This document shows, piece by piece, positions 1 to 64,000 of a DNA stretch of 64,000 bases. The DNA is from Eubacteriales bacterium (lineage in GTDB: Bacteria; Bacillota; Clostridia; Oscillospirales; Acutalibacteraceae), in the NCBI GenBank assembly GCA_047834405.1, contig CP181263.1, positions 1,494,618 to 1,558,617 on the forward strand. Direction: 5' to 3'. Each line of letters begins with the position of its first letter. Positions within the stretch are counted from its first letter, which is position 1. Made by a program: the position numbers and the translations under genes. The notes under the pieces are model-generated. The model was not told the origin of the DNA. It saw nothing but the letters and a program-made list of their open reading frames with translations, and searched no databases.

Positions 1-1
1 G

Positions 2-754
2 AGGGATTCGGATATAGGGCTGATTGACCCGTTTGACAAAGAATTTTCCGCTTTTGTATTTAAAATTCAGGCGAATATGAACAAGGCCCACCGCGACCGC
101 ATCGCGTTTATGCGCATCTGTTCCGGAAAATTCGACAGGAGTCTGGAAGTTTACCATATGCAGGGCGGAAAAAAGATGAAGCTTTTGCAGCCGCAGCAAC
201 TGATGGCTCAGGACCGTGAGGTCATCGACGAAGCGTATGCGGGCGACATTATCGGCGTTTTCGACCCCGGTATCTTTTCCATCGGGGACACCCTGTGCTC
301 CCCCTCCAAAAAGTTTTCGTTCGGCGGTATCCCGACGTTTGCCCCGGAGCATTTTTCCCGCGTGCAGCAGGTCGATACCATGAAACGCAAGCAATTCGTG
401 AAAGGAATGTTCCAGATCGCGCAGGAAGGCGCGATTCAGATTTTCCAGGAGCTGGGCGGCGGCATGGAAGAAGTGATTGTCGGCGTTGTCGGAACCCTTC
501 AGTTTGACGTGTTGGAATACCGGCTGAAAAATGAATACAATGTGGACATCCGCATGGAAGGTCTACCGTATCAGTATATCCGTTGGATTGAAAACAGCGA
601 TCTTGACCCGAAAACCCTGAACCTTACATCCGACACCAAGCGGATTCAGGACTTACGGGGGCATCACCTCTTGATCTTTGCCAATGAGTGGAGCATCCGA
701 TGGGCGCAGGAACACAACGAGGGATTGGTTCTTGCGGAATTCGGAAGAAGTTGA
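2..754 (+). CDS. prfC: Peptide chain release factor 3, C-terminal part (5' truncated by window edge)
   Basis: Frame is open from base 2. Motifs FKIQANMNKAHRDRIAFMRICSG, DEAYAGDIIG, GIPTFAPEHF, EGAIQIF and VGVVGTLQFDVLEYRLKNEY are typical of RF3. Confidence 0.95.
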   Translation, partial: RDSDIGLIDPFDKEFSAFVFKIQANMNKAHRDRIAFMRICSGKFDRSLEVYHMQGGKKMKLLQPQQLMAQDREVIDEAYAGDIIGVFDPGIFSIGDTLCSPSKKFSFGGIPTFAPEHFSRVQQVDTMKRKQFVKGMFQIAQEGAIQIFQELGGGMEEVIVGVVGTLQFDVLEYRLKNEYNVDIRMEGLPYQYIRWIENSDLDPKTLNLTSDTKRIQDLRGHHLLIFANEWSIRWAQEHNEGLVLAEFGRS

Positions 755-803
755 TGCATCGTGCAAAGCTCTTTTGGATTCATTTTTCGAAACAGGGGGA
801 TGG

Positions 804-1766
804 ATGGTGCGCTTTCTGTATTCCTTTAATACATTCATAGAAAAGCGGATGGCGTTCGTCACACCCGCGTGCCTGCTTTTCGGTGTCCTTTTTGCGGATT
901 CACTCAGCCATGTCCTGTTTATCGTTCCATATGTCTTTGCGTTCATGACGTTCTGCGGCAGTTTGGGTTCGCGGTTCGGCGATTTGAAGCGCGTGTTCCA
1001 GCACCCGATGCCGCTGATGGTTTCCCTGTTCGTTATTCATTTGGTTGTCCCCTTGCTGGCGAATATGGTCGGAAGCCTGCTCTTTCCGGGGCACCCTTAT
1101 ACCGTTACGGGAATGGTTTTGGAGTTTGTCGTTCCCAACGCGGTTGTCAGCTCGATGTGGGTTTCCATTTACCGCGGAAGCGTTCCGTTCACGCTGTCGA
1201 TTATTCTGATTGACACGCTTCTGGCGCCGTTCCTTGTCCCATTCAGCCTGCATCATTTTGTAGGTTCCAATGTTCAGGTCAATACGGCTGCGATGATGGA
1301 GGAACTGCTGCTGATGGTCGCCGTGCCGGCGGTTCTGGCTATGACGCTGAATCAATTCAGCGGAGGCACTCTGAAGCAGACGCTTTCCCCAAAGCTTGCG
1401 CCGTTCGGGAAAATTGCGCTGATGATCGTTGTTGCCGTGAATTCCTCTAAGGTTGCGCCGTTTATCAAGCATATGAACGGCTTCCTTTTTGCCGTTACCG
1501 GGACGATGCTGGTTATCGCGGCGTCGGGCTATGCCATCGGTTGGGCCTGCGCGCTTTTGCTCAGAAGGAAGCGGGAGTTGATTGTTTCGATGACCTACGC
1601 CTGCGGGATGCGCAATATCAGCGCGGGCGCCGTGATCGCCGCCGCATATTTCCCCGCGGAAGTAATGTTCCCGGTGATGATCGGAACGCTCTTCCAGCAG
1701 GTTCTTGCCGCCTTTTATGCGCAGCTTCTTGTGAAATTTTATGGGACCGGCGAAGAAACTACATAA
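804..1766 (+). CDS. Bile acid:sodium symporter family transporter
   Basis: Many hydrophobic helices with SBF-like motifs (VPNAVVSSMW, GMRNISAG). ATG at 804 follows GGGGGA; the track start at 678 overlaps prfC. Confidence 0.8.
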   Translation: MVRFLYSFNTFIEKRMAFVTPACLLFGVLFADSLSHVLFIVPYVFAFMTFCGSLGSRFGDLKRVFQHPMPLMVSLFVIHLVVPLLANMVGSLLFPGHPYTVTGMVLEFVVPNAVVSSMWVSIYRGSVPFTLSIILIDTLLAPFLVPFSLHHFVGSNVQVNTAAMMEELLLMVAVPAVLAMTLNQFSGGTLKQTLSPKLAPFGKIALMIVVAVNSSKVAPFIKHMNGFLFAVTGTMLVIAASGYAIGWACALLLRRKRELIVSMTYACGMRNISAGAVIAAAYFPAEVMFPVMIGTLFQQVLAAFYAQLLVKFYGTGEETT

Positions 1767-1775
1767 AATGAAACA

Positions 1776-1808
1776 ACCGCCGCCCCTTTGGGACGGCGGT
1801 AAATTTTT
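1776..1808 (+). terminator. Intrinsic terminator-like hairpin
   Basis: ACCGCCG...CGGCGGT stem followed by AAATTTTT. Confidence 0.55.
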
Positions 1809-1942
1809 AGGGAAACAATATGTAAAATTCTCCTATGCAGTCAGGTTTTCCCTGTTTTCCTTGTGATTTTGTGAAAACAGTCTATAATATTAGGAAAATA
1901 CATAACGGCTCGTCGAAAAGACGGTTGATCTGGAGGTATTCT

Positions 1943-2764
1943 ATGGCATTCCATTTTGAAAATTACTGGCAGCAGCTGCTGACGGCGCTGGAAGCCGGCC
2001 TGCCGAAGATAATCGGCGCCCTGTTAATTCTGGGGATCGGCTGGTGGCTCAGCAACAAGCTGGTTCATCTGATGTTCCGGGCGATGCAGCGTTCGATAGC
2101 GGACACCGGTATTACAACCTTCCTGTGCTCGCTGAGCAAATCGCTTTTGAAAATTATCGTCTGCATTACGGCTGCGGCGCAGCTCGGTATGAACGTGAGT
2201 TCCATTGTCGCGGCCCTTGGCGCCGCGGGTCTGACCATTGGTCTGGCAATGAAAGACAGCATGTCGAATATTGCCAGCGGGGCGCAGATTATTTTTACCC
2301 ACCCCTTCCGCGTCGGCGATTACCTTGCGTTCGATAAGGAGGAAGGAACGGTTGAGCGGATTGAAATCATGTTTACTTCGCTGAGGACATCCGACAATAA
2401 AGTGGTGGTGATTCCGAATTCCAAAATCACCGCCAGCGTCATTACCAATTACTCCGCCATGCCGACCCGCAGGCTGGACCTGCATTACGGCATAGGCTAC
2501 GACGCCGATATTGCGAAAGCGAAACAACTGCTGAAAAAAGTGATAGAGGACAATCCGCTGGCGCTGAAAGAACCCGCTCCGCTTGTGGCCGTGGGCGAAC
2601 ATAAGGATAGTTCCGTTACCATAGAAGTTCGGATTTGGTGTAAGAGAGAAGATTTTACCGCCCTCTATTTCGATATGCAGGAGAAGGTAAAGCTTGCATT
2701 CGACGAGGCGGGAATGAATATCCCTTATAACCAGTTGGACGTACATGTAAAGCCGGAAGGCTGA
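1943..2764 (+). CDS. mscS: Small-conductance mechanosensitive channel
   Basis: Motifs LGAAGLTIGLAMKDSMSNIASG, PFRVGD and IPNS. GGAGG RBS precedes the ATG at 1943. Confidence 0.9.
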   Translation: MAFHFENYWQQLLTALEAGLPKIIGALLILGIGWWLSNKLVHLMFRAMQRSIADTGITTFLCSLSKSLLKIIVCITAAAQLGMNVSSIVAALGAAGLTIGLAMKDSMSNIASGAQIIFTHPFRVGDYLAFDKEEGTVERIEIMFTSLRTSDNKVVVIPNSKITASVITNYSAMPTRRLDLHYGIGYDADIAKAKQLLKKVIEDNPLALKEPAPLVAVGEHKDSSVTIEVRIWCKREDFTALYFDMQEKVKLAFDEAGMNIPYNQLDVHVKPEG

Positions 2765-2767
2765 AAT

Positions 2768-2806
2768 AAAAAACAGGAGCCTGTAACAGCAGGCCCCTGT
2801 TTTTTT
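2768..2806. terminator. Bidirectional terminator between convergent mscS and metY
   Basis: AAAAAACAGG.GCCTG...CAGGC.CCTGTTTTTTT. Confidence 0.8.
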
Positions 2807-2820
2807 ATGATACGTTGCAT

Positions 2821-4101
2821 TTACGATAATGCCTGGTTAAGGTCATAAAGCAAATCGTCGATGTGCTCGGTGCCGATGGAAAGGCGGATGGTGTTTGGTT
2901 TAATACCGGACTGAAGCAGTTCGCTTTCCGTCATCTGGGAGTGCGTGGTGCTCGCCGGATGGATGACCAGCGATTTAACGTCGGCCACATTGGCAAGCAG
3001 GGAGAAAATCTGGAGCCGGTCAATAAAATGCTTCGCTTCCTGTGCGCCGCCCTTAATCTCGAAAGTAAAGATCGAACCGGCGCCGTTCGGGAAATATTTC
3101 CGATACAGGGTATGGTACGGGCTGTCGGGCAGGGACGGATGGTTCACGCGTTCCACCCTCGGATGCTTCGAGAGAAAGTCAACGACCTTTAAAGCGTTTT
3201 CCACGTGCCGCTCAACGCGGAGGGAGAGCGTTTCAAGCCCCTGCAGGAGCAGGAAGGAATTGAACGGGCTGATCGTCGCCCCGGTGTCCCTCAGCAGGAT
3301 TACGCGGATGCGCGTTACGAACGCCGCGGCTCCAACGTCCTTGGTAAAGCGGATTCCGTGGTAGCTGGGGTCCGGCTCGCTCAGCCACGGGAATTTTCCG
3401 GAAGCCTCCCAGTCGAATTTCCCGGAGTCCACGATTACGCCGCCCAGGGACGTGCCGTGCCCGCCGATGAATTTCGTTGCCGAATGCACCACGATATCCG
3501 CGCCATGCTCAATGGGGCGGAGAAGATACGGGGTTGCGAAGGTATTGTCCACAATCAGCGGGATGCTGTGCTTGTGCGCGACGGCGGCAACCGCGTCCAT
3601 ATCCACAAGGCTGGAATTCGGGTTGCCGAGTGTCTCGATAAAAACCGCCTTTGTGTTTGGGCGTATGGCGTTTTCAAAACTGTTTTCCTTGTCAGCGTCA
3701 ACAAAGGTCGTGTGGATTCCGAAAGCTGCAAGCGTATGCTCCAGCAAATTATATGTACCGCCGTAGATGGTGTTTGCGGAAACGATATGGTCACCCGCGT
3801 GTGCTAAGTTCTGAATGGCATAGGTAATGGCCGAAGCCCCCGAAGCGGTTGCAAGGGCGGCGACGCCGCCTTCCAGCGCGGCTACACGCTGCTCGAATAC
3901 GTCCGAGGTGGGGTTCATCAGCCTGCTGTAAACGTTGCCCGTCTCGGCTAAGCCAAAGCGGTTGGCGGCCTGCGCGCAATCCTTGAATACGTAAGAGGTG
4001 GTCTGGTAAATCGGTACGGCCCTTGCGTCCGTCGCCGGATCGGGCTTTTCCTGCCCCGCATGTACCTGTAAGGTTTCAAATTGATATTTTCTGCCGTTCA
4101 T
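2821..4101 (-). CDS. metY: O-acetylhomoserine aminocarboxypropyltransferase (OAH/OAS sulfhydrylase)
   Basis: Motifs [32 protein letters not shown]-lysine motif [11 protein letters not shown] and [21 protein letters not shown]. Confidence 0.93.
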
Positions 4102-4128
4102 AATAACAAAGCTCCTTCTGCATGATTT

Positions 4129-4224
4129 TTATTGATTAAAACAACAAGAGGAGCCGCACATTCGTTCATGCAGAAAATTACGGAGTAACATCCGGCCGTG
4201 GTTTATTGCTTTCGCTTGATTCAT
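4129..4224 (-). CDS. Putative leader peptide of metY (31 aa: MNQAKAINHGRMLLRNFLHERMCGSSCCFNQ)
   Basis: Hand-translated. Strong RBS (GGAGGAG). Ends 27 nt before the metY ATG and has a Met-Cys-x3-Cys-Cys cluster near its 3' end. Confidence 0.7.
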   Translation of the reverse strand: MNQAKAINHGRMLLRNFLHERMCGSSCCFNQ

Positions 4225-4280
4225 AGGACTCCTCCTTTAACATTATAATTCATATAAAAATAGTAATGTTTATTGCTGCT

Positions 4281-4309
4281 ATATTACTACTTTACAAGGG
4301 TGATGTCAA
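4281..4309 (-). promoter_or_regulatory. sigA promoter for leader peptide-metY
   Basis: TTGACA-N17-TAATAT on the minus strand. Confidence 0.75.
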
Positions 4310-4318
4310 GTAGAATTT

Positions 4319-4352
4319 AAAAACTCCCGCGACAGTTTGTCGCGGGAGTTTT
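4319..4352 (-). terminator. Terminator after rRNA methyltransferase gene
   Basis: Perfect inverted repeat AAAAACTCCCGCGACA/TGTCGCGGGAGTTTTT. Confidence 0.85.
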
Positions 4353-5583
4353 TTATACGATTTGGAAGATATAAAATTTCAGATAGCTTGTTTCCGGCAC
4401 GTTCCACAGGATGGGGTGGTCGGGGGCCTGCTGGCGGGCTTCGATCTGTTTCAGCGATACCTGCGCGTCAAACGCCGCGCTTCGGAGCATGCTGCGGAAA
4501 AGCTCGTCGGTCATAAAGTGGGAACAGGAGCAGGTTGCCAGATATCCTCCGCGCGGGAGCACCTTCATTGCGCGCAGATTGATTTCTTTGTAGCCCTTTA
4601 TCGCGTGCTCAACAGTATGGCGGGACTTGGTAAAAGCGGGAGGATCCAATATGATGAAATCGTAACCGTCCTTTGCGCCGCAGGGCAGTTCCGGAAGGAG
4701 GTCGAATACATTTGCGGTTTGAAAGGTTATTTTTTCCTGAAGGCCGTTCCGCTCTGCGTTTTTCTGCGCCATGGCGATGGCGTCTCCGGAGATATCCACG
4801 GCGTGGACGCGTTCGGCGCCGCCTTTTGCCGCGTTCAGCGCGAAGGAACCGGTGTGGGTAAAGCAGTCCAGGACTTTTTTCCCGCGGCTGAGCTGCGCGA
4901 CCGCTTTGCGGTTGTATTTCTGGTCGAGGAAAAAACCGGTTTTCTGCCCGTTTTCAAAGTCCACGCTGTATTCGATTCCGTTTTCAAGAATCGTTGTTTC
5001 TGTGGATTCCGGCTGCGGCAATCCGGGGATCGGATAAAAGCCTTTGTTTTGCTCCATGCCTTCCAGTTCGCGGATCGTAACATCGTTTCGCTCGTAAACG
5101 CCGTCGATGGCCTGCCCGTCTTCCGCAAGGATTTTGTAAAGCAGCGGAAAGAGAATCGGCTTCAGCTTTTCCATTCCAAGGGAAAGCGTCTGTGTTACCA
5201 GAATGTTGTTGAAACGATCCACCGTAAGCCCGGGAAATTGATCCGCTTCACCGAAAATTATGCGGCAGCAGGACAAATCGTTCCCCATAACCGTTTTGCG
5301 GTAGTTCCAGGCGTACCGCAGGCGGCGCTCGAAAAAGGCTTCGTCGAAAACATCGTTCGCGTTTCGGGAAAGCAGGCGAATCCAGGATTTTGGAATGGTC
5401 GTTAATGAATCCTGTGCCCAGGTATTTTTCCCGCATATTGAATACATCAATGAGTTCGCCGTTCTGATATGCGCCCTCGATTTTTAAAATTTCGGTATTA
5501 TAGACCCATGGATGGCCGGCCAGAATGCTGCTTTCCGCTTTCCGGGTCAAAATGGCTTTCGGATAATTTCTTATTTGTTTCAT
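4353..5583 (-). pseudogene. RlmI/RlmL-like class I SAM-dependent rRNA methyltransferase, frameshifted (+1 near 5382-5386)
   Basis: The N-terminal PUA part (GHPWVYNTEI, ORF 5248-5583) and the C-terminal part (GEADQFPGLTVDRF, GQKTGFFLDQ, ILDPPAF, ORF 4353-5450) join into one gene if one base is removed at DHSKI|RIRLL. Could be a sequencing error. Confidence 0.8.
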
Positions 5584-5786
5584 GTTTATTCCTCTTTTGT
5601 TTTACTTGACAGCCGACCGCTTTTTGAAGTTATCCGGTTGTCCGTTTTCTTCTGAACTTGCTAGTCCGGCGCACCGTTTACAGTTTTGTAGCAACCCCTT
5701 ACAGTTCTGTTGCTTTTCTTGCTTTCCTGCTGAGCCCGGGTTATGATTAAAATAGAAAAAGAATGATGAACAGGGGTGGGATTTCA

Positions 5787-6170
5787 ATGAAAATCAAGAA
5801 GTTTACGGTTCTAATCGTTTTGACGCTTTTCTTATTGATTCCGGCCGCCTGTACCAAAGCCGGTTCCACGAAGGAACAGCCTGCGGAGCTTCGGCCGACG
5901 CTGACCGTACAGAATATTGACCGGGAAGAGGCCGAGAGCGTAATTAAAAATACGATCCGCTTGAATTATAATCAATATCGGCTGGATTTGACGAACGAAA
6001 ATCTTTCCTATGGCGGCGATCAATTCTACCAATTCGAAATTTCCGATCACAACAGCACGGTCGGTCCGTCGATTATCGTCAGCAAGAGCAACGGCGTGAT
6101 TTTGTGCTATTATCCGGACCATTCCGTTTCGGACGTCTATCAGGACGAAGTTTTCAAAACCAAATGCTGA
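5787..6170 (+). CDS. Hypothetical lipoprotein
   Basis: Signal peptide MKIKKF... ending in lipobox-like PAAC, followed by its own terminator. Confidence 0.7.
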   Translation: MKIKKFTVLIVLTLFLLIPAACTKAGSTKEQPAELRPTLTVQNIDREEAESVIKNTIRLNYNQYRLDLTNENLSYGGDQFYQFEISDHNSTVGPSIIVSKSNGVILCYYPDHSVSDVYQDEVFKTKC

Positions 6171-6194
6171 TGGGATAGTTTCGAAAGAATATTG

Positions 6195-6225
6195 ACTGCG
6201 CCTGCGATGTGCAGGCGCAGTTTTT
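6195..6225. terminator. Terminator between convergent genes
   Basis: ACTGCGCCTGC-gatgt-GCAGGCGCAGT then a T run. Confidence 0.8.
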
Positions 6226-6244
6226 CTCTGAGAGCTGTGGAATC

Positions 6245-6934
6245 CTACATTCCAATCAGTTTCTTTACAATAAAATAGAGAAAAGGGAGAAAAAGGGCCG
6301 GCAGCATATTGCCGACCTTTATTTTTTTGATTTTCAGCATATTCAGGCTGATCGCTATGATTAACACGCCGCCGATCGCCGTAATTTCCCGGATCATTTC
6401 CGCTGACAGGAGCGATTTTAGGGACGAAGCCAAAAGGGTGATGGTTCCCTGATAGAGCAGGATTACGGCGGCGGAAAAAATGACGCCAACGCCCAGCGCC
6501 GAGGTGAGGAAGACGGCACAGATTCCGTCCAGTATTGATTTTGCGAAAAGCGTCTGATGGTTCCCGGTAAGGCCGCTTTCGATGGAACCGACAATCGACA
6601 TGGAGCCGACACAGAAAATCAGGCTGGCGGTTACAAAGGCTTTTGCAACCCCGCCGTCTGAACGGGAGGTCCGGCGCTCGATTATTCTGCCGAGGCCCTC
6701 GAGCCGGTCCTCGATTTTCAGCGCTTCCCCGATTATGCTGCCGACGGCCATGCAGGTAATCAGCAGAAGCAGATTATTGGCTTTGACCGCGCTTATAATG
6801 CCGATCAGCAGCACCGAAAGGCCAATCGCATTCATTATGGTTTCCTGATAGTTTTCCCGGATTCCGCTTTTTAAAACCAGCCCCAAAGCGGTTCCCGCCA
6901 CTACCGCAAGCGCGTTTACAATCGTTCCCAGCAT
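6245..6934 (-). CDS. DUF554 family membrane protein
   Basis: Motifs MLGTIVNALAV, LIFCVGSMSIVGSIESG and AKSILDG. Confidence 0.88.
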   Translation of the reverse strand: MLGTIVNALAVVAGTALGLVLKSGIRENYQETIMNAIGLSVLLIGIISAVKANNLLLLITCMAVGSIIGEALKIEDRLEGLGRIIERRTSRSDGGVAKAFVTASLIFCVGSMSIVGSIESGLTGNHQTLFAKSILDGICAVFLTSALGVGVIFSAAVILLYQGTITLLASSLKSLLSAEMIREITAIGGVLIIAISLNMLKIKKIKVGNMLPALFLPFLYFIVKKLIGM

Positions 6935-7164
6935 ATCCTTCCGACTTCCCATCCGTTCATGTGTTTTTTATGATATATCAATTCGCGTTTCGATGTCAAT
7001 AAGGTTTCCTTTTTATTTGCGGCATTTCCAAAAGACGCCGTGAAAACCATTTGCTTTCTTCCCTTTCCGCAGGCCCGGGAATACCGCCCTGCCTTTCAGT
7101 TTTTATTTAAAATTGCAATAGGGTATGGTATGATATGTTTATCAGTCAGGGAGGTGTCGGCGTA

Positions 7165-10100
7165 GTGAATAAGACGGTGATTAAGGCGTTTGCAACCAAT
7201 GCGAGAAGGAAGCTCATTGCGTCGGTCTCCCAAAGGATTACGGACAATATCGGCAGCGGAAAACCGATTGCCGAGCTTGCGGCGGACCTTGCGGAAAAGG
7301 GGTTCGACGCCGTCGCGGAGGAAGTGTCCTATATCTGGTTTAAACGGATTGTCGGCGTTCGTTTTATGGAAGTCAACGGGTATCTGCCCGGCGGCGTGCG
7401 CGTGCTGTCTTCGGAACATCCGGGGCAGGTTCTTCCGGATATTGTTGCCGCCGCGCCGCAGAAGGAAAAAACCGACGCGCTTTTTACCTCGCTGTTTATC
7501 GATTGCTGCCGTTCCCTTGCTGAAATCCTGCCGGATTATTTTGGGAGTGCATGCGGGTATCTGGACGCTCTGCTGGAACTGTCCTTTCAGGATAAAAACG
7601 GGATTGTCCGAAGGCTGGTCGACGGTATATCCGAAGAGGATTTCCGCGAAGCGGTTGAAATCGTCGGCTGGCTGTACCAGTACTATAACGATGACCGGAA
7701 AAATGCAGTAACCGGCTTGAACGGCGGGCGGGTAAAACGTGAGGATGTCCCCGCCGCGACCCAATTTTTTACGACCGACTGGATTGTGCGCAGCATGGTT
7801 GACAATTCGCTCGGCAGATACTGGCTGGAACGCCACCCCAAAAGCCCGTTGAAGGAGAAGCTTCTCTATTATCTGGGGGGCGGGGAGGAAGCGGCGGGAC
7901 AGGAGATTTCCCCGCAGGAAATAAAAATCCTCGACCCCTGCATGGGCAGCGGGCATATCCTGGTTTATGCCTTTGAAATACTGGTTGAAATATACGGGGA
8001 ATGCGGCTATTCGGCTTATGACGCCGCCGAGCAGATCCTTCGCCATAACCTTTACGGCCTTGATGTGGACCAGCGTTCGTATGAATTGGCTTATTTTGCC
8101 CTTTTTATGAAGGCGAGAAGCTATAACGCGGATATTTTTACAAGGAAAATACCGCTCAATCTGTTTCCAATTCAGGAAAGCAACGGAATCAGCGAAGAAT
8201 TGCTTTCCTTTGTGGCTGACGGGGATAAAGAATTGCAGGAGGATTTGCAAAGCTTAACGGCTTCTTTTCGGGACGCCAAAGAATACGGAAGCCTGATTTC
8301 GGTCGGTTCCCTGCATTTTGACCGTATTGACCGGCGTGTGGAAAAAATTCGCCAAGAGGAATACGGTTTGTCCTGCCCGGCCCTCCGGGAGGATACGCTG
8401 AAAAAGCTCCTGCCGCTTATCCGACAGGCGCGGGCAATGGCGGGAACCTATCCGGTTGTGGCGACAAATCCCCCGTATCTTTATAAGATGAATCCGAAGC
8501 TGAAAGCGTATGTCAACCGCCACTATCATGCATATGCCGGCGATTTGTTTGCGGTGTTTTTATACCGTAATTTCGGATTCTGCACAGAAAACGGGTATTG
8601 CGCGTTTATGTCCCCGTTTGTGTGGATGTTCATTAAAACGTATCAGAAATTAAGGGAATACATCCTCCGGGAGAAATCCATATCTTCCCTTATCCAGTTG
8701 GAGTACTCCGCGTTTGAGGAAGCGACCGTGCCGGTCTGCACCTTTGTCCTGAAAAACGGGCCCGAGACGAGGCCGGGCATTTACTTAAGGCTGTCCGATT
8801 TCCGCGGCGGTATGGAGGTGCAGAAGCAAAAGGCAATCGAAGCCTCCCGGAACCCCCGGTGCCCTTACCGCTATGAAACACCGGCGGCTCGCTTTACCAG
8901 AATCCCCGGAATGCCGATCGCGTATTGGGCGGACAGGGAATACAGCGAAATATTCCTCAATACCCCCGGTATCGGCGCGTACGCTGCCGTAACCAACGGG
9001 CTTTTTACCTGTAACAATAAACGCTTCCTGCGCTATTGGTTTGAGGTGCCGCGCGAAGAAATCCATTTTCATTGCTCCGGCAGGGAGGACTGTGAAAAAA
9101 GTCCGCTGAAATGGTATCCCTACAATAAAGGCGGCGGATTTCGGAAATGGTACGGCAATCAGGAGTATGTCGTGAATTTTCAGAATTTCGGGGAGGAAAT
9201 CAGCAAATACCGGGTGCAGTCCGGACAATCCGCGGTTTTCCCCGGGCAGGACTATTATTTTTTACCGGGTATTTCCTGGTCTTTCGTCAGTTCATCCAGA
9301 TTCGGCGTGCGTTATTATCCCGGCGGCTTTGTGTTTGATATTGCCGGTTCCTCGGTTTTTATGAAGCGCAGGGAGGATGTCCTTTACACGCTGGGCTTTT
9401 TGTCCAGCAAATGCGCGTTTGCGATGCTGAATTTAATCAATCCGACGTTGAATTATCAGGCTGGGAACATTGCGCAGCTTCCGCTCCGCATTGACGAAAG
9501 CGTAAAACCCCGGATTGACGCGCTTGTCCGCGAAAATATTGCGATTTCCAAAGCGGACTGGGATTTTTCCGAAACAAGCTGGGGTTTCGAAACGCACCCG
9601 TTTGTAAAGTTTCAGTCCGGAAGCGGGAAAATAGCAGATGCTTATGCCGCGTGGAAGGAATACGCGGAGCGCCGGTTTCAGCGTCTGAAGGAAAATGAAG
9701 AAGAAATTAACCGGATCTTTATCCGGATATATGGTTTGCAGAACAATCTGAGCCCGGAGGAGGAAGAACGGGACATTACCGTCCGCCGCGCCGCGCTTGC
9801 CCGGGACACCCGAAGCTTCCTCCATTTTGCGGTCGGTTGTGTCTTCGGCCGTTTTCCTGTGCCGGGCTACCATACCGATGTTACGGATACGGTGCCGATT
9901 TGCGGCGAGATACCGGATGACCTTGTAGCAAGGGTGGTTGCTTTCGTCCGGTGCGTGTTTGGAAAGGCGTCCCTGCAGGAAAATCTGGAATTCCTTTCCT
10001 CCGCTCTGGACGGCAGCGGCAGCCCTCTGGAAAAGATACGGGCGTATTATACGTATTCCTTTTACCAGGAGCATTGCAGGCTGTATAAAAAAAGGCCGAT

Positions 10101-10407
10101 CTATTGGCTTTTTAACGGCGGCGGGTGCAGGGTGCTTTGCTATATGCATTCGTATCACGAAGATACCCTTTGCAACGTGCTGGGCTATTTTAAGGAAGCC
10201 CGGCTGCGGCTGGAAAAAACGCTCAACCGCGGGGGCACCAAAGGGAAATCAGCGGCGCGGGTGAAACGGCTCCGCCGGCTGGAGCAGTACGAAGGGAGGC
10301 TGGAAAAGGCTGCTTCCGCCCACATCCGGCTGGACTTGGACGACGGGGTATTGTATAATTACAGCAAAATTCAAAACGGACAGAACTTGCTTCCGCCCTT
10401 AAAATAA
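7165..10407 (+). CDS. pglX: BREX-1 type adenine DNA methyltransferase PglX (BrxX), solitary
   Basis: PglX signatures EEVSYIWF.R...RFMEVNGYLP, ATQFFTTDWIVRSMVDNSLGRYW, motif I ILDPCMGSGHIL, motif IV NPPY, YNKGGGFRKWYGN, KRPIYWLF and LDLDDGV. GTG at 7165 follows GGGAGGTG. Confidence 0.88.
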   Translation: MNKTVIKAFATNARRKLIASVSQRITDNIGSGKPIAELAADLAEKGFDAVAEEVSYIWFKRIVGVRFMEVNGYLPGGVRVLSSEHPGQVLPDIVAAAPQKEKTDALFTSLFIDCCRSLAEILPDYFGSACGYLDALLELSFQDKNGIVRRLVDGISEEDFREAVEIVGWLYQYYNDDRKNAVTGLNGGRVKREDVPAATQFFTTDWIVRSMVDNSLGRYWLERHPKSPLKEKLLYYLGGGEEAAGQEISPQEIKILDPCMGSGHILVYAFEILVEIYGECGYSAYDAAEQILRHNLYGLDVDQRSYELAYFALFMKARSYNADIFTRKIPLNLFPIQESNGISEELLSFVADGDKELQEDLQSLTASFRDAKEYGSLISVGSLHFDRIDRRVEKIRQEEYGLSCPALREDTLKKLLPLIRQARAMAGTYPVVATNPPYLYKMNPKLKAYVNRHYHAYAGDLFAVFLYRNFGFCTENGYCAFMSPFVWMFIKTYQKLREYILREKSISSLIQLEYSAFEEATVPVCTFVLKNGPETRPGIYLRLSDFRGGMEVQKQKAIEASRNPRCPYRYETPAARFTRIPGMPIAYWADREYSEIFLNTPGIGAYAAVTNGLFTCNNKRFLRYWFEVPREEIHFHCSGREDCEKSPLKWYPYNKGGGFRKWYGNQEYVVNFQNFGEEISKYRVQSGQSAVFPGQDYYFLPGISWSFVSSSRFGVRYYPGGFVFDIAGSSVFMKRREDVLYTLGFLSSKCAFAMLNLINPTLNYQAGNIAQLPLRIDESVKPRIDALVRENIAISKADWDFSETSWGFETHPFVKFQSGSGKIADAYAAWKEYAERRFQRLKENEEEINRIFIRIYGLQNNLSPEEEERDITVRRAALARDTRSFLHFAVGCVFGRFPVPGYHTDVTDTVPICGEIPDDLVARVVAFVRCVFGKASLQENLEFLSSALDGSGSPLEKIRAYYTYSFYQEHCRLYKKRPIYWLFNGGGCRVLCYMHSYHEDTLCNVLGYFKEARLRLEKTLNRGGTKGKSAARVKRLRRLEQYEGRLEKAASAHIRLDLDDGVLYNYSKIQNGQNLLPPLK

Positions 10408-10421
10408 AAGGTGAGGTTGTA

Positions 10422-11063
10422 ATGATCAAAGCAGTAATATTTGATATGGACGGCACAATGTTTAATACGGAACGCGTCAAGATGCAGGCTTGGGAAAAAG
10501 CCGGAAAAGAGCTTCATTGCGCGGATGGTCATGAAATCTACGCGCAGCTTATGGGATTCACCTACGAATATGTGGAAAAAGCATTCAAAGAAACCTATGG
10601 CAAGGATTTCCCTTATGAGGACTTTATCAAACTCGGCACCAAATACTTCAAGGAATACCTTGCGGAAAATGGGGTTCCGGTGAAAGAGGGGCTTTACACT
10701 TTATTGGATTATCTGAAGGATAACGGCTATAAAATAGCGGTTGCAACCTCCACACAGAGGGAAACCACGCTGCACCATTTGAAAAGCACGAATACGCTTT
10801 CGTACTTTGATTCGATTGTGTGCGGGGATATGCTGGAAAAAAGCAAGCCGGACCCGGATATTTATCTGAAAGCGGCGGCCTCGCTTCGGGTTTCGCCCGC
10901 GGAATGCATGGCGGTTGAAGATTCCCTCAACGGAATCACCTCGGCTTACCGCGCAGGCATGAAAACGGTAATGGTTCCGGATATGGTGAAGCCTAATCCG
11001 GAACTGAATAAAATGCTGTATGCCTGTGTTAAAACGCTGGACGAGATCATCCCGATCTTATAA
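10422..11063 (+). CDS. HAD family phosphatase (beta-phosphoglucomutase-like)
   Basis: Motifs IFDMDGT, VATST, KPDPDIY and VEDS. Confidence 0.9.
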   Translation: MIKAVIFDMDGTMFNTERVKMQAWEKAGKELHCADGHEIYAQLMGFTYEYVEKAFKETYGKDFPYEDFIKLGTKYFKEYLAENGVPVKEGLYTLLDYLKDNGYKIAVATSTQRETTLHHLKSTNTLSYFDSIVCGDMLEKSKPDPDIYLKAAASLRVSPAECMAVEDSLNGITSAYRAGMKTVMVPDMVKPNPELNKMLYACVKTLDEIIPIL

Positions 11064-11088
11064 AAAAGCTGCCAGTTTTCTGGCAGCT
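11062..11088. terminator. Terminator between convergent genes
   Basis: AGCTGCCAG/CTGGCAGCT stem with a flanking A run. Confidence 0.7.
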
Positions 11089-11092
11089 ACTG

Positions 11093-11599
11093 TTATTGTG
11101 AATCGGTATTTAATATTTTGAACCGTTTCTTTACTTCTTCCGTCGGGAGAATCATGCTGTTGTATAGGTCTGCCTTCGTTCCTACGTCGTAGGGACATTC
11201 CTTTGGCAGCTTACCAATATAGACAGTATTTCCCTTTGTGCCAAGATAGATCGGTTTTGATGTGTGTTTAGCCGACTCCCACGATTTTTTGGGAACAAGA
11301 GAAATGGCGAGCAAAGGGTTTTCCGCATCTCCTTGAAACTCAAAGGAGATGGTTGTCTTTTTTGAACCATCCTTCAGCGTTTTTTCGCTGACGACCGCTT
11401 TATAATTTTCCGTTTCCCAACTGTCCGGTATGGCAAAGGAAAAGCCCAGTTCTTCATTTGTATAAACGATTTGCGCAGCAGCGTCTTCCAAAGGCGCGGA
11501 TAGTGCCAATTGTACGGAAGAAGGTTCCGCCTTGGCCGTACATGCGGCAAGAGCGATCATGCACAAGGCAAGCCAGAGTAAAAGGACGGGTTTTCGCAT
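11093..11599 (-). CDS. Hypothetical lipoprotein
   Basis: Lipobox LAAC, RBS AGGAGA and upstream TTGACA-N17-TATGAT (11635-11663). Confidence 0.72.
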   Translation of the reverse strand: MRKPVLLLWLALCMIALAACTAKAEPSSVQLALSAPLEDAAAQIVYTNEELGFSFAIPDSWETENYKAVVSEKTLKDGSKKTTISFEFQGDAENPLLAISLVPKKSWESAKHTSKPIYLGTKGNTVYIGKLPKECPYDVGTKADLYNSMILPTEEVKKRFKILNTDSQ

Positions 11600-11772
11600 A
11601 AATCTCCTTCTTTCGGGTAGACGTTTACCAATAAATCATATGCCGGAGGCATACAAATGTCAATGTAAGTATTAAATCTGTAACAAATTCATTACAATAC
11701 TGTTATAATTAAAAAATTTTTGGGATTTGTGCTATAATGAAAGTGGTATAATTTTGAAGGCGGCGATGGTCA

Positions 11773-12210
11773 ATGAAAATTCTGGTAGATGCGGATGCCT
11801 GCCCGGTAAAGGAAATTATCGTTCGGCTGGCGCGTGAAAAAGCTCTTCCGGTTACAATGCTGATTGATACCAGCCACGAGATTCATGACGGTTACAGCAC
11901 CGTTATTACCGTTGACAAGGGGCGTGACAGCGCGGATATCCGCCTTGTCAACCTGATTGAATCCGGGGATATCGTCGTTACCCAGGATTTCGGCGTGGCG
12001 GCAATGGCCCTTGCCAAGGAAGCGAAGGTGCTGAACCAGAACGGGATGATTTACGACAATTCCAACATGGACCGCCTTCTTTTCGAACGCGCGCTCGGCC
12101 AAGAAGTGCGGCGCGCCGGTGGAAGAACCGGGAAAATCAGAAAACGTACCAAACAGGATGATGAAGCATTTGAGCGGACGCTTTCCCGCATGATTGAAGA
12201 AAGTATTTGA
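11773..12210 (+). CDS. YaiI/YqxD (UPF0178) family protein
   Basis: Motifs MKILVDADACPVK, DSAD and DIVVTQDFGVAAMAL. Confidence 0.92.
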   Translation: MKILVDADACPVKEIIVRLAREKALPVTMLIDTSHEIHDGYSTVITVDKGRDSADIRLVNLIESGDIVVTQDFGVAAMALAKEAKVLNQNGMIYDNSNMDRLLFERALGQEVRRAGGRTGKIRKRTKQDDEAFERTLSRMIEESI

Positions 12211-12274
12211 CATATTTCTTATTAATGGTATAATACCTATGTTTTGCTCAAAATTAAGACGTGGGGTTGAAGAT

Positions 12275-13702
12275 ATGTTTGATTATGACGTAATCGTAAT
12301 CGGAGCCGGCCCAGCCGGCATTTTTACTGCCTTGGAAATGGATAAGCTTGCCCCTGAAAAACGGGTGCTGCTTGTCGATTCGGGCAGCGCGATTGACCGC
12401 CGCGCCTGTCCGGCAAGGACTTCCGGACAGTGCGCCCATTGCCCTACCTGTAATATTATGAACGGCTGGGCGGGGGCCGGCGCGTTTTCCGACGGAAAGC
12501 TTTCCCTTTCGGAGGAAGTCGGCGGCAACATTACCGATTACATGCCGGTTGCAAAAGCAAGGGAATTGATTCATTATGCGGATGAGATCTATCTCCATTA
12601 TGGAGCGCCGCGTAAGGTGTTTGGAAAAAGCGACAAATTTGCGGAAAAAGTGTCCTATCAGGCGCGCAAAGAGAACATCCGGCTGATCCCCTGCCCGGTA
12701 CGCCACATGGGAACCGAATATTCCTTTGAAGTTCTGCGCGGTATGTATCGCTATCTTTCCAGCCGTCCGAATTTTGAATTCCGCGAGCATACTACGGCGG
12801 ATACGATTGAAGTGGAGGGTGGAAAAGCGCAGGGCGTATGGCTTATTGATTCCAAGGGGGAGCGCACGCTGGTGCGCGCGCCTTATGTCGTTATCGCTCC
12901 GGGACGCGGCGGTGCGGATTGGCTTGCGCGTATCGCGCAGGAGAATAATCTTACGACCATCAACAACGAAGTGGACATCGGCGTGCGTGTAGAAGTCCCG
13001 AACGCGGTGATGGATCACCTGACGAAAAACCTGTACGAGGCTAAGCTGGTATATTACTCGGATACGTTTGAAAATAAGGTCCGCACCTTCTGCATGAACC
13101 CCGGCGGGATTGTCAGCGAGGAGCATTACGACGGGGGAATCGACGGGGGAATCGCGGTTGTGAACGGCCATTCCTATGCGGACGAGGATAAGCACAGCGA
13201 AAACACCAATTTCGCGCTGCTTGTTTCCACCAAGTTTACGGAACCGTTCAAACGGCCGATTGAATACGGGCGCTATATCGCGCAGCTTGGCAATATGCTG
13301 ACCGGCGGCGGTATTATGGTGCAGCGGCTTGGCGACCTGCTTCTCGGCAGGCGTACGGATTATACAAGGCTGAAAAAGTCCACGACGATACCGACCCTTA
13401 CAAACGCGGTGCCGGGTGATCTTTCATTTGTGCTGCCGCATCGCCATCTGACAAGCATTGTGGAGTCTTTGCGGGCCTTCGATAAGCTGGCGCCTGGACT
13501 GTATTCCAAAAATACGCTGCTCTACGGCGTAGAAGTGAAATTCTATTCTTCGAAGATATCCGTTGGGAATAATTTTGAAACGGCGATTAAAAACCTGTAC
13601 GCCGTGGGAGACGGGGCCGGAATCACCCGGGGCCTGATGCAGGCTTCTGTGACCGGCATTGTTGTCGCAAGGGATATCGCAGAAAAACAGAAGAAGAAAT
13701 AA
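12275..13702 (+). CDS. FAD-dependent oxidoreductase (uncharacterised family with N-terminal Cys cluster)
   Basis: Motifs IGAGPAG, C-x6-C-x2-C-x2-C, GAGAFSDGK, RTFCMNPGG and GDGAGITRG. Internal promoter TTGACA-N16-TATAAT at 12207-12234. Confidence 0.85.
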   Translation: MFDYDVIVIGAGPAGIFTALEMDKLAPEKRVLLVDSGSAIDRRACPARTSGQCAHCPTCNIMNGWAGAGAFSDGKLSLSEEVGGNITDYMPVAKARELIHYADEIYLHYGAPRKVFGKSDKFAEKVSYQARKENIRLIPCPVRHMGTEYSFEVLRGMYRYLSSRPNFEFREHTTADTIEVEGGKAQGVWLIDSKGERTLVRAPYVVIAPGRGGADWLARIAQENNLTTINNEVDIGVRVEVPNAVMDHLTKNLYEAKLVYYSDTFENKVRTFCMNPGGIVSEEHYDGGIDGGIAVVNGHSYADEDKHSENTNFALLVSTKFTEPFKRPIEYGRYIAQLGNMLTGGGIMVQRLGDLLLGRRTDYTRLKKSTTIPTLTNAVPGDLSFVLPHRHLTSIVESLRAFDKLAPGLYSKNTLLYGVEVKFYSSKISVGNNFETAIKNLYAVGDGAGITRGLMQASVTGIVVARDIAEKQKKK

Positions 13703-13707
13703 ACATT

Positions 13708-13739
13708 CAGCGAACCTGAAAACCGGGTTCGCTGTTTTT
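13708..13739 (+). terminator. Intrinsic terminator
   Basis: CAGCGAACCT/GGGTTCGCTG then a T run. Confidence 0.8.
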
Positions 13740-13854
13740 ATGCATGGAATAAAAGCTGTGACATATAATTTGATAGATATGCCGTTCTTTCCAAGCAAAC
13801 AGTCTTCCTGAGTACCATGGAATTAGCCGGCATGATAAGTGAGGAGGGGATATT

Positions 13855-14874
13855 TTGCCCGAATATACATTAAATTATTATATCCGGTCCAATAGCGCAA
13901 GGGGCTATGCGAGCTTTTTTGAGTCAAATTTCAGCCGTCTGCGTACGGTTGTCCGCTTAGACGGTTATCCATCCGTTGCAGTAGCGGATATTGTCGGAAA
14001 CATTTGCGCAGATGCGCTTGAAAGAAGCTTTCATGTCGAGCTGATTCATAACTGCTTGGACAATTCGCTGGAAGGCGTGATCGTTCCGGAAAAAAGCGCC
14101 GGTGTTATCAACTTTCCGCTTTATGATGAAGAAGAATTCAGCGTTGCTGCAATTCTGAATGACGAAAACCTGCACCAGACTTTTGCAGGGCTGGAGGCGG
14201 CCCGCCGCCATTTTGCCGCGGCGCTGGAAATTCATGACCGATGGGAGCAGATTTATATATCGAATATGGATTTTGCTGCCGCCAACAAGCTGGCATCCGA
14301 TACGATTGAAAGGGTAATCGGCGGGAATACGCTTCCGAAAAAAGGGGAGCAGATTCATCGCTTTTTCGGCGCGGCAACCATGGACGGTTCCCTTGACTAT
14401 ATCGACAGCCTTACATCCCATCTTGCAAAGCGGTATTTTATCAAAGGGCGGCCCGGAACGGGCAAGTCCACGTTTTTAAAAAAGATTGCCGAGTATGCTT
14501 GCGCCGCGGGATATGAAACAGAGGTATACCACTGCGCCTTTGACCCGAACAGCGTGGACATGATTGTTTTAAGGGAGCTCGGCATGTGCGTGTTCGACAG
14601 CACGTCGCCGCATGAATACTTCCCGTCCCGCCCCAATGACGAGGTCATCGATATTTACAAGACCGCGGTCGCGGAGAAAACGGATGAGAAACACCGTTCG
14701 GAGATTGCCGCGATCATGACGGACTATAAGGCGGAAATCGCAAAGGCAACAAAACAGCTTGCCCGCGCGAAACGGTATTACGACGAAGTCCAGCGGGGGC
14801 TTCTTTCGAAAATCAATGCCGGAGCGCTTGGAAATATGGAAAAGAAAATTCACGACAAAATTTTTGAAAGCTGA
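13855..14874 (+). CDS. PRK06851-like P-loop ATPase protein
   Basis: Walker A GRPGTGKST, HCAFDPNSVDM and DSTSPHEY. TTG start follows GAGGAGG. Confidence 0.75.
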   Translation: MPEYTLNYYIRSNSARGYASFFESNFSRLRTVVRLDGYPSVAVADIVGNICADALERSFHVELIHNCLDNSLEGVIVPEKSAGVINFPLYDEEEFSVAAILNDENLHQTFAGLEAARRHFAAALEIHDRWEQIYISNMDFAAANKLASDTIERVIGGNTLPKKGEQIHRFFGAATMDGSLDYIDSLTSHLAKRYFIKGRPGTGKSTFLKKIAEYACAAGYETEVYHCAFDPNSVDMIVLRELGMCVFDSTSPHEYFPSRPNDEVIDIYKTAVAEKTDEKHRSEIAAIMTDYKAEIAKATKQLARAKRYYDEVQRGLLSKINAGALGNMEKKIHDKIFES

Positions 14875-14888
14875 TGATTCCTAAATCT

Positions 14889-14966
14889 AAAGCGGCTATG
14901 GGAAACCATAGCCGCTTTTGCGATTGCAATCATGACGGCTGGGGCGGAATACGCCCCGGCTTTTTT
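14889..14966 (+). terminator. Tandem terminator hairpins
   Basis: AAAGCGGCTATGG/CCATAGCCGCTTT, then GCTGGGGCG/CGCCCCGGC followed by T6. Confidence 0.75.
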
Positions 14967-15009
14967 GCCTGTTTTTTCACGCCGGGCGGATATTTTGTAT
15001 GATACGCTA

Positions 15010-15058
15010 TTGACAAATTGCCCGGAAGCGGTTATAGTGTTCCTATAAAGAAACACTA
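15010..15058 (+). promoter_or_regulatory. sigA promoter with overlapping inverted repeat (candidate TrmB operator)
   Basis: TTGACA-N17-TATAGT, with TAGTGTT-N10-AACACTA overlapping the -10 and +1. Confidence 0.65.
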
Positions 15059-15071
15059 CTGGAGGGATTGC

Positions 15072-15767
15072 ATGGATGCCGCTGAAATGCTGGGCTATTT
15101 CGGGCTGACCCGTCAGGAGTCGGTGCTCTACCTCATGCTTTGCTCCGAGGGCAGGATGACGGGATACGAAGCGGCGAAGGTGACGGGAATTTCGCGCTCG
15201 AATACGTATACGGCGCTCGCCGGCCTTGTGGAAAAGGGCGCGGCGTTTATAGAAGAGGATACCGCAACCCATTACCTCCCGGTTCCGGCGGAGGAATTCT
15301 GCGGCAACCGGATTCGCCGCATGCAGGAATACGCACAATTGCTTACGCAGGTTCTCCCGGAGCAAAGGGAGGAAACCGGGGGTTATATCACCGTAAAGGG
15401 CGAAGAAAATATTTTTGACAAAATGAAAAACATGATTGACAAGGCGAAGGAGCGGGTCTATCTCGCCGTTTCCGGGCAGACACTTTCGAAGCTGATGCCC
15501 CAGATCGAGGGGGCTGTCGCGCGGGGGTTGAAAGTCGTGATTATCACCGACCCGCCGTTTGCGTTGGATGGGGCGCAGGTTTATCATACGAAAACCGGGC
15601 AGCACCAAATCCGGCTGATTGCGGACTCGAAAAACGTACTGACGGGGGACACCGCGGCCGGGTCCGAATCAACCTGCCTGTATTCTCAAAAACGGAATCT
15701 GATTGAGCTTTTTAAAGAAGCATTAAAAAATGAAATTACGCTGATCACAATGATGGAAGGAAGTTGA
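15072..15767 (+). CDS. TrmB family transcriptional regulator
   Basis: wHTH motif TGYEAAKVTGISRSNTYTALAGLVEKG and a C-terminal effector domain. Confidence 0.88.
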   Translation: MDAAEMLGYFGLTRQESVLYLMLCSEGRMTGYEAAKVTGISRSNTYTALAGLVEKGAAFIEEDTATHYLPVPAEEFCGNRIRRMQEYAQLLTQVLPEQREETGGYITVKGEENIFDKMKNMIDKAKERVYLAVSGQTLSKLMPQIEGAVARGLKVVIITDPPFALDGAQVYHTKTGQHQIRLIADSKNVLTGDTAAGSESTCLYSQKRNLIELFKEALKNEITLITMMEGS

Positions 15768-15771
15768 TTTT

Positions 15772-17061
15772 TTGAAGAAGCCGTTTGTTACACTGGAACA
15801 ATTAAAAAAAATTACTGAAAAATACCCCACTCCCTTTTATCTCTACGACGAAAAGGGAATACGGGAAAATGTGCGAAGGCTGCAAAAGGCTTTTTCCTGG
15901 AATCCCGGTTTCCGGGAATATTTTGCGGTAAAGGCAACCCCGAATCCTTTTTTGCTTCGCCTGTTAAAAGAAGAAGGCTGCGGCACGGACTGTTCGTCTT
16001 TAACGGAGCTGATGCTCGCGGACGCGGTCGGCTTCCACGGAAGCGATATCATGTTTTCTTCCAATGACACGCCTGCGCAGGAATTTGTGCTGGCAAAAAA
16101 ACTGGGCGGAATCATTAACCTGGACGATTTTACGCATATTGAATATCTGAAAGAAGCCGCGGGTATTCCGGAAACCATCTGCTGCCGCTACAATCCCGGC
16201 GGAACCTTCCAAATCAGCAACGCGATTATGGATAATCCGGGTGAGTCAAAATACGGGTTCCCCTACGACCAGTTGAAGGAAGGATTCCTCAAGCTGCGTT
16301 CGTATGGAGCGAAACGGTTCGGCCTGCATGCTTTTCTGGCAAGCAATACAACCGATGACGCGTATTATCCGACGCTGGCGGGCATTTTATTCCGTACGGC
16401 AGTCGACCTGTACAAGCAGACGGGGATTGCCGTATCCTTCATTAACCTGTCCGGCGGCATCGGTATTCCGTACCGCCCCGAACAGAAACCGGCGGATATT
16501 GAAAAAATCGGTGAGGGCGTCCGCAAGGCCTACGAAGAAATTCTGGTTCCGGCGGGACTTAAAAATGTGGATATTTACACCGAACTCGGGCGTTACATCC
16601 TTGGGCCATATGGCTGCCTTGTCACAACGGCAATCCATGAAAAGCATATTTACAAGGAATACATCGGCGTGGATGCCTGCGCTGCAAATCTGATGCGCCC
16701 CGCAATGTATGGAGCGTACCACCATATTACGGTCATGGGAAAGGAAAACGCGCCTTGTGACCATCGGTACGATATTACCGGAAGCCTGTGTGAAAACAAC
16801 GACAAATTTGCCATTGACCGTATGCTTCCGAAAATCGATAAGGGCGATTTGCTGGTGATACATGACGCAGGGGCGCACGGGCACGCCATGGGGTACAATT
16901 ATAACGGCCGGCTGCGTTCTGCAGAACTGCTCCTGAAAGAGGACGGGTCCGTCGAATTAATCCGGCGTGCGGAAACCCCGATGGATTACTTCGCAACCCT
17001 TGATTTTTCGGAGACATTTCAAATATTGAAAAAGCGTGAGGAAGAACTGGGGATCAAATAG
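15772..17061 (+). CDS. lysA: Diaminopimelate decarboxylase
   Basis: Motifs TPFYLYDE, YFAVKA (PLP Lys), SGGIG, ELGRY, GSLCENND and GYNYNG. Confidence 0.9.
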   Translation: MKKPFVTLEQLKKITEKYPTPFYLYDEKGIRENVRRLQKAFSWNPGFREYFAVKATPNPFLLRLLKEEGCGTDCSSLTELMLADAVGFHGSDIMFSSNDTPAQEFVLAKKLGGIINLDDFTHIEYLKEAAGIPETICCRYNPGGTFQISNAIMDNPGESKYGFPYDQLKEGFLKLRSYGAKRFGLHAFLASNTTDDAYYPTLAGILFRTAVDLYKQTGIAVSFINLSGGIGIPYRPEQKPADIEKIGEGVRKAYEEILVPAGLKNVDIYTELGRYILGPYGCLVTTAIHEKHIYKEYIGVDACAANLMRPAMYGAYHHITVMGKENAPCDHRYDITGSLCENNDKFAIDRMLPKIDKGDLLVIHDAGAHGHAMGYNYNGRLRSAELLLKEDGSVELIRRAETPMDYFATLDFSETFQILKKREEELGIK

Positions 17062-17087
17062 TGCATTCAGATTCTTTCCGAAATACA

Positions 17088-17115
17088 TTGACATTTTATT
17101 GGATTATGATAGAAT
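17088..17115 (+). promoter_or_regulatory. sigA promoter for riboswitch-ppa
   Basis: TTGACA-N16-TAGAAT with an extended TG. Confidence 0.7.
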
Positions 17116-17122
17116 AATTACT

Positions 17123-17209
17123 GGGAATGAAGTTCTCCCATAGCGAATGCTAAAATTGCTTTTTAAGCTGATGACTTCTGTGGCATACACAGCAGGCATC
17201 AGCTTTTTT
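17123..17209 (+). ncRNA. Fluoride (crcB) riboswitch with overlapping intrinsic terminator
   Basis: GGGAATGAAGTTCTCCC...GCTGATGACTTCTG matches the crcB aptamer layout (P1 GGGA/UCUCCC, pseudoknot GAAGU/ACUUC). GCTGATG/CATCAGC-TTTTTT forms the terminator. Confidence 0.88.
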
Positions 17210-17257
17210 GTTTACTCCGGGGAGCGGGGAAGAGGTGCGTCTTCGTTTGAAGGAGTT

Positions 17258-17821
17258 ATGAATAAAAATATTGGAGGGGTGTTTTTGAACATTTGGCACG
17301 ATATTTCCAAAGAAAGAATCCAGACAGACGATTTTTGCGCGGTCATTGAAATTCCAAAGGGCTGTAAAACCAAATATGAGCTTGATAAAAGTACGGGAAT
17401 GCTCTATATGGATCGAATTCTTTATACTTCCGCACATTATCCCGCAAATTATGGGTTTATTCCGCGCACGATAGCGGAAGACCACGATCCTCTGGATGTT
17501 CTTGTGCTCTGCACCGAGGATATACAGTCTCTTTCTCTTGTTCGGTGTCGCCCGATCGGTGTCATTGCCATGCTGGACAGCGGTTTTGTGGATGAGAAAA
17601 TTATTGCTGTTCCCTTTCATGACCCTACCTATAATGCCTATCACGACATAACGGAGCTGCCGAACCATGTGCTTGAAGAAATGTCGCACTTTTTCTCCGT
17701 GTACAAGCAGCTTGAAGGAAAAGCCACGGCTGTTGAGCATATCCGGAACGCGCAGGAAGCGAAAAAGATCATACGGGTATGCATTGAAAGATATGAAAAA
17801 GAGTATGGCGCAAAAGAATGA
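17258..17821 (+). CDS. ppa: Inorganic pyrophosphatase, family I
   Basis: Motifs VIEIPKG..TKYELDK, DRILY, YPANYGFIP and DHDPLDVLV. Alternative TTG start at 17285. Confidence 0.93.
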   Translation: MNKNIGGVFLNIWHDISKERIQTDDFCAVIEIPKGCKTKYELDKSTGMLYMDRILYTSAHYPANYGFIPRTIAEDHDPLDVLVLCTEDIQSLSLVRCRPIGVIAMLDSGFVDEKIIAVPFHDPTYNAYHDITELPNHVLEEMSHFFSVYKQLEGKATAVEHIRNAQEAKKIIRVCIERYEKEYGAKE

Positions 17822-17832
17822 ACGCAATAAAG

Positions 17833-17863
17833 AAACGCCTGCCGTTTTCGGCAGGCGTTTTTT
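17833..17863. terminator. Bidirectional terminator
   Basis: AAACGCCTGCCG/CGGCAGGCGTTT. Confidence 0.85.
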
Positions 17864-18905
17864 AATTTTGCTTCATTAGGCTGTTTAGCCGATCGGCAAT
17901 GTGAACGGATTCCTGTATCACGGCGGAAACCTCCTCCATTGCGCTCGACTGTTCCTGGGTCGTATGTAAAGTGATATTTGAGTTGTTTACGGTATCTCGG
18001 ATGGATTCCTGGATCTTCTTTGTCAGCTTCATGATATGTTCGGCCGTATTGTTTGAAGTTTGGGACAAGGTCTGAATTTCCTTTGCAACGACGTCGAATC
18101 CCTTTCCGGCCTCCCCGACGTGCGCCGATTCTATGGATGCGTTGATGCCCAGAATATTTGTATAGGAGGCAATTTGCGTAATGGATTTCAAAACATCATT
18201 AATTTCTTCCGTAATAGTCTCCACTTGCGAAATCTCGTTGTTCAGATCCTGCTGCCGTTCCGTAATATTCTGCGCGGAGGCTGCAAGCTCTTCCAGAGTG
18301 GACGAAATCTCGATGAATTTGCTTGCCAGAAGCTTAGCGAGATGTTCAAGCTCGATTTTTGCGTAGCCGTTTTTGGCGAGTGCATTGACGACAATAAACA
18401 AAACTTCCGCGGCGGCGCTGATGCTCTTCATATCCGTAACCTTGACCTTCTTCACCGCGTCGACCAACCCGTCCCCGCTGACATTGATTTCATTTGCAAC
18501 TTTGCGGTAATGTTCCTCCCGGGGCTTTTCCGAAAGTACCTGTCCGCCCAAAACGGTTCCGATCAGTTCGCCGTTAATGATGATCGGTGCGGCGAAATCA
18601 ATCAGACCCGCGTGGCATTGACCGACAAACGGCCTGCCGGAGCGGGCGGCCATTTCGCCCATGCGGTTGTGGGATTCAGCACAGCGGCGGTCACCAATTT
18701 GGGACTGGTGGACAAATCCGTCGCAAAATCTTGTATAGGAACTGGGATTTGTTACCGGGGTGCCGTTACGGTCTACGGTCACGCTGGCGCAATTCATTCC
18801 GATTGCAAAATTATCCTGGAATTTTTGCAACAAAGAGATGTCGATGATATCGCTTATTTCGAGCAGCTTCATGTCAAGCGTGCCGTCTTCGTTTGTTTTT
18901 ATCAT
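17862..18905 (-). CDS. Cytoplasmic chemoreceptor with PocR ligand-binding domain
   Basis: PocR-like N-terminus ([10 protein letters not shown]...[18 protein letters not shown]) plus MCP hairpin [28 protein letters not shown]. No TM helices. Confidence 0.85.
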
Positions 18906-18973
18906 TCTTTCGTTCGTCCTTTTTTGTATTTTGTTTGGCAGTAAAAGAGTCTCTTAATCGTCCGATTTCGTAT

Positions 18974-19507
18974 TTATGAATCCGGGTAACGCTTTTCAAG
19001 AAGGGAAAGAAAAGCCTTCATATACTCCGGCAAATCCTGCGGCCGGCGGCTGGAAACGATATTGCCGTCCACGACGACGGGCTTGTCCAGCCACTTTGCT
19101 CCCGCGTTTTCCATATCGTCTTTAATACCCGGCGTGCTTGTGACGTTCTTTCCATTCAGTATTTTTGCGGAAATCAGAACCCAGCCTGCGTGGCAAATCT
19201 GGCCGATTGGTTTATTTCCCCGGTCCATTGCGCGAACCATTTCGATCACTTCCGGAAAACGCCGGAGCCTGTCCGGAGCCCAGCCGCCCGGGACAAGAAG
19301 TGCGTCGTAATCCTCGATGGCGATGTCGCCAAACGCATAATCGGAAGTGGCGGGCACGCCGTATTTTCCGATGTATTTTTCACCGGCTTTTTCTCCAATC
19401 AGATGAACGGTTACACCTTCTTCCCGAAGCCTTAGAACGGGGTACCATAATTCCAAATCCTCAAAGTCGTTTGCAATGAAACAGGCCGCTTTTAATCCTT
19501 TTCTCAT
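18974..19507 (-). CDS. PfpI/DJ-1 family protein (type 1 glutamine amidotransferase-like)
   Basis: Motifs DFEDLE, LVPGG.APD.LR, ICHAG nucleophile elbow and VVVDGNIVSSR.P.DL. Confidence 0.9.
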   Translation of the reverse strand: MRKGLKAACFIANDFEDLELWYPVLRLREEGVTVHLIGEKAGEKYIGKYGVPATSDYAFGDIAIEDYDALLVPGGWAPDRLRRFPEVIEMVRAMDRGNKPIGQICHAGWVLISAKILNGKNVTSTPGIKDDMENAGAKWLDKPVVVDGNIVSSRRPQDLPEYMKAFLSLLEKRYPDS

Positions 19508-19947
19508 AAATAATCCTCCCTTCACTTGCTTTTATATCTGATTTGAATTTTTTCCTAAATTTTATATAATTATTATATCATAATTCCAGGATATGGTCTT
19601 CTCTTTTCACAAATGTTTTTTAATTTTTATGCTTTTTATAGTATTTTTGCTGTTGCGGGAGGAAATCATGCCTGTGTAAAAATAGAGGCGCGAAGGGTAC
19701 CTATGCAAAGGAAGTACCTTGTCTTCCAAAATAAGGCTGCATAAATCGGGAATTTTATAATAAATTCCGAAAAAATACAAAGTAATAAAAAAATTTCAAA
19801 AAAAACTTGCATTTTACTGCTGAATGTAGTAGAATATATCTCGCTGACACGTTAGCCCCCATTACGATATAGGTATTGACGGGATGAACGGAATACAATA
19901 TATGGTATGACAAAACCATAAAGTCATTATAGTAGCCAATATTTTGA

Positions 19948-20021
19948 TGCGGAATTGTGTAAGGGTAGCACGACAGACTCTGACTCTGTTTGTGAGGGTT
20001 CGAATCCTTCTTCCGCAGCCA
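19948..20021 (+). tRNA. tRNA-Gln(CTG)
   Basis: Cloverleaf: TGCGGAA/TTCCGCA acceptor, ACAGA-CTCTGAC-TCTGT anticodon arm, GGTTCGAATCC, encoded CCA. Confidence 0.95.
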
Positions 20022-20046
20022 TGGCCCCAAACGGGGCCGAATTTTT

Positions 20047-20123
<77 letters not shown>

Positions 20124-20131
20124 GACGAAAA

Positions 20132-20176
20132 CCCGCATGAATACTGGATTTCCGGTGATTCATGCGGGACTTTTTT
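20132..20176 (+). terminator. tRNA operon terminator
   Basis: CCCGCATGAAT/ATTCATGCGGG then T6. Confidence 0.75.
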
Positions 20177-20342
20177 ATGCCTTTTCAGCCCGTAAAAGCC
20201 ATTAAAAAGCACTAAAAAACATAAATGATGTGGCACTCATGCGGCACTTAAACCCACGCACTCTACGAATGTCCTGTATATCTCCGGCCTGCACCTTTAT
20301 AATTGGTATGAACCAGACTTTATGACGATGGAGGGACTATAG

Positions 20343-20368
20343 AAAAGGCTCTGACCGAAGCCAGAGCC
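20343..20368 (-). terminator. Terminator of the Cys-rich peptide gene
   Basis: Minus strand GGCTCTG...CAGAGCC-TTTT, 11 nt after the stop codon. Confidence 0.75.
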
Positions 20369-20379
20369 CGAAATATTAT

Positions 20380-20628
20380 TTATTGAATATGTCCACACTC
20401 GCATATTGCACGGCTTGTATGATTTCTACTTGTTGGGCATCTGTAGTAATAAGCTGTGTAATAGCAGCCACTATGGTTGCACATGCCTACATTAGCTACT
20501 TTCGATAGATTTGCACCACAAGTATCGCAGGCGTATATATTTTGGTATGCAAAAGCTGAAACACAACAACCAACCGCTAAAGTTAAGCAAGCAAATAACG
20601 CAACAATTTTTTTCTAGAGCTTTTTCAT
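20380..20628 (-). CDS. Small secreted cysteine-rich protein (82 aa), absent from ORF track
   Basis: Hand-translated as MKKALEKIVALFACLTLAVGCCVSAFA-YQNIYACDTCGANLSKVANVGMCNHSGCYYTAYYYRCPTSRNHTSRAICECGHIQ. Has RBS AAAGGA, promoter TTTACT-N17-TAATAT (20721-20749) and its own terminator. Confidence 0.85.
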
Positions 20629-20870
20629 ACAAATACATCCTTTCAAATTAAAAAGTTGAGTATGGGCTTAAAAAGGAAATGTGCATCGGAATCATTCCTT
20701 TCTGAAATTATTCTGCTGATATATTATCACATAAGAACTAAAAAGTAAACCTTTTTTATTCGAATATATACATATTAACGGATTGACGAAAAAATCGGCT
20801 CAAGCTGTAAAGCAAGAGCCGAAAATCTGGAAATGATACTATCAGGGTTAATCTTTTGGTCTGTGTCTTT

Positions 20871-22710
20871 CTAAAAGACTCGTACGAATGCGGTGTTATT
20901 GTCTATACTTAATTGGTCAGTGTCATAATATTGAGCGATATTTGACATTAACTCAATGTCGCAGACGCCGTTTTTAATCCCACTCCAATAATTGCCCATA
21001 ATACTCATGGAACCACTAGATACAAAGATGCCGGTCTGCGTTCCTTCAATGTGGTTGTTATTTACGTTCCCAACTGCTCCCGAGCTGATCCCGATTCCTT
21101 GTGAAAGCGAATGGATATGGTTGTTTTCGACGACAATACCGACCTTGGTACCCAGTAAAATTCCGCGATTGACGGCGCCGGAATTCGTAAGGCCGTAAAT
21201 CTGGTTATTGCGCAACGTAACGTTATCGCCCGCAACTTCAATCAATGCGCCCAGATAGTCTTTATCGCTTGTGACGTTGAGGTTTTGTATGGTGACATTA
21301 CTGCCTGAAATGAACAGGGGGGTTACCGACTCTTTTATTTGCACCAGCCTGTTCCCCGGTTCACCGGAAAGAGTAATGCCGTTTTTGTTGACTACAATAT
21401 TTTCAGAGATTGGGTATTCGCCGGCCAGAATGTGAACGGTGCCGCCCGGATTCACAGCGGAGATGCCGTCCGGAATCGTACCAAAAGGCTTTGTGAGACT
21501 GCCGTTTCCACCCGTTGCACCCGCCTGAACAAAAATATTATCGAGATCCACTTCCGTTTGCACCATTGTTACCTCATAATCCAGCATATCCTGTAGGTCC
21601 GGCATAGTGACATAACCAAGGGTAGGCCGATTACGGAGTAATCCAGCAAGCACATCATTCTGTAAAGACGGAATGAGCATATTGAATTTGGTCAAATTTA
21701 ATCCAAGTGACGGATCGTTAATGGCAGTCTGCATTTCGGCGGAAGTCTGCGCGGCATTAACATCTGCCAATGTCGGATCCGGCTCAACAATCGGTCCGAC
21801 TTTTGAAAGGAATATCGAAGCACTTACACACTTTTTTGCTCCGCCCGCCGCATTGCTGAGGGTGACGGGATAGCCCGTGCAATTGCGCAGGCTGATGATG
21901 TCTCCAGCCGCGGCGTTGATTGTCGTTGTGCCGTAGTTCGCGCCGGAAGCAGTTCCCTAGAGGCTGCTTAGCAGCACGGCTTCATTCTGGTACAGGGCAA
22001 ACTGATTCGGCGTTTGACCGAAAACAGAAAACCAGACCGAATACAGGCCCTCTTTTGTTATGGTGACCTGCCCGGAACCAACCAAATGAGTGATTTCACT
22101 CATCGGGCCGTTGTGATCCAGCGGGACGGAATTGTCTGCCGCTACCGTCTGATTCCCAGTATTATAAAATCATCCCATAAGGGGAAGCGGTTGGAATCGG
22201 CGTACTAGAATAGGTCAGAATCAGCCTTGGAAAATACGGTTCATAGACGATTTTGTTCGTGCCGAACTGAACGATAGAGATGCCGTCGGAATTTGTTAGC
22301 GCAATACCGTTGTTGGCATAAGTGCCGCCAAGCCAGCCGTTGACGAGCTCCGTGATGTCGATTTGAATGGAAGTATATAAATCGGATTCTGAAATGTCGT
22401 AGTGGGAATCTGTCGCCGTATAAGCGGGGCAGCTATAATAGGTGACCGAATTTATATTGAAAGCATCATCGACCCGGTTGACTACAACCTGGCTGAGATT
22501 TGCACCGCTCTTGACAACTACGGTAAGCTGAAGCATTGCGCTTACAACCCTTGAATCCGGCAGGGAAGGCAGAACCATCTGCATCAGACCAATGCAGGTC
22601 CCAAAGTTGGGGTCGGTTCCCGTATAGAGCAGTGGGTAATAGGACAAGTTCGTATCTGGCTGCGCGGAGGACACAAAAGTAGTGTCCGGAAATAAAGTTA
22701 TGGATGGCAT
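20871..22710 (-). pseudogene. DNRLRE + BclA-C-terminal-like + parallel beta-helix surface protein, disrupted
   Basis: One reading path runs from MPSITLFPDTTFVSS (22710) through an extra A at 22166-22169 and an in-frame TAG at 21957-21959 into ORF 20871-21770 (beta-helix repeats). Confidence 0.75.
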
Positions 22711-22730
22711 AATTTTCACTCCTCTGTCCC

Positions 22731-22758
22731 CATAATATGCCTTTGGGGTGGGAGTTGT
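22731..22758 (-). promoter_or_regulatory. Candidate mother-cell sigK promoter
   Basis: ACA-N16-CATATTAT about 20 nt upstream of the ATG at 22710. Confidence 0.45.
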
Positions 22759-22992
22759 TTCGATATTTAAAATTTCAATATTAAAATAGTTTCTGTGCCC
22801 CACTCTTTCAGAATCCCATCTGTTATGCGCGAGATGCGCGGAGCAATACGTTTGCCGGGGCGAGCAGGCTATACAGATAATTTGTGATTCGGAAATATCT
22901 TTTGCGTTTTCGTGTTATAGCGGAATAATCATTAAGTGATGTATAACATGTGGTAAAATAATGAAAAATGATTTTGAAATGAGGTAGGGGAA

Positions 22993-23478
22993 ATGATGGA
23001 TAACGGATTTATTACATTTACCATTGGGAAACAGAAAAACATCGCGTTAATCGCCCATGATGGGAAAAAGCGCGAACTAATCGAATGGTGTGCGGAAAAC
23101 CAGGATATCCTCAGAAACCATTTCTTATGCGGCACCGGAACAACAGCGAGGCTGATTGCGGAAAAAACCGGACTTCCCGTAAAGGGTTATAACAGCGGCC
23201 CTTTGGGCGGCGACCAGCAAATCGGGGCCAAGATTGTAGAAGGTGTAATCAATTTCATCATATTTTTTTCCGACCCATTGGAGGCACAGCCGCATGATCC
23301 GGATGTAAAGGCGTTGTTAAGGATTGCACAGGTTTATGATATTCCTATTGCGAATAATAAGGCGACTGCCGATTTTATGATCCGTTCTCCGCTAATGAAT
23401 CAGGAATATGAGCATAAGGTCATTAATTTCAAACAGAAAATTATTGACCGTGTGAACGATAGCCAACTGATTAAATAG
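22993..23478 (+). CDS. mgsA: Methylglyoxal synthase
   Basis: Motifs IALIAHDGKK, GTGTT, SGPLGGDQQIG and PHDPDVKALLR. Confidence 0.95.
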   Translation: MMDNGFITFTIGKQKNIALIAHDGKKRELIEWCAENQDILRNHFLCGTGTTARLIAEKTGLPVKGYNSGPLGGDQQIGAKIVEGVINFIIFFSDPLEAQPHDPDVKALLRIAQVYDIPIANNKATADFMIRSPLMNQEYEHKVINFKQKIIDRVNDSQLIK

Positions 23479-23496
23479 AAAAGTAGGGGATATATT

Positions 23497-23727
23497 ATGA
23501 TTTCTGTAAAAATTCGAATCGATAGTGTGGATAAAGTAAAAAAATTCTCCTCCATTATCACGAAGGAGAATCTGGACTGTGAACTCGTCGAAGGAGTTTA
23601 TATTCTTGATGCTAAGTCTATTATGGGAATTTTCAGCCTGGATTTAACAAAGCCGATTCAACTCAATATTCACTCCGACGACAAGAAAATCCTGAACAAA
23701 TTGCAAGACTTCATTATCGATGAATGA
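23497..23727 (+). CDS. HPr-family protein lacking the His15 motif (Crh-like)
   Basis: Keeps the Ser46 motif LDAKSIMGIFSL. No N-terminal HARP motif. Confidence 0.8.
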   Translation: MISVKIRIDSVDKVKKFSSIITKENLDCELVEGVYILDAKSIMGIFSLDLTKPIQLNIHSDDKKILNKLQDFIIDE

Positions 23728-23972
23728 TACGCCGTCCGCGCTGGCGCAGGGAATACGGTACGCTTGAATTTTATTCCCAATTGAAAATCGGCTGGTTTGG
23801 ATCCGGGCATTGCGCAGGATATTTGCATTTGCTTCCTGCGGTTATGGGAATTCAAGCAGGCGTTTCAAAGGATTGCTTGCCCAGGAATCCTTTTCCTATG
23901 ATTTTAATCAGGTTTTCTCCATACTGTTCCATTCCCCTGCCGCCGGAGCAAGCGGCAGGGGAATGTTGTGGA

Positions 23973-25500
23973 TTAGTGAAGATTATTATAGGCCGCGGAG
24001 AGCAGCGTGTAATTTCGATCGAAGCTCAGTTCCCAAGCGGCCACGCCTTTCAGGCCGTGCGAAGCGGAATACCGTGCCTTCAAGGCAATTGAGGAAGCAT
24101 CGTCGTAGCTTATAAACGTACTGCTGCCGAACAGGGTGGGAACCTTTGCTGCGGACGAAAAACTCGACAGCAGTCCCTTTGACAGATAATTGGCAACAAT
24201 TGAATCATAACCGATTGCTTTTGCGTTTGTGAACCGGGAATAAAGCCCGTTGTTTTCTGCGCTTACTCCGTTATATATATAACCGTAGAACGGCAAGCCC
24301 ATGACAAGCTTCTTTGCGGGGAAGCCCGCGTTCTGCAGAAACCACGCTGATTTTATACTGCGGGGAGGAATCCGTTGGGGGATAAAGCGGTGCGTTCAGG
24401 TCAGTATAGGTATCCCACGGCCCGTGCATATCGTAAGTCATATCGACCGCGTAATCGACACAGCTTGCCAGCTGCGAAAGCTGTACATTGCGGGTATAAT
24501 TGTCCGAGGAACCGCCCGCAAAGGTCAGGTAATAGTATTTGCCGTCGGCGGCTGCCTGGGCGCTCAGCGCGGAGCGCAGGGCCCGCATAAGCAGGGTGAA
24601 ATTTGTTTTATCCTCAGCCCGGCCGGCAGCGCCGCCGCTCACCGGATATTCCCAATCAATATCCACTCCGTCGAAACCGTACTGCTTAATAAAGGCTGCA
24701 CAGCTTTTTGCAAAGGCTTTGCGCCTCGCATCGGTAAGGGAGGCATCCGAAAACCGGGCGGAACCGTTCCACCCGCCAATGGTGATAAGGGCTTTCAGAT
24801 GGGGGTATTTCTTTTTAAGAGCGGTGAGCTTTTTGAAATTGGCGTAGTCAACCGAAGGGTCATTCACCGCGATTTCCAAATTTGCGCCAATGTCTGCAAA
24901 AGCGTAGTGTACGACATTTATCATGGAAGCCTTGATTTTATCGGGCGTAAAGCCGCTGTGTGCCGACCAGTTCGCGTAATAACCCGCCGTTATTTTTGAC
25001 GGCAGCGCCGAAGCCGGCAATTTTGCCGCCGGTTTTGAGGAAACAGCGGATGACCTCGATGAGCTTGCGGTGCCGCTCGACGTTGGTGCGGAGGAACCGG
25101 ATGAGGAGGAAGAGCCGGCTGCAGAAGAACTGGGAAAGGAGCTCGACGGGCTGCTCACCGTGTGAATGTTTTCTAGGTATGCCCCGTAAACCCAGCCTGT
25201 TCCGTTGTTGAATGTAATTTTATGCCATCCTTGGTAGCTGTTTATTATGTATGCGGTGACTCCTTGCGGAAGGGAGCCGATAACCCGGGATGTTTCGGTA
25301 TAGGTTTCGTGAACATACAGCGGGTTTGCCGTAACGGTACCTGCGCGGATTGTTTCGCTCGTCTTGGTGGATGTTCCGCTTTTCACCGCTGCACCTTTGG
25401 CAAGCTGTGAACCGGAAGTGATACTTACCATCAACACAAAGATGAGTAAGGCGGAACAAGCCTTTTTCCATTTTAGCACTACTGAATACCTCTCTGTCAT
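23973..25500 (-). pseudogene. Secreted SH3b + Ser-rich linker + GH18 glycosyl hydrolase, frameshifted near 24335-24350
   Basis: ORF 24271-25521 has a signal peptide, SH3b (WHKITFNNGTGWVYGAYL) and GH18 motif FDGVDIDWEYP. The C-terminus LQNAGFPAKKLVMGLPFYG...GVAAWELSFD is in another frame (23973-24302). Confidence 0.82.
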
Positions 25501-26076
25501 CAGAATTCCATCTATTTCCAAAGCTTAGGTTGCTTGGCTTAGCGTTTTCCTAGTTATTATAAAAGATTTGCATCGCCGGAAACAATGAATAAATAATGGA
25601 AACCCGGAAGGCCAGGGAGTGAGGGTGTTGTATTGCCCTGTATGTTCCGATGTGGAGTTATGGTGGTTGATGCGGAGATTTTGCTATAAGATAGAGTTTT
25701 ATTCATAGGTTCATACGTTTTCTTCGTTAAAGGTTGGAGGTGAATCCGGCCTTTATTTTTTATAATTTGAAAACTACCGGATATACCGAAGATGATGCCG
25801 GAAGTTAAAGAGCTTTAGCGGTGAGAAAAATGAACAAATTGGCAGGGAGGGGGCAAGGGGTGAGCAGGATTGTTGCAAGCGAATGTTCATACGGCATGAT
25901 GAGTGAAGTGGTTATATTGCCAGCGGTTTTAACGGTACTCACAGCGACAGGAATATGACTGGGAAATTTGAATATTTTGAATTATAAAAAGAATAAGGCC
26001 GTCTGTTTCATCGAATTACATTCGGATTTCGTGTTATTTAACAAAAAATATTGTTTTTATTTATGCTTTATAAGTG

Positions 26077-26141
26077 TTGACTACAATGAAAATCAGAGTA
26101 TAATGAACTTGTAACTGGTTATGACGACATGATGTCATGAC
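26077..26141 (+). promoter_or_regulatory. sigA promoter and twin palindromes (candidate GntR operator)
   Basis: TTGACT-N16-TATAAT, then GTTATGAC-N8-GTCATGAC just upstream of the RBS. Confidence 0.65.
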
Positions 26142-26157
26142 GATAGGAGGAGCGCTT

Positions 26158-26886
26158 ATGGACCAAATTATGCTTCCAAAATATTATATTTTGAAGCAAA
26201 AGTTGATTGAAAAGATTGATCAGGAAGAGTTTAAAGCAAACGAGATGATTCCAAGCGAACGGGAATTAATCCAGCAGTACGATGTAAGCCGCATCACCGT
26301 TCGCAAAGCAATCGATGAGCTGGTGAATGAAGGATACCTGTACAAGGTGCAGGGCAAAGGAACGTTTGTGAAGTCGGATGCGTATAGCCAGGACTTAATT
26401 TCGATTACAAGCTGTACGCAGGATGTTATCAATCTGGGGATGACACCCAGCAGGAAAGTCATTTCGGCCTCTGTTCTTGAAGCGGATAACAAAAGATGCC
26501 GCAATTTGGAACTTGGAAAAAACGAAAAGGTATTCCGGCTGGAAAGGGTTTACTATGCGGACAGCGAACCCATCAACCATACCGTAACCTATCTTCCCTA
26601 TAAGCTGTTCCCCGGCATTGAGAAGTTCGATTTTTCAAAAGAATCCCTGTATAAAGTACTGGAAGAAAAGTATGATATTAAAATCACGAAAGCGAAGCGG
26701 TCTGTCGAAGCCATTCTGGCGAAAGACAAGATTGCCGAATATCTGGATGTGGAACCCGGAAAGCCCATTCTTCTGTTTGGCTGTATTACGTATGGCATTT
26801 CAAACGGAAAAGAAATCCCGATTGAAAATTTTAAATGCTGCTATCGCAGCGACAAATTTAAATTTTATATCAATCAGGTAAAGTGA
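26158..26886 (+). CDS. GntR (HutC/UTRA) transcriptional regulator
   Basis: Motifs IPSERELIQQYDVSRITVRKAIDELV and GKGTFV, plus a UTRA domain. Confidence 0.92.
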   Translation: MDQIMLPKYYILKQKLIEKIDQEEFKANEMIPSERELIQQYDVSRITVRKAIDELVNEGYLYKVQGKGTFVKSDAYSQDLISITSCTQDVINLGMTPSRKVISASVLEADNKRCRNLELGKNEKVFRLERVYYADSEPINHTVTYLPYKLFPGIEKFDFSKESLYKVLEEKYDIKITKAKRSVEAILAKDKIAEYLDVEPGKPILLFGCITYGISNGKEIPIENFKCCYRSDKFKFYINQVK

Positions 26887-26938
26887 GCCCCTTTCATATG
26901 TCCCCCTATTTTTTTATTTAAATAAAAGGAGAATCGCA

Positions 26939-28141
26939 ATGAAAAGAACATTGAAAAAGGTCTTATGTTTTGCAATGGCGGCAATAATGGGCCTGTCGGC
27001 TCTGGCCGGCTGCGGCAACAAAACGGCTGCTTCAAGCGGCGCGGCTTCCACTCCCGCAAAAAGCGACAAGAAAATCGCAATTGTCTGCGATGCCGCGGGA
27101 CAGAACGATAACGGCTACAATCAGGCCGCTGTAAACGGCGCAAAGGAAGCGGCGGAGAAGTTCGGCGTTCAGTACAAGGTAGTGGAACCCACTAACGGTG
27201 TTCCTGCAGCCCTGGAAGCGTTGGCGGATGACGGCTACGATGTAATCTTCAGCCTAGAATACGATTTCGACGCTTTAATCAAAGGCGTGGGCGGCGCAAA
27301 ACCGATCGCGGAAAGCTATCCGGATACCACATTTGTTGTATTCAACGATAATCCGAATGTGACTTCGAGCGGTGATGTAAAATACAAAAATGTTATTTCC
27401 GTTATGTTCGACGTTCACGAAGCCTCTTTCCTTGCAGGCAGCTTAAGCGTACTGGTCAATGAAAATGCCAAAACACTCTTCGCAGACGGATACAAGTTTA
27501 AGGACCCGGCCAGCGGCGGCCGTGCAATCGGCTTTATCGGCGGCACAAACTCCAACGGTATTACCGTATTCTCCTATGGCTATATCCAGGGCATCAACTA
27601 TATGGCCAAAGAACTCGGTGTAAAGTATGACTACTATGCAAAATACGATGCGGGCTTTACGGATTCCGCGCTCGGCAGCACAGTAGCGGGCACGTACTAT
27701 GATAAGGGCGCCAACATCGTTTACGGCGTGGCCGGCGGCGTCGGCGAAGGAATCACCTCCAAAGCAAAGGAAGTAGGCAGACTGGCAATTCAGGTCGATG
27801 CGAACAAAGACAATCAGCAGCCCGGTTACGTCCTTACAAGTGTTCTGAAAAATACCAACGTTCCGGTTGTGACGATCTGCACCGCGTTGGTTGAAAACAA
27901 ACTTTCTTCCATGGAGAACTTACAGTCTTATTCCCTGTCTTCGGGCGCCACCGGCATTACGGATTTGTCCGAAATCAGCAAGCATATCGCTTCCACCGAC
28001 GCGGCAAAAGCCAAGTGGGACGAAATCAAAGCAAAGATTGCCGAGATTGAAACCAAGATTGGTTCGGAGATCAAAGTTGTCAACGCACAGGCCGGCGAGA
28101 AGTTGGACGCGTCCGCCTGCCCGAATGTGAACATAAAATAA
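26939..28141 (+). CDS. BMP family ABC substrate-binding lipoprotein (nucleoside-type)
   Basis: Lipobox LAGC and motifs DNGYNQAA, HEASFLAG, GFIGG and AIQVDANK. Confidence 0.88.
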   Translation: MKRTLKKVLCFAMAAIMGLSALAGCGNKTAASSGAASTPAKSDKKIAIVCDAAGQNDNGYNQAAVNGAKEAAEKFGVQYKVVEPTNGVPAALEALADDGYDVIFSLEYDFDALIKGVGGAKPIAESYPDTTFVVFNDNPNVTSSGDVKYKNVISVMFDVHEASFLAGSLSVLVNENAKTLFADGYKFKDPASGGRAIGFIGGTNSNGITVFSYGYIQGINYMAKELGVKYDYYAKYDAGFTDSALGSTVAGTYYDKGANIVYGVAGGVGEGITSKAKEVGRLAIQVDANKDNQQPGYVLTSVLKNTNVPVVTICTALVENKLSSMENLQSYSLSSGATGITDLSEISKHIASTDAAKAKWDEIKAKIAEIETKIGSEIKVVNAQAGEKLDASACPNVNIK

Positions 28142-28170
28142 CGAAAACGATGCAAGGGGCGTAGATTGAA

Positions 28171-29715
28171 ATGAGCATCATTAAGACAATCGATCTAACC
28201 AAAAAATTCGGTGATTTTACTGCAAATGACAGGATTAACATTTCAGTAGAAAAACAGGAGATTAAATGTATAGTAGGCGAAAACGGCGCGGGGAAATCCA
28301 CTTTGATGAATATGCTTTATGGATTGCTACGTCCCACAAGCGGAAAAATATTGCTCCATGACAAAGAGACTGTGATCAATGGGCCAATGGACGCTATTGC
28401 ACACGGGTTGGGTATGGTGCACCAGCATTTTAAGCTGGTGCCCAGCCTTACCGTTTATGAAAACATCCTACTTGGTACGGAATTAAAAAAGTCTTCAAAA
28501 TCACCGATTATTGATCGAAAAAAGGAAATTGACGAAGTCACAAAGCTGATTGAAAAGTACAAGTTTGAATTAAATCCTACCGATAAAATCGAGGATATCT
28601 CCGTTGGCGGAAGGCAGCGGGTAGAAATCCTCAAGATGCTGTACCGCAACGTCGATATTCTGATCCTCGACGAACCGACCGCAGTGCTGACCCCGCAGGA
28701 AGTGGACGAGCTTTTTGTAAACCTGAAGGAACTGCGCGCACAGGGCAAGACGATCATTGTCATTACCCACAAGCTTCGTGAAGTGATGGAATTGAGCGAC
28801 AGCGTTACGGTTATCAAGCAGGGCAAGGTCGTAGGGAATGTTTTGACCAAGGACACTTCGGAAGAAGAACTGGCGCAAATGATGGTGGGCAGGGAAGTTG
28901 TTCTGACCGTACAGAATACGGCGGAAAACAAAGCATCGGAGGAAATTGCCTACCAGGTAGAGAATGTCTGCACGATTAATGACTACGGGAAGGAAGTGCT
29001 TCAGAATATTTCCTTCTGTGTGCATAAGGGCGAAATCCTTGGTGTGGCCGGTGTGGAAGGAAATGGCCAGTCGGAACTGGTGAAAGTACTGACAGGCCTC
29101 ATGAAAACGACCAAAGGTAAGGTTTCCATATATGGCAAGGACGTTACAGACAAGTGGCCGGACGAACTGCGGCAAAACGGCTTGGGGATTATTCCGGAGG
29201 ACCGGTATGCACAGGGCCTTTGTGGCACAATGAGTATTGCGGATAACTGTATCGCCGGTTATCACAACGCCCCGGATGTCTGCAAATTCGGTCTGCTGGA
29301 CAGAAAGAACATAAGCAGCAAGAGAGATCGTTTTATAAAGGATTTTGATATTCGTGTAGGCGATATCAACGGCAATGTTGGCCAGCTTTCCGGCGGAAAC
29401 GCGCAGAAAATTATTATTGCGAGAGAGTTTGAAAGCAATCCAAAGCTTTTAATAGCCTGCCAGCCAACGCGCGGCGTCGATATCGGCTCCATTGAATTTA
29501 TCCATAAACAGATTTTGAATTTCCGCAATAAAGGCAATGCGGTTCTGTTGATTTCTAGTGAGCTGTCGGAGGTTATGAGCCTGTCCGACCGGATTATCGT
29601 TATGTACAAAGGTAGGATTATCGGCGAGCTTTCTCCGAAAGAGGTCAGCAGATCTGAAATTGGCCTGCTGATGGCGGGAATTCAAAATAACAAGGCAAAA
29701 GGGGCATTTTTATGA
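28171..29715 (+). CDS. ABC transporter ATP-binding protein (two NBDs, nucleoside/sugar CUT2 type)
   Basis: Motifs GENGAGKST, MVHQHFKLV, LDEPTAVL, LSGGNAQK and QPTRGVDIG. Confidence 0.93.
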   Translation: MSIIKTIDLTKKFGDFTANDRINISVEKQEIKCIVGENGAGKSTLMNMLYGLLRPTSGKILLHDKETVINGPMDAIAHGLGMVHQHFKLVPSLTVYENILLGTELKKSSKSPIIDRKKEIDEVTKLIEKYKFELNPTDKIEDISVGGRQRVEILKMLYRNVDILILDEPTAVLTPQEVDELFVNLKELRAQGKTIIVITHKLREVMELSDSVTVIKQGKVVGNVLTKDTSEEELAQMMVGREVVLTVQNTAENKASEEIAYQVENVCTINDYGKEVLQNISFCVHKGEILGVAGVEGNGQSELVKVLTGLMKTTKGKVSIYGKDVTDKWPDELRQNGLGIIPEDRYAQGLCGTMSIADNCIAGYHNAPDVCKFGLLDRKNISSKRDRFIKDFDIRVGDINGNVGQLSGGNAQKIIIAREFESNPKLLIACQPTRGVDIGSIEFIHKQILNFRNKGNAVLLISSELSEVMSLSDRIIVMYKGRIIGELSPKEVSRSEIGLLMAGIQNNKAKGAFL

Positions 29716-30800
29716 AAAGACTGGATTTCGGGAAACGCCTTGTCAATTCGATTCTGCCTGTTTTGTTGGCGTTTGTGATTGGCGGAATCGTAATTTTGAT
29801 GATTGGCGAAAATCCCTTGGACACATACGGAATCCTGCTCGGTAAATCACTGTTTACCGTAAAAGGTTTTCTGAACACGCTGCATTATGCTTCGCCGCTT
29901 ATTCTGACCGGCCTTGCGATTGCTGTTACATTTAAAGCGAATATCTTCAACATGGGCGTGGAAGGCCAGCTGCTGCTTGGTGCGTTTTTCAGCGGTATTG
30001 TCGGTACCTCGCTTCCGGCCTCGCTGAATCCGGCAGCGGCCCAACTTATCTGCCTCGCGGTGGGCGTTATCTGCGGCGTCGTGTTCGCGCTGGTTCCGGC
30101 CATCCTCAAAGCGTACTGCCATGTAAATGAAATGGTTGTTACCCTGATGCTCAACTATGCGATGATCAAGGTGTTGGAATTCCTTGCAACTGGCGTGTTC
30201 CGCGACTACAGCTCCGGATACGTCTGCACGCCGATCATCAAGGAGAATGCAATGTTTCCCCGCTTTGGGAACTCCAAGCTTACGATGTTCTTTTTTATCG
30301 CGATTCTTATATTCATCGCTATGTATGTTGTCATTAACAAATCAAAGCTGGGTTATGAAATCACCGCCATTGGGAAAAATCCGGAATTCGCGGAAGCGAC
30401 CGGCATGAAAGTGCACAAGAAGATTATGATTATGATGGTTATCAGCGGCGCGCTTTCCGGCTTGGCCGGTGCGGGCTACATGATGAGCGAGCAGTTCAAA
30501 TACACCCTGAGCTTTTCCGGGAATCCGGGACTCGGCTGGGACGGTATGCTGATTGCCCTGCTGGGTGGCCATTCCCCCGTCGGTATTTTGGTTGCGGCAA
30601 TTTTCTATTCCGCTTTGAAGACCGGTGCGGACCATATCAATCTTTACTCGGCCGTTCCGAAAGAGATTGTTTCGGTTATTCAGGGTTTAATAATCCTGTT
30701 CCTTGCGGTGAAATTTGTAGATGAGCATACGAATATCCGGGAAAGGCTTTTCAGAAAAAAGGCCGGTAAACCCGAAACGGCCATAAGTGAGGAGGCGTAA
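29712..30800 (+). CDS. ABC transporter permease
   Basis: Motifs FNMGVEGQ, NEMVVTLMLNY and GWDGMLIALLG. Confidence 0.9.
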   Translation: MKRLDFGKRLVNSILPVLLAFVIGGIVILMIGENPLDTYGILLGKSLFTVKGFLNTLHYASPLILTGLAIAVTFKANIFNMGVEGQLLLGAFFSGIVGTSLPASLNPAAAQLICLAVGVICGVVFALVPAILKAYCHVNEMVVTLMLNYAMIKVLEFLATGVFRDYSSGYVCTPIIKENAMFPRFGNSKLTMFFFIAILIFIAMYVVINKSKLGYEITAIGKNPEFAEATGMKVHKKIMIMMVISGALSGLAGAGYMMSEQFKYTLSFSGNPGLGWDGMLIALLGGHSPVGILVAAIFYSALKTGADHINLYSAVPKEIVSVIQGLIILFLAVKFVDEHTNIRERLFRKKAGKPETAISEEA

Positions 30801-30801
30801 A

Positions 30802-31716
30802 ATGGACATCATAGGAAATATTTTATATGATACCATTTATCATAGTGCCCCTATTATTTTGTGCGTAATCGGCGGTATCTTTGCCTATAAGGCAAATGTG
30901 CTCAATATTGCGCTCGAAGGCATGATGCTCATCGGCGCGTTTGTTTCAACGCTTACCGCGTTTATGACGCAGAATATCGCGCTCGGAGTGCTGCTCGCCA
31001 TGCTGGCGGCGCTGGCCTTTGGAGTGGTTTTTTCCCTTATGGGGGTTACTTTCAAGGGGAATGTAATTATTATCGGCCTGGCAATCAACCTGCTTGCCTC
31101 GGCCATTGCAAAATTTGTTCTGGTTCGGATGAATACATCCAATATCACGCTGAGCTTTATGAATGTGGCTGATCTGAAGCTCCATATCCCGGTGGTCGAA
31201 AACATTCCGCTTGTGGGGAGCATTTTAAGCGGCCATCCGCTGATCACGTACATCAGCTTCCTCGGTATCTTTTTCATGTGGGTTTTGATGTATAAAACAC
31301 GGTTTGGCATCTATGTCCGTGTGGTCGGTGAAAATGAAGACGCGGCGAAGAGCATCGGACTGAAAACCGATTTTTATAAGTATGCCGCGATTTTAATCGG
31401 CGCTGTTTGCTGCGGGCTTGCGGGGGCAAACCTTTCTACCGAACGCCTAGGCCTTTTTACCAATGATATGACCGCCGGGCGGGGATTTATCGCAATTGCA
31501 GCAATCTACTGCGGCCAGGGGTCCCCAACTTTATCCGCCATATATGCCATTGTCTTCGGCCTGGCGCGCGCCCTCTCCGTCAATCTGAGCATCTATGCCG
31601 GTCCCGCGGCGGGACTGTTTGACGTTATCCCGTATGTCATTATGGTGTGTGTGCTTACGGTGGTATCTGTTTTGAAACATAAAAACAACAAGATAAGAGG
31701 TTTTAAGAATGAATGA
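30802..31716 (+). CDS. ABC transporter permease
   Basis: Motifs GVLNIALEG-like ANVLNIALEGMML and AGRGFIAIAA. Confidence 0.9.
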   Translation: MDIIGNILYDTIYHSAPIILCVIGGIFAYKANVLNIALEGMMLIGAFVSTLTAFMTQNIALGVLLAMLAALAFGVVFSLMGVTFKGNVIIIGLAINLLASAIAKFVLVRMNTSNITLSFMNVADLKLHIPVVENIPLVGSILSGHPLITYISFLGIFFMWVLMYKTRFGIYVRVVGENEDAAKSIGLKTDFYKYAAILIGAVCCGLAGANLSTERLGLFTNDMTAGRGFIAIAAIYCGQGSPTLSAIYAIVFGLARALSVNLSIYAGPAAGLFDVIPYVIMVCVLTVVSVLKHKNNKIRGFKNE

Positions 31717-32272
31717 GACAGCTCTTATTATTGTGGATATGGTAAAGGACTTTACGGATCCGGACGGTTTGGTGTTTTATCCGCAGAATCGCGAGATTCT
31801 GCCGCGGATTGCGCAGGTTTTGGAAAAATGCCGGGAAAAAGGGAAGCTGGTTATTTTCCTTCAGCACTGCAACCGTGCGGGCAAGCCGGATGAAAAGGCG
31901 GCGGCCATGCGCCCGAACTGTGTGGAAGGAACCAGCGGCATTGAAATCGACCCGATGCTGAAAGTGAATCCGGAGGATTATGTGATTCGAAAGCGCCGCT
32001 ACAGCGGTTTCTTCGGCACGGATCTTGACCTTGTTCTCCGTGAAAATCATATTAAAAATACCGTAATCGTCGGAACAAAAACCAACTGCTGCATTCGGGC
32101 CACCGTTACGGACGCGTTTTATCTGAATTACAATCCGATTGTCATCCGTGAATGTGTGGCGACTAATTCAGAAACAGTAAATGAAGTACACCTCAACGAT
32201 ATCCAGAAATATCTGGGTACGGTTGTGGACATGAAAACATTTTTTGAGAAATTGGATAACGGAGAATGGTAA
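31709..32272 (+). CDS. Isochorismatase-family cysteine hydrolase
   Basis: Catalytic triad present: IIVDM (Asp), IRKRRYSGF (Lys), GTKTNCC (Cys). Confidence 0.88.
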   Translation: MNETALIIVDMVKDFTDPDGLVFYPQNREILPRIAQVLEKCREKGKLVIFLQHCNRAGKPDEKAAAMRPNCVEGTSGIEIDPMLKVNPEDYVIRKRRYSGFFGTDLDLVLRENHIKNTVIVGTKTNCCIRATVTDAFYLNYNPIVIRECVATNSETVNEVHLNDIQKYLGTVVDMKTFFEKLDNGEW

Positions 32273-33228
32273 TGAAAAAATATGATGTAATTGTGAGCGG
32301 CTATGTGAGCATGGACCACATGCTGAAAATCAAAACGCCGGCGGCCGTTGGTTTTACCTCTCTCATCGAGAATAAGACGAATTCCAGAATTTATTACGGC
32401 GGCTGCTCCGTGAACATTGCATACGCACTATGCAAGCTTGGATTGAAGGCGATGCCGATTCTTCGCGTAGGCGGGGATTATGAGGAAATCGGATTTAAGA
32501 AATTCATGGAGGACGGCGGCGTTCCGCTGGACGCAACCTCCGTTATTGAAGAGGAAACAACGTCCGTTTGCTACCTGATTCAGGATAATAAAGGGCAGCA
32601 TATCACACTTTACTATACGGGCGCCATGGATGAGAAATATTCCTGTGAACTCAGCGACGACATATTTGAAAATACGAGCCTTGGAGTTATTACCGTCGCG
32701 GCACGTAAGGACAACGAGGAGTTTTACAGAAAGTGCCGCGCGCACAATGTGCCGATTGTTTTCGGTATGAAAGCGGACTTTGACGCCTTCCCGGAGCCGT
32801 TCCTCAAGGAACTGCTGCTGCACAGCAAGATTATCTTCACCAATGAATCGGAACGCGAAACGATTGAGAAGCTCCTTAACCTCAAATCGATTACAGATTT
32901 GTTTGCCCTTGGCGAGATGGAAATTATTGTGACAACATACGGGAAACAGGGAAGTACTTATTATCAGCGGAAGGCGGACGGCACGATCGACACCCAATGC
33001 ATTCCGATTTGTGACTGCACGAAGGTGGTGGACACCACCGGCTCCGGGGACGGTTATGTGGCGGGGTTCCTGTACGGCTACCTGCAAGGGCTGCCGATGG
33101 CGGATTGCTGCCGGATGGGCAGCACCCTCTCTTCCTTTATCATAGAAAAAGAAGGCTGCTGTACGAATGCGCCGACTGTGGAAGAGATCACAAGACGCTT
33201 TGAAAACTTTAAAAAATGCGCAATGTAA
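32272..33228 (+). CDS. PfkB family carbohydrate/nucleoside kinase
   Basis: Motifs GGCSVNIA, FTNESE and VDTTGSGDGY. Confidence 0.9.
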   Translation: MKKYDVIVSGYVSMDHMLKIKTPAAVGFTSLIENKTNSRIYYGGCSVNIAYALCKLGLKAMPILRVGGDYEEIGFKKFMEDGGVPLDATSVIEEETTSVCYLIQDNKGQHITLYYTGAMDEKYSCELSDDIFENTSLGVITVAARKDNEEFYRKCRAHNVPIVFGMKADFDAFPEPFLKELLLHSKIIFTNESERETIEKLLNLKSITDLFALGEMEIIVTTYGKQGSTYYQRKADGTIDTQCIPICDCTKVVDTTGSGDGYVAGFLYGYLQGLPMADCCRMGSTLSSFIIEKEGCCTNAPTVEEITRRFENFKKCAM

Positions 33229-33239
33229 GGAGACAAAAA

Positions 33240-33995
33240 ATGTCAACATTATATTTAGGAGCGGATACGTCAACGGTTGCCCCTTATGTTCTGTTTTCGG
33301 GCGACCCGTTCCGCGTGGAAGTTCTGAAAAAATATCTTGAAAACTCGCAGCATGTCGCCTTTAAACGGGAATTCAACACCTACACCGGTTCGTACAAGGG
33401 GGTGCCTGTTACGGTAACTTCTACGGGAATCGGCGCTCCCTCCGCGGCGATTGCCATGGAAGAAATGTATGAATCCGGCATGAAGGTGGCTGTCCGTATG
33501 GGTACGGTGATGGCCTTGCAGGATGATATGCTGGGGCATTTTATTATTCCGATTGCCGCCATGCGCCGCGAAAGCACCAGCAAGACCTATGTGGAAGAAA
33601 GCTATCCCGCGGTTGCCGATATCGAGCTGGTCAATATCATGAACCAGACGGTGACTTCTTTTGGAAAGCGTTACCTCAATGGCGTCAACTGCACTATGGA
33701 CGGCTTTTACAGCAAGATGCACGATTCTAAATTTTCCAAGGAATGCGGAATTGACATGCTCAAAACCTTTGAAGAATTAAAAAAGCTTCATGTAACCGGA
33801 ATCGATATGGAATCCTCGTGTATGCTGACGATCGGGCGGCTGATGGGTGTGAAAACCTGCATTGTTACCATGGCTACCGTGCTTGAGAATTTGAAGGAAG
33901 CGCTGGCCGGTCAGGACCGCGTTGATGCGGAAGACTTGCTGTGCCGCGTTGTTCTTGAGGGATTATACCGCTATCATACGCAAAAAGTGGAGTGA
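33240..33995 (+). CDS. Nucleoside phosphorylase (uridine phosphorylase/PNP family)
   Basis: Motifs GDPFR, REF, STGIGAPSAAI, RMGT, YPAVAD and DMES. Confidence 0.88.
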   Translation: MSTLYLGADTSTVAPYVLFSGDPFRVEVLKKYLENSQHVAFKREFNTYTGSYKGVPVTVTSTGIGAPSAAIAMEEMYESGMKVAVRMGTVMALQDDMLGHFIIPIAAMRRESTSKTYVEESYPAVADIELVNIMNQTVTSFGKRYLNGVNCTMDGFYSKMHDSKFSKECGIDMLKTFEELKKLHVTGIDMESSCMLTIGRLMGVKTCIVTMATVLENLKEALAGQDRVDAEDLLCRVVLEGLYRYHTQKVE

Positions 33996-34036
33996 ATATC
34001 CGGCTTCTGTTTTTATTAAGAAAGGAAGAGAATGTT

Positions 34037-34831
34037 ATGGACATCAGAGAAATTATTGCCTGTAGAAAAAGATTTGTCATCGGTATGGTTCACTGCCTTG
34101 CATTGCCCGGAACCCCCGGGTTTGCAGGCGACTGCGATAAAATCCTGAACCAGGCTGTTCAGGATGCCGTCACGCTTGAAAAAGCAGGCGTTGACGCGAT
34201 TATTGTTGAAAATATGGGGGACGACCCGTTTGCCGCCCTGTTGGACACTCCGCAGGTGGCCGCGCTTTCCGCCGCGACGGCTTTGGTAAAAAAAGCAGTG
34301 AAAATTCCGGTTGGCGTCGACGCGGCCTTTAACGACTGTGTTGCGTCTCTTTCCATCGCCAAAATTAACGGCTGTGACTTTGTGCGTATTCCGGTGTTTG
34401 TGGATACTGTTGAGTTTTACGGTGGAATCATTAACCCCTGCGCAAGACTCTGTATGCAGACCAGAAAAAATCTGGACGCGGAAAACATTATGATCCTTGC
34501 CGACGTTCAGGTAAAGCACACGAATATGGTGCTCCCGCAGGTGACGATTGAAGCGTCTGCAAAAGCCGCGGCAGGCTGCGGAGCGGAGGCCATTATCGTA
34601 ACCGGCTCCGCAATCGGTGTGGAAACCCCGCTTGAAATGATCCAACGCGTAAAGAAGGTTGTTAAGCTTCCGGTTATTGCGGGCAGCGGCGTCAATGCGC
34701 ACAATATCCGCGAACAGCTGGAGATTGCGGACGGCGCGGTGATCGGCAGCAGCCTGAAGAAAGACGGTGTGCTGACGAATCCGATTTCTTACGACCTTGT
34801 ACGCGAAGTGCTTGACGGACTTAACAAATAA
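34037..34831 (+). CDS. BtpA/SgcQ family TIM-barrel protein
   Basis: Motifs IGMVHC, IIVENMGD.PF, ADVQVKH, IVTG, GSGV and DGAVIGSSLKKDG. Confidence 0.88.
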   Translation: MDIREIIACRKRFVIGMVHCLALPGTPGFAGDCDKILNQAVQDAVTLEKAGVDAIIVENMGDDPFAALLDTPQVAALSAATALVKKAVKIPVGVDAAFNDCVASLSIAKINGCDFVRIPVFVDTVEFYGGIINPCARLCMQTRKNLDAENIMILADVQVKHTNMVLPQVTIEASAKAAAGCGAEAIIVTGSAIGVETPLEMIQRVKKVVKLPVIAGSGVNAHNIREQLEIADGAVIGSSLKKDGVLTNPISYDLVREVLDGLNK

Positions 34832-34849
34832 AAGGAGCAGTTAAAAACC

Positions 34850-35995
34850 ATGATGAGACCAATGAAATTAGCGGGCAGCGAGCTGATGTTCGGAGCGAAC
34901 TGCCTTGAATATATTAAATCCGTTCCCTGTAAAAAGGCGTTCATCGTTGTGGGCGGCAAGAGCATGGAGCGCAGCGGGATCCTGGCAAAAGTCGAAGGGT
35001 ATTTTCATGAAAATGGTGTTCAGACAACCGTATTCCAGGGTGTGGAACCGGACCCTTGCTTTTCAACCGTGAAGAGGGGCGCCGAACAAATGAAGGAATT
35101 CCAGCCGGATATGATCGTGGCTTTGGGCGGCGGTTCGGCAATGGACGCGGCGAAAACCATGTGGGTGTACTATGAACACCCGGAGCTGACCACGTTGGAG
35201 CAAGTCCTTACCGCGAATCCGTTCCCGAAGCTCCGTCGGAAAGCCCGCTTTATGTGCATCCCATCCACCAGCGGCACCGCAAGTGAGGTTTCCCGCTCGG
35301 TTGTTATTTCCGACGATGAAACAGGCATGAAGCACGGCTTGGGAAACATGGAAATGATGCCGGATATCGCAATCTGCGATCCGGAGGTTACCGCCACCAT
35401 GCCGCCCCATATTACGGCGGAAACCGGTATGGACGCATTGACCCATGCAATTGAAGCGCTGGTTTCCAATCGGGCGAATTACCTTTCCAACATCCTTGCG
35501 CGCGCGGCGGCAATCGATATTGTCAATACTCTGCCGAAAGCATATCAAGACGGCAAAGACATGGCGGCGCGTGAAACCATGCTGAATGCTTCCATGACGG
35601 CGGGCCTCGCGTTTACGAATGTATCCCTTGGCATCGTTCACTCCATGGCACACACACTGGGCGGATTCTTCCATGTTTCCCACGGCCTTGGCGATGCGAT
35701 CGTTCTGCCGTATATTATTGACTTCAACAGCGGAAATCCGGAAGCAAAAGCCGTGTATGACCACTTGGCTGCCGCTTTGGGTGGTACGGACCTTGCGGAG
35801 ATTGTCCGGAACCTGAATAAGAAAATAGGCATTCCCGCCTGTGTGAGAGAAGTTGTGAAGGACGAAGCCGCGTATACCTCCCAATTAGAGGAAATGGCCG
35901 AAACCGCCAAAGCGGACGGCTGTACCAAGACAAACCCGATCATCCCGACCATCCCGCAGTTCGTGGAACTGTTCAAGAAAGTGTATCATGGATAA
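34850..35995 (+). CDS. Iron-containing alcohol dehydrogenase
   Basis: Motifs ALGGGSAMD, IPSTSGTASE, GMDALTHAIE, VHSMAH and HG metal ligands. Confidence 0.92.
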   Translation: MMRPMKLAGSELMFGANCLEYIKSVPCKKAFIVVGGKSMERSGILAKVEGYFHENGVQTTVFQGVEPDPCFSTVKRGAEQMKEFQPDMIVALGGGSAMDAAKTMWVYYEHPELTTLEQVLTANPFPKLRRKARFMCIPSTSGTASEVSRSVVISDDETGMKHGLGNMEMMPDIAICDPEVTATMPPHITAETGMDALTHAIEALVSNRANYLSNILARAAAIDIVNTLPKAYQDGKDMAARETMLNASMTAGLAFTNVSLGIVHSMAHTLGGFFHVSHGLGDAIVLPYIIDFNSGNPEAKAVYDHLAAALGGTDLAEIVRNLNKKIGIPACVREVVKDEAAYTSQLEEMAETAKADGCTKTNPIIPTIPQFVELFKKVYHG

Positions 35996-36025
35996 AAAGA
36001 AATATACAGAAGGAATGAAAATGCT

Positions 36026-36742
36026 ATGAATTTAATCTGCTACCTATCAAATGGATATCCAACGATTGAGGACAGCATCGAGATGGCCAGGACCTACGTG
36101 GAAGCTGGCTGTGATATGATCGAAATTGACTTCCCTTCTCACAACCCTTTTTTGGAAAGCGAGTATATTTCCAACCGTATGGCAGAGGCATTAAAGAACT
36201 GCGATGATTTCGAGAAATACATGGAGGGCATGATCAAGGTTAAGAAGCTGCTTCCCGATACAAACTTTATCCTCATGGTGTATGAAAACACCGTTGAAGA
36301 AATCGGTGTGGAGAAATTTATCCGGTTCTGTCTTGACAATGATTACCGTGATATTATTCTTGTCGGTTTAAAAGATGAAACGATCAAGAATCAGTTTATT
36401 AAAGAAGGCATTCGTGTCAGTTGTTACGTACAGTTCCATTTACCGGAGCAGGAAGTAGAATATGCGCTGAAGTCCAACGGCTTTACCTATATGCAGGCGG
36501 TGCCGGCCCCGGGACAGGCAACCAAGGAACACCCGACTTTGAAATCCTGTATACAGTATCTGCGGGAACGCGGTTTGAAGAACCCGATTTACTGCGGCGT
36601 AGGAGTACATAATCCGAAGGATGCGGCAATGGTAAAGGCGGCGGGCGGCGACGGAGTGTTTGTAGGTAGCACCATTCTGAAACTGCATAACGATAAGCCG
36701 GCGCTCATGGCCAAAATCCGTGAGTTTAAGGCAGAATGTTGA
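36026..36742 (+). CDS. Tryptophan synthase alpha-like TIM-barrel, stand-alone and divergent
   Basis: Aligns by eye to TrpA: YL..GYP, GCDMIEIDFP (Glu49), CGVGV and DGVFVGS phosphate site. No trpB nearby. Confidence 0.78.
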   Translation: MNLICYLSNGYPTIEDSIEMARTYVEAGCDMIEIDFPSHNPFLESEYISNRMAEALKNCDDFEKYMEGMIKVKKLLPDTNFILMVYENTVEEIGVEKFIRFCLDNDYRDIILVGLKDETIKNQFIKEGIRVSCYVQFHLPEQEVEYALKSNGFTYMQAVPAPGQATKEHPTLKSCIQYLRERGLKNPIYCGVGVHNPKDAAMVKAAGGDGVFVGSTILKLHNDKPALMAKIREFKAEC

Positions 36743-36824
36743 TTTTAAGCGAATTCCTGCATGAAAGAGAGTCATCCATTTGCACCTATAACGCCTTTTA
36801 AAAACAATCAAAAAAGAGAAAGAA

Positions 36825-36867
36825 AGCCGTACCGGTATCCCTTGATGGATACCGGTACGGCTCTTTT
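36825..36867. terminator. Bidirectional terminator ending the catabolic operon and the fliDST transcript
   Basis: 16-bp perfect inverted repeat AGCCGTACCGGTATCC/GGATACCGGTACGGCT. Confidence 0.88.
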
Positions 36868-36879
36868 AGGCTTTACGAC

Positions 36880-37320
36880 CTATTTGATATTTCGGTAGAG
36901 AGTATAATCTTTTTCCTCTTTACGAAGCTGATTGATTTTTTCTTTCAGCTCCATACATTGTTTATTCAGCGTTTCCCGGGCCGCTTTATCCAATGCACCC
37001 GCTTTTTGAAGAATTTCCGCACAGTCGCGGGTAAGCTTCAAAATCTTCCGTTCTTCATCGCTGTTACATTGCTCATCTGAAAGATCCTGTCGGAATATAC
37101 GGGTCAAATGCTCCTGCTGTTCGGCGGAAAAATTCTTCGTCAGCTTTTGAATCAGGCTGTTGCATTTATTTACCCTTTCAATGTATATACCGCGTAAATC
37201 AAGGAGTTGATCCAGTTCAACCTCCGGTTCCATGCAGCGAACTTCAATCTGCTTTGTTAAATTCCATATCTTTGTAAGCAAAAGAACCTTTTGCTCAAGA
37301 CAGGCAATGATTTCATCCAT
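36880..37320 (-). CDS. Flagellar chaperone-like coiled-coil protein (FliT/FlgN-like)
   Basis: Helical protein directly after fliS, in the fliT position. Assignment is mostly by synteny. Confidence 0.55.
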   Translation of the reverse strand: MDEIIACLEQKVLLLTKIWNLTKQIEVRCMEPEVELDQLLDLRGIYIERVNKCNSLIQKLTKNFSAEQQEHLTRIFRQDLSDEQCNSDEERKILKLTRDCAEILQKAGALDKAARETLNKQCMELKEKINQLRKEEKDYTLYRNIK

Positions 37321-37363
37321 TCTCAAAAAGCCCTCCGGAAAGGTGAAATTTTACTTCCGCCTT

Positions 37364-37741
37364 TTATTTTTTCATATGGCAGAGTTTTTCGGCTTCCGTC
37401 CATGTATCCCTCATATTTTCCACTAAAGGAACCAGTTCATCCAAATAGGAGGATTCACGTTTAACCTCGGCTTTTATGATTTGCTGGTTGAAAAAATAGT
37501 ATAGATCATATAATTCCTTTGATATACTATAATTCCAATCCAATATGGAAGAAAGATAAGTAAAAATCTGTTTGCATTTATCGGTGCATTTCTCGGCGGT
37601 CTCATAATTTTTTTCCTTAAACATCATGGACCCATAATGCAGATTCTTTAATGCCTCGTTGAACAGCATTACAAGCTGTTCGCCTTTGGACATCGTATTA
37701 ATCGATTGTGTTTTATATTGCCTAATGGGATCAAATGGCAT
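37364..37741 (-). CDS. fliS: Flagellar export chaperone FliS
   Basis: Motifs QLVMLFNEAL, ELYDLYYFFNQQ and MRDTW. Confidence 0.9.
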   Translation of the reverse strand: MPFDPIRQYKTQSINTMSKGEQLVMLFNEALKNLHYGSMMFKEKNYETAEKCTDKCKQIFTYLSSILDWNYSISKELYDLYYFFNQQIIKAEVKRESSYLDELVPLVENMRDTWTEAEKLCHMKK

Positions 37742-37777
37742 TTTTAAGCTCCTCCTGAACTTGAATTATGCGGAAAA

Positions 37778-40525
37778 TCACGAGGAAGTGCCGTAATCAA
37801 AGAACATACTCGCCTGTATATTCATCCGGCTGATATATTGTTCCAGCCTGGTGAATTTCGCGTAGTAACGATCCTGCTCGGTTTTCAGCCGTGCTTGCAA
37901 TTCTTTTATTTTTTGTGTATAATTGCTGATTTCCTTCGAAAGGGTGCTGTTGTCATATTTTGTGCTGCTCTCAAGACCTGCTTTTGCAACCAGGAACCCG
38001 TCTCCTCCGGTTGTTTTGATGTTATCTTTGATTACGTTCTGTACCTTGGTCGCAACACCGTCGGAATCCGTAAACAGAGAAGCAACCTTATCCGGATCAT
38101 TCGTAAGAGCCGCTTTCAGCTTCTCTTCGTCAATTACAAGCAGACCGTTTCCGGAATAATCATTCGCTTTTGTGGAAATTCCGATTTCGTAGAGGGAACT
38201 CTTAACGGAGTCCACTTGACCCGTCATTGCATTGCGAAGGTTGAGGCAGAGATTCATCAGAAGGGAATCGCTGTTTAATATACCGACCTTCGCCTTCTTT
38301 TCATATTCTTTAATCTGCGTTTCCGTCATTTCCGCTTTTTGGGCGTCCGTCAGCGGTAAATATTTGTCGTCTGCTTTTTGGCGCTCATTGATTTTGGTTG
38401 TGCAAAGAGTAATGATGCTATTGTAATCGTCTACAAAATTCTTTATTTTATCATACAATTTATCCGTTTCGCTGTTTACGGAAAACTTAATCGGGTTTGT
38501 GTCGGAAACAGTACTGTCCGTTGTCCCGAGTAATTCAAAGTCGACCCCGTCGAGCGTGAATTTATTTTCCGACCGGGTGATTTCGATTGCATTGTTCACG
38601 TTGCCGTCAAAGCTGACCGTCATCTTGGCGTCCTGGCCTTTTGTCAGGCTGTACGCAGCACTGTTTTCGATGTAATTCCCGTCCGCATCCTTCGTCGGCA
38701 CAGTACCAAAGAGAACGTCTGCAAGATTGTAGGTGCCATCAATGCTTTGTACATCCACACGGCTGGAACTGCCGCCGCTTTTCGCCGTAATGGTGAACGA
38801 GTCGTTCACGCTGGAGTACGAAATATTCACGTTCGCTTGCGTATCGCTGTTGATTGTTTTGATAATCGTATCAATGGTATCTGTCTTTTTAAAATAAAAC
38901 TCTTTATCGTTGATCTTGATGCCATACATACCGTTGCACGGACCGTCACCTGCTACTGTGAACGAAGTGCTGAGGTCAGACTGGATATCTTCCAGCGTTT
39001 TATTGGTGTTAATGCGGTTTGTTTCGCCGGCATACACCTTCAGCGCACCGTTGATGCCGAGGACGCCGCTCTTGTCACAGGATTCCAGCGACAGGACGGA
39101 GGTGCTCACGGCAACGCCGTTTTGCTTGGTATCTTTATAGGTTGAAAAAGACAACGAACCGGATTCTATGGATACTTGTACCTTGCTTACCGTATTCCCG
39201 TCCGCATCTTTTGCTGTTCCAAATTCCGCTGTCAGCTTTTTCTGCAAATATTCCTGAAGCTTTTCCGGCGTAGAATAATCATTGTCTGCAGAGTTTAAGT
39301 CGCTTACGTCGAATGTAATGTATTTTTTCACACCGTCCAGCGAAAACGTAAGGGTGGAACCTGCGAGCGTATCACCCAGATATTTGCTTACAAGCTTGGT
39401 GTGGTCAACCGTACCGGAGGTTGAAATCGTATCGCCCGACCTTAGGCCGAGCCCCTCCAGCAGATTCTGGCTTCCGCCGGTAATGGACAGGGCCTCGGAT
39501 ACGCCGTCTTTTGTGAAGAAGGAAACCGTGCCGTCTTCAGAAACAGAAACATCCAATTTGTCCTTCAAATCGGTTGCAGTTCCGCTTGAATCCGTATTCT
39601 GCTGAATCGCTTCGCTTAACACTTCCTGCAGAGTGTTTGCCGCCGCCGCAGGATCGGAAGAGATTTTGGTATCTTTCGGAATGGTAAGCGTGTAGTTGGT
39701 GGAACCAATCTTAATATTCAGTATGGATCCGGCGCTCAGCGTATTTGGGAAAATGGAATCCGGGTTCGGCGCGGTGCTTCCCGTGATTTGCGTGGCGTCG
39801 GATGCATTTTTTTCAAGGCCTAATCCGGCCAGAAGAGCTGCCGTTCCGTCCTTAATGGTGATGTTTCCGGCTGCGGAACCGGTTTTTGTTAACGTTACTT
39901 TTCCCTCCGCGTCAACGCCGAACGAAACATTGCCGGCCAGCTCGGTTGTTCCTGCAATCGCATCGTTTAAGGCATCCGTGATTTTGCTGACGTCGTCGCC
40001 CGGGTTAAAAGAAAGGGTGCTGTCCAAGGTCAGCTCATAATCCTTGCCGCCGTAATTGATCACCATTGTATTTCCCAAAACAGAGCTGAGTTTTCCGGTT
40101 TTAATTGCCTGATTCGAGACCTTGTGCATGGAAGTAAAGCTTGCCTGCTGTGCAAGCTGGGTTATCTGGGTTACCAGCATATTTTTGGCAGCCGTCGCAC
40201 TTCCCGTTACATTCAGGAAAGGGGATGAATTTTTAATGGAAGTGGAAGTAAAGAAACTGCGGTTCAAAATACTGCTGCTGCTGGTAGTGGTTGAAAAATA
40301 TTTTGTTTGGAATTCTGACAGCGCCTTTATTACTTCCCGGTAGGACTCTTGCCTCCATTGCGCAATTTGTTTGCTTTGAAGCTGTTTATCTATTTTACTC
40401 TGTGTTCCCGATGAAAGCTGTTTTACCAGCTCATCCGTGTCTAATCCGGAAACAAGACCGCTTAACCGTTTATTTGACGATGTTGTGGTAGCACTTGAAG
40501 AAGAATTCGGCTTTGAAACGATCAT
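37778..40525 (-). CDS. fliD: Flagellar filament cap protein FliD (long, 915 aa)
   Basis: N-terminal SGLVSGLDTDELVKQL, GQDAKM, IKNFVDDYN, YLPLTDAQK and C-terminal YYAKFTRLE. Confidence 0.92.
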   Translation of the reverse strand: MIVSKPNSSSSATTTSSNKRLSGLVSGLDTDELVKQLSSGTQSKIDKQLQSKQIAQWRQESYREVIKALSEFQTKYFSTTTSSSSILNRSFFTSTSIKNSSPFLNVTGSATAAKNMLVTQITQLAQQASFTSMHKVSNQAIKTGKLSSVLGNTMVINYGGKDYELTLDSTLSFNPGDDVSKITDALNDAIAGTTELAGNVSFGVDAEGKVTLTKTGSAAGNITIKDGTAALLAGLGLEKNASDATQITGSTAPNPDSIFPNTLSAGSILNIKIGSTNYTLTIPKDTKISSDPAAAANTLQEVLSEAIQQNTDSSGTATDLKDKLDVSVSEDGTVSFFTKDGVSEALSITGGSQNLLEGLGLRSGDTISTSGTVDHTKLVSKYLGDTLAGSTLTFSLDGVKKYITFDVSDLNSADNDYSTPEKLQEYLQKKLTAEFGTAKDADGNTVSKVQVSIESGSLSFSTYKDTKQNGVAVSTSVLSLESCDKSGVLGINGALKVYAGETNRINTNKTLEDIQSDLSTSFTVAGDGPCNGMYGIKINDKEFYFKKTDTIDTIIKTINSDTQANVNISYSSVNDSFTITAKSGGSSSRVDVQSIDGTYNLADVLFGTVPTKDADGNYIENSAAYSLTKGQDAKMTVSFDGNVNNAIEITRSENKFTLDGVDFELLGTTDSTVSDTNPIKFSVNSETDKLYDKIKNFVDDYNSIITLCTTKINERQKADDKYLPLTDAQKAEMTETQIKEYEKKAKVGILNSDSLLMNLCLNLRNAMTGQVDSVKSSLYEIGISTKANDYSGNGLLVIDEEKLKAALTNDPDKVASLFTDSDGVATKVQNVIKDNIKTTGGDGFLVAKAGLESSTKYDNSTLSKEISNYTQKIKELQARLKTEQDRYYAKFTRLEQYISRMNIQASMFFDYGTSS

Positions 40526-40578
40526 GGCTATGTACCTCCTTGACCATGGAATGGCAAATAATAAACTTCTTAATCCAT

Positions 40579-40606
40579 ATATCGTACTGATACAAGAAAA
40601 AATTAA
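40579..40606 (-). promoter_or_regulatory. Candidate sigma28 (FliA/SigD) promoter for fliD
   Basis: TTAA-N16-TACGATAT on the minus strand. Confidence 0.5.
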
Positions 40607-40754
40607 GTAAATTACATTAAAAAACTATAAAAGTAGAATTATTTATATAATATACTTTGACCAAATAAGGTTACGTATGGTATGATATACAATAATAATT
40701 CGAAATATGTGGGAAAATATATTTAAATTGAATGCAAAGGGGATGGTGTATGAT

Positions 40755-41855
40755 ATGGCCTTTGTTCCAATCAACAAATTAAAACCTGGCATGATATTAG
40801 ACAGAGATATCTACTTATACAATGACGTAACGTCAAAGATCATTATGCTGCGATCCGGCCAAGTTTTATCAGAAGCTTATATTGAAAGGCTTCATGAGTT
40901 TGATATTCTCGGAGCCTATATTCATACGAATGAAGAAAGAACCCGCATTCCATCACTGAAATTACGATATCCCATTAAAAAGGAGTTAAGACAGGAAGCA
41001 CTTCTAAGCCTTAAGCAGGTTTATAAAATGTTTAACCAGGGTGCTCAAAAAATTAATGTGAGAAGTATTAACCAAACCATGAATATCTCCAAAAAATTGG
41101 TGAATTCTTTAAAGTGCAACGTAGAAGCGAAAATCAGCATCGCTAATTTAAAATTATACGATGATTATACATATAACCATTCTCTTGGGGTTTCCATTTT
41201 GTCGATTGCAATCGGATTGGAACTGGGGCTGAATACACAGGAATTGTATGACCTTGGGCTGTGTGCCCTTTTACACGATATTGGGAAGATGGCCGTGCCG
41301 ATATCCATTATTTCAAAGCCGGCCAGGCTTACCGAGGAAGAGTTTAATATTGTTAAGCAGCATCCCACAAACGGAGCGCTGTTTTTTCTTAAGCATCATT
41401 TGGCGAATAAGTCGATTTGCGAAGGAATTCAAACCCATCATGAAAAATACGATGGCACCGGGTATCCGCGCGGGCTTTCCGGGGAAGACATTCCTTTATT
41501 TGGGCGGATTATCTCCGTAGCGGATGTTTACGACGCGTTAACCTCCGTTCGGCCTTACCGGAAACCGTCCACGCCCACGGAGGCAATCGAATATATTATG
41601 GGATCAAGCGGCATTGCGTTTGACCTAAAAATTGTCAAAGCTTTTTTAAATAAGGTTGCGCCGTATCCGATCGGCTCCTGCGTGAAGCTGAGCAACGGTG
41701 AAGTCGCGATTATTGTAAAACAGAACGACTTTAATCCGAGCCGGCCTATTGTACGCCTTCTGAAAAAGCCGGATGTATTGATGGATTTATGCTTTCAGCG
41801 TGATGTGCAGAATATTGTAATCGAAGATATCTGCACAATTACAACAGAACCATGA
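40755..41855 (+). CDS. HD-GYP domain c-di-GMP phosphodiesterase
   Basis: Motifs YTYNHS, LLHDIGK, HHEKYDGTGYP and RPYR. Confidence 0.9.
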   Translation: MAFVPINKLKPGMILDRDIYLYNDVTSKIIMLRSGQVLSEAYIERLHEFDILGAYIHTNEERTRIPSLKLRYPIKKELRQEALLSLKQVYKMFNQGAQKINVRSINQTMNISKKLVNSLKCNVEAKISIANLKLYDDYTYNHSLGVSILSIAIGLELGLNTQELYDLGLCALLHDIGKMAVPISIISKPARLTEEEFNIVKQHPTNGALFFLKHHLANKSICEGIQTHHEKYDGTGYPRGLSGEDIPLFGRIISVADVYDALTSVRPYRKPSTPTEAIEYIMGSSGIAFDLKIVKAFLNKVAPYPIGSCVKLSNGEVAIIVKQNDFNPSRPIVRLLKKPDVLMDLCFQRDVQNIVIEDICTITTEP

Positions 41856-41860
41856 AAAAT

Positions 41861-41893
41861 AAAAGGATGGAAAATTTATTTCCATCCTTTTTT
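41861..41893. terminator. Bidirectional terminator
   Basis: AAAAGGATGGAAA/TTTCCATCCTTTT. Confidence 0.8.
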
Positions 41894-41903
41894 AAACGGT
41901 ATT

Positions 41904-42431
41904 TTAATTTTGTTCGATGTTTTCTACCATTGTGCTGTTTACAAGCTCGATTTCATTTTCATTCAGAATCTTGCTGGTGTCCAAAAGCATGACAACTTTA
42001 TTTTCTACCTTGCCGATTCCCGTTAAGTAGGCATTTGTGCGGTCCTTGGACATTTTCGGCGGGGGAGAGATGTTGTTATCCGAAATAGTAGTAACTTCAT
42101 CAACCGAGTCAACAATAAAACCAATATGGCTTTCGTCAATTTTCGTTACAATAATGCAGGTGTGCTCGTCATATTCCACCTCTTCTTTGCCGAAACGCAG
42201 GCGGACGTCAATAACAGGAATAATGTCTCCCCTTAAATTAATGACTCCCTTCGCGTAATGGGGGGAATCTGGGACAGGCGTTATTTCCTGTTTGCCGATA
42301 ATTTGTACAACATCGGCGATCGGAACGCCGAAAAGCTGTTTATCGGTCCAGAATGTTAAGTATTTTCCTTTCATTTCGTTCGTATCATTTTGCTCAGCGA
42401 TAATCTCTTTATCATTTTCCACATTGATCAC
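41904..42431 (-). CDS. cheW: Chemotaxis coupling protein CheW
   Basis: Motifs KYLTF, GVINLRGDIIPVIDVR and GFIVDSVDEV. Confidence 0.92.
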   Translation of the reverse strand: MINVENDKEIIAEQNDTNEMKGKYLTFWTDKQLFGVPIADVVQIIGKQEITPVPDSPHYAKGVINLRGDIIPVIDVRLRFGKEEVEYDEHTCIIVTKIDESHIGFIVDSVDEVTTISDNNISPPPKMSKDRTNAYLTGIGKVENKVVMLLDTSKILNENEIELVNSTMVENIEQN

Positions 42432-42466
42432 CCTATCATAAAAAATTTTTATATAATACTGTGTGA

Positions 42467-43105
42467 TTAAAGAAGCCCTCTGGCAATCCTGATTTGCTCC
42501 CTCTGCAGTTCAAAGAGATATCTGCAAAGCAAATCAGACTGATGCGTCGTATTATCCAGAAAAGAACACCCGTAACCGTTCATATACGGGTCCCCCTTGA
42601 TCCGCTCTACCTTGCAGTTGAAAGGAATACGATTTCCAAAAAGGCACAGGGTTACCGTAAAGCGTTGATTGATTTCCAACTTCTGCGTTGTATTCATAAA
42701 TAAGCCGCTTAAACTCAGGTCCGTAATGGTTGCGTCAAATTCCTTTGAGTCCGTTTCCCCGGCTGCTTTGTCCGGCAGCAAACGCGCCTTCACTTTTTTG
42801 GTAACTTTTAGCCGGAAGAAGCTTCTTTGTTCAAAATCGACCAGATTCTGAATATCTGTAATTTGCATTAATTCGGCAGTCGAAAGGAACACCTTACCAA
42901 CCAGAACCTTAAACCCTGCAGTATTATTATAAATGTTCATTTTTACCGGTGTATTGCAATGGATAATTGGAAGATTATCGAAGTCATTGCAGATCTGAAT
43001 CGCACCATGCAGAATATCGCTGATCGACCCGGTGGTAATCAATTCATTTGAGATTGTCCTTATTTCACACGGCGAATGAAGATACTGCGTTGATATGGGG
43101 AACAT
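42467..43105 (-). CDS. PilZ domain c-di-GMP receptor (YcgR/flagellar brake-like)
   Basis: RxxxR motif EQRSFFRL and DxSxxG motif DLSLSG. GGAGG RBS precedes 43105. Confidence 0.85.
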   Translation of the reverse strand: MFPISTQYLHSPCEIRTISNELITTGSISDILHGAIQICNDFDNLPIIHCNTPVKMNIYNNTAGFKVLVGKVFLSTAELMQITDIQNLVDFEQRSFFRLKVTKKVKARLLPDKAAGETDSKEFDATITDLSLSGLFMNTTQKLEINQRFTVTLCLFGNRIPFNCKVERIKGDPYMNGYGCSFLDNTTHQSDLLCRYLFELQREQIRIARGLL

Positions 43106-43159
43106 ATTGAAAATACCTCCAAAAAACAAATATCCGGTAAAACTGAAGAAATGTTAATT

Positions 43160-43660
43160 TCAAGGTATTTGGTCATCGTCTTCATCCGTCAGGATTCTTT
43201 CAATATCGAGCAGCATGATGGCGTTTTCGTTCAGCGTTGCGATTCCTTTTACGAAATTATTGACGGAATCTTTCGCCAGCCGTGGCGTTTCGCTGATCTG
43301 ATTTTTGGCAATATTCGTTACGTCGTTGACGCTATCGACAATAAGCCCCACGCTTAATTCGCTGACTTCCGCAACAATGATGCTGGTGTGGTCATCATAT
43401 TCCCGCTTTTCTTTATTAAACTTCAGCCTTACGTCAACCAATGGAACGATTTTTCCTCTTAAATTGATAACGCCAATGATAAAAGGCGGTAATTTTGGAA
43501 CAAAAGTGATAGGCTGCATGCGGATAATCTCGACTACCTCGCTGCTTGGGATCGCAAAAAGCTGTCCGTCAATAAAGAAAGTTAAATATTTTTCCGTAGG
43601 AACATTTTCAACTTGTGTATTATTTTTCATTAAAACGTCTTCTGCCATATCATTCACCAT
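43160..43660 (-). CDS. cheW: Chemotaxis coupling protein CheW (second copy)
   Basis: Motifs KYLTF, GVINLRGKIVPLVDVR and GLIVDSVNDV. Confidence 0.92.
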   Translation of the reverse strand: MVNDMAEDVLMKNNTQVENVPTEKYLTFFIDGQLFAIPSSEVVEIIRMQPITFVPKLPPFIIGVINLRGKIVPLVDVRLKFNKEKREYDDHTSIIVAEVSELSVGLIVDSVNDVTNIAKNQISETPRLAKDSVNNFVKGIATLNENAIMLLDIERILTDEDDDQIP

Positions 43661-43753
43661 TTCTACCGTTGCCGTTTTCGGTAAGATCTTTTTGCACCGA
43701 CAATGCCGGCCTTATTTTGTCAGTGCCAAAACGATAAAAACCGCTATAAATAT

Positions 43754-43780
43754 ATATCGGCCTTTTTTTAAATAATTAAA
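43754..43780 (-). promoter_or_regulatory. sigma28 promoter for cheW-pilZ-cheW
   Basis: Consensus -10 GCCGATAT (43754-43761) with an AT-rich TTAA -35 region. Confidence 0.65.
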
Positions 43781-43803
43781 GGAAATCGAAATAAAAATAT
43801 ATT

Positions 43804-44130
43804 TTATTTTGTGTTTTCCTCGGTTTCAGGGGGTGTAAAATCCCTTTTCTCCGTTTTTTCCATGGAATAATTTAGAAAATAAATGTAAATATCAACAATC
43901 GCATGGTACAGCTCCGGCGGAATTTCCGCCCCGACCTCCAGCTGGGTGAGCAGGGAAGCCAGAGAGTCGTCGTGATAAACAGGCACGTTGCTGTCCTGCG
44001 CGACTTCAATGATTTTTTCCGCGATATACCCGGAACCGGACGCAACCACGACGGGTGCGCTGTGGGGGGAGTCCAGCGAATATTTCAGGGCCGCGGCATG
44101 ATTGTGGTCAAACTGTGACATCGATGACAT
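43804..44130 (-). CDS. FlhB C-terminal-like (EscU/YscU/HrcU family) small protein
   Basis: Motifs AAALKY, APVVVASG.G.IAEKII and IPPELYHAIV. Confidence 0.88.
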   Translation of the reverse strand: MSSMSQFDHNHAAALKYSLDSPHSAPVVVASGSGYIAEKIIEVAQDSNVPVYHDDSLASLLTQLEVGAEIPPELYHAIVDIYIYFLNYSMEKTEKRDFTPPETEENTK

Positions 44131-45538
44131 TCTTCCTTTCATAAACCTTTTTCAGAATCTGTTTTTTCGTGCCTGCGCCGCGGCCTGTAAGCAGTTCGAT
44201 TTTCTGCGCGGTCAGGCCGTTTTGTGCAAAGATATCCGCTATTTTCTCGCTGATTGCCCGTTTGTCTTTTTCCAGGGATTCGGGGCAGTTCAGTTGGATG
44301 TCCGCTTTGCCGTCGATAAAGGAAACAGCGGCTTCAAAGTTGCCGAGCTTCTTTATGTCGAACGTCAGGTAAAGGCGGACGGGCGAACCGCCGCTTTCCA
44401 GGTTCCCCCTGCGGGATTTTTCCTTTTCGCTTTCTCTTTCAATCCAAATTTCCGTGAACATGAACTGCCCGTTATAATTGATCGGGAGAAAAATATGATT
44501 AAAAGGCATGTAAACGCTGTTATCCAGCAGAAGGGATGTCAAGGTGTCCCGGCAAAGGGATTGGGTCACGCTCGAGCTGCTTTGCTTCATGTTTTCCGAG
44601 AGCACCTTTATTATGGAATCGAAAAGCGGATTTTCCGGTTTCTGAGAAGCTTCTGTTACTGTCTTCAAAAACATGGATTTGATTTCATTCATTTTCGGTT
44701 CCGGTAAATTCAGCTCATATTTACAATAATCCAAAAGGGCGGTAAAGGTATCTACCAGTTCCTGATGGGAGCTCATGTTCAGGCGGGCAAGATTATGCAC
44801 CAGAAGCGTGATGCTGTCTCTTGCGATTCCGTAATCGTTCGAAGCCGCTACATACTTGCCCAAAAGCGGAATGATTTTTTCCTTTAAAACCGAAAGGTTT
44901 AAATCCAGGCCCTTCACAGGCTGATCCGTTATCAATTCTTTTGTCAGTTCTTTAAGCTGTTTGCTGTACGGATTCGGAATTTGGTGGGAAAGTGTGTCCA
45001 ATTCCTTTGCAATTGCCTGTGTAGTATCGGCAGTAGAAAAATATCCGTCATACGCTTTCAAAAAATTTGAGATGGTTTGCTTCAACTCCCGGTCGCCCGC
45101 GTGCTCATTTAATATGTTTCGAAGAATGTCAAAGATGGGCCCGGTAAATTTTGTGCGGTTGTTGCTTTGAAAAGTCAGGTTCTTCAAAATATCCGCGGGC
45201 TCCATTTTCATAGCCGCGGTAAGCTCTTTCATGAAAGGGGCGGTTGTGCGGTTGTCGTGAACGTTTTCCGGCCTGCTGAAAGCCTCGAAGGTGAATTTTT
45301 GCAGCGTTTCAGACAAAGCGGGCGTCCGGTTCAACTGTTCTAGGAATTTATTAAAAACAGAATTGCGATTTAACAGGAATTCAAAGCGCGCATTTGTGTC
45401 GCCCTGCTTGTCGGTGTTTGGCTGAACGACCTTTGAAGGGTCAATCGGCGTCATCGGCCCTGTTTGCTTCGTGGTGGGGATTTTATTGACGGTGTCGCTG
45501 TTCGGTACGGGAGGGGTAATTCTTAAATTATCGGGCAT
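44108..45538 (-). CDS. Flagella-associated hypothetical protein (FliK-like C-terminus)
   Basis: C-terminal LPINYNGQ..EIWI...LYLTFDIKKLG motif, and position upstream of the FlhB-like gene. Confidence 0.55.
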   Translation of the reverse strand: MPDNLRITPPVPNSDTVNKIPTTKQTGPMTPIDPSKVVQPNTDKQGDTNARFEFLLNRNSVFNKFLEQLNRTPALSETLQKFTFEAFSRPENVHDNRTTAPFMKELTAAMKMEPADILKNLTFQSNNRTKFTGPIFDILRNILNEHAGDRELKQTISNFLKAYDGYFSTADTTQAIAKELDTLSHQIPNPYSKQLKELTKELITDQPVKGLDLNLSVLKEKIIPLLGKYVAASNDYGIARDSITLLVHNLARLNMSSHQELVDTFTALLDYCKYELNLPEPKMNEIKSMFLKTVTEASQKPENPLFDSIIKVLSENMKQSSSSVTQSLCRDTLTSLLLDNSVYMPFNHIFLPINYNGQFMFTEIWIERESEKEKSRRGNLESGGSPVRLYLTFDIKKLGNFEAAVSFIDGKADIQLNCPESLEKDKRAISEKIADIFAQNGLTAQKIELLTGRGAGTKKQILKKVYERKNVIDVTV

Positions 45539-45566
45539 AAAAACACCTCAAATATAAAATTTGGCA

Positions 45567-45598
45567 TTAATTTTATCGACTTTGTTACGATATATAAA
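45567..45598. promoter_or_regulatory. Overlapping divergent sigma28-type promoters (cheA operon / FliK-like operon)
   Basis: Plus strand TTAA-N15-TACGATAT; minus strand TTTA-N14-GTCGATAA. Confidence 0.5.
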
Positions 45599-45628
45599 TT
45601 ATAAAGTATAATTAGGCGGTGAATTATC

Positions 45629-47728
45629 ATGGATAACAATATGGAATCTATGTTGGAAGTTTATTTATTTGAAGCAAATGATTTGCTTGAACATCTTGAT
45701 GAAATTTTAATCAATTGCGAAAAGGCAAATTCCTTTGATACAGACAGCATCAATGAAATTTTCCGAATCATGCATACCATAAAGGGTTCCTCTGCTATGA
45801 TGCAGTTCAACGGCCTTGCGACAATTTCCCATAAGGTAGAGGATCTGTTCTACTATGTACGCGAAAATGGGATTGATGAGAAATACAATGAAGAACTTTT
45901 CGACCTGATGTTCCGGTCGAGCGATTTCATTAAGGATGAAATCGCAAAGGTGGAAAATAACGAGCCGCTTACTACAGATATCGGCACTTTTGAGCAGGAA
46001 ATTAATGATTTTCTTAAAAAGATTTCGACAGGCGAATCAAGCGAAGGCGCGGATGAGCCGGCAAAGCAGCCAGAAGGAAAACAGGCTGAACCGCAGCCGC
46101 AGACACCGCCGGCACAGCCGGAATCCGCCCCTAACCAGGAGCTTCCAAAGCAGACGCAGGCCGCCGCAGAGCCAATTGTGTTTGATCCGGAATATCCATA
46201 TGCCGTCCGTGTGTACTTTGACGAAGAGACAGAGATGGAGAACCTCCGTGCCGTTATCCTGATCAATGCGATTAAGGATGTTTACCAATATGTGAAATAC
46301 CAGCCGGACGATATTGAAACGAATCCGGCCAGCGCGGAGGAAATCATCAAAAATGGTTTCGTGATTTTTTTCAAGGACGAGCAGGGCTTAAAGAGCGTCT
46401 TGAAAATCATTGAAAATTTTGTTTATACGAAAAATTATACCGTGATCAATAAGCCGGATGATACAGCGCAGGAAAAATCCGGTGAAAAAAACGCGAGCGC
46501 ACAGGATGAACAAAATAAACAGCAGGCGCAGAATACGGCGCACTCGGTGGTTAAACAGAATCTTATTAATGTAAACCTTTCAAAGCTTGATAATCTGATG
46601 GACCTGATGGGTGAAATCGTCATAACGGAATCCATGGTTACCACCCCTCCGGCCGGGCAGAGCGCCGCGGTGGACAATAATTTCACCAAGGCTTCCAGGC
46701 AGCTGCGGAAACTGACGGACGAGCTTCAGGAAATTGTAATGTCCATCCGCATGGTCCCGATTTCGGGCGTGTTTCATAAGATGAACCGCATTGTGCGCGA
46801 TATGAGCAAGAAGCTGGATAAAGACGTCCAACTGGTTATGATCGGCGAGGACACCGAAGTCGACAAGACGATTATTGACAACATCGGCGACCCGATTATG
46901 CACGTTGTGCGCAATGCCATGGACCACGGCATTGAAACCAAGGAAGAACGCGCCCAGACAAACAAACCGCCCAAGGGAACCATTACCCTGTCGGCACAAA
47001 ACACAGGCGGGGAAATTATCATTACCATAACGGATGACGGCAAAGGAATTGACCGGAAGGCTGTCCTTGAAAAGGCAAAGAAGCAAGGCCTTGTGAAAAG
47101 ACCGGAATCGGAGTATTCCGCAAGAGAAATCAATAACTTCCTTCTGATGCCCGGGTTCTCGACCAACGAAGTGGTGACGGAGTATTCCGGCAGAGGGGTC
47201 GGCATGGACGTTGTTAAGAAAAATGTCGAAAAAGTCGGCGGCGACGTTTCCATTGAAAGCGAGTTTGGAAAGGGAACCAAAATACTCTTTAAAATCCCGC
47301 TTACCCTCGCGATTGTGAACGGCATGAAGATTTCCGTCGGCGAAACGGTATTTACCATTCCGATTAATAATATCCGGCAGTCCTTTAAGGTGGATCAAAG
47401 TGCGATTCATTATGACACGGATATGAATGAGATTATCATGGTTCGAAACCAGTATTATCCGGTTGTCCGCCTGCACAAGGTGTTTGGCATTGAGACGGAA
47501 ATTACGGATATCAGCAGCGGAATTGTTATCTTGGTTGAAACACACGAAAAGTCGTTCTGCATTTTTGCAGATTCGCTTTTAGGCGAGCAGCAGGTTGTTG
47601 TTAAATCCCTTCCGTTATATCTTAATAAATATAATGTCAAGGAAACCGGCATTACCGGCTGCGCTATTCTGGGCGACGGCAGTATCAGCCTGATACTGGA
47701 TATACTCAACCTTTACAATAACAATTAA
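45629..47728 (+). CDS. cheA: Chemotaxis histidine kinase CheA
   Basis: HPt motif FRIMHTIKGSS, HVVRNAMDHGIE, DDGKG, GRGVGMDVV and a C-terminal CheW domain. Confidence 0.96.
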   Translation: MDNNMESMLEVYLFEANDLLEHLDEILINCEKANSFDTDSINEIFRIMHTIKGSSAMMQFNGLATISHKVEDLFYYVRENGIDEKYNEELFDLMFRSSDFIKDEIAKVENNEPLTTDIGTFEQEINDFLKKISTGESSEGADEPAKQPEGKQAEPQPQTPPAQPESAPNQELPKQTQAAAEPIVFDPEYPYAVRVYFDEETEMENLRAVILINAIKDVYQYVKYQPDDIETNPASAEEIIKNGFVIFFKDEQGLKSVLKIIENFVYTKNYTVINKPDDTAQEKSGEKNASAQDEQNKQQAQNTAHSVVKQNLINVNLSKLDNLMDLMGEIVITESMVTTPPAGQSAAVDNNFTKASRQLRKLTDELQEIVMSIRMVPISGVFHKMNRIVRDMSKKLDKDVQLVMIGEDTEVDKTIIDNIGDPIMHVVRNAMDHGIETKEERAQTNKPPKGTITLSAQNTGGEIIITITDDGKGIDRKAVLEKAKKQGLVKRPESEYSAREINNFLLMPGFSTNEVVTEYSGRGVGMDVVKKNVEKVGGDVSIESEFGKGTKILFKIPLTLAIVNGMKISVGETVFTIPINNIRQSFKVDQSAIHYDTDMNEIIMVRNQYYPVVRLHKVFGIETEITDISSGIVILVETHEKSFCIFADSLLGEQQVVVKSLPLYLNKYNVKETGITGCAILGDGSISLILDILNLYNNN

Positions 47729-47765
47729 TTTCCTTTACCCGAAGGATTAAACGCGGAGGAAAACG

Positions 47766-48572
47766 ATGATACGCCTGACAGATAAAGAATTTAACGATAT
47801 TGTTACTTATATAAAAAGCAATTATGGCATTAATCTTACAAAGAAAAGGCAGCTGATTGAATCCAGGATGCAGGCTGTCCTGGTAAGCAAGGGCTTCACA
47901 AATTTTACGGATTATTTTAATCTGGTTAAGCAAAACAAGTCCGATGAAGTTACGTTGATGCTCAATAAGCTGACGACAAATCATACGTATTTCTACCGGG
48001 AGCCTGCTCACTTTGAATTCATGAGGAAAGTTTTCCTTCCGATGCAGGAAAAAACAAATACCCGTAAAGTCCTCCGTATCTGGAGTGCCGGCTGCTCTTC
48101 TGGGGAAGAAGCATACACGACCATCATGACGATGATGGAATACTTCGGTATAAAAAAAGCAAGCTGGGATTTCCGGATTCTGGCAACGGATATTTCCTTG
48201 AAAGCAATGGAGGCTGCAAAAAACGGGGTTTATGGTGAAGAATCGTTAAAAGAGCTTCCCAAAACGTGGAAAATGAAGTATTTTAATAAGCAGGGGGACG
48301 AATATTATGAACTGAAGGATGAAGTTCGGAACCAGGTTATTTTCAAGCGGCTGAATCTTATGGATCCTTTTCCGTATCAACAGCCTTTTGATCTGATCTT
48401 TTGCAGGAATGTTATGATCTATTTTGATCAACCCACGAAAAACGCTTTGATCAATAAATTTTATAATGCATTAAAATCAGGCGGTTATCTGTTTATTGGG
48501 CATTCTGAAACGGTTCAGAGGGACACATCCCCGTTCATATATGTTGAACCTTCAATATATCGGAAAGGATAA
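47766..48572 (+). CDS. cheR: Chemotaxis methyltransferase CheR
   Basis: Motifs TTNHTYFYRE, WSAGCSSGEEAYT, FCRNVMIYF and FIGHSE. Confidence 0.96.
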   Translation: MIRLTDKEFNDIVTYIKSNYGINLTKKRQLIESRMQAVLVSKGFTNFTDYFNLVKQNKSDEVTLMLNKLTTNHTYFYREPAHFEFMRKVFLPMQEKTNTRKVLRIWSAGCSSGEEAYTTIMTMMEYFGIKKASWDFRILATDISLKAMEAAKNGVYGEESLKELPKTWKMKYFNKQGDEYYELKDEVRNQVIFKRLNLMDPFPYQQPFDLIFCRNVMIYFDQPTKNALINKFYNALKSGGYLFIGHSETVQRDTSPFIYVEPSIYRKG

Positions 48573-48578
48573 TTTTAG

Positions 48579-49610
48579 ATGCCGATAAATCATAGGGTCA
48601 GAGTTCTTATTGTTGATGATTCGCTTTTTTTTCGCACGGCGTTGCAGAAAGCGCTGCTGAATAATCCGGATATCGAGATTATTGGAACCGCGGGAAATGT
48701 GGCGGAAGCAGAGAAAAAAATAAAGGAATTATCGCCGGATGTCGTTACAATGGATGTGGAAATGCCGGATAGCAGAGGAACCGATTTTTTAAAAAAGCTG
48801 CTCCCTGCACATCCTTTGCCCGTCGTTCTTGTAAGCTCGCTGGATATTGGGATTTTTGAGGCGTTGAGCGCAGGTGCCGTTGATTTTGTTCAAAAGCCGA
48901 ATTTGAAAAGTAGTGAGGATTTCGCTGTTTTTTCGCAGGAACTCAGTCAAAAGATAAAAGTTGCTTCATCCGCAAAGGTAAAGAAAACGCCGGCGTCGGC
49001 GGCTTCTTTACCTTTGCCTGCGCTTTCCAAAAGCGCAAATAGTGAACATATCATCGCTATTGGGGCCTCTACCGGGGGAACGGAGGCTACCGCTGAAATT
49101 TTGAAACAGCTTCCGGCGGATATTCCGGGTATTTTAATAGTACAGCATATGCCGGTCGGCTTTACGAAAATGTATGCGGACAGGCTCAACAAGCTGTGTA
49201 AGTTTACTGTATTGGAGGCGCAGAATGGTGATCGTGTGAAACAGGGGCAGGCGCTGGTTGCCGCGGGCGACAAACATATGACCCTTGAAAAGGATTACAA
49301 GGGCTATTATGTAAAGTGTACCAAGGGCGAAAAAGTCAGCGGCCATTGTCCTTCGGTAGATGTTATGTTCCGTTCGGTTGCGAAAACGGCGGGGAAGGAT
49401 GCCATTGGGGTTATCCTGACCGGTATGGGCAGGGATGGCGCCAGCGGCTTGCTTGAGATGCGCAAAAGCGGCTCCTTTACAATCGGACAGGACAAACAGA
49501 CCAGTGTTGTTTATGGGATGCCGATGGTTGCGTTTGATATCGGCGCCGTTGTGAAACAAGCGCCTATCCATGCGATTGCAGGGATTATTATTCAAAAATT
49601 GAATAAATGA
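48579..49610 (+). CDS. cheB: Chemotaxis methylesterase CheB (receiver + esterase)
   Basis: Motifs VDDS, TMDVEMP, GASTGG, VQHMP and LTGMGRDG. Confidence 0.96.
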   Translation: MPINHRVRVLIVDDSLFFRTALQKALLNNPDIEIIGTAGNVAEAEKKIKELSPDVVTMDVEMPDSRGTDFLKKLLPAHPLPVVLVSSLDIGIFEALSAGAVDFVQKPNLKSSEDFAVFSQELSQKIKVASSAKVKKTPASAASLPLPALSKSANSEHIIAIGASTGGTEATAEILKQLPADIPGILIVQHMPVGFTKMYADRLNKLCKFTVLEAQNGDRVKQGQALVAAGDKHMTLEKDYKGYYVKCTKGEKVSGHCPSVDVMFRSVAKTAGKDAIGVILTGMGRDGASGLLEMRKSGSFTIGQDKQTSVVYGMPMVAFDIGAVVKQAPIHAIAGIIIQKLNK

Positions 49611-49770
49611 TGCATTTAATACATCAAACACCTTTTAGGGTTTCCGCTTAATTTCAAATACCGTTGATATAATTTACGAAGAAAAGCGCTCGAATTTTGC
49701 TGTATGCAAAAGGACGCGTATCTTTTCTTGTACTGTATTTTTTATACAACTAAGAAGGAACGTGGAATAA

Positions 49771-51834
49771 ATGAACAAAAAAGGGAAAAGAACTAGTTTA
49801 AAAAAAGCATTGCTTTTAGGAATGGTGGGGCTTACCGTATCGGTCAGTCTTGTATGCAGTATAGCAAACGGTTTTATAATCTATAAAAACTGTCAAAATA
49901 ACATGGTCTCCATGGTACAGTCGAATGCAAATTCCTATAATGAAGCTGTTAAAAATGCAATTGCAGCATTAAAAATCAAAGCGGAAGCCATTGCAAGTGA
50001 AAGTCAGATAACGGACGCAACGGATCCGGCTGCGCAAAAAGTCCTGTTGACAAAACTTAGCGAACAATATGGCTTTGAAGATGTTAATTTAGCCGACGCA
50101 AGTGGAAAAACAACAAATGGAACAGATATCAGCGACCGCGATTATTTCCAAAAAGCCATCGCCGGCCAGACGTACATTTCCAGTACGGTTACACGAAAGA
50201 CGGATTCCGGCATTGTGATGTTTGTTGCGGCCAAAATTAACAACGGGTCAAATTATAACGGGATTGTCTACGCAAGCTTGTCAAGCGATACCTTTGCGAA
50301 AATGATTGACAACGTATCGGTCGGGAATAAGGGATATGGCTTTATTGTTGATAAAACCGGGAAATTCATAGCGCATAAAGACCGGAATAATGTCAACAAC
50401 TTTATCAACTATATTGAAAAGGCGCAGGAGAATCATTCCTATGACAGCGCGGCTTCCCTTGTCAAGGATATGATCGCGTGTAAGACAGGAAGCCAAACGG
50501 TTACAATCGACGGTGTCCGTGAACTGGTTGCCTACTGCCCGATCGACGAAACAGACGGCTGGTCGTTGGGTGTCAGCGCAGATTACAGCGAGATGATGCG
50601 ATCTTATTACATATCCCTTTTCATTACGGGTGTTCTGCTGCTTGTGTTTATTGTTATTTCCAGCATTTTTGCTGTTCGGATCGCCAATACGATTACCAAG
50701 CCCATTGAAAACCTTGTACAAAGGATTAAACTGCTTGCGGAGGGCGATCTGCATACCGAAGTCCCCGTTATCCGCGCCCGCAATGAACTCGGCGATTTAG
50801 CGGATTCTTTTTCGAATACAATTGAAACACTTACAAGATATATCGGCGAAATTGCACTTGTGCTGGACAGCCTTTCGTGCGGAGACTGTACGATTCAACC
50901 CGAGGAGGATTATAAAGGCGACTTTGTAACCATTAAAGATTCGCTGAATGCAATTACTGAAAATCTGAACCGTATGTTTACGGAAATTAACCAGTCTGCG
51001 GATCAGGTAGCCAGCGGTTCCGATCAGGTTTCGAGCGCCGCGCAGGCTTTGTCACAGGGGGCTACGGAGCAAGCCAGCTCGATTCAGGAGCTTTCTGCGT
51101 CCATTACTGAAATTGCCGAAGAAGTCAATAAGAACGCGGATCATTCACAGCAGGCAAATCAGTATTCGCTTGAAGCTTCCGAGGAAGTGGAACGCGGAAA
51201 TGAACATATGCGGCAGCTTGTTAACGCAATGGTGGAGATTAACGAATCCTCCAAGCAGATTGAAAAGATTATTAAGACCATTGAGGATATCGCCTTCCAG
51301 ACCAACATTCTTGCGCTGAACGCTGCGGTTGAAGCGGCAAGGGCCGGATCGGCGGGCAAGGGTTTTGCGGTTGTTGCCGATGAAGTCCGCAACCTTGCAA
51401 GCAAGAGCGCAGAAGCGGCGAAAGATACCACCTTGCTGATTCAGAACTCCATCAAAGCTGTTGAAAACGGCTCGTGGATTGCGAGTGAAACCGAAGAATC
51501 GCTCAATGCGATTATTGAAAAAGTGAAGAATACAACGGATTTGATCCGGGAAATTTCCAAATCCTCTCAAGGTCAGGCGTCTTCCATCAATCAGATTACA
51601 TTGGGAGTCGATCAGATTTCTGCGGTTGTACAGACGAACTCCGCTACTGCGGAGCAAAGCGCTGCGGCTAGTGAGGAGTTAAACGGGCAGGCGCAGCAGT
51701 TGAAGAATATTTTATCTACGCTGAAGCTCAGAGATGTATCCGGCGAAATCCGGCAGAATACTGGCATTGAATTTTCCGAGCCGGAAGCATCCGGCAGCCT
51801 CGAGGAGATCCCTTCCGATAACGATAAATATTAA
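49771..51834 (+). CDS. Methyl-accepting chemotaxis protein (dCache, HAMP)
   Basis: Two TM helices, Cache motif RDYFQKA and [17 protein letters not shown]. Confidence 0.93.
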
Positions 51835-51848
51835 GATTCCTTCTACCA

Positions 51849-51882
51849 CCCCCTGCGGTCCAAACCCGCAGGGGGATTTTTT
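51849..51882. terminator. Terminator between convergent MCP and comM
   Basis: CCCCTGCGG/CCGCAGGGG then a T run. Confidence 0.8.
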
Positions 51883-53413
51883 ATAATTCCTTCATCCAGT
51901 ATTTCCGGTCCAGGCTTCGGTACTGGATTGCCTCCGCAATATGCCTTGGCTCAATTTCTTCGCTTTGGTCCAGATCCGCAATGGTTCTGGATACTTTCAG
52001 TATCCGGTCGTAAGCCCGTGCGGAAAGGCCGAGCTTTTCAAATGCTTTTTTCAGAAGTGCTCGGCTAGGGTCGCTTAAGCGGCAGGTTTCGTGCAGAATA
52101 TCCGGTGTAATGCGGGCATTGCAGGCAATGGAGGTGCCCTTGAACCGTTCGTTCTGTATCTTCCGCGCCGCATTAACGCGGGCTTTTATAACGCTGGAAC
52201 TCTCGGCCTTTTCGTCTGAACTGATTTCATCAAATTCGACGGGCGGCACCTCGATGTGCAAATCGAGCCGGTCAAGCAGCGGGCCGGAAACGCGGGAAAG
52301 ATACCGGGAGACAGCGTTGGCGGTACAGGTGCAGGGCTTTGTCGGATGCCCGAAGTACCCGCATGGGCAGGGGTTCATTGCGGCGACAAGCATGACCGTA
52401 CAGGGATAGGATATGGTTCCGTTTACGCGGGAAATCGTCACTTTCCCGTCTTCAATCGGCTGGCGCAGAACCTCCATCGCACTACGTGAAAATTCCGGTA
52501 GCTCGTCCAAAAACAGAACGCCGTTGTGCGCAAGGGACATCTCCCCCGGGCGCGGGATGCTCCCGCCGCCGGAAAGCCCCGCGGGGGATACCGTATGGTG
52601 CGGTGAGCGGAACGGCCGGGTTCGTATTAAGGAAACCCCGTCCGGCATGGTTCCCGCTATCGAGTGTATTTTTGTTGTTTCAATGGTTTCTTCGAAAGTC
52701 ATATCCGGCAAGATGGAAGGAAGCCGTTTCGCAAGCATGCTCTTGCCGGCGCCCGGAGAACCGATTAAAAGGACATTGTGCCCGCCCGCCGCCGCAATTT
52801 CCAGCGCGCGCTTCGCTTCAAACTGGCCGCGTACTTCCGAAAAATCCGGGAGTGGGACGGAGGTGAAAGGGGTATCCGTGTTTTTACCGGCGGGAAGAAT
52901 TTTTTCCTCCCCGGTCAGGTGCCGGATCAGGGAGGGCAAATCCTTTACGGGGTAGACGGTGATTCCTTCAACAACAACGCCTTCGGGGGCATTTTGCGCG
53001 GGAATATACAGCTTGCGGAAACCGCTTTTCTGCGCCTGTATTGCCATCGGAAGAATCCCGCGTACGGGCCGGGCCTCACCGTTTAAGGACAGTTCCCCGA
53101 TAAATACGCTGTCCTCTAAATCCGCCCCAAGCTGCCCGCTGGCCTGCATAAGGGCTATAAAAAGCGGCAGGTCGTAAATCGGCCCTTCCTTGCGCTTGTC
53201 TGCCGGTGCAAGGTTCACCGTTATTTTATGTACGGGAAATGTGAAACCGCAGTTTTTCATGGCGGAACGCACCCGGTCACGCGACTCTCTTACTGCGGCG
53301 TCCGGAAGGCCTACCACGTCGAAACCGGGTAATCCGACGCTCACATCCGCTTCCACCGTGACCACAAAAGCGTCCATGCCGTACAGCCCCATGCTGAAAG
53401 AACGAGATACCAT
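51881..53413 (-). CDS. comM: YifB/ComM Mg-chelatase-like AAA+ ATPase
   Basis: Motifs [40 protein letters not shown] and SGPLLDRLD. Confidence 0.93.
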
Positions 53414-53503
53414 TGCCTTTCCTCCTAATATCGAATAATAACATTATACTCTGTTCGAATTCCAATCGCAAATTTATGTGAATGAAGAATAAATTATTTC
53501 TTG

Positions 53504-53532
53504 TTTACAGAACATAAGTTCTGATGTATAAT
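53504..53532 (+). promoter_or_regulatory. dinB promoter with LexA (SOS/Cheo) box
   Basis: TTTACA-N17-TATAAT with GAAC-ATAA-GTTC (53510-53521) in the spacer. Confidence 0.82.
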
Positions 53533-53564
53533 TAAAAAAAGAACGGATGAAAGGAGGCGGAAAG

Positions 53565-54779
53565 TTGGAACGGATCATCCTGCATTGCGATCTGAATAAT
53601 TTTTTTGCTTCCGTTGAATGCAGGGATCATCCCGAGCTGAAAGAGCGCCCCGTTGCGGTATGCGGTAGTGTGGAAGACCGCCACGGGATTGTCCTTGCGA
53701 AAAATGAATGCGCAAAGCGGTTCGGCGTAAAAACGGCCGAAACGGTCTGGCAGGCGAAAAGGAAATGCCCCGACCTTTTCATTGTTCCGCCTCATTTTAG
53801 CCGGTATTATTATTTTTCAAATTTAATCAAACAAATTTACCTTTGCTATACAAATCAGGTGGAATCCTTCGGGATTGACGAATGCTGGCTGGACGTTACC
53901 GGAAGCACCCGGCTTTTCGGCAGCGGGATGGATATTGCCGAGGAAATTCGGGCGCGAACAAAAGCGGAAGCCGGTTTGACGGTTTCCATTGGCGTAAGCT
54001 TCAACAAAGTGTTTGCAAAATTAGGGAGCGACCTGAAAAAGCCGGATGCCGTAACGGAAATCAGCCGCGAGAATTTTAAGGAAAAAATATGGCCTTTGCC
54101 TGTTGATGCCATGCTGGGCGTTGGGAAAATAACGAGCAAGCGTTTGAACGGGCTGGGGGTCCGGACAATCGGCGATCTTGCGGCGCTGGATTTGAAGCAG
54201 GCGGTTTCCATTTTCGGGAAAGCGGGAGAAGACATGTGGCGGAATGCAAACGGCCTTAACCAATCCGAGGTTTTGGAAGCCGACGCGGACCCGCCGCCCA
54301 AAAGCATAGGGAACAGCGTCACCTGTGTTCACGATTTGTTTGACATGGAGGAAGTTTGGCCGGTGCTTTTGCATCTGTCGGAAAAAATATCCTGCCGGAT
54401 GCGCGACGCCGGCGTGATTGCTTCGGGGCTCCAGCTTTCTGTGAAAGACAATCGTTTGCATGTTACGCAACATCAGATGCGTTTTCCGGCTCCGACACGC
54501 CTTACCATGGATTTGGCGTGCGCCGCAAGGGACCTTTTCCGGAAAAATTATCCCTGGAAAGCCCCGGTTCGTGCCTTGGGAATCAGCGGCTTTGCTTTGC
54601 TTCCCGATTCGGAAATGCAGCAGACGTCCCTCTTTGAAAATATCCTCGAGAAGGAAAGAGACGAGCGGCTGGAAAGGCAGTTGGACGCCCTGCGCGATAA
54701 ATTCGGAAAGGCGTCCATTACACGCGCCGCGTTAATGCAGCCGATGCCTTTGCCGAGCGAAAAGGACGGGAAAAAATAG
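53565..54779 (+). CDS. dinB: DNA polymerase IV
   Basis: Motifs ILHCDLNNFFASVE, GIDECWLDVT and KVFAKLGSD.KKPD. TTG start follows AGGAGG. Confidence 0.93.
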   Translation: MERIILHCDLNNFFASVECRDHPELKERPVAVCGSVEDRHGIVLAKNECAKRFGVKTAETVWQAKRKCPDLFIVPPHFSRYYYFSNLIKQIYLCYTNQVESFGIDECWLDVTGSTRLFGSGMDIAEEIRARTKAEAGLTVSIGVSFNKVFAKLGSDLKKPDAVTEISRENFKEKIWPLPVDAMLGVGKITSKRLNGLGVRTIGDLAALDLKQAVSIFGKAGEDMWRNANGLNQSEVLEADADPPPKSIGNSVTCVHDLFDMEEVWPVLLHLSEKISCRMRDAGVIASGLQLSVKDNRLHVTQHQMRFPAPTRLTMDLACAARDLFRKNYPWKAPVRALGISGFALLPDSEMQQTSLFENILEKERDERLERQLDALRDKFGKASITRAALMQPMPLPSEKDGKK

Positions 54780-54861
54780 AAAACTTGTTAAAAAAATAAT
54801 GGCTTAAAAATATTTTTTTATAAAATAAAACAAATATTTAGCTCCAAAAGCAAAATATTTG

Positions 54862-54890
54862 TTGACTTACTCGCCGGAATGCGGTATGAT
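54862..54890 (+). promoter_or_regulatory. sigA promoter upstream of sigH
   Basis: TTGACT-N17-TATGAT. Confidence 0.7.
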
Positions 54891-54959
54891 ATATACAGTT
54901 TTTTAATTTCATGTTGCCATGAGGTGTTGGGCTTGGTTGTTCATGACCATTGTAATGAG

Positions 54960-55523
54960 ATGGCAGATTGTACCGACGATCAGCTTGTTCGCCTTGTGAG
55001 CGATGGGAATTCAGATGCTTTTGTTGAACTGACCGCGCGTTACATGTCGTTAATTCGGGCGAAGGCGGCTCCATTTTGCAGTACAATACTTGAAGCGGAT
55101 GATTTGTATCAGGAAGGATTAATGGGCCTTTTAAATGCGGCGCGTACTTATGACGCGTCCGGGAAAGCCGGTTTCAGAACGTATGCCGGTGTTTGCATTC
55201 AAAATCGAATCATTATGGCGTATCGTACATCTGGAAGAAAGAATTTGCCTCTTCATAATTCGGTTTCTCTAAACGACGACGGAGCGCACGTGGATATATC
55301 GAACTGTGCCATGGACCCGGAAACATTGCTGATGGACAGCGAAAGTTTCAAGGCAACGCAGCAGTGTATTAGACAATTGCTTTCCAAATTGGAACAGCAG
55401 GTTCTGATGCTTTATTTAGGCGGTTGTAGCTATGGCCAAATCGCTGAAAAACTCGGGGTGACCTCTAAGGCGGTTGATAATGCTTTACAGCGAGTTCGTC
55501 TGAAATTAAAACAACTGCTTTAG
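54960..55523 (+). CDS. sigH: RNA polymerase sigma-H factor
   Basis: Motifs DDLYQEGLMGL, FRTYAGVCI.NRI, SVSL and KAVDNALQRVR.KL. Start codon uncertain. Confidence 0.82.
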   Translation: MADCTDDQLVRLVSDGNSDAFVELTARYMSLIRAKAAPFCSTILEADDLYQEGLMGLLNAARTYDASGKAGFRTYAGVCIQNRIIMAYRTSGRKNLPLHNSVSLNDDGAHVDISNCAMDPETLLMDSESFKATQQCIRQLLSKLEQQVLMLYLGGCSYGQIAEKLGVTSKAVDNALQRVRLKLKQLL

Positions 55524-55537
55524 TAAAAACTAAATAT

Positions 55538-55600
55538 GCCCAGGTAGCTTAAGTAGAGCGTTGGTAATCAAAGGCGTCGGTGCGAATCCGTCTATGGGCA
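55538..55600 (+). ncRNA. tRNA-like structure (degenerate/pseudo-tRNA, Thr(GGT)-like)
   Basis: GCCCA/TGGGC acceptor, GCTT/GAGC D-stem, TTGGTAA, CGG-TGCGAAT-CCG T-arm. Anticodon arm is shortened and there is no CCA. Confidence 0.55.
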
Positions 55601-55630
55601 AATATCTTTATCCAAAGCGAGGTAAATTAA

Positions 55631-55906
55631 ATGTACGAAGACAAGACTCTCATCTGCAAAGAATGTGGCGCTGAATTTGTATTCACCGCCGGTGAGCAGG
55701 AATTCTATGCTTCCAAAGGCTTTGTAAATGAGCCGCAGAGATGCAAGGCCTGCCGCGATGCTCGTAAGAATGCCGCTAAGCCGGAGCGCGAGATGTTCAC
55801 AGCCATCTGCGCAAGCTGTGGCAAAGAAGCAAAGGTCCCCTTTAAGCCGCGTGAAGACCGTCCTGTATATTGCAGCGAGTGCTTTGCAAAGATGAGGGAA
55901 GAATAA
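55631..55906 (+). CDS. Zinc-ribbon protein (zf-trcl-like + CxxC-x17-CxxC domains)
   Basis: Motifs DKTLICKECG.EFVFTAGEQEFY and C-x2-C...FKP..DRPVYCSECF. Confidence 0.9.
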   Translation: MYEDKTLICKECGAEFVFTAGEQEFYASKGFVNEPQRCKACRDARKNAAKPEREMFTAICASCGKEAKVPFKPREDRPVYCSECFAKMREE

Positions 55907-55932
55907 GCATATATTTCTTATTCAAGACCAGG

Positions 55933-55962
55933 TACCCCGGATGTAAATCCGGGGTATTTTTT
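55933..55962 (+). terminator. Intrinsic terminator
   Basis: TACCCCGGAT/ATCCGGGGTA then T6. Confidence 0.85.
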
Positions 55963-56048
55963 GTAGAAAATAGAAATGTATTGCATTGCCGCGGCGCGGG
56001 TATTATAATAGACATGAAAAATATGCAGAATGCTGGAGGATTAAAATT

Positions 56049-56252
56049 ATGGCAGTTATAACAAAAGATACAATTATCGGAGATATTCTTGATATTGACA
56101 AAACTACGGCGCCGTTCTTTCTGGAAATGGGCATGCATTGCCTCGGCTGCCCTTCTTCACGCGGGGAAACTTTGGAGCAGGCCTGCATGGTGCATGGCGT
56201 AGATGTAAATGAGATGGTGGAAAAGCTGAACGCGCATATCGCTTCCAAGTAA
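56049..56252 (+). CDS. DUF1858 domain protein (hybrid-cluster-associated redox disulfide domain)
   Basis: Motif ITKDTIIGDIL...GMHCLGCPSS.GETLEQAC.VHG. Confidence 0.88.
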   Translation: MAVITKDTIIGDILDIDKTTAPFFLEMGMHCLGCPSSRGETLEQACMVHGVDVNEMVEKLNAHIASK

Positions 56253-56385
56253 TCCCGGCTTTGCAATATCCGGAAATTTTATTTAATGTATGAATATGGC
56301 CGTCCGTCAATCAAAATTGCCGGGCGGCAATTCGTTTTGAATCGAATTTTAACTGCTTTAAAATAGAAAATAGGAGGTTTCATCT

Positions 56386-57090
56386 GTGGGTTTGCATCCC
56401 TTATTTACTCTTGGCGGAAGGCTGCAGCTTTGCGCTTCCATGGTGCGCGACCAGACCGCTTTGGCGGATGTTGGAACAGATCACGCCTATCTTCCGATTT
56501 GGCTTGCAAAACAGGGGCGCATTTCAAAGGCCGTTGCCTCCGACATCCGGCCCGGTCCGCTGCAGACAGCAAGGGGGAATATCATCCGGTACCGTGTGCA
56601 GGATATCGTTACCACCCGCTTGTCGGACGGCCTGAAGGCGATACTTCCGAATGAAGCGGAGGATATCGTAATGGCGGGGATGGGCGGCGAGCTGATTAAA
56701 CAGATTCTCTCCGCTGCGCCATGGGTAAAGGAAGGACAGAGAAGGCTGATTTTGCAGCCAATGACCTCGATCCCCCCGCTTCGCTGCTTTTTGGCGGAGC
56801 AGGGCTTTGCCATCCTGCGGGAACAGGCGGTCATGGAGGAAAATCACGTGTATACCGTTATGCTTGCGCAGTATCAGCCGCAGGAAGTGGGTACCGGTAC
56901 ACTGTATCCTTATCTCGGCAAACTTGACGCCAAAACCGCGGATAACCGGGAATATATGTACCGGCTGGCTGCAAACTTAGAAAAAAAAGCACGCGGGCTT
57001 TGTCTTTCCAGCAAAAATAAGGATGCGGACGCATTAAACGAAATCATCCGCCAGATTCGAGAAATCGCGGACAAGGGGGAACAGCAATGA
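56386..57090 (+). CDS. trmK: tRNA (adenine22-N1)-methyltransferase
   Basis: Motifs LADVGTDHAYLPI, SDGL, IVMAGMGG and LILQPM. Confidence 0.9.
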   Translation: MGLHPLFTLGGRLQLCASMVRDQTALADVGTDHAYLPIWLAKQGRISKAVASDIRPGPLQTARGNIIRYRVQDIVTTRLSDGLKAILPNEAEDIVMAGMGGELIKQILSAAPWVKEGQRRLILQPMTSIPPLRCFLAEQGFAILREQAVMEENHVYTVMLAQYQPQEVGTGTLYPYLGKLDAKTADNREYMYRLAANLEKKARGLCLSSKNKDADALNEIIRQIREIADKGEQQ

Positions 57091-57881
57091 TATTCGTGGG
57101 GGACATATACGATTTTATCGACGGCATGGCGCCGTTTCATACGGCAATGGACTTTGATAATCCCGGCCTGCTGGTAGGCGGGCGCAATATGCCGGTTCAG
57201 TCGGCGCTGCTTTCGCTGGACATTACCCCTGCGGTTGTCCGGGAAGCAAAAGAGCTGCAGGCCGATCTGATTATCAGTCATCACCCGGTTATCTTCCGTC
57301 CTCTGAAACATATCGATACGGATACCGCGCCGTATCTGCTGGCCGAATGCGGCATTGCGGCAATCTGCGCCCATACCAACCTGGACATGGCCGCGGAAGG
57401 GGTCAACACCTGCCTTGCGAAACGGTTGGGACTGAAAAACATCCGTATGCTGAAGGAATATGGAAATACGGGCCTGCCGGAAGGCTTAGTCGGCGAAACG
57501 GAGCGGGAATATTCCCCGCGGGCGTTTGCCGAATTTGTCAGGGACGCCCTCGGCTGTGACGGGCTTCGTTATACGGACGGAGGCCGGGCCATTTCAAAAG
57601 TAGGGCTTTGCAGCGGCGGCGGCGCCGATCTGGTTTATGATGCGGCGGAATACGGCTGCCAGGCTTTTGTTACCGGCGAAAGCAAGCATAATATTTTGCT
57701 GGATGCCGAAAATATGGGGGTAACATTGGTGGACGCAGGCCATTTTTACACAGAGGATGTTGTGATAGAGCCGCTCATGGAAAAGCTGCAAAAACAATTT
57801 CCTCAGGTCCGCTTCGCGAAATCAAAGCGGATGCATAGTCCGGCAAAAACCATTGGATGTACCCGTACAGGAGGAATTTAA
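57087..57881 (+). CDS. Nif3-like dinuclear metal centre protein
   Basis: Motifs DNPGLLVG, SHHP, HTNLD, CSGGG and DAGHF.TE. Confidence 0.92.
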   Translation: MIFVGDIYDFIDGMAPFHTAMDFDNPGLLVGGRNMPVQSALLSLDITPAVVREAKELQADLIISHHPVIFRPLKHIDTDTAPYLLAECGIAAICAHTNLDMAAEGVNTCLAKRLGLKNIRMLKEYGNTGLPEGLVGETEREYSPRAFAEFVRDALGCDGLRYTDGGRAISKVGLCSGGGADLVYDAAEYGCQAFVTGESKHNILLDAENMGVTLVDAGHFYTEDVVIEPLMEKLQKQFPQVRFAKSKRMHSPAKTIGCTRTGGI

Positions 57882-59675
57882 ATGGCTCTTGACGGAGCTT
57901 TTTTAAGACATATAAAAAAAGAAATAGAAGAAACGGCGCTCGGCGCGAAGCTGGATAAAATTTATCAGCCGAACAAAGAGGAAATGGTTTTAACCTTCCG
58001 CACACGAAGCGATACCATGAAGCTTCTGATGTCCGCAAGGGCGAACAGCGCGCGGATTCACTTTACGCAATACGTGCCGGAAAATCCGAAGTCCCCGCCG
58101 ATGCTCTGCATGCTTTTACGCAAGCGCCTGCTGGGGGCGCGCCTTGCGGAGGTTCGCCAACCGGGTTTGGAACGGTTGCTGTGCCTGGATTTTGACGCGG
58201 TCAACGAGTTGGGCGACCCGGTCCGCCTGACGCTGGTCATGGAAATCATGGGGCGGTACAGCAATATTATTTTTGTGGATGAAAACGGAAAAATCATTGA
58301 CGCCTTAAAGCGTGTTGATGCGGAAATGTCTTCCGAACGCCTTGTCCTTCCGGGGTTAACCTATCAGCTTCCCCCGCCGCAGAACAAGCTTTGCCTTTTA
58401 CAGGCTTCCATGCGGGAAATTGAGGACAGATTACAGAGCATTCCGTCCGATATGGAGCTTTCCAAGGCGCTGCTGAATCATTTACAGGGCCTTTCGCCGA
58501 TTGTCTGCCGTGAGCTAGCATATTTGACCGGGCGGGGCAGTGACGTCACCGTCAAAACCATGACAGCGGAACAGCGCGAACGGCTCTTCTTCTTTCTCGG
58601 AAGAATGGCTGAAACCGTGAAAAACAGGGATGGGAAGCCCTATATGGTGGTCAACCCGGCGCAGAAGCCGATTGACTTTTCTTTTTTCAATATCGAGCAA
58701 TATGGCCTGACAGCTGTGGTAAAATCGTATACGCGCTTTTCCGAGCTGTTGGATGCTTTTTATACGGAAAGGGATCGCATTGACCGTATGCGGGTGCGTT
58801 CCCAGGATTTACTGCGCGTTTTAACAACGGCCTCGGAACGGCTCAGCCGGAAAATCAATCTTCAGCGCGCGGAGCTGTCGCGCTGTGCCGAGCGGGATAC
58901 ATTGCGTATTTACGGCGATATTCTCAGCGCCAATTTATATACAATCCCAAAAGGGGCCAGTTTCGTCGAATTGCAGAATTTCTATGAGGAAGATCTGCCG
59001 CTTGTAAAAATCAAGCTGAACCCCGCGCTTTCCCCGTCGCAAAATGCGCAAAAATATTATAAGGAATACCACAAAGCCAGCACGGCGGAAAAAATGCTTA
59101 CGGTTCAAATCCAGCAGGCACAGCAGGAGCTGGAATATCTTGACTCGGTATTTGACGAGCTTAGCCGTGCGGCAACGGAACGGGATTTGTCTGAGATTCG
59201 GGAAGAACTGACCGAGCAGGGCTATATCCGCGCGTCGAAAGGCCGCCGCCAGAAACAGCCCGCGGCCATGGGGCCGATGGAGTTTGCGTCCTCCGACGGC
59301 TTCCTGATTCTGGTTGGGCGCAATAACCGCCAAAATGACCGCCTTACATTAAAACAGGCCAATAATAACGATATCTGGCTTCATACCAAGAACATACCCG
59401 GATCGCATACCATTATTGTGACGCAGGGGCGCGATGTGACCGAAACCGCGATTTTCGAAGCGGCGAATCTGGCGGCTTTTTACAGCAGGGGAAAAGAATC
59501 CTCCAAGGTCCCGGTGGATTACACCGAGGTTCGCCATGTCAGCAAACCGCAGGGGGCGAAACCCGGAATGGTCATCTACGTAAATTATAAAACCATTTAC
59601 GTAACACCGGATTCCGGTTTGGTAGATTCTCTCAAGTCAAATTTTAATGGCAAACGAATGGAATCCGTGCTATAA
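57882..59675 (+). CDS. rqcH: NFACT family protein (RqcH/Rqc2, FbpA/PavA-like)
   Basis: Motifs MALDG, LRK.L.G, EIMGRYSNII, NAQKYYK.Y, VGRNNRQND, WLHTKNIPGSH and VDYT. Confidence 0.92.
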   Translation: MALDGAFLRHIKKEIEETALGAKLDKIYQPNKEEMVLTFRTRSDTMKLLMSARANSARIHFTQYVPENPKSPPMLCMLLRKRLLGARLAEVRQPGLERLLCLDFDAVNELGDPVRLTLVMEIMGRYSNIIFVDENGKIIDALKRVDAEMSSERLVLPGLTYQLPPPQNKLCLLQASMREIEDRLQSIPSDMELSKALLNHLQGLSPIVCRELAYLTGRGSDVTVKTMTAEQRERLFFFLGRMAETVKNRDGKPYMVVNPAQKPIDFSFFNIEQYGLTAVVKSYTRFSELLDAFYTERDRIDRMRVRSQDLLRVLTTASERLSRKINLQRAELSRCAERDTLRIYGDILSANLYTIPKGASFVELQNFYEEDLPLVKIKLNPALSPSQNAQKYYKEYHKASTAEKMLTVQIQQAQQELEYLDSVFDELSRAATERDLSEIREELTEQGYIRASKGRRQKQPAAMGPMEFASSDGFLILVGRNNRQNDRLTLKQANNNDIWLHTKNIPGSHTIIVTQGRDVTETAIFEAANLAAFYSRGKESSKVPVDYTEVRHVSKPQGAKPGMVIYVNYKTIYVTPDSGLVDSLKSNFNGKRMESVL

Positions 59676-59700
59676 TATGGGACAAGTACGTTAGGGAAGT

Positions 59701-61245
59701 GTGCCAATGATAAAAGTAAAATCAGAGGATCTATTACGAGATACAATCCTTTTCGGGATAACAATTCTATTGATGTTAGCCGCCAATTTTTTCACCGTAT
59801 TGGGCGGGGATTTTTGGAAAACCGCGGTTGACGTTTTGTTTTTTGCCATCATTTCTTTAAATATTGCAATTGCCGCCAGTTTGATTCGCAACGTAAGGCG
59901 TGATTTTGCGTTACTGATCTTTCTTCTCACTTATAACGTCCTGCTTATGGGGCGTGTGTATACCTCCTGGTTCGGGTATCACCATAAGCTTCTTCTTCTT
60001 TTGGAAGCGGACGATTTCCCAAAGCTGTTTCAGTCGCTGCAACTGGTGGCTCTTTCTTTGTTCTGTGTCTATTTTGCCTACCGGCTGGCAGGGCCGATTT
60101 TTCACAAACGTGAATCCGCAATCAAGAAGCTCCACACCAAAGCGGTTTATGAAGACCATTTGGTCCCCATTATCCGCCGGCTCAGCACAATCGTGCTGTA
60201 TATCAGCTCGGTTCCATTCCTTTATATCCTATTTAAAACGGCGCTGGACGTTGTAAGGCATGGTTACCTTCAGTCATTCACAAATACATCGGATGTGCCG
60301 TCCGTTATCAGCCGGCTTTCCATGTTCTTTGTCCCTGCTTTTGCGGTTTTCCTTGCAACCCTGCCGAACAAGAAGCAGATGAAACTGCCGCTTGCGGTGT
60401 ACAGCGTCTATATGCTCGCGTCCCTTTTTACGGGCAGGCGGAATACCATTGTCTGTGAAGCGCTGATGCTTATCTTTTACTTTGTAATGCGCGACTCCCT
60501 GTTGGAAAAAGGCAAGCGGTTTTTAAAGAAGAGGATGGTAGCTTATGTCGGGGTATTCGGCGTAATTGCCATGTACTTTCTGCAGATGCTGGCGCTGGTC
60601 CGTTCAGGGGCTGAAAATACCCGCCGCGGGCTGGGCGAAATGCTGGTCAGCTTTATTGATTCCCAGGGAGCGAGCTTCCGCGTAATCGTGCAGACCGTGA
60701 ACCATATTCAATCGTTTAACCCGTCTACGACCTATTTGTATTTGTTTTATCCTTTCGAGCTGTTCATACACAATAATGTTGTTACCCGCACGTTATTCGG
60801 GTTTACTCCGATTATTGAAGTACAGAATTCGGAATTCGTCCAGACAACGCATAATTTCGGTCATGCGTTAACCTATATGGTCGATCCGGACCGTTATCTT
60901 TCCGGCGGCGGCTTCGGTACCTCTTATGTAGCGGAGGCGTATGTTGCTTACGGTGTTCTGGGTGTTATTTTCGTCAGCGCAATGATCGGCCTGATCTTCC
61001 GCTTTTTTGCTTCTTTATTGACGCACAACTGGGTGGTTATCACCTGCGGCTTGCTTGCCATTAAGAGCTTTGTGTATATCCCGCGTAATTTTGCGTTTTT
61101 ATGGGTTACCGATGTCTTTAATATTACGTATGTCTGTTTCTATGCTGCAATTTATCTTGCGGCGCTGTTTATTGCGAAGGGAACGCATGTCCGGCGGACG
61201 CATATGGATGTCCCCGAACCTCTTGTATTGGAGGAACGAATTTGA
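59701..61245 (+). CDS. wzy: O-antigen/polysaccharide polymerase Wzy
   Basis: About 12 TM segments with motifs TGRRNT, FIDSQGAS and YLSGGGFGTSYVAEAY. Confidence 0.8.
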   Translation: MPMIKVKSEDLLRDTILFGITILLMLAANFFTVLGGDFWKTAVDVLFFAIISLNIAIAASLIRNVRRDFALLIFLLTYNVLLMGRVYTSWFGYHHKLLLLLEADDFPKLFQSLQLVALSLFCVYFAYRLAGPIFHKRESAIKKLHTKAVYEDHLVPIIRRLSTIVLYISSVPFLYILFKTALDVVRHGYLQSFTNTSDVPSVISRLSMFFVPAFAVFLATLPNKKQMKLPLAVYSVYMLASLFTGRRNTIVCEALMLIFYFVMRDSLLEKGKRFLKKRMVAYVGVFGVIAMYFLQMLALVRSGAENTRRGLGEMLVSFIDSQGASFRVIVQTVNHIQSFNPSTTYLYLFYPFELFIHNNVVTRTLFGFTPIIEVQNSEFVQTTHNFGHALTYMVDPDRYLSGGGFGTSYVAEAYVAYGVLGVIFVSAMIGLIFRFFASLLTHNWVVITCGLLAIKSFVYIPRNFAFLWVTDVFNITYVCFYAAIYLAALFIAKGTHVRRTHMDVPEPLVLEERI

Positions 61246-62462
61246 AACTGCTGCTTTTACTGACGACTTCTTTTCCGTATGACAACGGCGAAGAATTTTT
61301 ACTCAATGAAGTGAATTATATCAAAGGCTTTGATAAAGTGCTGGTCTGCCCTTGTAATTTAAAAAAGGATTCCGTAGTCACGAAAAAACTGCCGGATTTC
61401 ATATCCTGTTATCCTCTGAAAACAATCGACAGCGGCAAGGGTGCGTACGCCTCGCTTTTGTGCAAGCCCTATATATGGCACGAGCTGAACCACTTATGGA
61501 AATCCGGCTCGTTTACTGCCGCGAAAGCACACGAAATGCTTTACTTTATGAAACGCGCGTTTGAAATTTACGGTGCGCTTTCCAATATCGAGGAGCTTCG
61601 TGCCGCGGATGAAGTGACCATTTACAGCTATTGGCTGTTCGACGCCGCAGCGGCCGGCGTGCTGCTCGCGAAGGATTTGAAGCAGCAGGGGAAAAAGGTG
61701 CTGCAGATTTCCCGCGCCCACCGTTTTGACATCTACAACGAATTTGCGAAATACAATTATATTCCGATGCGGGAATTTATTTTGCGCCATATTGACCGTG
61801 TTCTTCCCTGTTCGGCTTCCGGTACGGAGTATATTCGCGGGCAGTTTCCGCAGTATGCCGAAAAAATCCGTCCCGCCTTTTTGGGGACTTCCGATCACGG
61901 AGAAAACTACGGCAGCAGGGAAAACGGCTTCCATATTGTTTCCTGCTCTTTTATGGTGCCGGTCAAACGCCTTCACTTAATTGTGGAAGCGCTTCAAAAA
62001 GCGGATTTTCCCATTTTGTGGACGCATATCGGCTCCGGACCGCTCAACGATGAGATAAGGGAAATGGCTTCCAAGCTTCCTTCCTGCGTCCAAACGGAAT
62101 GGAAGGGGCAGATGGACAATGCCTCCATTATGGATTATTATAAAACCACCGCGATTTCCGCCTTTGTGAACGTCAGCGCCAGCGAAGGCATTCCGGTTTC
62201 TATTATGGAGATCAGTTCGTTCGGCGTACCGGTGATTGCAACGGATGTCGGCGGCACAGGGGAAGCGGTCATAACCGGTGAAAACGGGTATCTTTTGCCG
62301 GCGGACTTTTCCCCGGAAATGCTCTTGTCGCGCCTGCGCGCATTAAAGGAACTTCCCGACGGGGAATACGCGCGGCTTTGCCAAAACGCGCGCAGATTGT
62401 GGAATGAAAAGTTTAATGCGCAGAGGAATTACGAAAAATTTTATAAGGAGATCAGTCAATGA
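61242..62462 (+). CDS. Glycosyltransferase (GT4-like)
   Basis: Motifs PFPY.NGEEF-like, SRAHRFD, VKRLHLI and SEGIPVSIME. Confidence 0.88.
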   Translation: MKLLLLLTTSFPYDNGEEFLLNEVNYIKGFDKVLVCPCNLKKDSVVTKKLPDFISCYPLKTIDSGKGAYASLLCKPYIWHELNHLWKSGSFTAAKAHEMLYFMKRAFEIYGALSNIEELRAADEVTIYSYWLFDAAAAGVLLAKDLKQQGKKVLQISRAHRFDIYNEFAKYNYIPMREFILRHIDRVLPCSASGTEYIRGQFPQYAEKIRPAFLGTSDHGENYGSRENGFHIVSCSFMVPVKRLHLIVEALQKADFPILWTHIGSGPLNDEIREMASKLPSCVQTEWKGQMDNASIMDYYKTTAISAFVNVSASEGIPVSIMEISSFGVPVIATDVGGTGEAVITGENGYLLPADFSPEMLLSRLRALKELPDGEYARLCQNARRLWNEKFNAQRNYEKFYKEISQ

Positions 62463-63631
62463 ATTTGATGTATCTCACTTTTCAGGAGGATGCTCCGCTG
62501 TATTTGGGCGTAAAAAATAAGATAGAAGGCCAAATCAGCGCGTTCGAAAAGATGGGTTATCGGGTAACCTGTTCCATGTGGCAGGGAGGCCGTTTCCGCT
62601 TCTTTGGTGCGGATTCCTTTGAAAAGCCGCTTGACCCGGCAAAAAGGCTTATGAAACAGATGGCTGCCATTGCGAATGAATATATCGGCAGGCATCCGTT
62701 TGATGTTTTATACATGCGGCTTGACCGCATCAGCTCCGATGTGATTCGAATCTGTAAAACCGCCCGGGCGAATCATGTGAAAACCATCGTGGTGGAAATC
62801 CCGAATTATCCTTATTTGGGGGATTATGTACGCAATATAAAATATGCGAAGTCGCTGGGAACAAAAGCCAAAACGGCGGCAAAGGTTGCGGTGACGGTGC
62901 TGGACGACCGGCTGTCCGGCAGACAACTGAAGAAGTATGTTGACGCGGTTGTACTGTACGGGAACAAGGCGGATTCTTTCTTTGGCGTAAAAGCTATGAA
63001 CGGCGACAACGGGATTAATATTGACCGGATTGAACCGATTCCGCATTGTGCGGATACTGCGAAGGATATTGCGATTCTCGGGGTGGCCGGTACGCTCTGG
63101 TGGCAGGGCTATGACCGGATTTTACAAGGCATGAGCATATACAAACAGAAGCATTCCGACGGTCCGGCGCTGAAATTTGTGCTGGTCGGCGGGGATAAGA
63201 CGGAGATGCCCGAATTCCGCGCGCTGGTGGAAAAGCTGGGGCTGTCCGATGACGTTACCTTTTGCGGCTTTAAGAAAGGAAAAGAGCTTTCCGATATTTA
63301 CAAAACGGTGGATGTCGGCGCTTCCTCGCTGGGGTGCTACCGCAGGGGGCTGACGCGCTGTTCATCCTTAAAGGCGCGGGAATACTGCGCCGCGGCGCTT
63401 CCGTTCCTGTACGCCTATGACGATGCAAAGCTGAGGGATGACACACCCTTTGCCCTGCGCCTTCCGAACGACGAATCACCTGTCGATATGGACAAGGTGG
63501 TTGAATTTGTCCAGCGTTGCAGGAAGGATGCTTCGATTGCGCAGAAGGAGCGCGAATTTGCCGAAAAAAACTATGATTGGAAAACAATTATGAAGCAGGT
63601 TCTTGAATTTGCCGGTGCTTCAATGAAATAA
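62459..63631 (+). CDS. Glycosyltransferase (GT4-like)
   Basis: Motifs GV.NKI.GQ, EIPNYPY, WQGYDR and LK.REY.A.ALPF. Confidence 0.85.
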   Translation: MNLMYLTFQEDAPLYLGVKNKIEGQISAFEKMGYRVTCSMWQGGRFRFFGADSFEKPLDPAKRLMKQMAAIANEYIGRHPFDVLYMRLDRISSDVIRICKTARANHVKTIVVEIPNYPYLGDYVRNIKYAKSLGTKAKTAAKVAVTVLDDRLSGRQLKKYVDAVVLYGNKADSFFGVKAMNGDNGINIDRIEPIPHCADTAKDIAILGVAGTLWWQGYDRILQGMSIYKQKHSDGPALKFVLVGGDKTEMPEFRALVEKLGLSDDVTFCGFKKGKELSDIYKTVDVGASSLGCYRRGLTRCSSLKAREYCAAALPFLYAYDDAKLRDDTPFALRLPNDESPVDMDKVVEFVQRCRKDASIAQKEREFAEKNYDWKTIMKQVLEFAGASMK

Positions 63632-63666
63632 AACTTAAAAACAGAATTATATTTGGAGGATAACAT

Positions 63667-64000
63667 ATGGAATTATTCGTAAGTTTTTCAGAAGTGATGG
63701 ACTTTTTTAAGAAAACCAGGCTCCGATTTTTGATTGTAGTGGCTGTGTTCGGCATTGTATTTGGCCTGATGCCGCTGAAGTTTGTAAAGCATGTGTATAC
63801 CTGTGATACGACGATCGTGATATCCTGCGAGGTGCCGGAGGATGCTGGGACCGATTACCGGCTCCAATATACAAGTATTTTAAACAGCCGCGTGCAGACG
63901 GCGATCGCAATGGCTTCCGGTCAGGAAATTGTCACGCAGACCGCGCAGAAACTTGGCATTGACGAAAAAGAAATCAATTCGATTTCTGCTACACAGGTGA
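63667..64000 (+). CDS. Wzz/CpsC-like chain-length determinant (3' truncated by window edge)
   Basis: Hand-translated open frame MELFVSFSEVMDFFKKTRLRFLIVVAVFGIVFG..., with an N-terminal TM helix, RBS GGAGG and polysaccharide-locus context. Confidence 0.6.
   Translation, partial: MELFVSFSEVMDFFKKTRLRFLIVVAVFGIVFGLMPLKFVKHVYTCDTTIVISCEVPEDAGTDYRLQYTSILNSRVQTAIAMASGQEIVTQTAQKLGIDEKEINSISATQV

Follow-up and report, generated by a model that had tools for sequence, protein, structure and literature searches.

Analysis of a 64,000-nucleotide stretch of the genome of a Eubacteriales bacterium (hereafter the window) reveals a tightly packed operon of eleven genes, one regulator and ten structural genes. 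We propose that its products, under the control of a HutC repressor, take up and ferment a ribonucleoside whose sugar would be split into a three-carbon and a two-carbon fragment. This reading, in which we infer the substrate and every enzymatic step, is given a rough probability of 45%. The substrate is probably one particular ribonucleoside, the base of which carries an amide or is unusual in some other way. Locations and family assignments of the features are listed in Table 1.

Table 1. Features of the operon and its flanks (positions in the window).
Feature	Position	Strand	Evidence
Promoter-like site TTGACT-16-TATAAT	26077..26104	+	11/12 sigma-70-like match
Candidate HutC-type operator TGGTTATGACGA	26116..26127	+	recurring motif, directly 3' of the -10 box
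HutC/GntR-family repressor, winged helix and UTRA effector domain	26137..26886	+	PF00392 66 bits, PF07702 120 bits
BMP/PnrA-family lipoprotein, ABC importer substrate-binding protein	26939..28141	+	PF02608 108 bits
ABC ATPase, two nucleotide-binding domains	28171..29715	+	PF00005 twice, 173 bits
ABC permease 1	29712..30800	+	PF02653 (BPD_transp_2) 146 bits
ABC permease 2	30787..31716	+	PF02653 (BPD_transp_2) 115 bits
Isochorismatase-family cysteine hydrolase, amidase type	31709..32272	+	PF00857 143 bits
PfkB-family kinase, nearest archaeal nucleoside kinase MJ0406	32266..33228	+	PF00294 139 bits
Uridine-phosphorylase-like nucleoside phosphorylase, remodelled base pocket	33216..33995	+	PF01048 (PNP_UDP_1) 114 bits
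BtpA/SgcQ-family barrel, 'QVKH' subfamily; proposed sugar-phosphate isomerase	33992..34831	+	PF03437 221 bits, TIGR00259 209 bits
Iron-dependent alcohol dehydrogenase (Fe-ADH); proposed aldehyde reductase	34850..35995	+	PF00465, PF25137
TrpA-like barrel; proposed C-C lyase	36026..36742	+	PF00290 (Trp_syntA) 90 bits
18-pair G+C-rich hairpin, terminator	36823..36864	.	scan and sequence reading

The ORF list places eleven co-directional plus-strand ORFs between positions 26137 and 36742. Six of the ten junctions, including that between permease 2 and the hydrolase, overlap by 4–14 nt, and the remaining four are gaps of 18–52 nt. The promoter-like site is the top sigma-70-like match within 25500–37400 and related cassettes have the same promoter architecture upstream, while promoter-like matches inside the operon are weak and occur at the frequency seen in shuffles. 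The hairpin, located between the last operon gene and convergent flagellar genes, was called on the minus strand by the terminator scan, is followed on its plus-strand side by CTCTTTT, and is a terminator common to both convergent units. The initial annotation had described an eleven-gene operon with one promoter and one strong terminator. The packed genes, promoter match and hairpin bear this out, except that the first gene, which it left unnamed, is a HutC-type repressor preceding ten structural genes, and that the hairpin does not belong to this operon alone.

All equivalog scores of the repressor fall below their cut-offs. Among related loci the regulator gene comes first in 58 and last in 5. 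The motif TGGTTATGACGA is a candidate HutC-type operator conserved in related loci: TGGTTATGAC(C/G)A is found at the same promoter position in L036 and L039, it takes the form of perfect palindromes in L031 (TGGTTATGACCA) and L032 (TGGTCATGACCA), and a variant, TGGTTATGATGA, is present in L001. The regulator with this candidate operator, the phosphorylase-free sister cassettes and the altered TrpA-like active site, both described below, had been missed in the initial annotation.

Of 87 related loci, 58 have exactly this gene order and 75 contain the full set of six enzymes (hydrolase, PfkB kinase, phosphorylase, BtpA, Fe-ADH and TrpA-like barrel). Loci of the same order span Bacillota, Actinomycetota, Spirochaetota and Chloroflexota, an arrangement far beyond chance. 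Co-occurrence of the genes elsewhere, on which the initial annotation had made its reading depend, is rigid.

The substrate-binding protein has PDB relatives including 7x0r, 4pev, BmpA, BmpD and PnrA, and keeps the nucleoside-contact motifs D..G.ND..YN, F.YGY, GG.G.G, VD..KD and TS..K. In a gammaproteobacterial locus (L068), a NupG-type nucleoside symporter (449 bits) stands in place of the ABC importer. The conserved ribose- and base-contact motifs together with this exchange point to a nucleoside ligand. For the ABC ATPase, the closest NCBIfam model is a putative B6 ABC ATPase, with a score below cut-off. These observations agree with the initial proposal of one unit of catabolic type acting on a compound similar to a nucleoside, whereas the aryl-glycoside then offered as another substrate finds no support. 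It had also been suggested that no standard nucleoside is broken down here in the standard way. The host genome encodes DeoB, DeoD, DeoC, Pdp and transketolase, with the deo set at genome positions 1607624–1617488, and the cassette is therefore a separate route.

The hydrolase is not a member of the metal amidohydrolase superfamily, as its first description ('amidohydrolase') implied. Its PDB relatives are 3hb7, a CSHase-related protein (3eef), PncA (1im5) and RutB. The catalytic Asp10, Lys and the Cys of GTKTNCC are present, and this Asp-Lys-Cys triad is conserved across 75 orthologues. A RPNCVEGTSG motif resembles the nicotinamidase signature. The kinase has 2c49 as its top PDB match (1.3e-35) and intact GG and DTTGSGD motifs; it scores below cut-off against nucleoside kinase, ribose-1-phosphate kinase and ribokinase models, and the family models match it equally weakly to ribose-1-phosphate kinases and nucleoside kinase. 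The phosphorylase reaches 161 bits with TIGR01718 (cut-off 280) and keeps equivalents of Arg30, Arg48, Arg91, Thr94, Met197 and Glu198. No phosphate- or ribose-binding residue varies among 79 orthologues, whereas base contacts are altered. The substitutions are His8 to Tyr, Gln166 to Lys (Gln in most orthologues), Arg168 to His and Arg223 to Glu, and the base pocket holds acidic Asp197 and Glu224. The alcohol dehydrogenase, with intact metal motifs (GMDALTH, HSMAH..H), is closest to the ADH domain of AdhE (3zdr, 3e-86), FucO giving 1e-49. The earlier statement that catalytic motifs are intact in hydrolase, kinase, phosphorylase and ADH is thus confirmed by reading of the sequences.

The AF2 model of BtpA (pLDDT 93) is an eight-stranded barrel whose nearest folds are GGGPS, HisF, HPS, IGPS, NanE and TrpF, with a TM of only about 0.6. 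Translation of BtpA may in fact begin at Met16 (34037). Two BtpA paralogues in the same genome have sugar kinases and HAD phosphatases as neighbours, and one of these paralogues belongs to a frl-like Amadori operon. The ribulose-phosphate-binding barrel fold and these neighbours suggest that BtpA is a sugar-phosphate converter. The TrpA-like barrel (AF2 model pLDDT 96) scores 87 bits with TIGR00262 (cut-off 102) and retains the phosphate site GVGV...VGS. The equivalent of TrpA Glu49 is Glu33, invariant in its own clade, and the Asp60 position is taken by Glu44, the sole acidic residue invariant throughout the TrpA-like superfamily; two further invariant residues, Asp35 and Glu87, are new. A natural fusion of Fe-ADH and TrpA-like domains exists (P0132), which argues that the two catalyse linked final steps. 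The retained glutamate, the acidic Asp60 position, the phosphate site and the fusion together suggest a lyase feeding the ADH. As the conserved Lys of the BtpA QVKH motif could form a Schiff base, the isomerase and lyase roles could be divided differently between the two barrels. Neither the BtpA/SgcQ nor the TrpA-like barrel is known to have had its role described before.

In the preferred scheme, the BMP/ABC system would import the nucleoside, and the Udp-like phosphorylase would release the base and ribose-1-phosphate, with the cysteine hydrolase deamidating the base before or after phosphorolysis. The PfkB kinase would place a 5-phosphate on the nucleoside or on ribose-1-phosphate, giving a ribose 1,5-bisphosphate-type intermediate. 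BtpA would then convert the aldose-1-phosphate to the ketose form, and the TrpA-like barrel may break a C-C bond at a distance of three carbons from the phosphate that it binds, the products being a triose phosphate and, as two-carbon aldehyde, either glycolaldehyde or phosphoglycolaldehyde. Reduction of this aldehyde to the alcohol by the Fe-ADH would render the fermentation redox-neutral. In 26 loci the cassette is followed by a glyoxalase/VOC gene, as would suit a small, reactive aldehyde, and a second PfkB with a histidine phosphatase in a variant cassette fits bisphosphate intermediates. Several points speak against the scheme. With ribose-1-phosphate from the phosphorylase, a ribulose-1-phosphate route has no strict need of a kinase. 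If the kinase takes part, the two-carbon product would be phosphoglycolaldehyde, yet the operon contains no phosphatase. In TrpA chemistry the released aldehyde is the fragment with the phosphate and not the one without. Moreover, because host DeoB and transketolase could take up ribose-1-phosphate, the split is of doubtful benefit unless there is something unusual about the sugar or the way it is linked.

An alternative, which we consider unlikely, is a route resembling the tryptophan pathway. A riboside, or a form of it that ring opening or deamidation has left with N-H at its glycosidic nitrogen, would be phosphorylated at O5' and undergo Amadori-type opening by BtpA in the manner of TrpF, and the TrpA-like barrel would cleave C2'-C3' as TrpA does in indole-glycerol phosphate. 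The products would be glyceraldehyde-3-phosphate and either an N-(2-oxoethyl) aglycone or glycolaldehyde with an amine; reduction of the aglycone or of the glycolaldehyde would fall to the ADH, and the phosphorylase of the present cassette would serve a side branch. TrpA Asp60 holds the indole N-H, so the superfamily-wide Glu44 at this position favours such chemistry, as do the Glu49 equivalent and phosphate site of the clade; in several sister clades, however, the Glu33 position is Gln. Sister (type-2) cassettes keep the kinase, BtpA, 1–4 hydrolases and 2–4 TrpA-like genes without a phosphorylase or glycosidase, and the core chemistry is thus independent of phosphorolysis, which also counts against the preferred scheme. 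Their multiplied hydrolase and TrpA-like genes make cleavage of N-linked ribosyl chains in this way possible, and their MFS transporter could export the leftover aglycone. Against this, the phosphorylase is present in every type-1 cassette, its phosphate site complete, and would remove the base before such chemistry, and the ring nitrogen of true nucleosides cannot give an open Schiff base. The BtpA paralogue inside the frl-like operon also fits the alternative. So does L007, which lacks the cassette's own BtpA and has genes for TrpF and a canonical BtpA after that of the TrpA-like barrel; however, this TrpF is the only one of its genome, the trp operon of which lacks trpF, and may be a plain housekeeping gene.

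Quite improbable is a deoxynucleoside or 5'-modified nucleoside route analogous to the deo operon or the DHAP shunt, in which phosphorolysis, isomerisation and aldol cleavage would yield a triose phosphate and a (substituted) acetaldehyde, reduced to ethanol or a substituted ethanol. The ADH is nearest to the acetaldehyde-reducing domain of AdhE, the sequence of phosphorylase, isomerase, aldolase and reductase follows the logic of the DHAP shunt, and every orthologue has Tyr in place of His8, the residue that contacts the 5'-OH in Udp of E. coli. However, the Met197 and Glu198 equivalents, which bind the 2'- and 3'-OH, are invariant, the kinase resembles nucleoside and ribose kinases acting on the 5'-OH and would be useless on 5'-deoxy sugars, DeoC and Pdp are already in the host, and the hydrolase would have no role.

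Very improbable, in our view, is salvage of, for example, nicotinamide riboside or another carboxamide riboside, in which the base or nucleotide would be regained by the nicotinamidase-like hydrolase, riboside kinase and phosphorylase, while disposal of the sugar would be the sole task of the barrels and the ADH. The PncA-like relatives and nicotinamidase-like motif of the hydrolase agree with this, as do the acidic residues of the phosphorylase base pocket. However, the hydrolase lacks the PncA metal ligands and reaches 42 bits with PRK11609 (cut-off 174), a HutC repressor and an ADH are what one expects in a catabolic operon, and the replacement of the ABC importer in L068 is NupG-type, not PnuC-type. 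A macro-domain gene adjoining one variant cassette would also suit salvage, but it is a single case and located after the regulator. That the genes are chance neighbours, or two unrelated units (importer and enzyme block), has a negligible probability: internal promoter-like matches, the one point in its favour, stay at shuffle rate, and the reading is contradicted by the overlapping junctions, the gene order conserved in several phyla and the enzyme block of L068, which accompanies a different nucleoside transporter.

The initial annotation had held the combination to be unlike any characterised pathway, and full-text literature searches indeed found no paper on the cassette or a matching pathway. 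The preferred C3+C2 scheme nevertheless appears to parallel the bacterial DHAP shunt and an archaeal pentose bisphosphate pathway, with unrelated isomerase and lyase enzymes. In the DHAP shunt and 5-deoxyribose salvage (MtnP/MtnN-MtnK, MtnA, Ald2; DrdK, DrdI, DrdA), phosphorolysis or phosphorylation is followed by conversion of the aldose-1-phosphate to the ketose-1-phosphate, aldol cleavage to DHAP and a small aldehyde, and reduction of the aldehyde. The cassette shares this logic but differs in isomerase and aldolase families, adds the hydrolase, and appears to act on a sugar with free 2'-, 3'- and probably 5'-OH. Like the deo operon (DeoA/DeoD, DeoB, DeoC) with a BMP-type importer, it combines BMP/ABC uptake, phosphorolysis and predicted formation of a triose phosphate and C2 aldehyde; unlike it, it has neither phosphopentomutase nor DERA, the host deo set being separate. 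It shares a HutC-type repressor and a PfkB kinase with the frl operon for fructoselysine (FrlA-D, FrlR) but lacks the SIS-type deglycase and amino-acid permease, and its binding protein and phosphorylase are nucleoside-type. The tryptophan synthase alpha subunit and the stand-alone IGP lyases (TrpA, BX1) resemble the cassette barrel in fold, beta7/beta8 phosphate site and Glu49 equivalent. The cassette barrel, however, has no N-terminal helix and no TrpB partner, neither trpF nor trpC gave a match in the genome of the near-identical strain, its pocket is polar rather than hydrophobic, and Glu at the Asp60 position, the new Asp35 and Glu87 and the sub-threshold TIGR00262 score set it apart.

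The archaeal counterpart is the non-carboxylating pentose bisphosphate pathway of halophilic archaea (Sato et al. 2022, PMC9700705), which comprises a nucleoside phosphorylase, a PfkB-family kinase, an isomerase, a C-C lyase whose products are a triose phosphate and a C2 aldehyde, and an aldehyde reductase of the Fe-ADH family. Its isomerase belongs to the e2b2/IF-2B family and its aldolase is class II, whereas BtpA and the TrpA-like barrel are proposed for these steps in the cassette. The cassette, with its predicted activities, also differs in having no RuBP phosphatase and in adding a cysteine hydrolase, a dedicated importer and a repressor.

Eleven open reading frames on the forward strand (26137-36742) form the operon, and the junctions between them, from gene 1 to gene 11, measure +52, +29, -4, -14, -8, -7, -13, -4, +18 and +30 nt. 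The co-directional arrangement, the promoter-like match at the head of the unit and the hairpin at its end bear out the initial annotation, which had described a single operon here. Two of its gene names needed revision: gene 1, which had been left unnamed, encodes a repressor of the GntR+UTRA (HutC) type, and the product that was called an amidohydrolase has the isochorismatase fold and is a cysteine hydrolase. All function-specific NCBIfam models score far below their cut-offs with the exception of the BtpA/SgcQ subfamily model TIGR00259, which is passed, and for this reason no enzyme of the operon is regarded as an orthologue of a characterised one.

Signals and genes of the operon, with the match on which each assignment rests
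Feature	Location	Strand	Basis or remark
Promoter-like site	26077-26104	+	best match of the region, 11/12
Candidate operator TGGTTATGACGA	26116-26127		directly 3' of the -10 box
HutC-type regulator	gene 1	+	GntR+UTRA (Pfam/NCBIfam)
Binding protein	gene 2	+	Bmp/PnrA-type (Pfam/NCBIfam)
ABC ATPase, two domains	gene 3	+	Pfam/NCBIfam
Two permeases	genes 4-5	+	BPD_transp_2 (Pfam/NCBIfam)
Hydrolase	gene 6	+	isochorismatase family (Pfam/NCBIfam)
Kinase	gene 7	+	PfkB (Pfam/NCBIfam)
Phosphorylase	gene 8	+	PNP_UDP_1 (Pfam/NCBIfam)
BtpA/SgcQ protein	gene 9	+	Pfam/NCBIfam
Iron alcohol dehydrogenase	gene 10	+	Pfam/NCBIfam
TrpA-like protein	gene 11	+	Trp_syntA-like (Pfam/NCBIfam)
18-pair hairpin	36823-36864		closes the operon against the convergent flagellar genes (fliT-like, fliS, fliD)

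The candidate operator was detected by comparison of upstream regions; an inverted-repeat search missed this short motif. The same TGGTTATGACGA word, or one of the perfect palindromes TGGTTATGACCA and TGGTCATGACCA, occupies the equivalent position upstream of related cassettes in Blautia and other Lachnospiraceae, and its pattern is the classical half-site pattern of HutC-family operators. Because a HutC-type operator-like site sits directly after the -10 box, the operon would most likely be repressed by its own gene 1 product and induced by the substrate or by a phosphorylated intermediate. Upstream of the operon and on the opposite strand is an unrelated gene (24271-25521) for a GH18 chitinase/endo-beta-N-acetylglucosaminidase-like protein with an N-terminal SH3 domain, and the approximately 0.6 kb of non-coding DNA between this gene and the operon holds a terminator-like hairpin (25728-25755). 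On the downstream side, the flagellar cap protein FliD (37778-40525, minus strand) is unusually long (915 aa), with N- and C-terminal domains matching at residues 26-127 and 630-902 and a large insert between them.

A profile scan using one genome per species revealed a relative of the TrpA-like gene in 174 genomes. That the genes of the operon belong together, as had been supposed from the window, is supported by their co-occurrence elsewhere: the identical order of genes 1 to 11 is found in 58 of 87 distinct related loci, the regulator is placed at the end in five, and all six enzymes are kept together in 75, most of the remaining loci being interrupted by contig ends. The organism analysed here is Caproiciproducens galactitolivorans or a very near relative of it, and one locus (L001) is 97-99% identical to the version in the window. 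Carriers include the gut Lachnospiraceae Coprococcus comes, Blautia, Roseburia, Faecalicatena, Robinsoniella and Lactonifactor, as well as Oscillospiraceae, Clostridium botulinum, Atopobiaceae, Vallitalea, Treponema, Sphaerochaetaceae and Leptolinea/Anaerolineae. The TrpA-like family is rare overall; when 401 genomes sampled evenly across the phylum were searched by profile, the gene came back from a single genome, which is the one analysed here. The distribution resembles that of a self-contained cassette passed on by horizontal transfer. A full-text literature search found no description of this cassette, in line with the initial annotation, which had not recognised the combination as a characterised pathway, and it also found no enzyme activity for BtpA and no account of this TrpA-like clade.

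The TrpA-like protein scores 87.2 bits against the tryptophan synthase alpha equivalog TIGR00262 (cut-off 102.35) and passes only the broad Pfam model PF00290 (90 bits). Its AF2 model (pLDDT 96) is without the N-terminal helix of TrpA and keeps the phosphate site. The equivalent of the TrpA residue Glu49 (Glu33) is invariant, and the position of Asp60 is occupied by Glu44, a residue that most members share and a few replace by Asp. Residues Asp35, Glu87, Ser132, Cys133, Gln157, Tyr189 and Cys190 are newly invariant, and the polar, acid-rich pocket would fit a sugar, perhaps with a metal. Tryptophan synthesis by this protein is excluded, as the examined gene neighbourhood contains no trpB beside the TrpA-like gene, tblastn gives no match for TrpF in the own genome, and the genome of a near-identical strain has neither a PRAI nor an IGPS match. 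The clade comprises about 70 clusters at 50% identity (E <= 1e-30), and its blanket annotation as tryptophan synthase alpha is almost certainly wrong. A metagenomic protein of 630 aa (P0132) is a natural fusion of an iron alcohol dehydrogenase (residues 12-379) with a TrpA-like domain (residues 388-628), a Rosetta-stone link which points to genes 10 and 11 as probable catalysts of consecutive steps. In 26 related loci a gene of the glyoxalase/VOC family, absent from the window, is present on the same strand 3' of the TrpA-like gene (for example at 10795-11280 of locus L022).

Membership of the gene 9 product in the BtpA family is clear from PF03437 (220.6 bits, cut-off 30) and TIGR00259 (208.5 bits, cut-off 153.4), whereas the photosystem I BtpA equivalog NF045918 gives 155 bits against a cut-off of 400. 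The AF2 model (pLDDT 93) folds into a barrel of eight strands and belongs to the ribulose-phosphate-binding superfamily; the fold search returned superfamily-level similarity only (TM approximately 0.6 to GGGPS, HisF, HPS, IGPS, NanE and TrpF) and no close solved relative. A D.QVKH motif is conserved in the cassette subfamily and missing from canonical BtpA proteins; its Lys and His are Lys175 and His176 of the gene 9 product, counted from the ORF start at 33992. Two canonical paralogues are present in the own genome (contig C1, 1653000-1671000 and 472000-490000). One of the two lies in an frl-like operon, beside genes for an amino-acid permease, a barrel resembling FrlC, a SIS deglycase-like protein and a kinase resembling FrlD; GntR regulators and a HAD phosphatase are encoded there too. 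The other adjoins an FGGY kinase and a HAD phosphatase and has a divergent GntR/UTRA regulator next to it. These sugar-kinase and phosphatase contexts suggest phosphorylated sugars as the substrates of BtpA proteins, whose simplest role would be that of an isomerase or epimerase.

The phosphorylase reaches 161 bits against the uridine phosphorylase model TIGR01718 (cut-off 280.3). Alignment with E. coli Udp and DeoD reveals that the equivalents of the phosphate-binding residues Arg30, Arg48, Arg91 and Thr94 and of the ribose-binding residues Met197 and Glu198 are invariant in all 79 orthologues, which argues for a real phosphorylase, probably acting on a sugar with 2'- and 3'-hydroxyls. The remaining contact positions are changed. 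The uracil-binding Gln166, Arg168 and Arg223 of Udp are Lys, His and Glu in the window and Gln, His and Glu in the family majority (the first is Gln, Lys or Cys among orthologues), every orthologue has Tyr at the position of His8, and the Glu replacing Arg223 is aligned with Asp204 of DeoD, which protonates the purine. From these changes, the base is probably not simply uracil. A classical uridine phosphorylase can be rejected from the TIGR01718 score and the altered uracil-binding residues.

The importer is consistent with a nucleoside substrate. In an alignment of the BMP protein with BmpA and with the deo-linked BMP protein of the host, F.YGY, VD and TS..K are kept, the first Phe being Tyr, so that the aromatic platform and the ribose-binding Asp and Lys are present in the gene 2 product. 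In an Anaerobiospirillum genome (locus L068), a NupG-type nucleoside:H+ symporter (449 bits) stands in place of the ABC importer and the six enzymes are still together. This transporter swap is the best evidence for a true nucleoside as the predicted substrate.

The kinase belongs to the PfkB family (139 bits) and scores about equally weakly against the models for nucleoside kinase, ribose-1-phosphate kinase and ribokinase (NF041164, 72 against a cut-off of 450; NF053626, 70 against 330; TIGR02152, 79 against 300); a classical ribokinase is rejected on the cut-off, and among PDB entries the protein comes closest to the broad nucleoside kinase MJ0406 (1e-35). The hydrolase retains the Asp-Lys-Cys triad found in PncA, CSHase, RutB, biuret hydrolase and similar amidases. 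Its identification as a nicotinamidase/pyrazinamidase (PncA) is rejected, since the metal-binding Asp-His-His is not kept (LQHCN and RPNC in the window where PncA has DxH and H) and PRK11609 gives 41.6 bits against a cut-off of 174. The alcohol dehydrogenase matches PF00465 (154 bits) and PF25137 (158 bits), contains the metal motifs GMDALTH and HSMAH, and is nearest to the ADH domain of AdhE, followed by FucO and DhaT. It falls below the cut-offs of both the lactaldehyde reductase and the glycolaldehyde reductase equivalogs, and is a probable reductase of a small aldehyde.

Taken as one pathway, the operon may carry out a redox-balanced fermentation of pentose through a C3 + C2 split, a reading to which we give a probability of roughly 0.45. 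A nucleoside would be taken up and split by phosphorolysis into base and ribose-1-phosphate, the base would be deamidated, and the kinase would add a second phosphate. BtpA would then convert the aldose to a ketose, the TrpA-like barrel would cut a carbon-carbon bond to give triose phosphate and a C2 aldehyde, and the alcohol dehydrogenase would reduce the latter. The own genome also contains a canonical deo cluster (DeoB, DeoD, a second BMP binding protein, DeoC and Pdp; C1:1607624-1617488), approximately 76 kb downstream of the operon and 49 kb past the end of the window, and two split transketolases. As the host thus has a deo set, a second BMP importer and transketolase, the cassette is a separate route. 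However, this reading leaves the need for both a kinase and a phosphorylase unexplained, the operon has no phosphatase, an advantage over DeoB and transketolase is not evident, and there are sister cassettes which are free of phosphorylase.

These sister cassettes accompany more distant TrpA-like proteins (25-43% identity). Type-2 cassettes (loci L124, L127-L131, L134 and L136, with L131 and L136 taken together) combine an importer of the BMP/ABC type, whose contact residues are changed, with between one and four hydrolases of the isochorismatase type, a PfkB kinase, a BtpA bearing the QVKH motif and two to four tandem TrpA-like genes, often with an MFS transporter, and also contain iron alcohol dehydrogenase and aldo-keto reductases with 4Fe-4S domains; none of them has a phosphorylase or a glycosidase. 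Units rich in TrpA-like genes are present at L126, L129 and L130. In type 1b (locus L139) the phosphorylase is accompanied by two kinases, two TrpA-like genes and a histidine phosphatase. One Lachnospiraceae genome has a type-2 cassette immediately 5' of a type-1 cassette (L127/L046), and one Oscillospiraceae genome has four cassette-type BtpA genes. From these contents, the constant core consists of hydrolase, kinase, BtpA and TrpA-like protein, and the phosphorylase is an add-on of type 1.

The type-2 architecture favours the main alternative, which follows the logic of the tryptophan pathway: phosphorylation at the 5' position, ring opening by BtpA and a TrpA-type retro-aldol cut between C2' and C3' with the nitrogen still attached. 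The acid at the Asp60 position, invariant over the whole TrpA-like superfamily, speaks for it as well, but we consider this course rather unlikely. At one related locus (L007), the cassette lacks a BtpA of its own, and the TrpA-like gene is followed by one for TrpF and then by one for a canonical BtpA (10762-12240). As a sign of an Amadori step this arrangement is ambiguous, because that TrpF is the only one of its genome, whose trp operon (L135) has a DAHP-synthase-like ORF at the trpF position.

It is conceivable, at similarly low odds, that the QVKH-type BtpA and the TrpA-like protein form an unrecognised module which defines the whole cassette superfamily and performs TrpA-type chemistry on non-indole substrates. 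Such a module would act on phosphorylated compounds with N-linked ribosyl or ribityl groups, breaking the carbon chain of these groups to yield triose phosphate and either a formylmethyl aglycone or glycolaldehyde, the second product then being reduced. The superfamily would take in type 1 (the operon of the window, with a phosphorylase), type 1b, and types 2 and 3, which have no glycosidase, as many as four paralogues each of the TrpA-like protein and the hydrolase, MFS transporters and Fe-S aldo-keto reductases. The flavins 10-formylmethyl- and 10-hydroxyethyl-flavin are products that intestinal bacteria form from riboflavin, and if the module exists, types 2 and 3 could be a gut route for this conversion.

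A route for deoxy- or 5'-modified nucleosides is improbable; the retained ribose-binding residues of the phosphorylase speak against it. Salvage of a carboxamide riboside seems more improbable still; in the single case of L139, a histidine-phosphatase/GNAT fusion, a GntR regulator and a 530-aa macro-domain protein follow the cassette (14947-18415), and the macro-domain gene is a hint of some connection with ADP-ribose or NAD-derived compounds. Replacement of a missing pentose route is rejected, as the host has DeoB, DeoD, DeoC, Pdp and the two split transketolases.

BtpA/SgcQ proteins (PF03437) occur from E. coli to cyanobacteria and archaea with no enzymatic function assigned. With the cassette solved, two barrel families would gain a function, a misannotation that is widespread would be put right, and a further route for nucleoside- or RNA-derived carbon would be known from anaerobic communities; new C-C lyase chemistry might come to light as well, along with a gut origin for small alcohols such as ethylene glycol. 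The cassette is carried by common genera of the human gut (Coprococcus, Blautia, Roseburia and Faecalicatena among them), oral and vaginal Atopobiaceae, Clostridium botulinum, spirochaetes and digester Chloroflexota, and its fixed gene order and self-contained design make it amenable to in vitro reconstitution.

Among known systems, the C3 + C2 scheme resembles the non-carboxylating pentose bisphosphate pathway of haloarchaea (PMC9700705) and the DHAP shunt. The eleven products include no e2b2/IF-2B ribose-1,5-bisphosphate isomerase, RuBisCO, class II ribulose-1-phosphate aldolase or RuBP phosphatase. Although the overall scheme is similar to that of both the haloarchaeal pathway and the DHAP shunt, the isomerase and lyase of the cassette belong to families unrelated to those of either.

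Follow-up and report, generated by a model that had tools for sequence, protein, structure and literature searches.

Genes and features at the locus

The window, i.e., the whole stretch of 64,000 nucleotides analyzed here, carries on its forward strand an operon of 11 genes that is headed by the gene for a GntR/UTRA-type regulator and ends, at positions 36026 to 36742, with the gene for a 238-residue relative of TrpA, the alpha subunit of tryptophan synthase. The uptake part of the operon (26137 to 31716) consists of genes for a putative GntR-type regulator, a BMP-type binding lipoprotein, an ABC ATPase and two permeases; the permeases were assigned here by Pfam, and the regulator, binding protein and ATPase were named from orthologous genes that occur in the same order. 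These are followed by genes for an isochorismatase-family cysteine hydrolase of the amidase type (31709 to 32272; PF00857), which counts carbamoylsarcosine amidase-related proteins, pyrazinamidase/nicotinamidase and RutB among its nearest solved relatives, for a PfkB kinase (32266 to 33228) that is closest, among solved proteins, to the M. jannaschii nucleoside kinase MJ0406, and for a uridine-phosphorylase-like nucleoside phosphorylase (33216 to 33995; PF01048) whose best solved relatives are uridine phosphorylases. The next gene encodes a barrel of the BtpA/SgcQ family (34037 to 34831; PF03437, 220 bits). Its start is likely to be the ATG at 34037 rather than the GTG at 33992, because homologous sequences begin at MDIRE. 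The AF2 model of this BtpA protein has a pLDDT of 91.6, and a fold search of the PDB with it returned remote barrel matches only (GGGPS, HisF and NanE, with TM ~0.6); a PDB search with the BtpA sequence yielded nothing better.

The 5' neighbor of the TrpA-like gene encodes an Fe-dependent alcohol dehydrogenase (Fe-ADH; 34850 to 35995; PF00465 and PF25137), for which we propose the role of an aldehyde reductase. The NCBIfam models nearest to it are those for the C-terminal half of AdhE, for ErcA and for lactaldehyde reductase, each matched below its cut-off; it is thus nearest to the acetaldehyde and lactaldehyde reductases. A gap of 30 nt separates the dehydrogenase stop codon from the ATG start codon of the TrpA-like gene, and inside it lies the ribosome binding site AGAAGGAA (AAGGA, 11 nt 5' of the ATG; positions 36008 to 36015, forward strand), as read from the sequence. 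On the 3' side, an 18-bp hairpin at 36823 to 36864 forms a terminator shared with the convergent downstream gene.

Fold and family of the TrpA-like protein

The open reading frame at the end of the operon is real, and its product, as modeled, has the TrpA barrel fold. The protein scores about 90 to 94 bits against Pfam Trp_syntA, PF00290 (90.4 in the search of the window), where the gathering cut-off is 27, and its AF2 model (pLDDT 96.7) finds solved TrpA structures as its best Foldseek matches. It shares with TrpA from Salmonella typhimurium (1A50) and Aquifex (2EKC) a (beta-alpha)8 fold at TM 0.87 and ~20-27% sequence identity. Its gathering score, its TrpA barrel and its phosphate-binding loops place it in the PF00290 fold family. 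It differs from TrpA, however, in falling short of the TIGR00262 equivalog, with 87.2 bits where the cut-off demands 102.35. An earlier note on this DNA had remarked that the protein is short, and it is indeed ~20-30 residues shorter than canonical TrpA; in the alignment to S. typhimurium TrpA (St), the N-terminal helix alpha-0 is missing from it, as is a single residue in loop 6.

The same alignment provided the register for the active-site residues, the conservation of which was counted in 116 close homologues and, for the wider clade, in 49 clusters and in 32 clusters, formed at 50% identity, of what we call the E-type. This type has Glu33, Glu or Asp at 44, Tyr155, Gln157 and Cys190 as its signature, and the window protein carries all of these residues. 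Glu33 (codons Glu33-Ile34-Asp35, 36122 to 36130, at the end of strand beta-2) corresponds to the catalytic Glu49 of St, as the earlier note had recognized from the motif MIEIDFP; Asp35 occupies the position of St Gly51, and both residues are invariant among the close homologues. The note had also read NPFLESE in place of the DPLADGP loop that carries the catalytic Asp60. Loop 2 (FPSHNPFLESE, 36131 to 36163) does differ from that of TrpA, but Asp60 is not lost: it is replaced in register, conservatively, by Glu44, a carboxylate with a longer side chain, which occurs in 116/116 close homologues, with Glu or Asp found there in 47 of the 49 wider-clade clusters; it is St Asp56 that has become Asn40, the residue at this position being Asn in 76 and Asp in 40 of the 116. 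The C-terminal phosphate site that the note had seen in GVGV and VFVGS is borne out by the alignment. Gly191 and Gly193 of GVGV (residues 191-194; 36596 to 36607) correspond to St Gly211 and Gly213, and Gly214-Ser215 (36665 to 36670, within VFVGS, residues 211-215) to St Gly234-Ser235; Gly191, Val192, Gly193 and Gly214 are invariant and Ser215 occurs in 114 of the 116. Across the 32 E-type clusters the conservation is nearly as strict, with Glu33 in 32/32, Glu or Asp at 44 in 31/32, Gly191 in 29/32, and Gly193 and Gly214 each in 31/32.

The active site is remodeled, as the earlier note had it, although the main changes lie outside the loop to which it had pointed. Five positions of the pocket differ from St (Gly51 to Asp35, Ile153 to Tyr134, Pro155 to Gln136, Leu177 to Gln157 and Phe212 to Val192), and, as read from the aligned sequences, the indole pocket is now polar and unsuited to indole. 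In loop 6, St Thr183 is lost (its position is taken by Pro162, which varies among the 116 close homologues) and Gly181 is deleted in 106 of them. In TrpA these two residues, together with Asp56 of loop 2, serve the closure of the site and signaling to TrpB. There is no invariant lysine at the barrel mouth of the TrpA-like family. Glu33, Asp35 and Glu87 might possibly form a divalent-metal site like that of a class II aldolase; we mention the idea and make no claim for it. Asp35 and Glu87 are strictly conserved among the close homologues only, and other residues take their places elsewhere in the wider E-type clade.

Tryptophan genes in the genome and its relatives

The genome is represented by a single contig that is 99.3% complete, and a search of all of it found no IGPS (TrpC), PRAI (TrpF), TrpD, chorismate-binding TrpE or canonical TrpB. 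The lack of trp genes that the earlier note had reported for the window therefore extends to the whole genome, and, since TrpC, TrpF, TrpD and TrpE are absent, no indole-3-glycerol phosphate would be made. One could still argue that the TrpA-like protein is the true alpha subunit of the organism, or an indole-3-glycerol phosphate lyase, acting with a TrpB2-type enzyme, as its gene is the sole PF00290 gene of the genome and a TrpB2-type gene does exist. The latter is the best match in the genome to the TrpB model (131 bits against a cut-off of 392), but it lies 1.34 Mb from the TrpA-like gene. PF00290 scores across 41 related genomes are bimodal: canonical TrpA reaches 280-310 bits and the paralogue 84-108 bits. 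Four of these genomes encode both; in the four, canonical trpA abuts trpB (650+ bits), and in three of them a weak, BtpA-type match to Trp_syntA is found ~1.3-2 kb away from the paralogue, an arrangement also seen in the window. The relatives G012 and G033 have the paralogue and lack TrpB2. With the missing substrate, the loss or variability of Thr183, Gly181 and Asp56 and the subthreshold TIGR00262 score added to this, a role as true TrpA is scarcely credible. The TrpA-like gene has no part in tryptophan synthesis, and the notion of a stand-alone TrpA-family enzyme recruited to another purpose, for which the earlier note had argued, gains from both the missing pathway and the separate trpBA of the relatives.

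The plant enzyme BX1/IGL (PDB 1TJR) is a precedent, being a TrpA-family lyase that works independently of TrpB, and its sequence matches the window protein with an E value of 4e-10. In BX1 the catalytic residues are those of canonical TrpA, and the enzyme continues to cleave indole-3-glycerol phosphate. The window genome, in contrast, has no IGPS with which to make this compound, and the TrpA-like gene belongs to a catabolic uptake operon.

A separate clade of short TrpA-like proteins

In a phylogenetic tree, the short proteins (55 rows, ~226-259 aa) split from the canonical and long TrpA sequences with an SH-aLRT of 99. The short clade, as we define it, comprises proteins of ~226-259 aa that lack helix alpha-0 and stand apart from canonical TrpA, and the window protein has all of these properties and falls within it. 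A search of the literature in full text found no paper on this TrpA-like subfamily or on the gene cassette described below, and we regard it as an uncharacterized sister family of TrpA.

The same clade includes 15 "Q-type" clusters in which Gln replaces the catalytic Glu and Tyr155, Gly191 and Ser215 have been lost. Wherever their context could be read, Q-type copies stand in tandem with an E-type copy. Such sequences lend some color to the view that the TrpA-like protein does no catalysis and serves as a scaffold or a regulatory subunit, a role that has been described for the TrpA of Chlamydia. For the window protein we consider this very improbable: it is of the E-type, with its invariant Glu33, Glu44, Gly191, Gly193 and Gly214 and its almost invariant Ser215, and its gene is present in a single copy in this genome and at all 80 of the species loci that we surveyed.

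Conservation of the cassette, gene fusions and variants

These loci were gathered with an 18-sequence alignment from 80 species genomes of five phyla, and 65 of them are covered in full. The search also showed that Caproiciproducens galactitolivorans has an orthologue of the TrpA-like protein with 97% identity. A cassette of genes for a GntR regulator, BMP-ABC importer, isochorismatase-type amidase, PfkB kinase, Udp-like phosphorylase, BtpA, Fe-ADH and TrpA-like protein is found at 64 of the 65, and the TrpA-like gene forms the end of the cassette at 64/65. The Fe-ADH gene adjoins it in 64 cases and lies directly 5' of it in 62. The same cassette also occurs in C. botulinum, Atopobiaceae and Treponema, and at none of the loci is the TrpA-like gene beside trpB. 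The context that accompanies the clade, i.e., a cluster for sugar or nucleoside uptake that includes a phosphorylation step and an enzyme for the conversion of an aldehyde, is present at the window locus as well.

Two natural fusions (P0137 and P0271) join an Fe-ADH to a TrpA-like domain in one polypeptide; they come from one metagenome contig and from Clostridium sp. AM58-1XD, and their TrpA-like domains are 76% identical. In a third protein (P0272), an isochorismatase-type hydrolase is fused to the TrpA-like domain through a joint of ~seven residues. One half is orthologous to the first enzyme of the cassette and the other half to the last, and since the protein could equally have arisen by an in-frame deletion of the four intervening genes, we give it little weight. 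The contigs of P0138 and P0156 are too short to reveal any neighbors. Variants of the cassette also exist. A distant one has a gene for an aldehyde:ferredoxin oxidoreductase (AOR) together with UxaC and RpiB, with no ADH and no BtpA in the stretch that was read; in another, the TrpA-like gene accompanies a mannose-type PTS and an Fe-ADH; and one variant cassette has no phosphorylase.

A proposed function

Starting from what is observed, namely the fold, the conserved catalytic and phosphate-binding residues, the polar pocket, a genome without a tryptophan pathway, an operon context that is obligate and the fusions with ADH, we think it probable, with moderate confidence, that the TrpA-like protein is a retro-aldolase acting as the last enzyme of an operon for the uptake and use of a riboside-like compound, outside of tryptophan synthesis, and that it releases glyceraldehyde-3-phosphate and an aldehyde that the ADH clears. 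The type of reaction, the products and the order of the steps that we infer would be as follows. The BMP-type ABC system would import the riboside-like compound, which would then be processed by the amidase, the PfkB kinase, the Udp-like phosphorylase and the BtpA barrel. The TrpA-like enzyme would use acid-base chemistry as TrpA does, with Glu33 acting on the hydroxyl that adjoins the bond to be cut, Glu44 helping on the leaving group and the glycine loops holding the terminal phosphate, so that X-CH(OH)-CH(OH)-CH2-OPO3 would undergo a retro-aldol cleavage to glyceraldehyde-3-phosphate and X-H. In this case X-H would be a small aldehyde instead of indole, the simplest example being glycolaldehyde from an aldopentose-5-phosphate, and the adjacent Fe-ADH would reduce it to the alcohol. 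The real substrate could differ much from a pentose phosphate. The remote-only matches of the BtpA model and the variant cassette that lacks the phosphorylase were counted against this main reading. A weak point of the mechanism is how the enolate of the aldehyde would be stabilized, since there is no invariant lysine and Asp35 and Glu87 are variable; enolate-forming aldolases normally rely on a Schiff-base lysine or a metal.

A retro-aldolase, as the earlier note had proposed, seems the most economical reading because neither the pair of Glu and carboxylate nor the phosphate site varies, the Fe-ADH gene is adjacent and ADH fusions exist. The note had left the substrate as a (hetero)aryl or a sugar phosphate, and of these the sugar phosphate appears to fit better, because the coupling to ADH (or AOR) implies an aldehyde co-product. 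A lyase in the manner of BX1 would instead split a heteroaryl-glycerol phosphate into glyceraldehyde-3-phosphate and a nitrogen heterocycle, e.g., a modified base that BtpA had moved onto the sugar in a TrpF/HisA-like step. The full TrpA dyad is retained, and with it the carboxylate to which TrpA binds the N-H of indole. BtpA has a remote relationship to the HisF, PriA and IGPS barrels, and the polar pocket could accommodate a hydrogen-bonding heterocycle. Such a lyase would, however, leave unexplained both the aldehyde reductase as constant neighbor and fusion partner and the AOR-bearing variant, and a base-removing phosphorylase is already part of most cassettes; we judge it quite unlikely.

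Alternatively, the TrpA-like protein might act on a sugar phosphate without breaking a C-C bond, by isomerization, epimerization or elimination, in which event BtpA would be the aldolase. The superfamily of ribulose-phosphate-binding barrels is chemically diverse and has members that carry out such reactions, BtpA weakly matches hexulose-phosphate synthase and KDPGal aldolase, and in variant clusters the TrpA-like gene is accompanied by those for the isomerases UxaC and RpiB, with no BtpA in the stretch that was read. The UxaC/RpiB variant nevertheless combines the TrpA-like gene with an aldehyde-oxidizing enzyme in a stretch without BtpA, and therefore it is the TrpA-like gene, rather than BtpA, to which the link to an aldehyde is tied. 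Moreover, the two further BtpA genes of the genome are in clusters with neither an ADH nor a TrpA-like gene, and, to our knowledge, every characterized member of PF00290 is a retro-aldol lyase. We therefore hold a non-cleaving role to be unlikely, and return to the retro-aldolase as the preferred reading.

Comparison with known routes

The DHAP shunt and the anaerobic fucose route (e.g., FucA/FucO) resemble the proposed scheme in that a sugar-phosphate aldolase works directly before an Fe-ADH, which removes the aldehyde fragment. The aldolases of those routes are metal-dependent class II enzymes of a fold unrelated to that of TrpA, and they release DHAP, whereas the enzyme considered here has the TrpA fold and glyceraldehyde-3-phosphate as its predicted product. 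Another parallel is the haloarchaeal non-carboxylating pentose bisphosphate pathway (Sato et al. 2022, PMC9700705), in which the ribose of nucleosides ends up as a C2 alcohol and a triose phosphate. The operon follows a similar logic, with members of the Udp-type phosphorylase, PfkB-type kinase and Fe-ADH families and a proposed aldolase step before the putative aldehyde reductase, and differs from the pathway in having BtpA and a TrpA-fold enzyme in place of the isomerase, phosphatase and aldolase, with an amidase added. The R15P isomerase of that pathway (IF-2B family) is absent genome-wide, Pfam detects no HAD phosphatase or class II FucA-type aldolase in the cassette, and equivalog scores for enzymes of that type fall far below their cut-offs (69.6 against 330 for the R1P kinase and 27.8 against 550 for the glycolaldehyde reductase). 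The genome has a transketolase, the presence of which was counted against the need for a special ribose route; transaldolase was not found in it.

The broader picture, to which we give rather less than even credence, is that the TrpA fold serves here as a sugar-phosphate aldolase without a Schiff base or a class II metal, and that together with BtpA it forms a new bacterial route from the (possibly modified) ribose of nucleosides to glyceraldehyde-3-phosphate and a C2 aldehyde. Such a route would be a counterpart of the haloarchaeal pathway built from unrelated enzymes, and transfer would have carried it into anaerobes of at least five phyla.

Implications

Hundreds of TrpA-like genes in the public databases bear the name "tryptophan synthase subunit alpha", which wrongly suggests a capacity for making tryptophan. 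Their hosts include the gut commensals Coprococcus comes, Anaerotruncus colihominis, Blautia, Roseburia and Olsenella, and also Clostridium botulinum. We know of no reaction of the TrpA fold so far other than the cleavage of indole-3-glycerol phosphate, and if the proposed function is true, this would be the first non-indole reaction of the fold as well as the first enzymatic context for the BtpA/SgcQ family. A Glu/Glu retro-aldolase on the TrpA scaffold would then show in nature a type of repurposing for which directed evolution is usually employed, and anaerobes of the gut, the rumen and digesters would be making an as yet unrecognized use of nucleoside-type compounds.

The TrpA-like protein and its relatives

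The TrpA-like gene (36026-36742, + strand) has an ATG start and encodes 238 aa; its ribosome-binding site, AAGGA, lies 11 nt 5' of the ATG, inside the 30-nt gap after the preceding gene's stop, and an 18-bp hairpin (36823-36864) stands between it and the convergent gene. Its product matches Pfam Trp_syntA at 90.4 bits (gathering score 27) and scores 87.2 against the NCBI TrpA equivalog, below the cut-off of 102.35. An AlphaFold2 model with 54 homologues as input is confident (mean pLDDT 96.7, pTM 0.92), and its top fold matches in the PDB are all tryptophan synthase alpha chains (TM 0.87, 18-27% identity). Although it belongs to the Pfam TrpA fold family, the protein fails the defining tests of a functional TrpA, since its equivalog score is below cut-off, residues of loop 6 and of signalling to TrpB are lost or variable, and it has neither a partner trpB nor a supply of substrate.

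A word-indexed protein search returned 627 proteins, the best 120 of which are 59-87% identical, nearly all 237-241 aa long and, where the source names them, called "tryptophan synthase subunit alpha". When 1.84 billion cluster representatives were searched exhaustively with HMMER, 56 clusters reached E<=1e-30, shading down to ~25% identity, where canonical TrpA of 260-280 aa starts. A tree of 104 sequences, built by maximum likelihood, sets a short clade (55 rows, ~226-259 aa) apart from canonical and other long TrpA, with an SH-aLRT of 99 on both sides of the split; the window's protein, which an earlier note had called a stand-alone TrpA paralogue, falls in this clade. We found no publication on this family in a literature search. 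Within the short clade, 32 clusters are E-type, having the catalytic Glu (position 33), Glu or Asp at 44, Tyr155, Gln157 and an intact phosphate site, and 15 are Q-type, with Gln for the catalytic Glu and loss of Tyr155, Gly191 and Ser215. Wherever the context could be read, the Q-type gene lies in tandem just 5' of an E-type gene: Gln and a decayed phosphate site mark the first copy of the pair, whereas the second is intact. These sequences suggest a catalytic subunit with a degenerate, putatively pseudo-enzyme partner. Tandem pairs were seen at L025 9267-10726, L026 10001-11460 and L027 1839-3298 (DNA loci of relatives).

Tryptophan genes

The window's own genome is a single contig of 2.53 Mb, 99.3% complete, in which the TrpA-like gene is the sole real PF00290 match and a whole-genome search found no IGPS, PRAI, TrpD or chorismate-binding TrpE. 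Its best TrpB-model score, 131 bits against a cut-off of 392, belongs to a TrpB2-type "TrpB-like PLP-dependent enzyme" (TIGR01415, 576 bits) located 1.34 Mb from the TrpA-like gene (G000:C1:188737-189783; L003 1177-2649); in the absence of any other tryptophan-pathway gene from the genome, it presumably salvages indole. Across 41 related genomes PF00290 scores are bimodal (280-310 versus 84-108 bits), and four genomes (G012, G013, G017 and G033) hold both kinds, with a canonical trpB (650+ bits) adjoining the high-scoring gene. In G012, G013 and G017 a weak Trp_syntA match, resembling the one that BtpA gives in the window, is found ~1.3-2 kb from the low-scoring gene, and G012 and G033 have the paralogue without any TrpB2. 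The check for a separate trpBA that the earlier note had proposed thus found no canonical trpB in the own genome and trpBA plus paralogue in four relatives; because the paralogue occurs together with trpBA, and also without TrpB2, it does not stand in for the alpha subunit and does not depend on TrpB2. Its role is not in making tryptophan. In a same-genus genome the paralogue (G008:C1:46559-47254) has an in-frame TGA, and may be a pseudogene or reflect a sequencing error.

The active site

Residues were placed in register with the S. typhimurium alpha chain (confirmed identical to PDB 1A50 chain A) in an alignment with 116 close homologues, 49 wider-clade cluster representatives and 49 longer TrpA sequences, and the same register came from a HMMER pairwise alignment to ancestral TrpA 5EY5. 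Glu49 corresponds to Glu33 (116/116 close homologues), Asp56 to Asn40 (Asn in 76, Asp in 40), Gly211, Gly213 and Gly234 to the invariant Gly191, Gly193 and Gly214, and Ser235 to Ser215 (114/116). The motif letters in the earlier note are correct, but the catalytic carboxylate of Asp60 is not lost: it is kept as Glu44 in 116/116. Four replacements are invariant (Gly51 to Asp35, Ile153 to Tyr134, Leu177 to Gln157 and Phe212 to Val192) and a fifth, Pro155 to Gln136, is found in 115/116; jointly these make the hydrophobic indole pocket a polar one. Loop 6 has lost Thr183 and has Gly181 deleted, and N-terminal helix alpha-0 is absent.

The operon and its spread

Eleven genes run in the same direction here, ending with the TrpA-like gene. 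By the identities of orthologues in related loci, the first three encode a GntR-type regulator (26137-26886), a BMP-type lipoprotein (26939-28141) and an ABC ATPase (28171-29715); there follow, likewise on the + strand, two permeases (29712-31716), an isochorismatase-family cysteine hydrolase (31709-32272), a PfkB kinase (32266-33228), a Udp-like phosphorylase (33216-33995), a BtpA/SgcQ barrel (34037-34831) and an Fe-ADH (34850-35995). Acetaldehyde and lactaldehyde reductases come nearest to the ADH, uridine phosphorylases to the phosphorylase, and the nucleoside kinase of M. jannaschii to the kinase. In the ORF list BtpA begins at GTG 33992 (33992-34831, 279 aa); 39 homologues begin at the equivalent of ATG 34037 (MDIRE..., ~264 aa), so the 15 extra N-terminal residues are probably not translated. 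The own genome has no further TrpA-like gene and two further BtpA-family genes (G000:C1:1661448-1662209, L117, and 481041-481808, L118). One of them has as neighbours a GntR/UTRA regulator, a Cof-type HAD phosphatase, an FrlB-size SIS-domain protein, an FrlC-like AP_endonuc_2 protein and an amino-acid permease, which together form a frl-like Amadori-compound cluster without the FrlD kinase; near the other are genes for a GntR/UTRA regulator, an FGGY kinase and a Cof-type HAD. Across several clusters headed by a GntR/UTRA gene, BtpA thus appears to act as a general sugar-phosphate enzyme.

The same gene order occurs in Clostridium botulinum, an Atopobiaceae MAG, a Treponema MAG, a gut-metagenome scaffold (whose TrpA-like protein also has an NCBI record from Faecalicatena) and one more metagenome contig. 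Scanning a single genome for each species brought up 167 relatives, the closest being Caproiciproducens galactitolivorans (97% identity). The best 80 loci, which were examined, come from Bacillota (68), Actinomycetota (7), Chloroflexota (2), Spirochaetota (2) and Pseudomonadota (1); in all of them, as in the window, the gene is single-copy and E-type. The full enzyme set is present in 64 of the 65 with complete upstream DNA, and in 62 of those 64 the ADH is directly 5' of the TrpA-like gene. On two metagenome contigs, one of them the Faecalicatena-linked scaffold, the cassette is followed by a Zn-ADH, a DeoC-type aldolase, an FGGY kinase and a 2-hydroxyacid dehydrogenase (L010 11154-15701; L011 11030-14166), a trailing cluster not seen in other lineages.

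Variant clusters bear on function. A 43%-identical member has the same cassette with two tandem TrpA-like genes, and a 26%-identical one has two isochorismatases, PfkB, BtpA, two TrpA-like genes and ADH, without phosphorylase. In another lineage the cluster runs TrpA-like, UxaC, regulator, RpiB, AP_endonuc_2 isomerase, BMP-ABC, isochorismatase and aldehyde:ferredoxin oxidoreductase, with ADH and BtpA genes absent from the stretch read; yet another joins the TrpA-like gene to a mannose-family PTS, a beta-lactamase-fold hydrolase and an Fe-ADH. Four elements recur, although some of the loci read show fewer: uptake, phosphorylation by a kinase or PTS, a hydrolase, and the pairing of the TrpA-like protein with an aldehyde-consuming enzyme. 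Fe-ADH::TrpA-like fusions occur in a metagenome beside UxaC (P0137, 630 aa) and in Clostridium sp. AM58-1XD (P0271, 637 aa); with 76% identity between the two TrpA-like domains, the fused form has outlasted their divergence. Protein P0272 (433 aa; 7 contigs, longest 848 kb) joins orthologues of the isochorismatase (76% identity) and the TrpA-like protein (60% identity) through a ~7-residue linker; it is a working fusion, or else the four intervening genes were lost by an in-frame deletion.

A proposed reaction

In TrpA, Glu49 deprotonates the hydroxyl adjacent to the bond that is cut and delivers a proton to the leaving carbon, while Asp60 helps on the leaving group and backbone amides of the glycine loops bind the phosphate three carbons away. 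By analogy, the TrpA-like enzyme would convert X-CH(OH)-CH(OH)-CH2-OPO3 to glyceraldehyde-3-phosphate and X-H. Its one likeness to plant BX1/IGL is that it stands alone. In the haloarchaeal non-carboxylating pentose bisphosphate pathway, ribose-1,5-bisphosphate is supplied by kinase and phosphorylase families also present in the operon (PMC9700705), but that pathway's isomerase has no counterpart in the own genome, and its phosphatase and class II aldolase are missing from the cassette. The weak points are the lack, in the TrpA-like protein, of an obvious Schiff-base lysine and, across the whole clade, of a common metal site, for a retro-aldol reaction, and the presence of transketolase in the own genome, for a ribose bypass. 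Most clusters have an aldehyde reductase and another has an aldehyde oxidoreductase, which suggests that the intermediate they share is an aldehyde; the ADH::TrpA-like fusion indicates that it arises at the TrpA-like step. Given the constant partnership with an aldehyde-handling enzyme, X-H would most simply be a small aldehyde, for example the glycolaldehyde that an open-chain aldopentose-5-phosphate would give (its C3-C5 share the D-erythro configuration of indole-3-glycerol phosphate), or alternatively a substituted analogue from a modified ribose.
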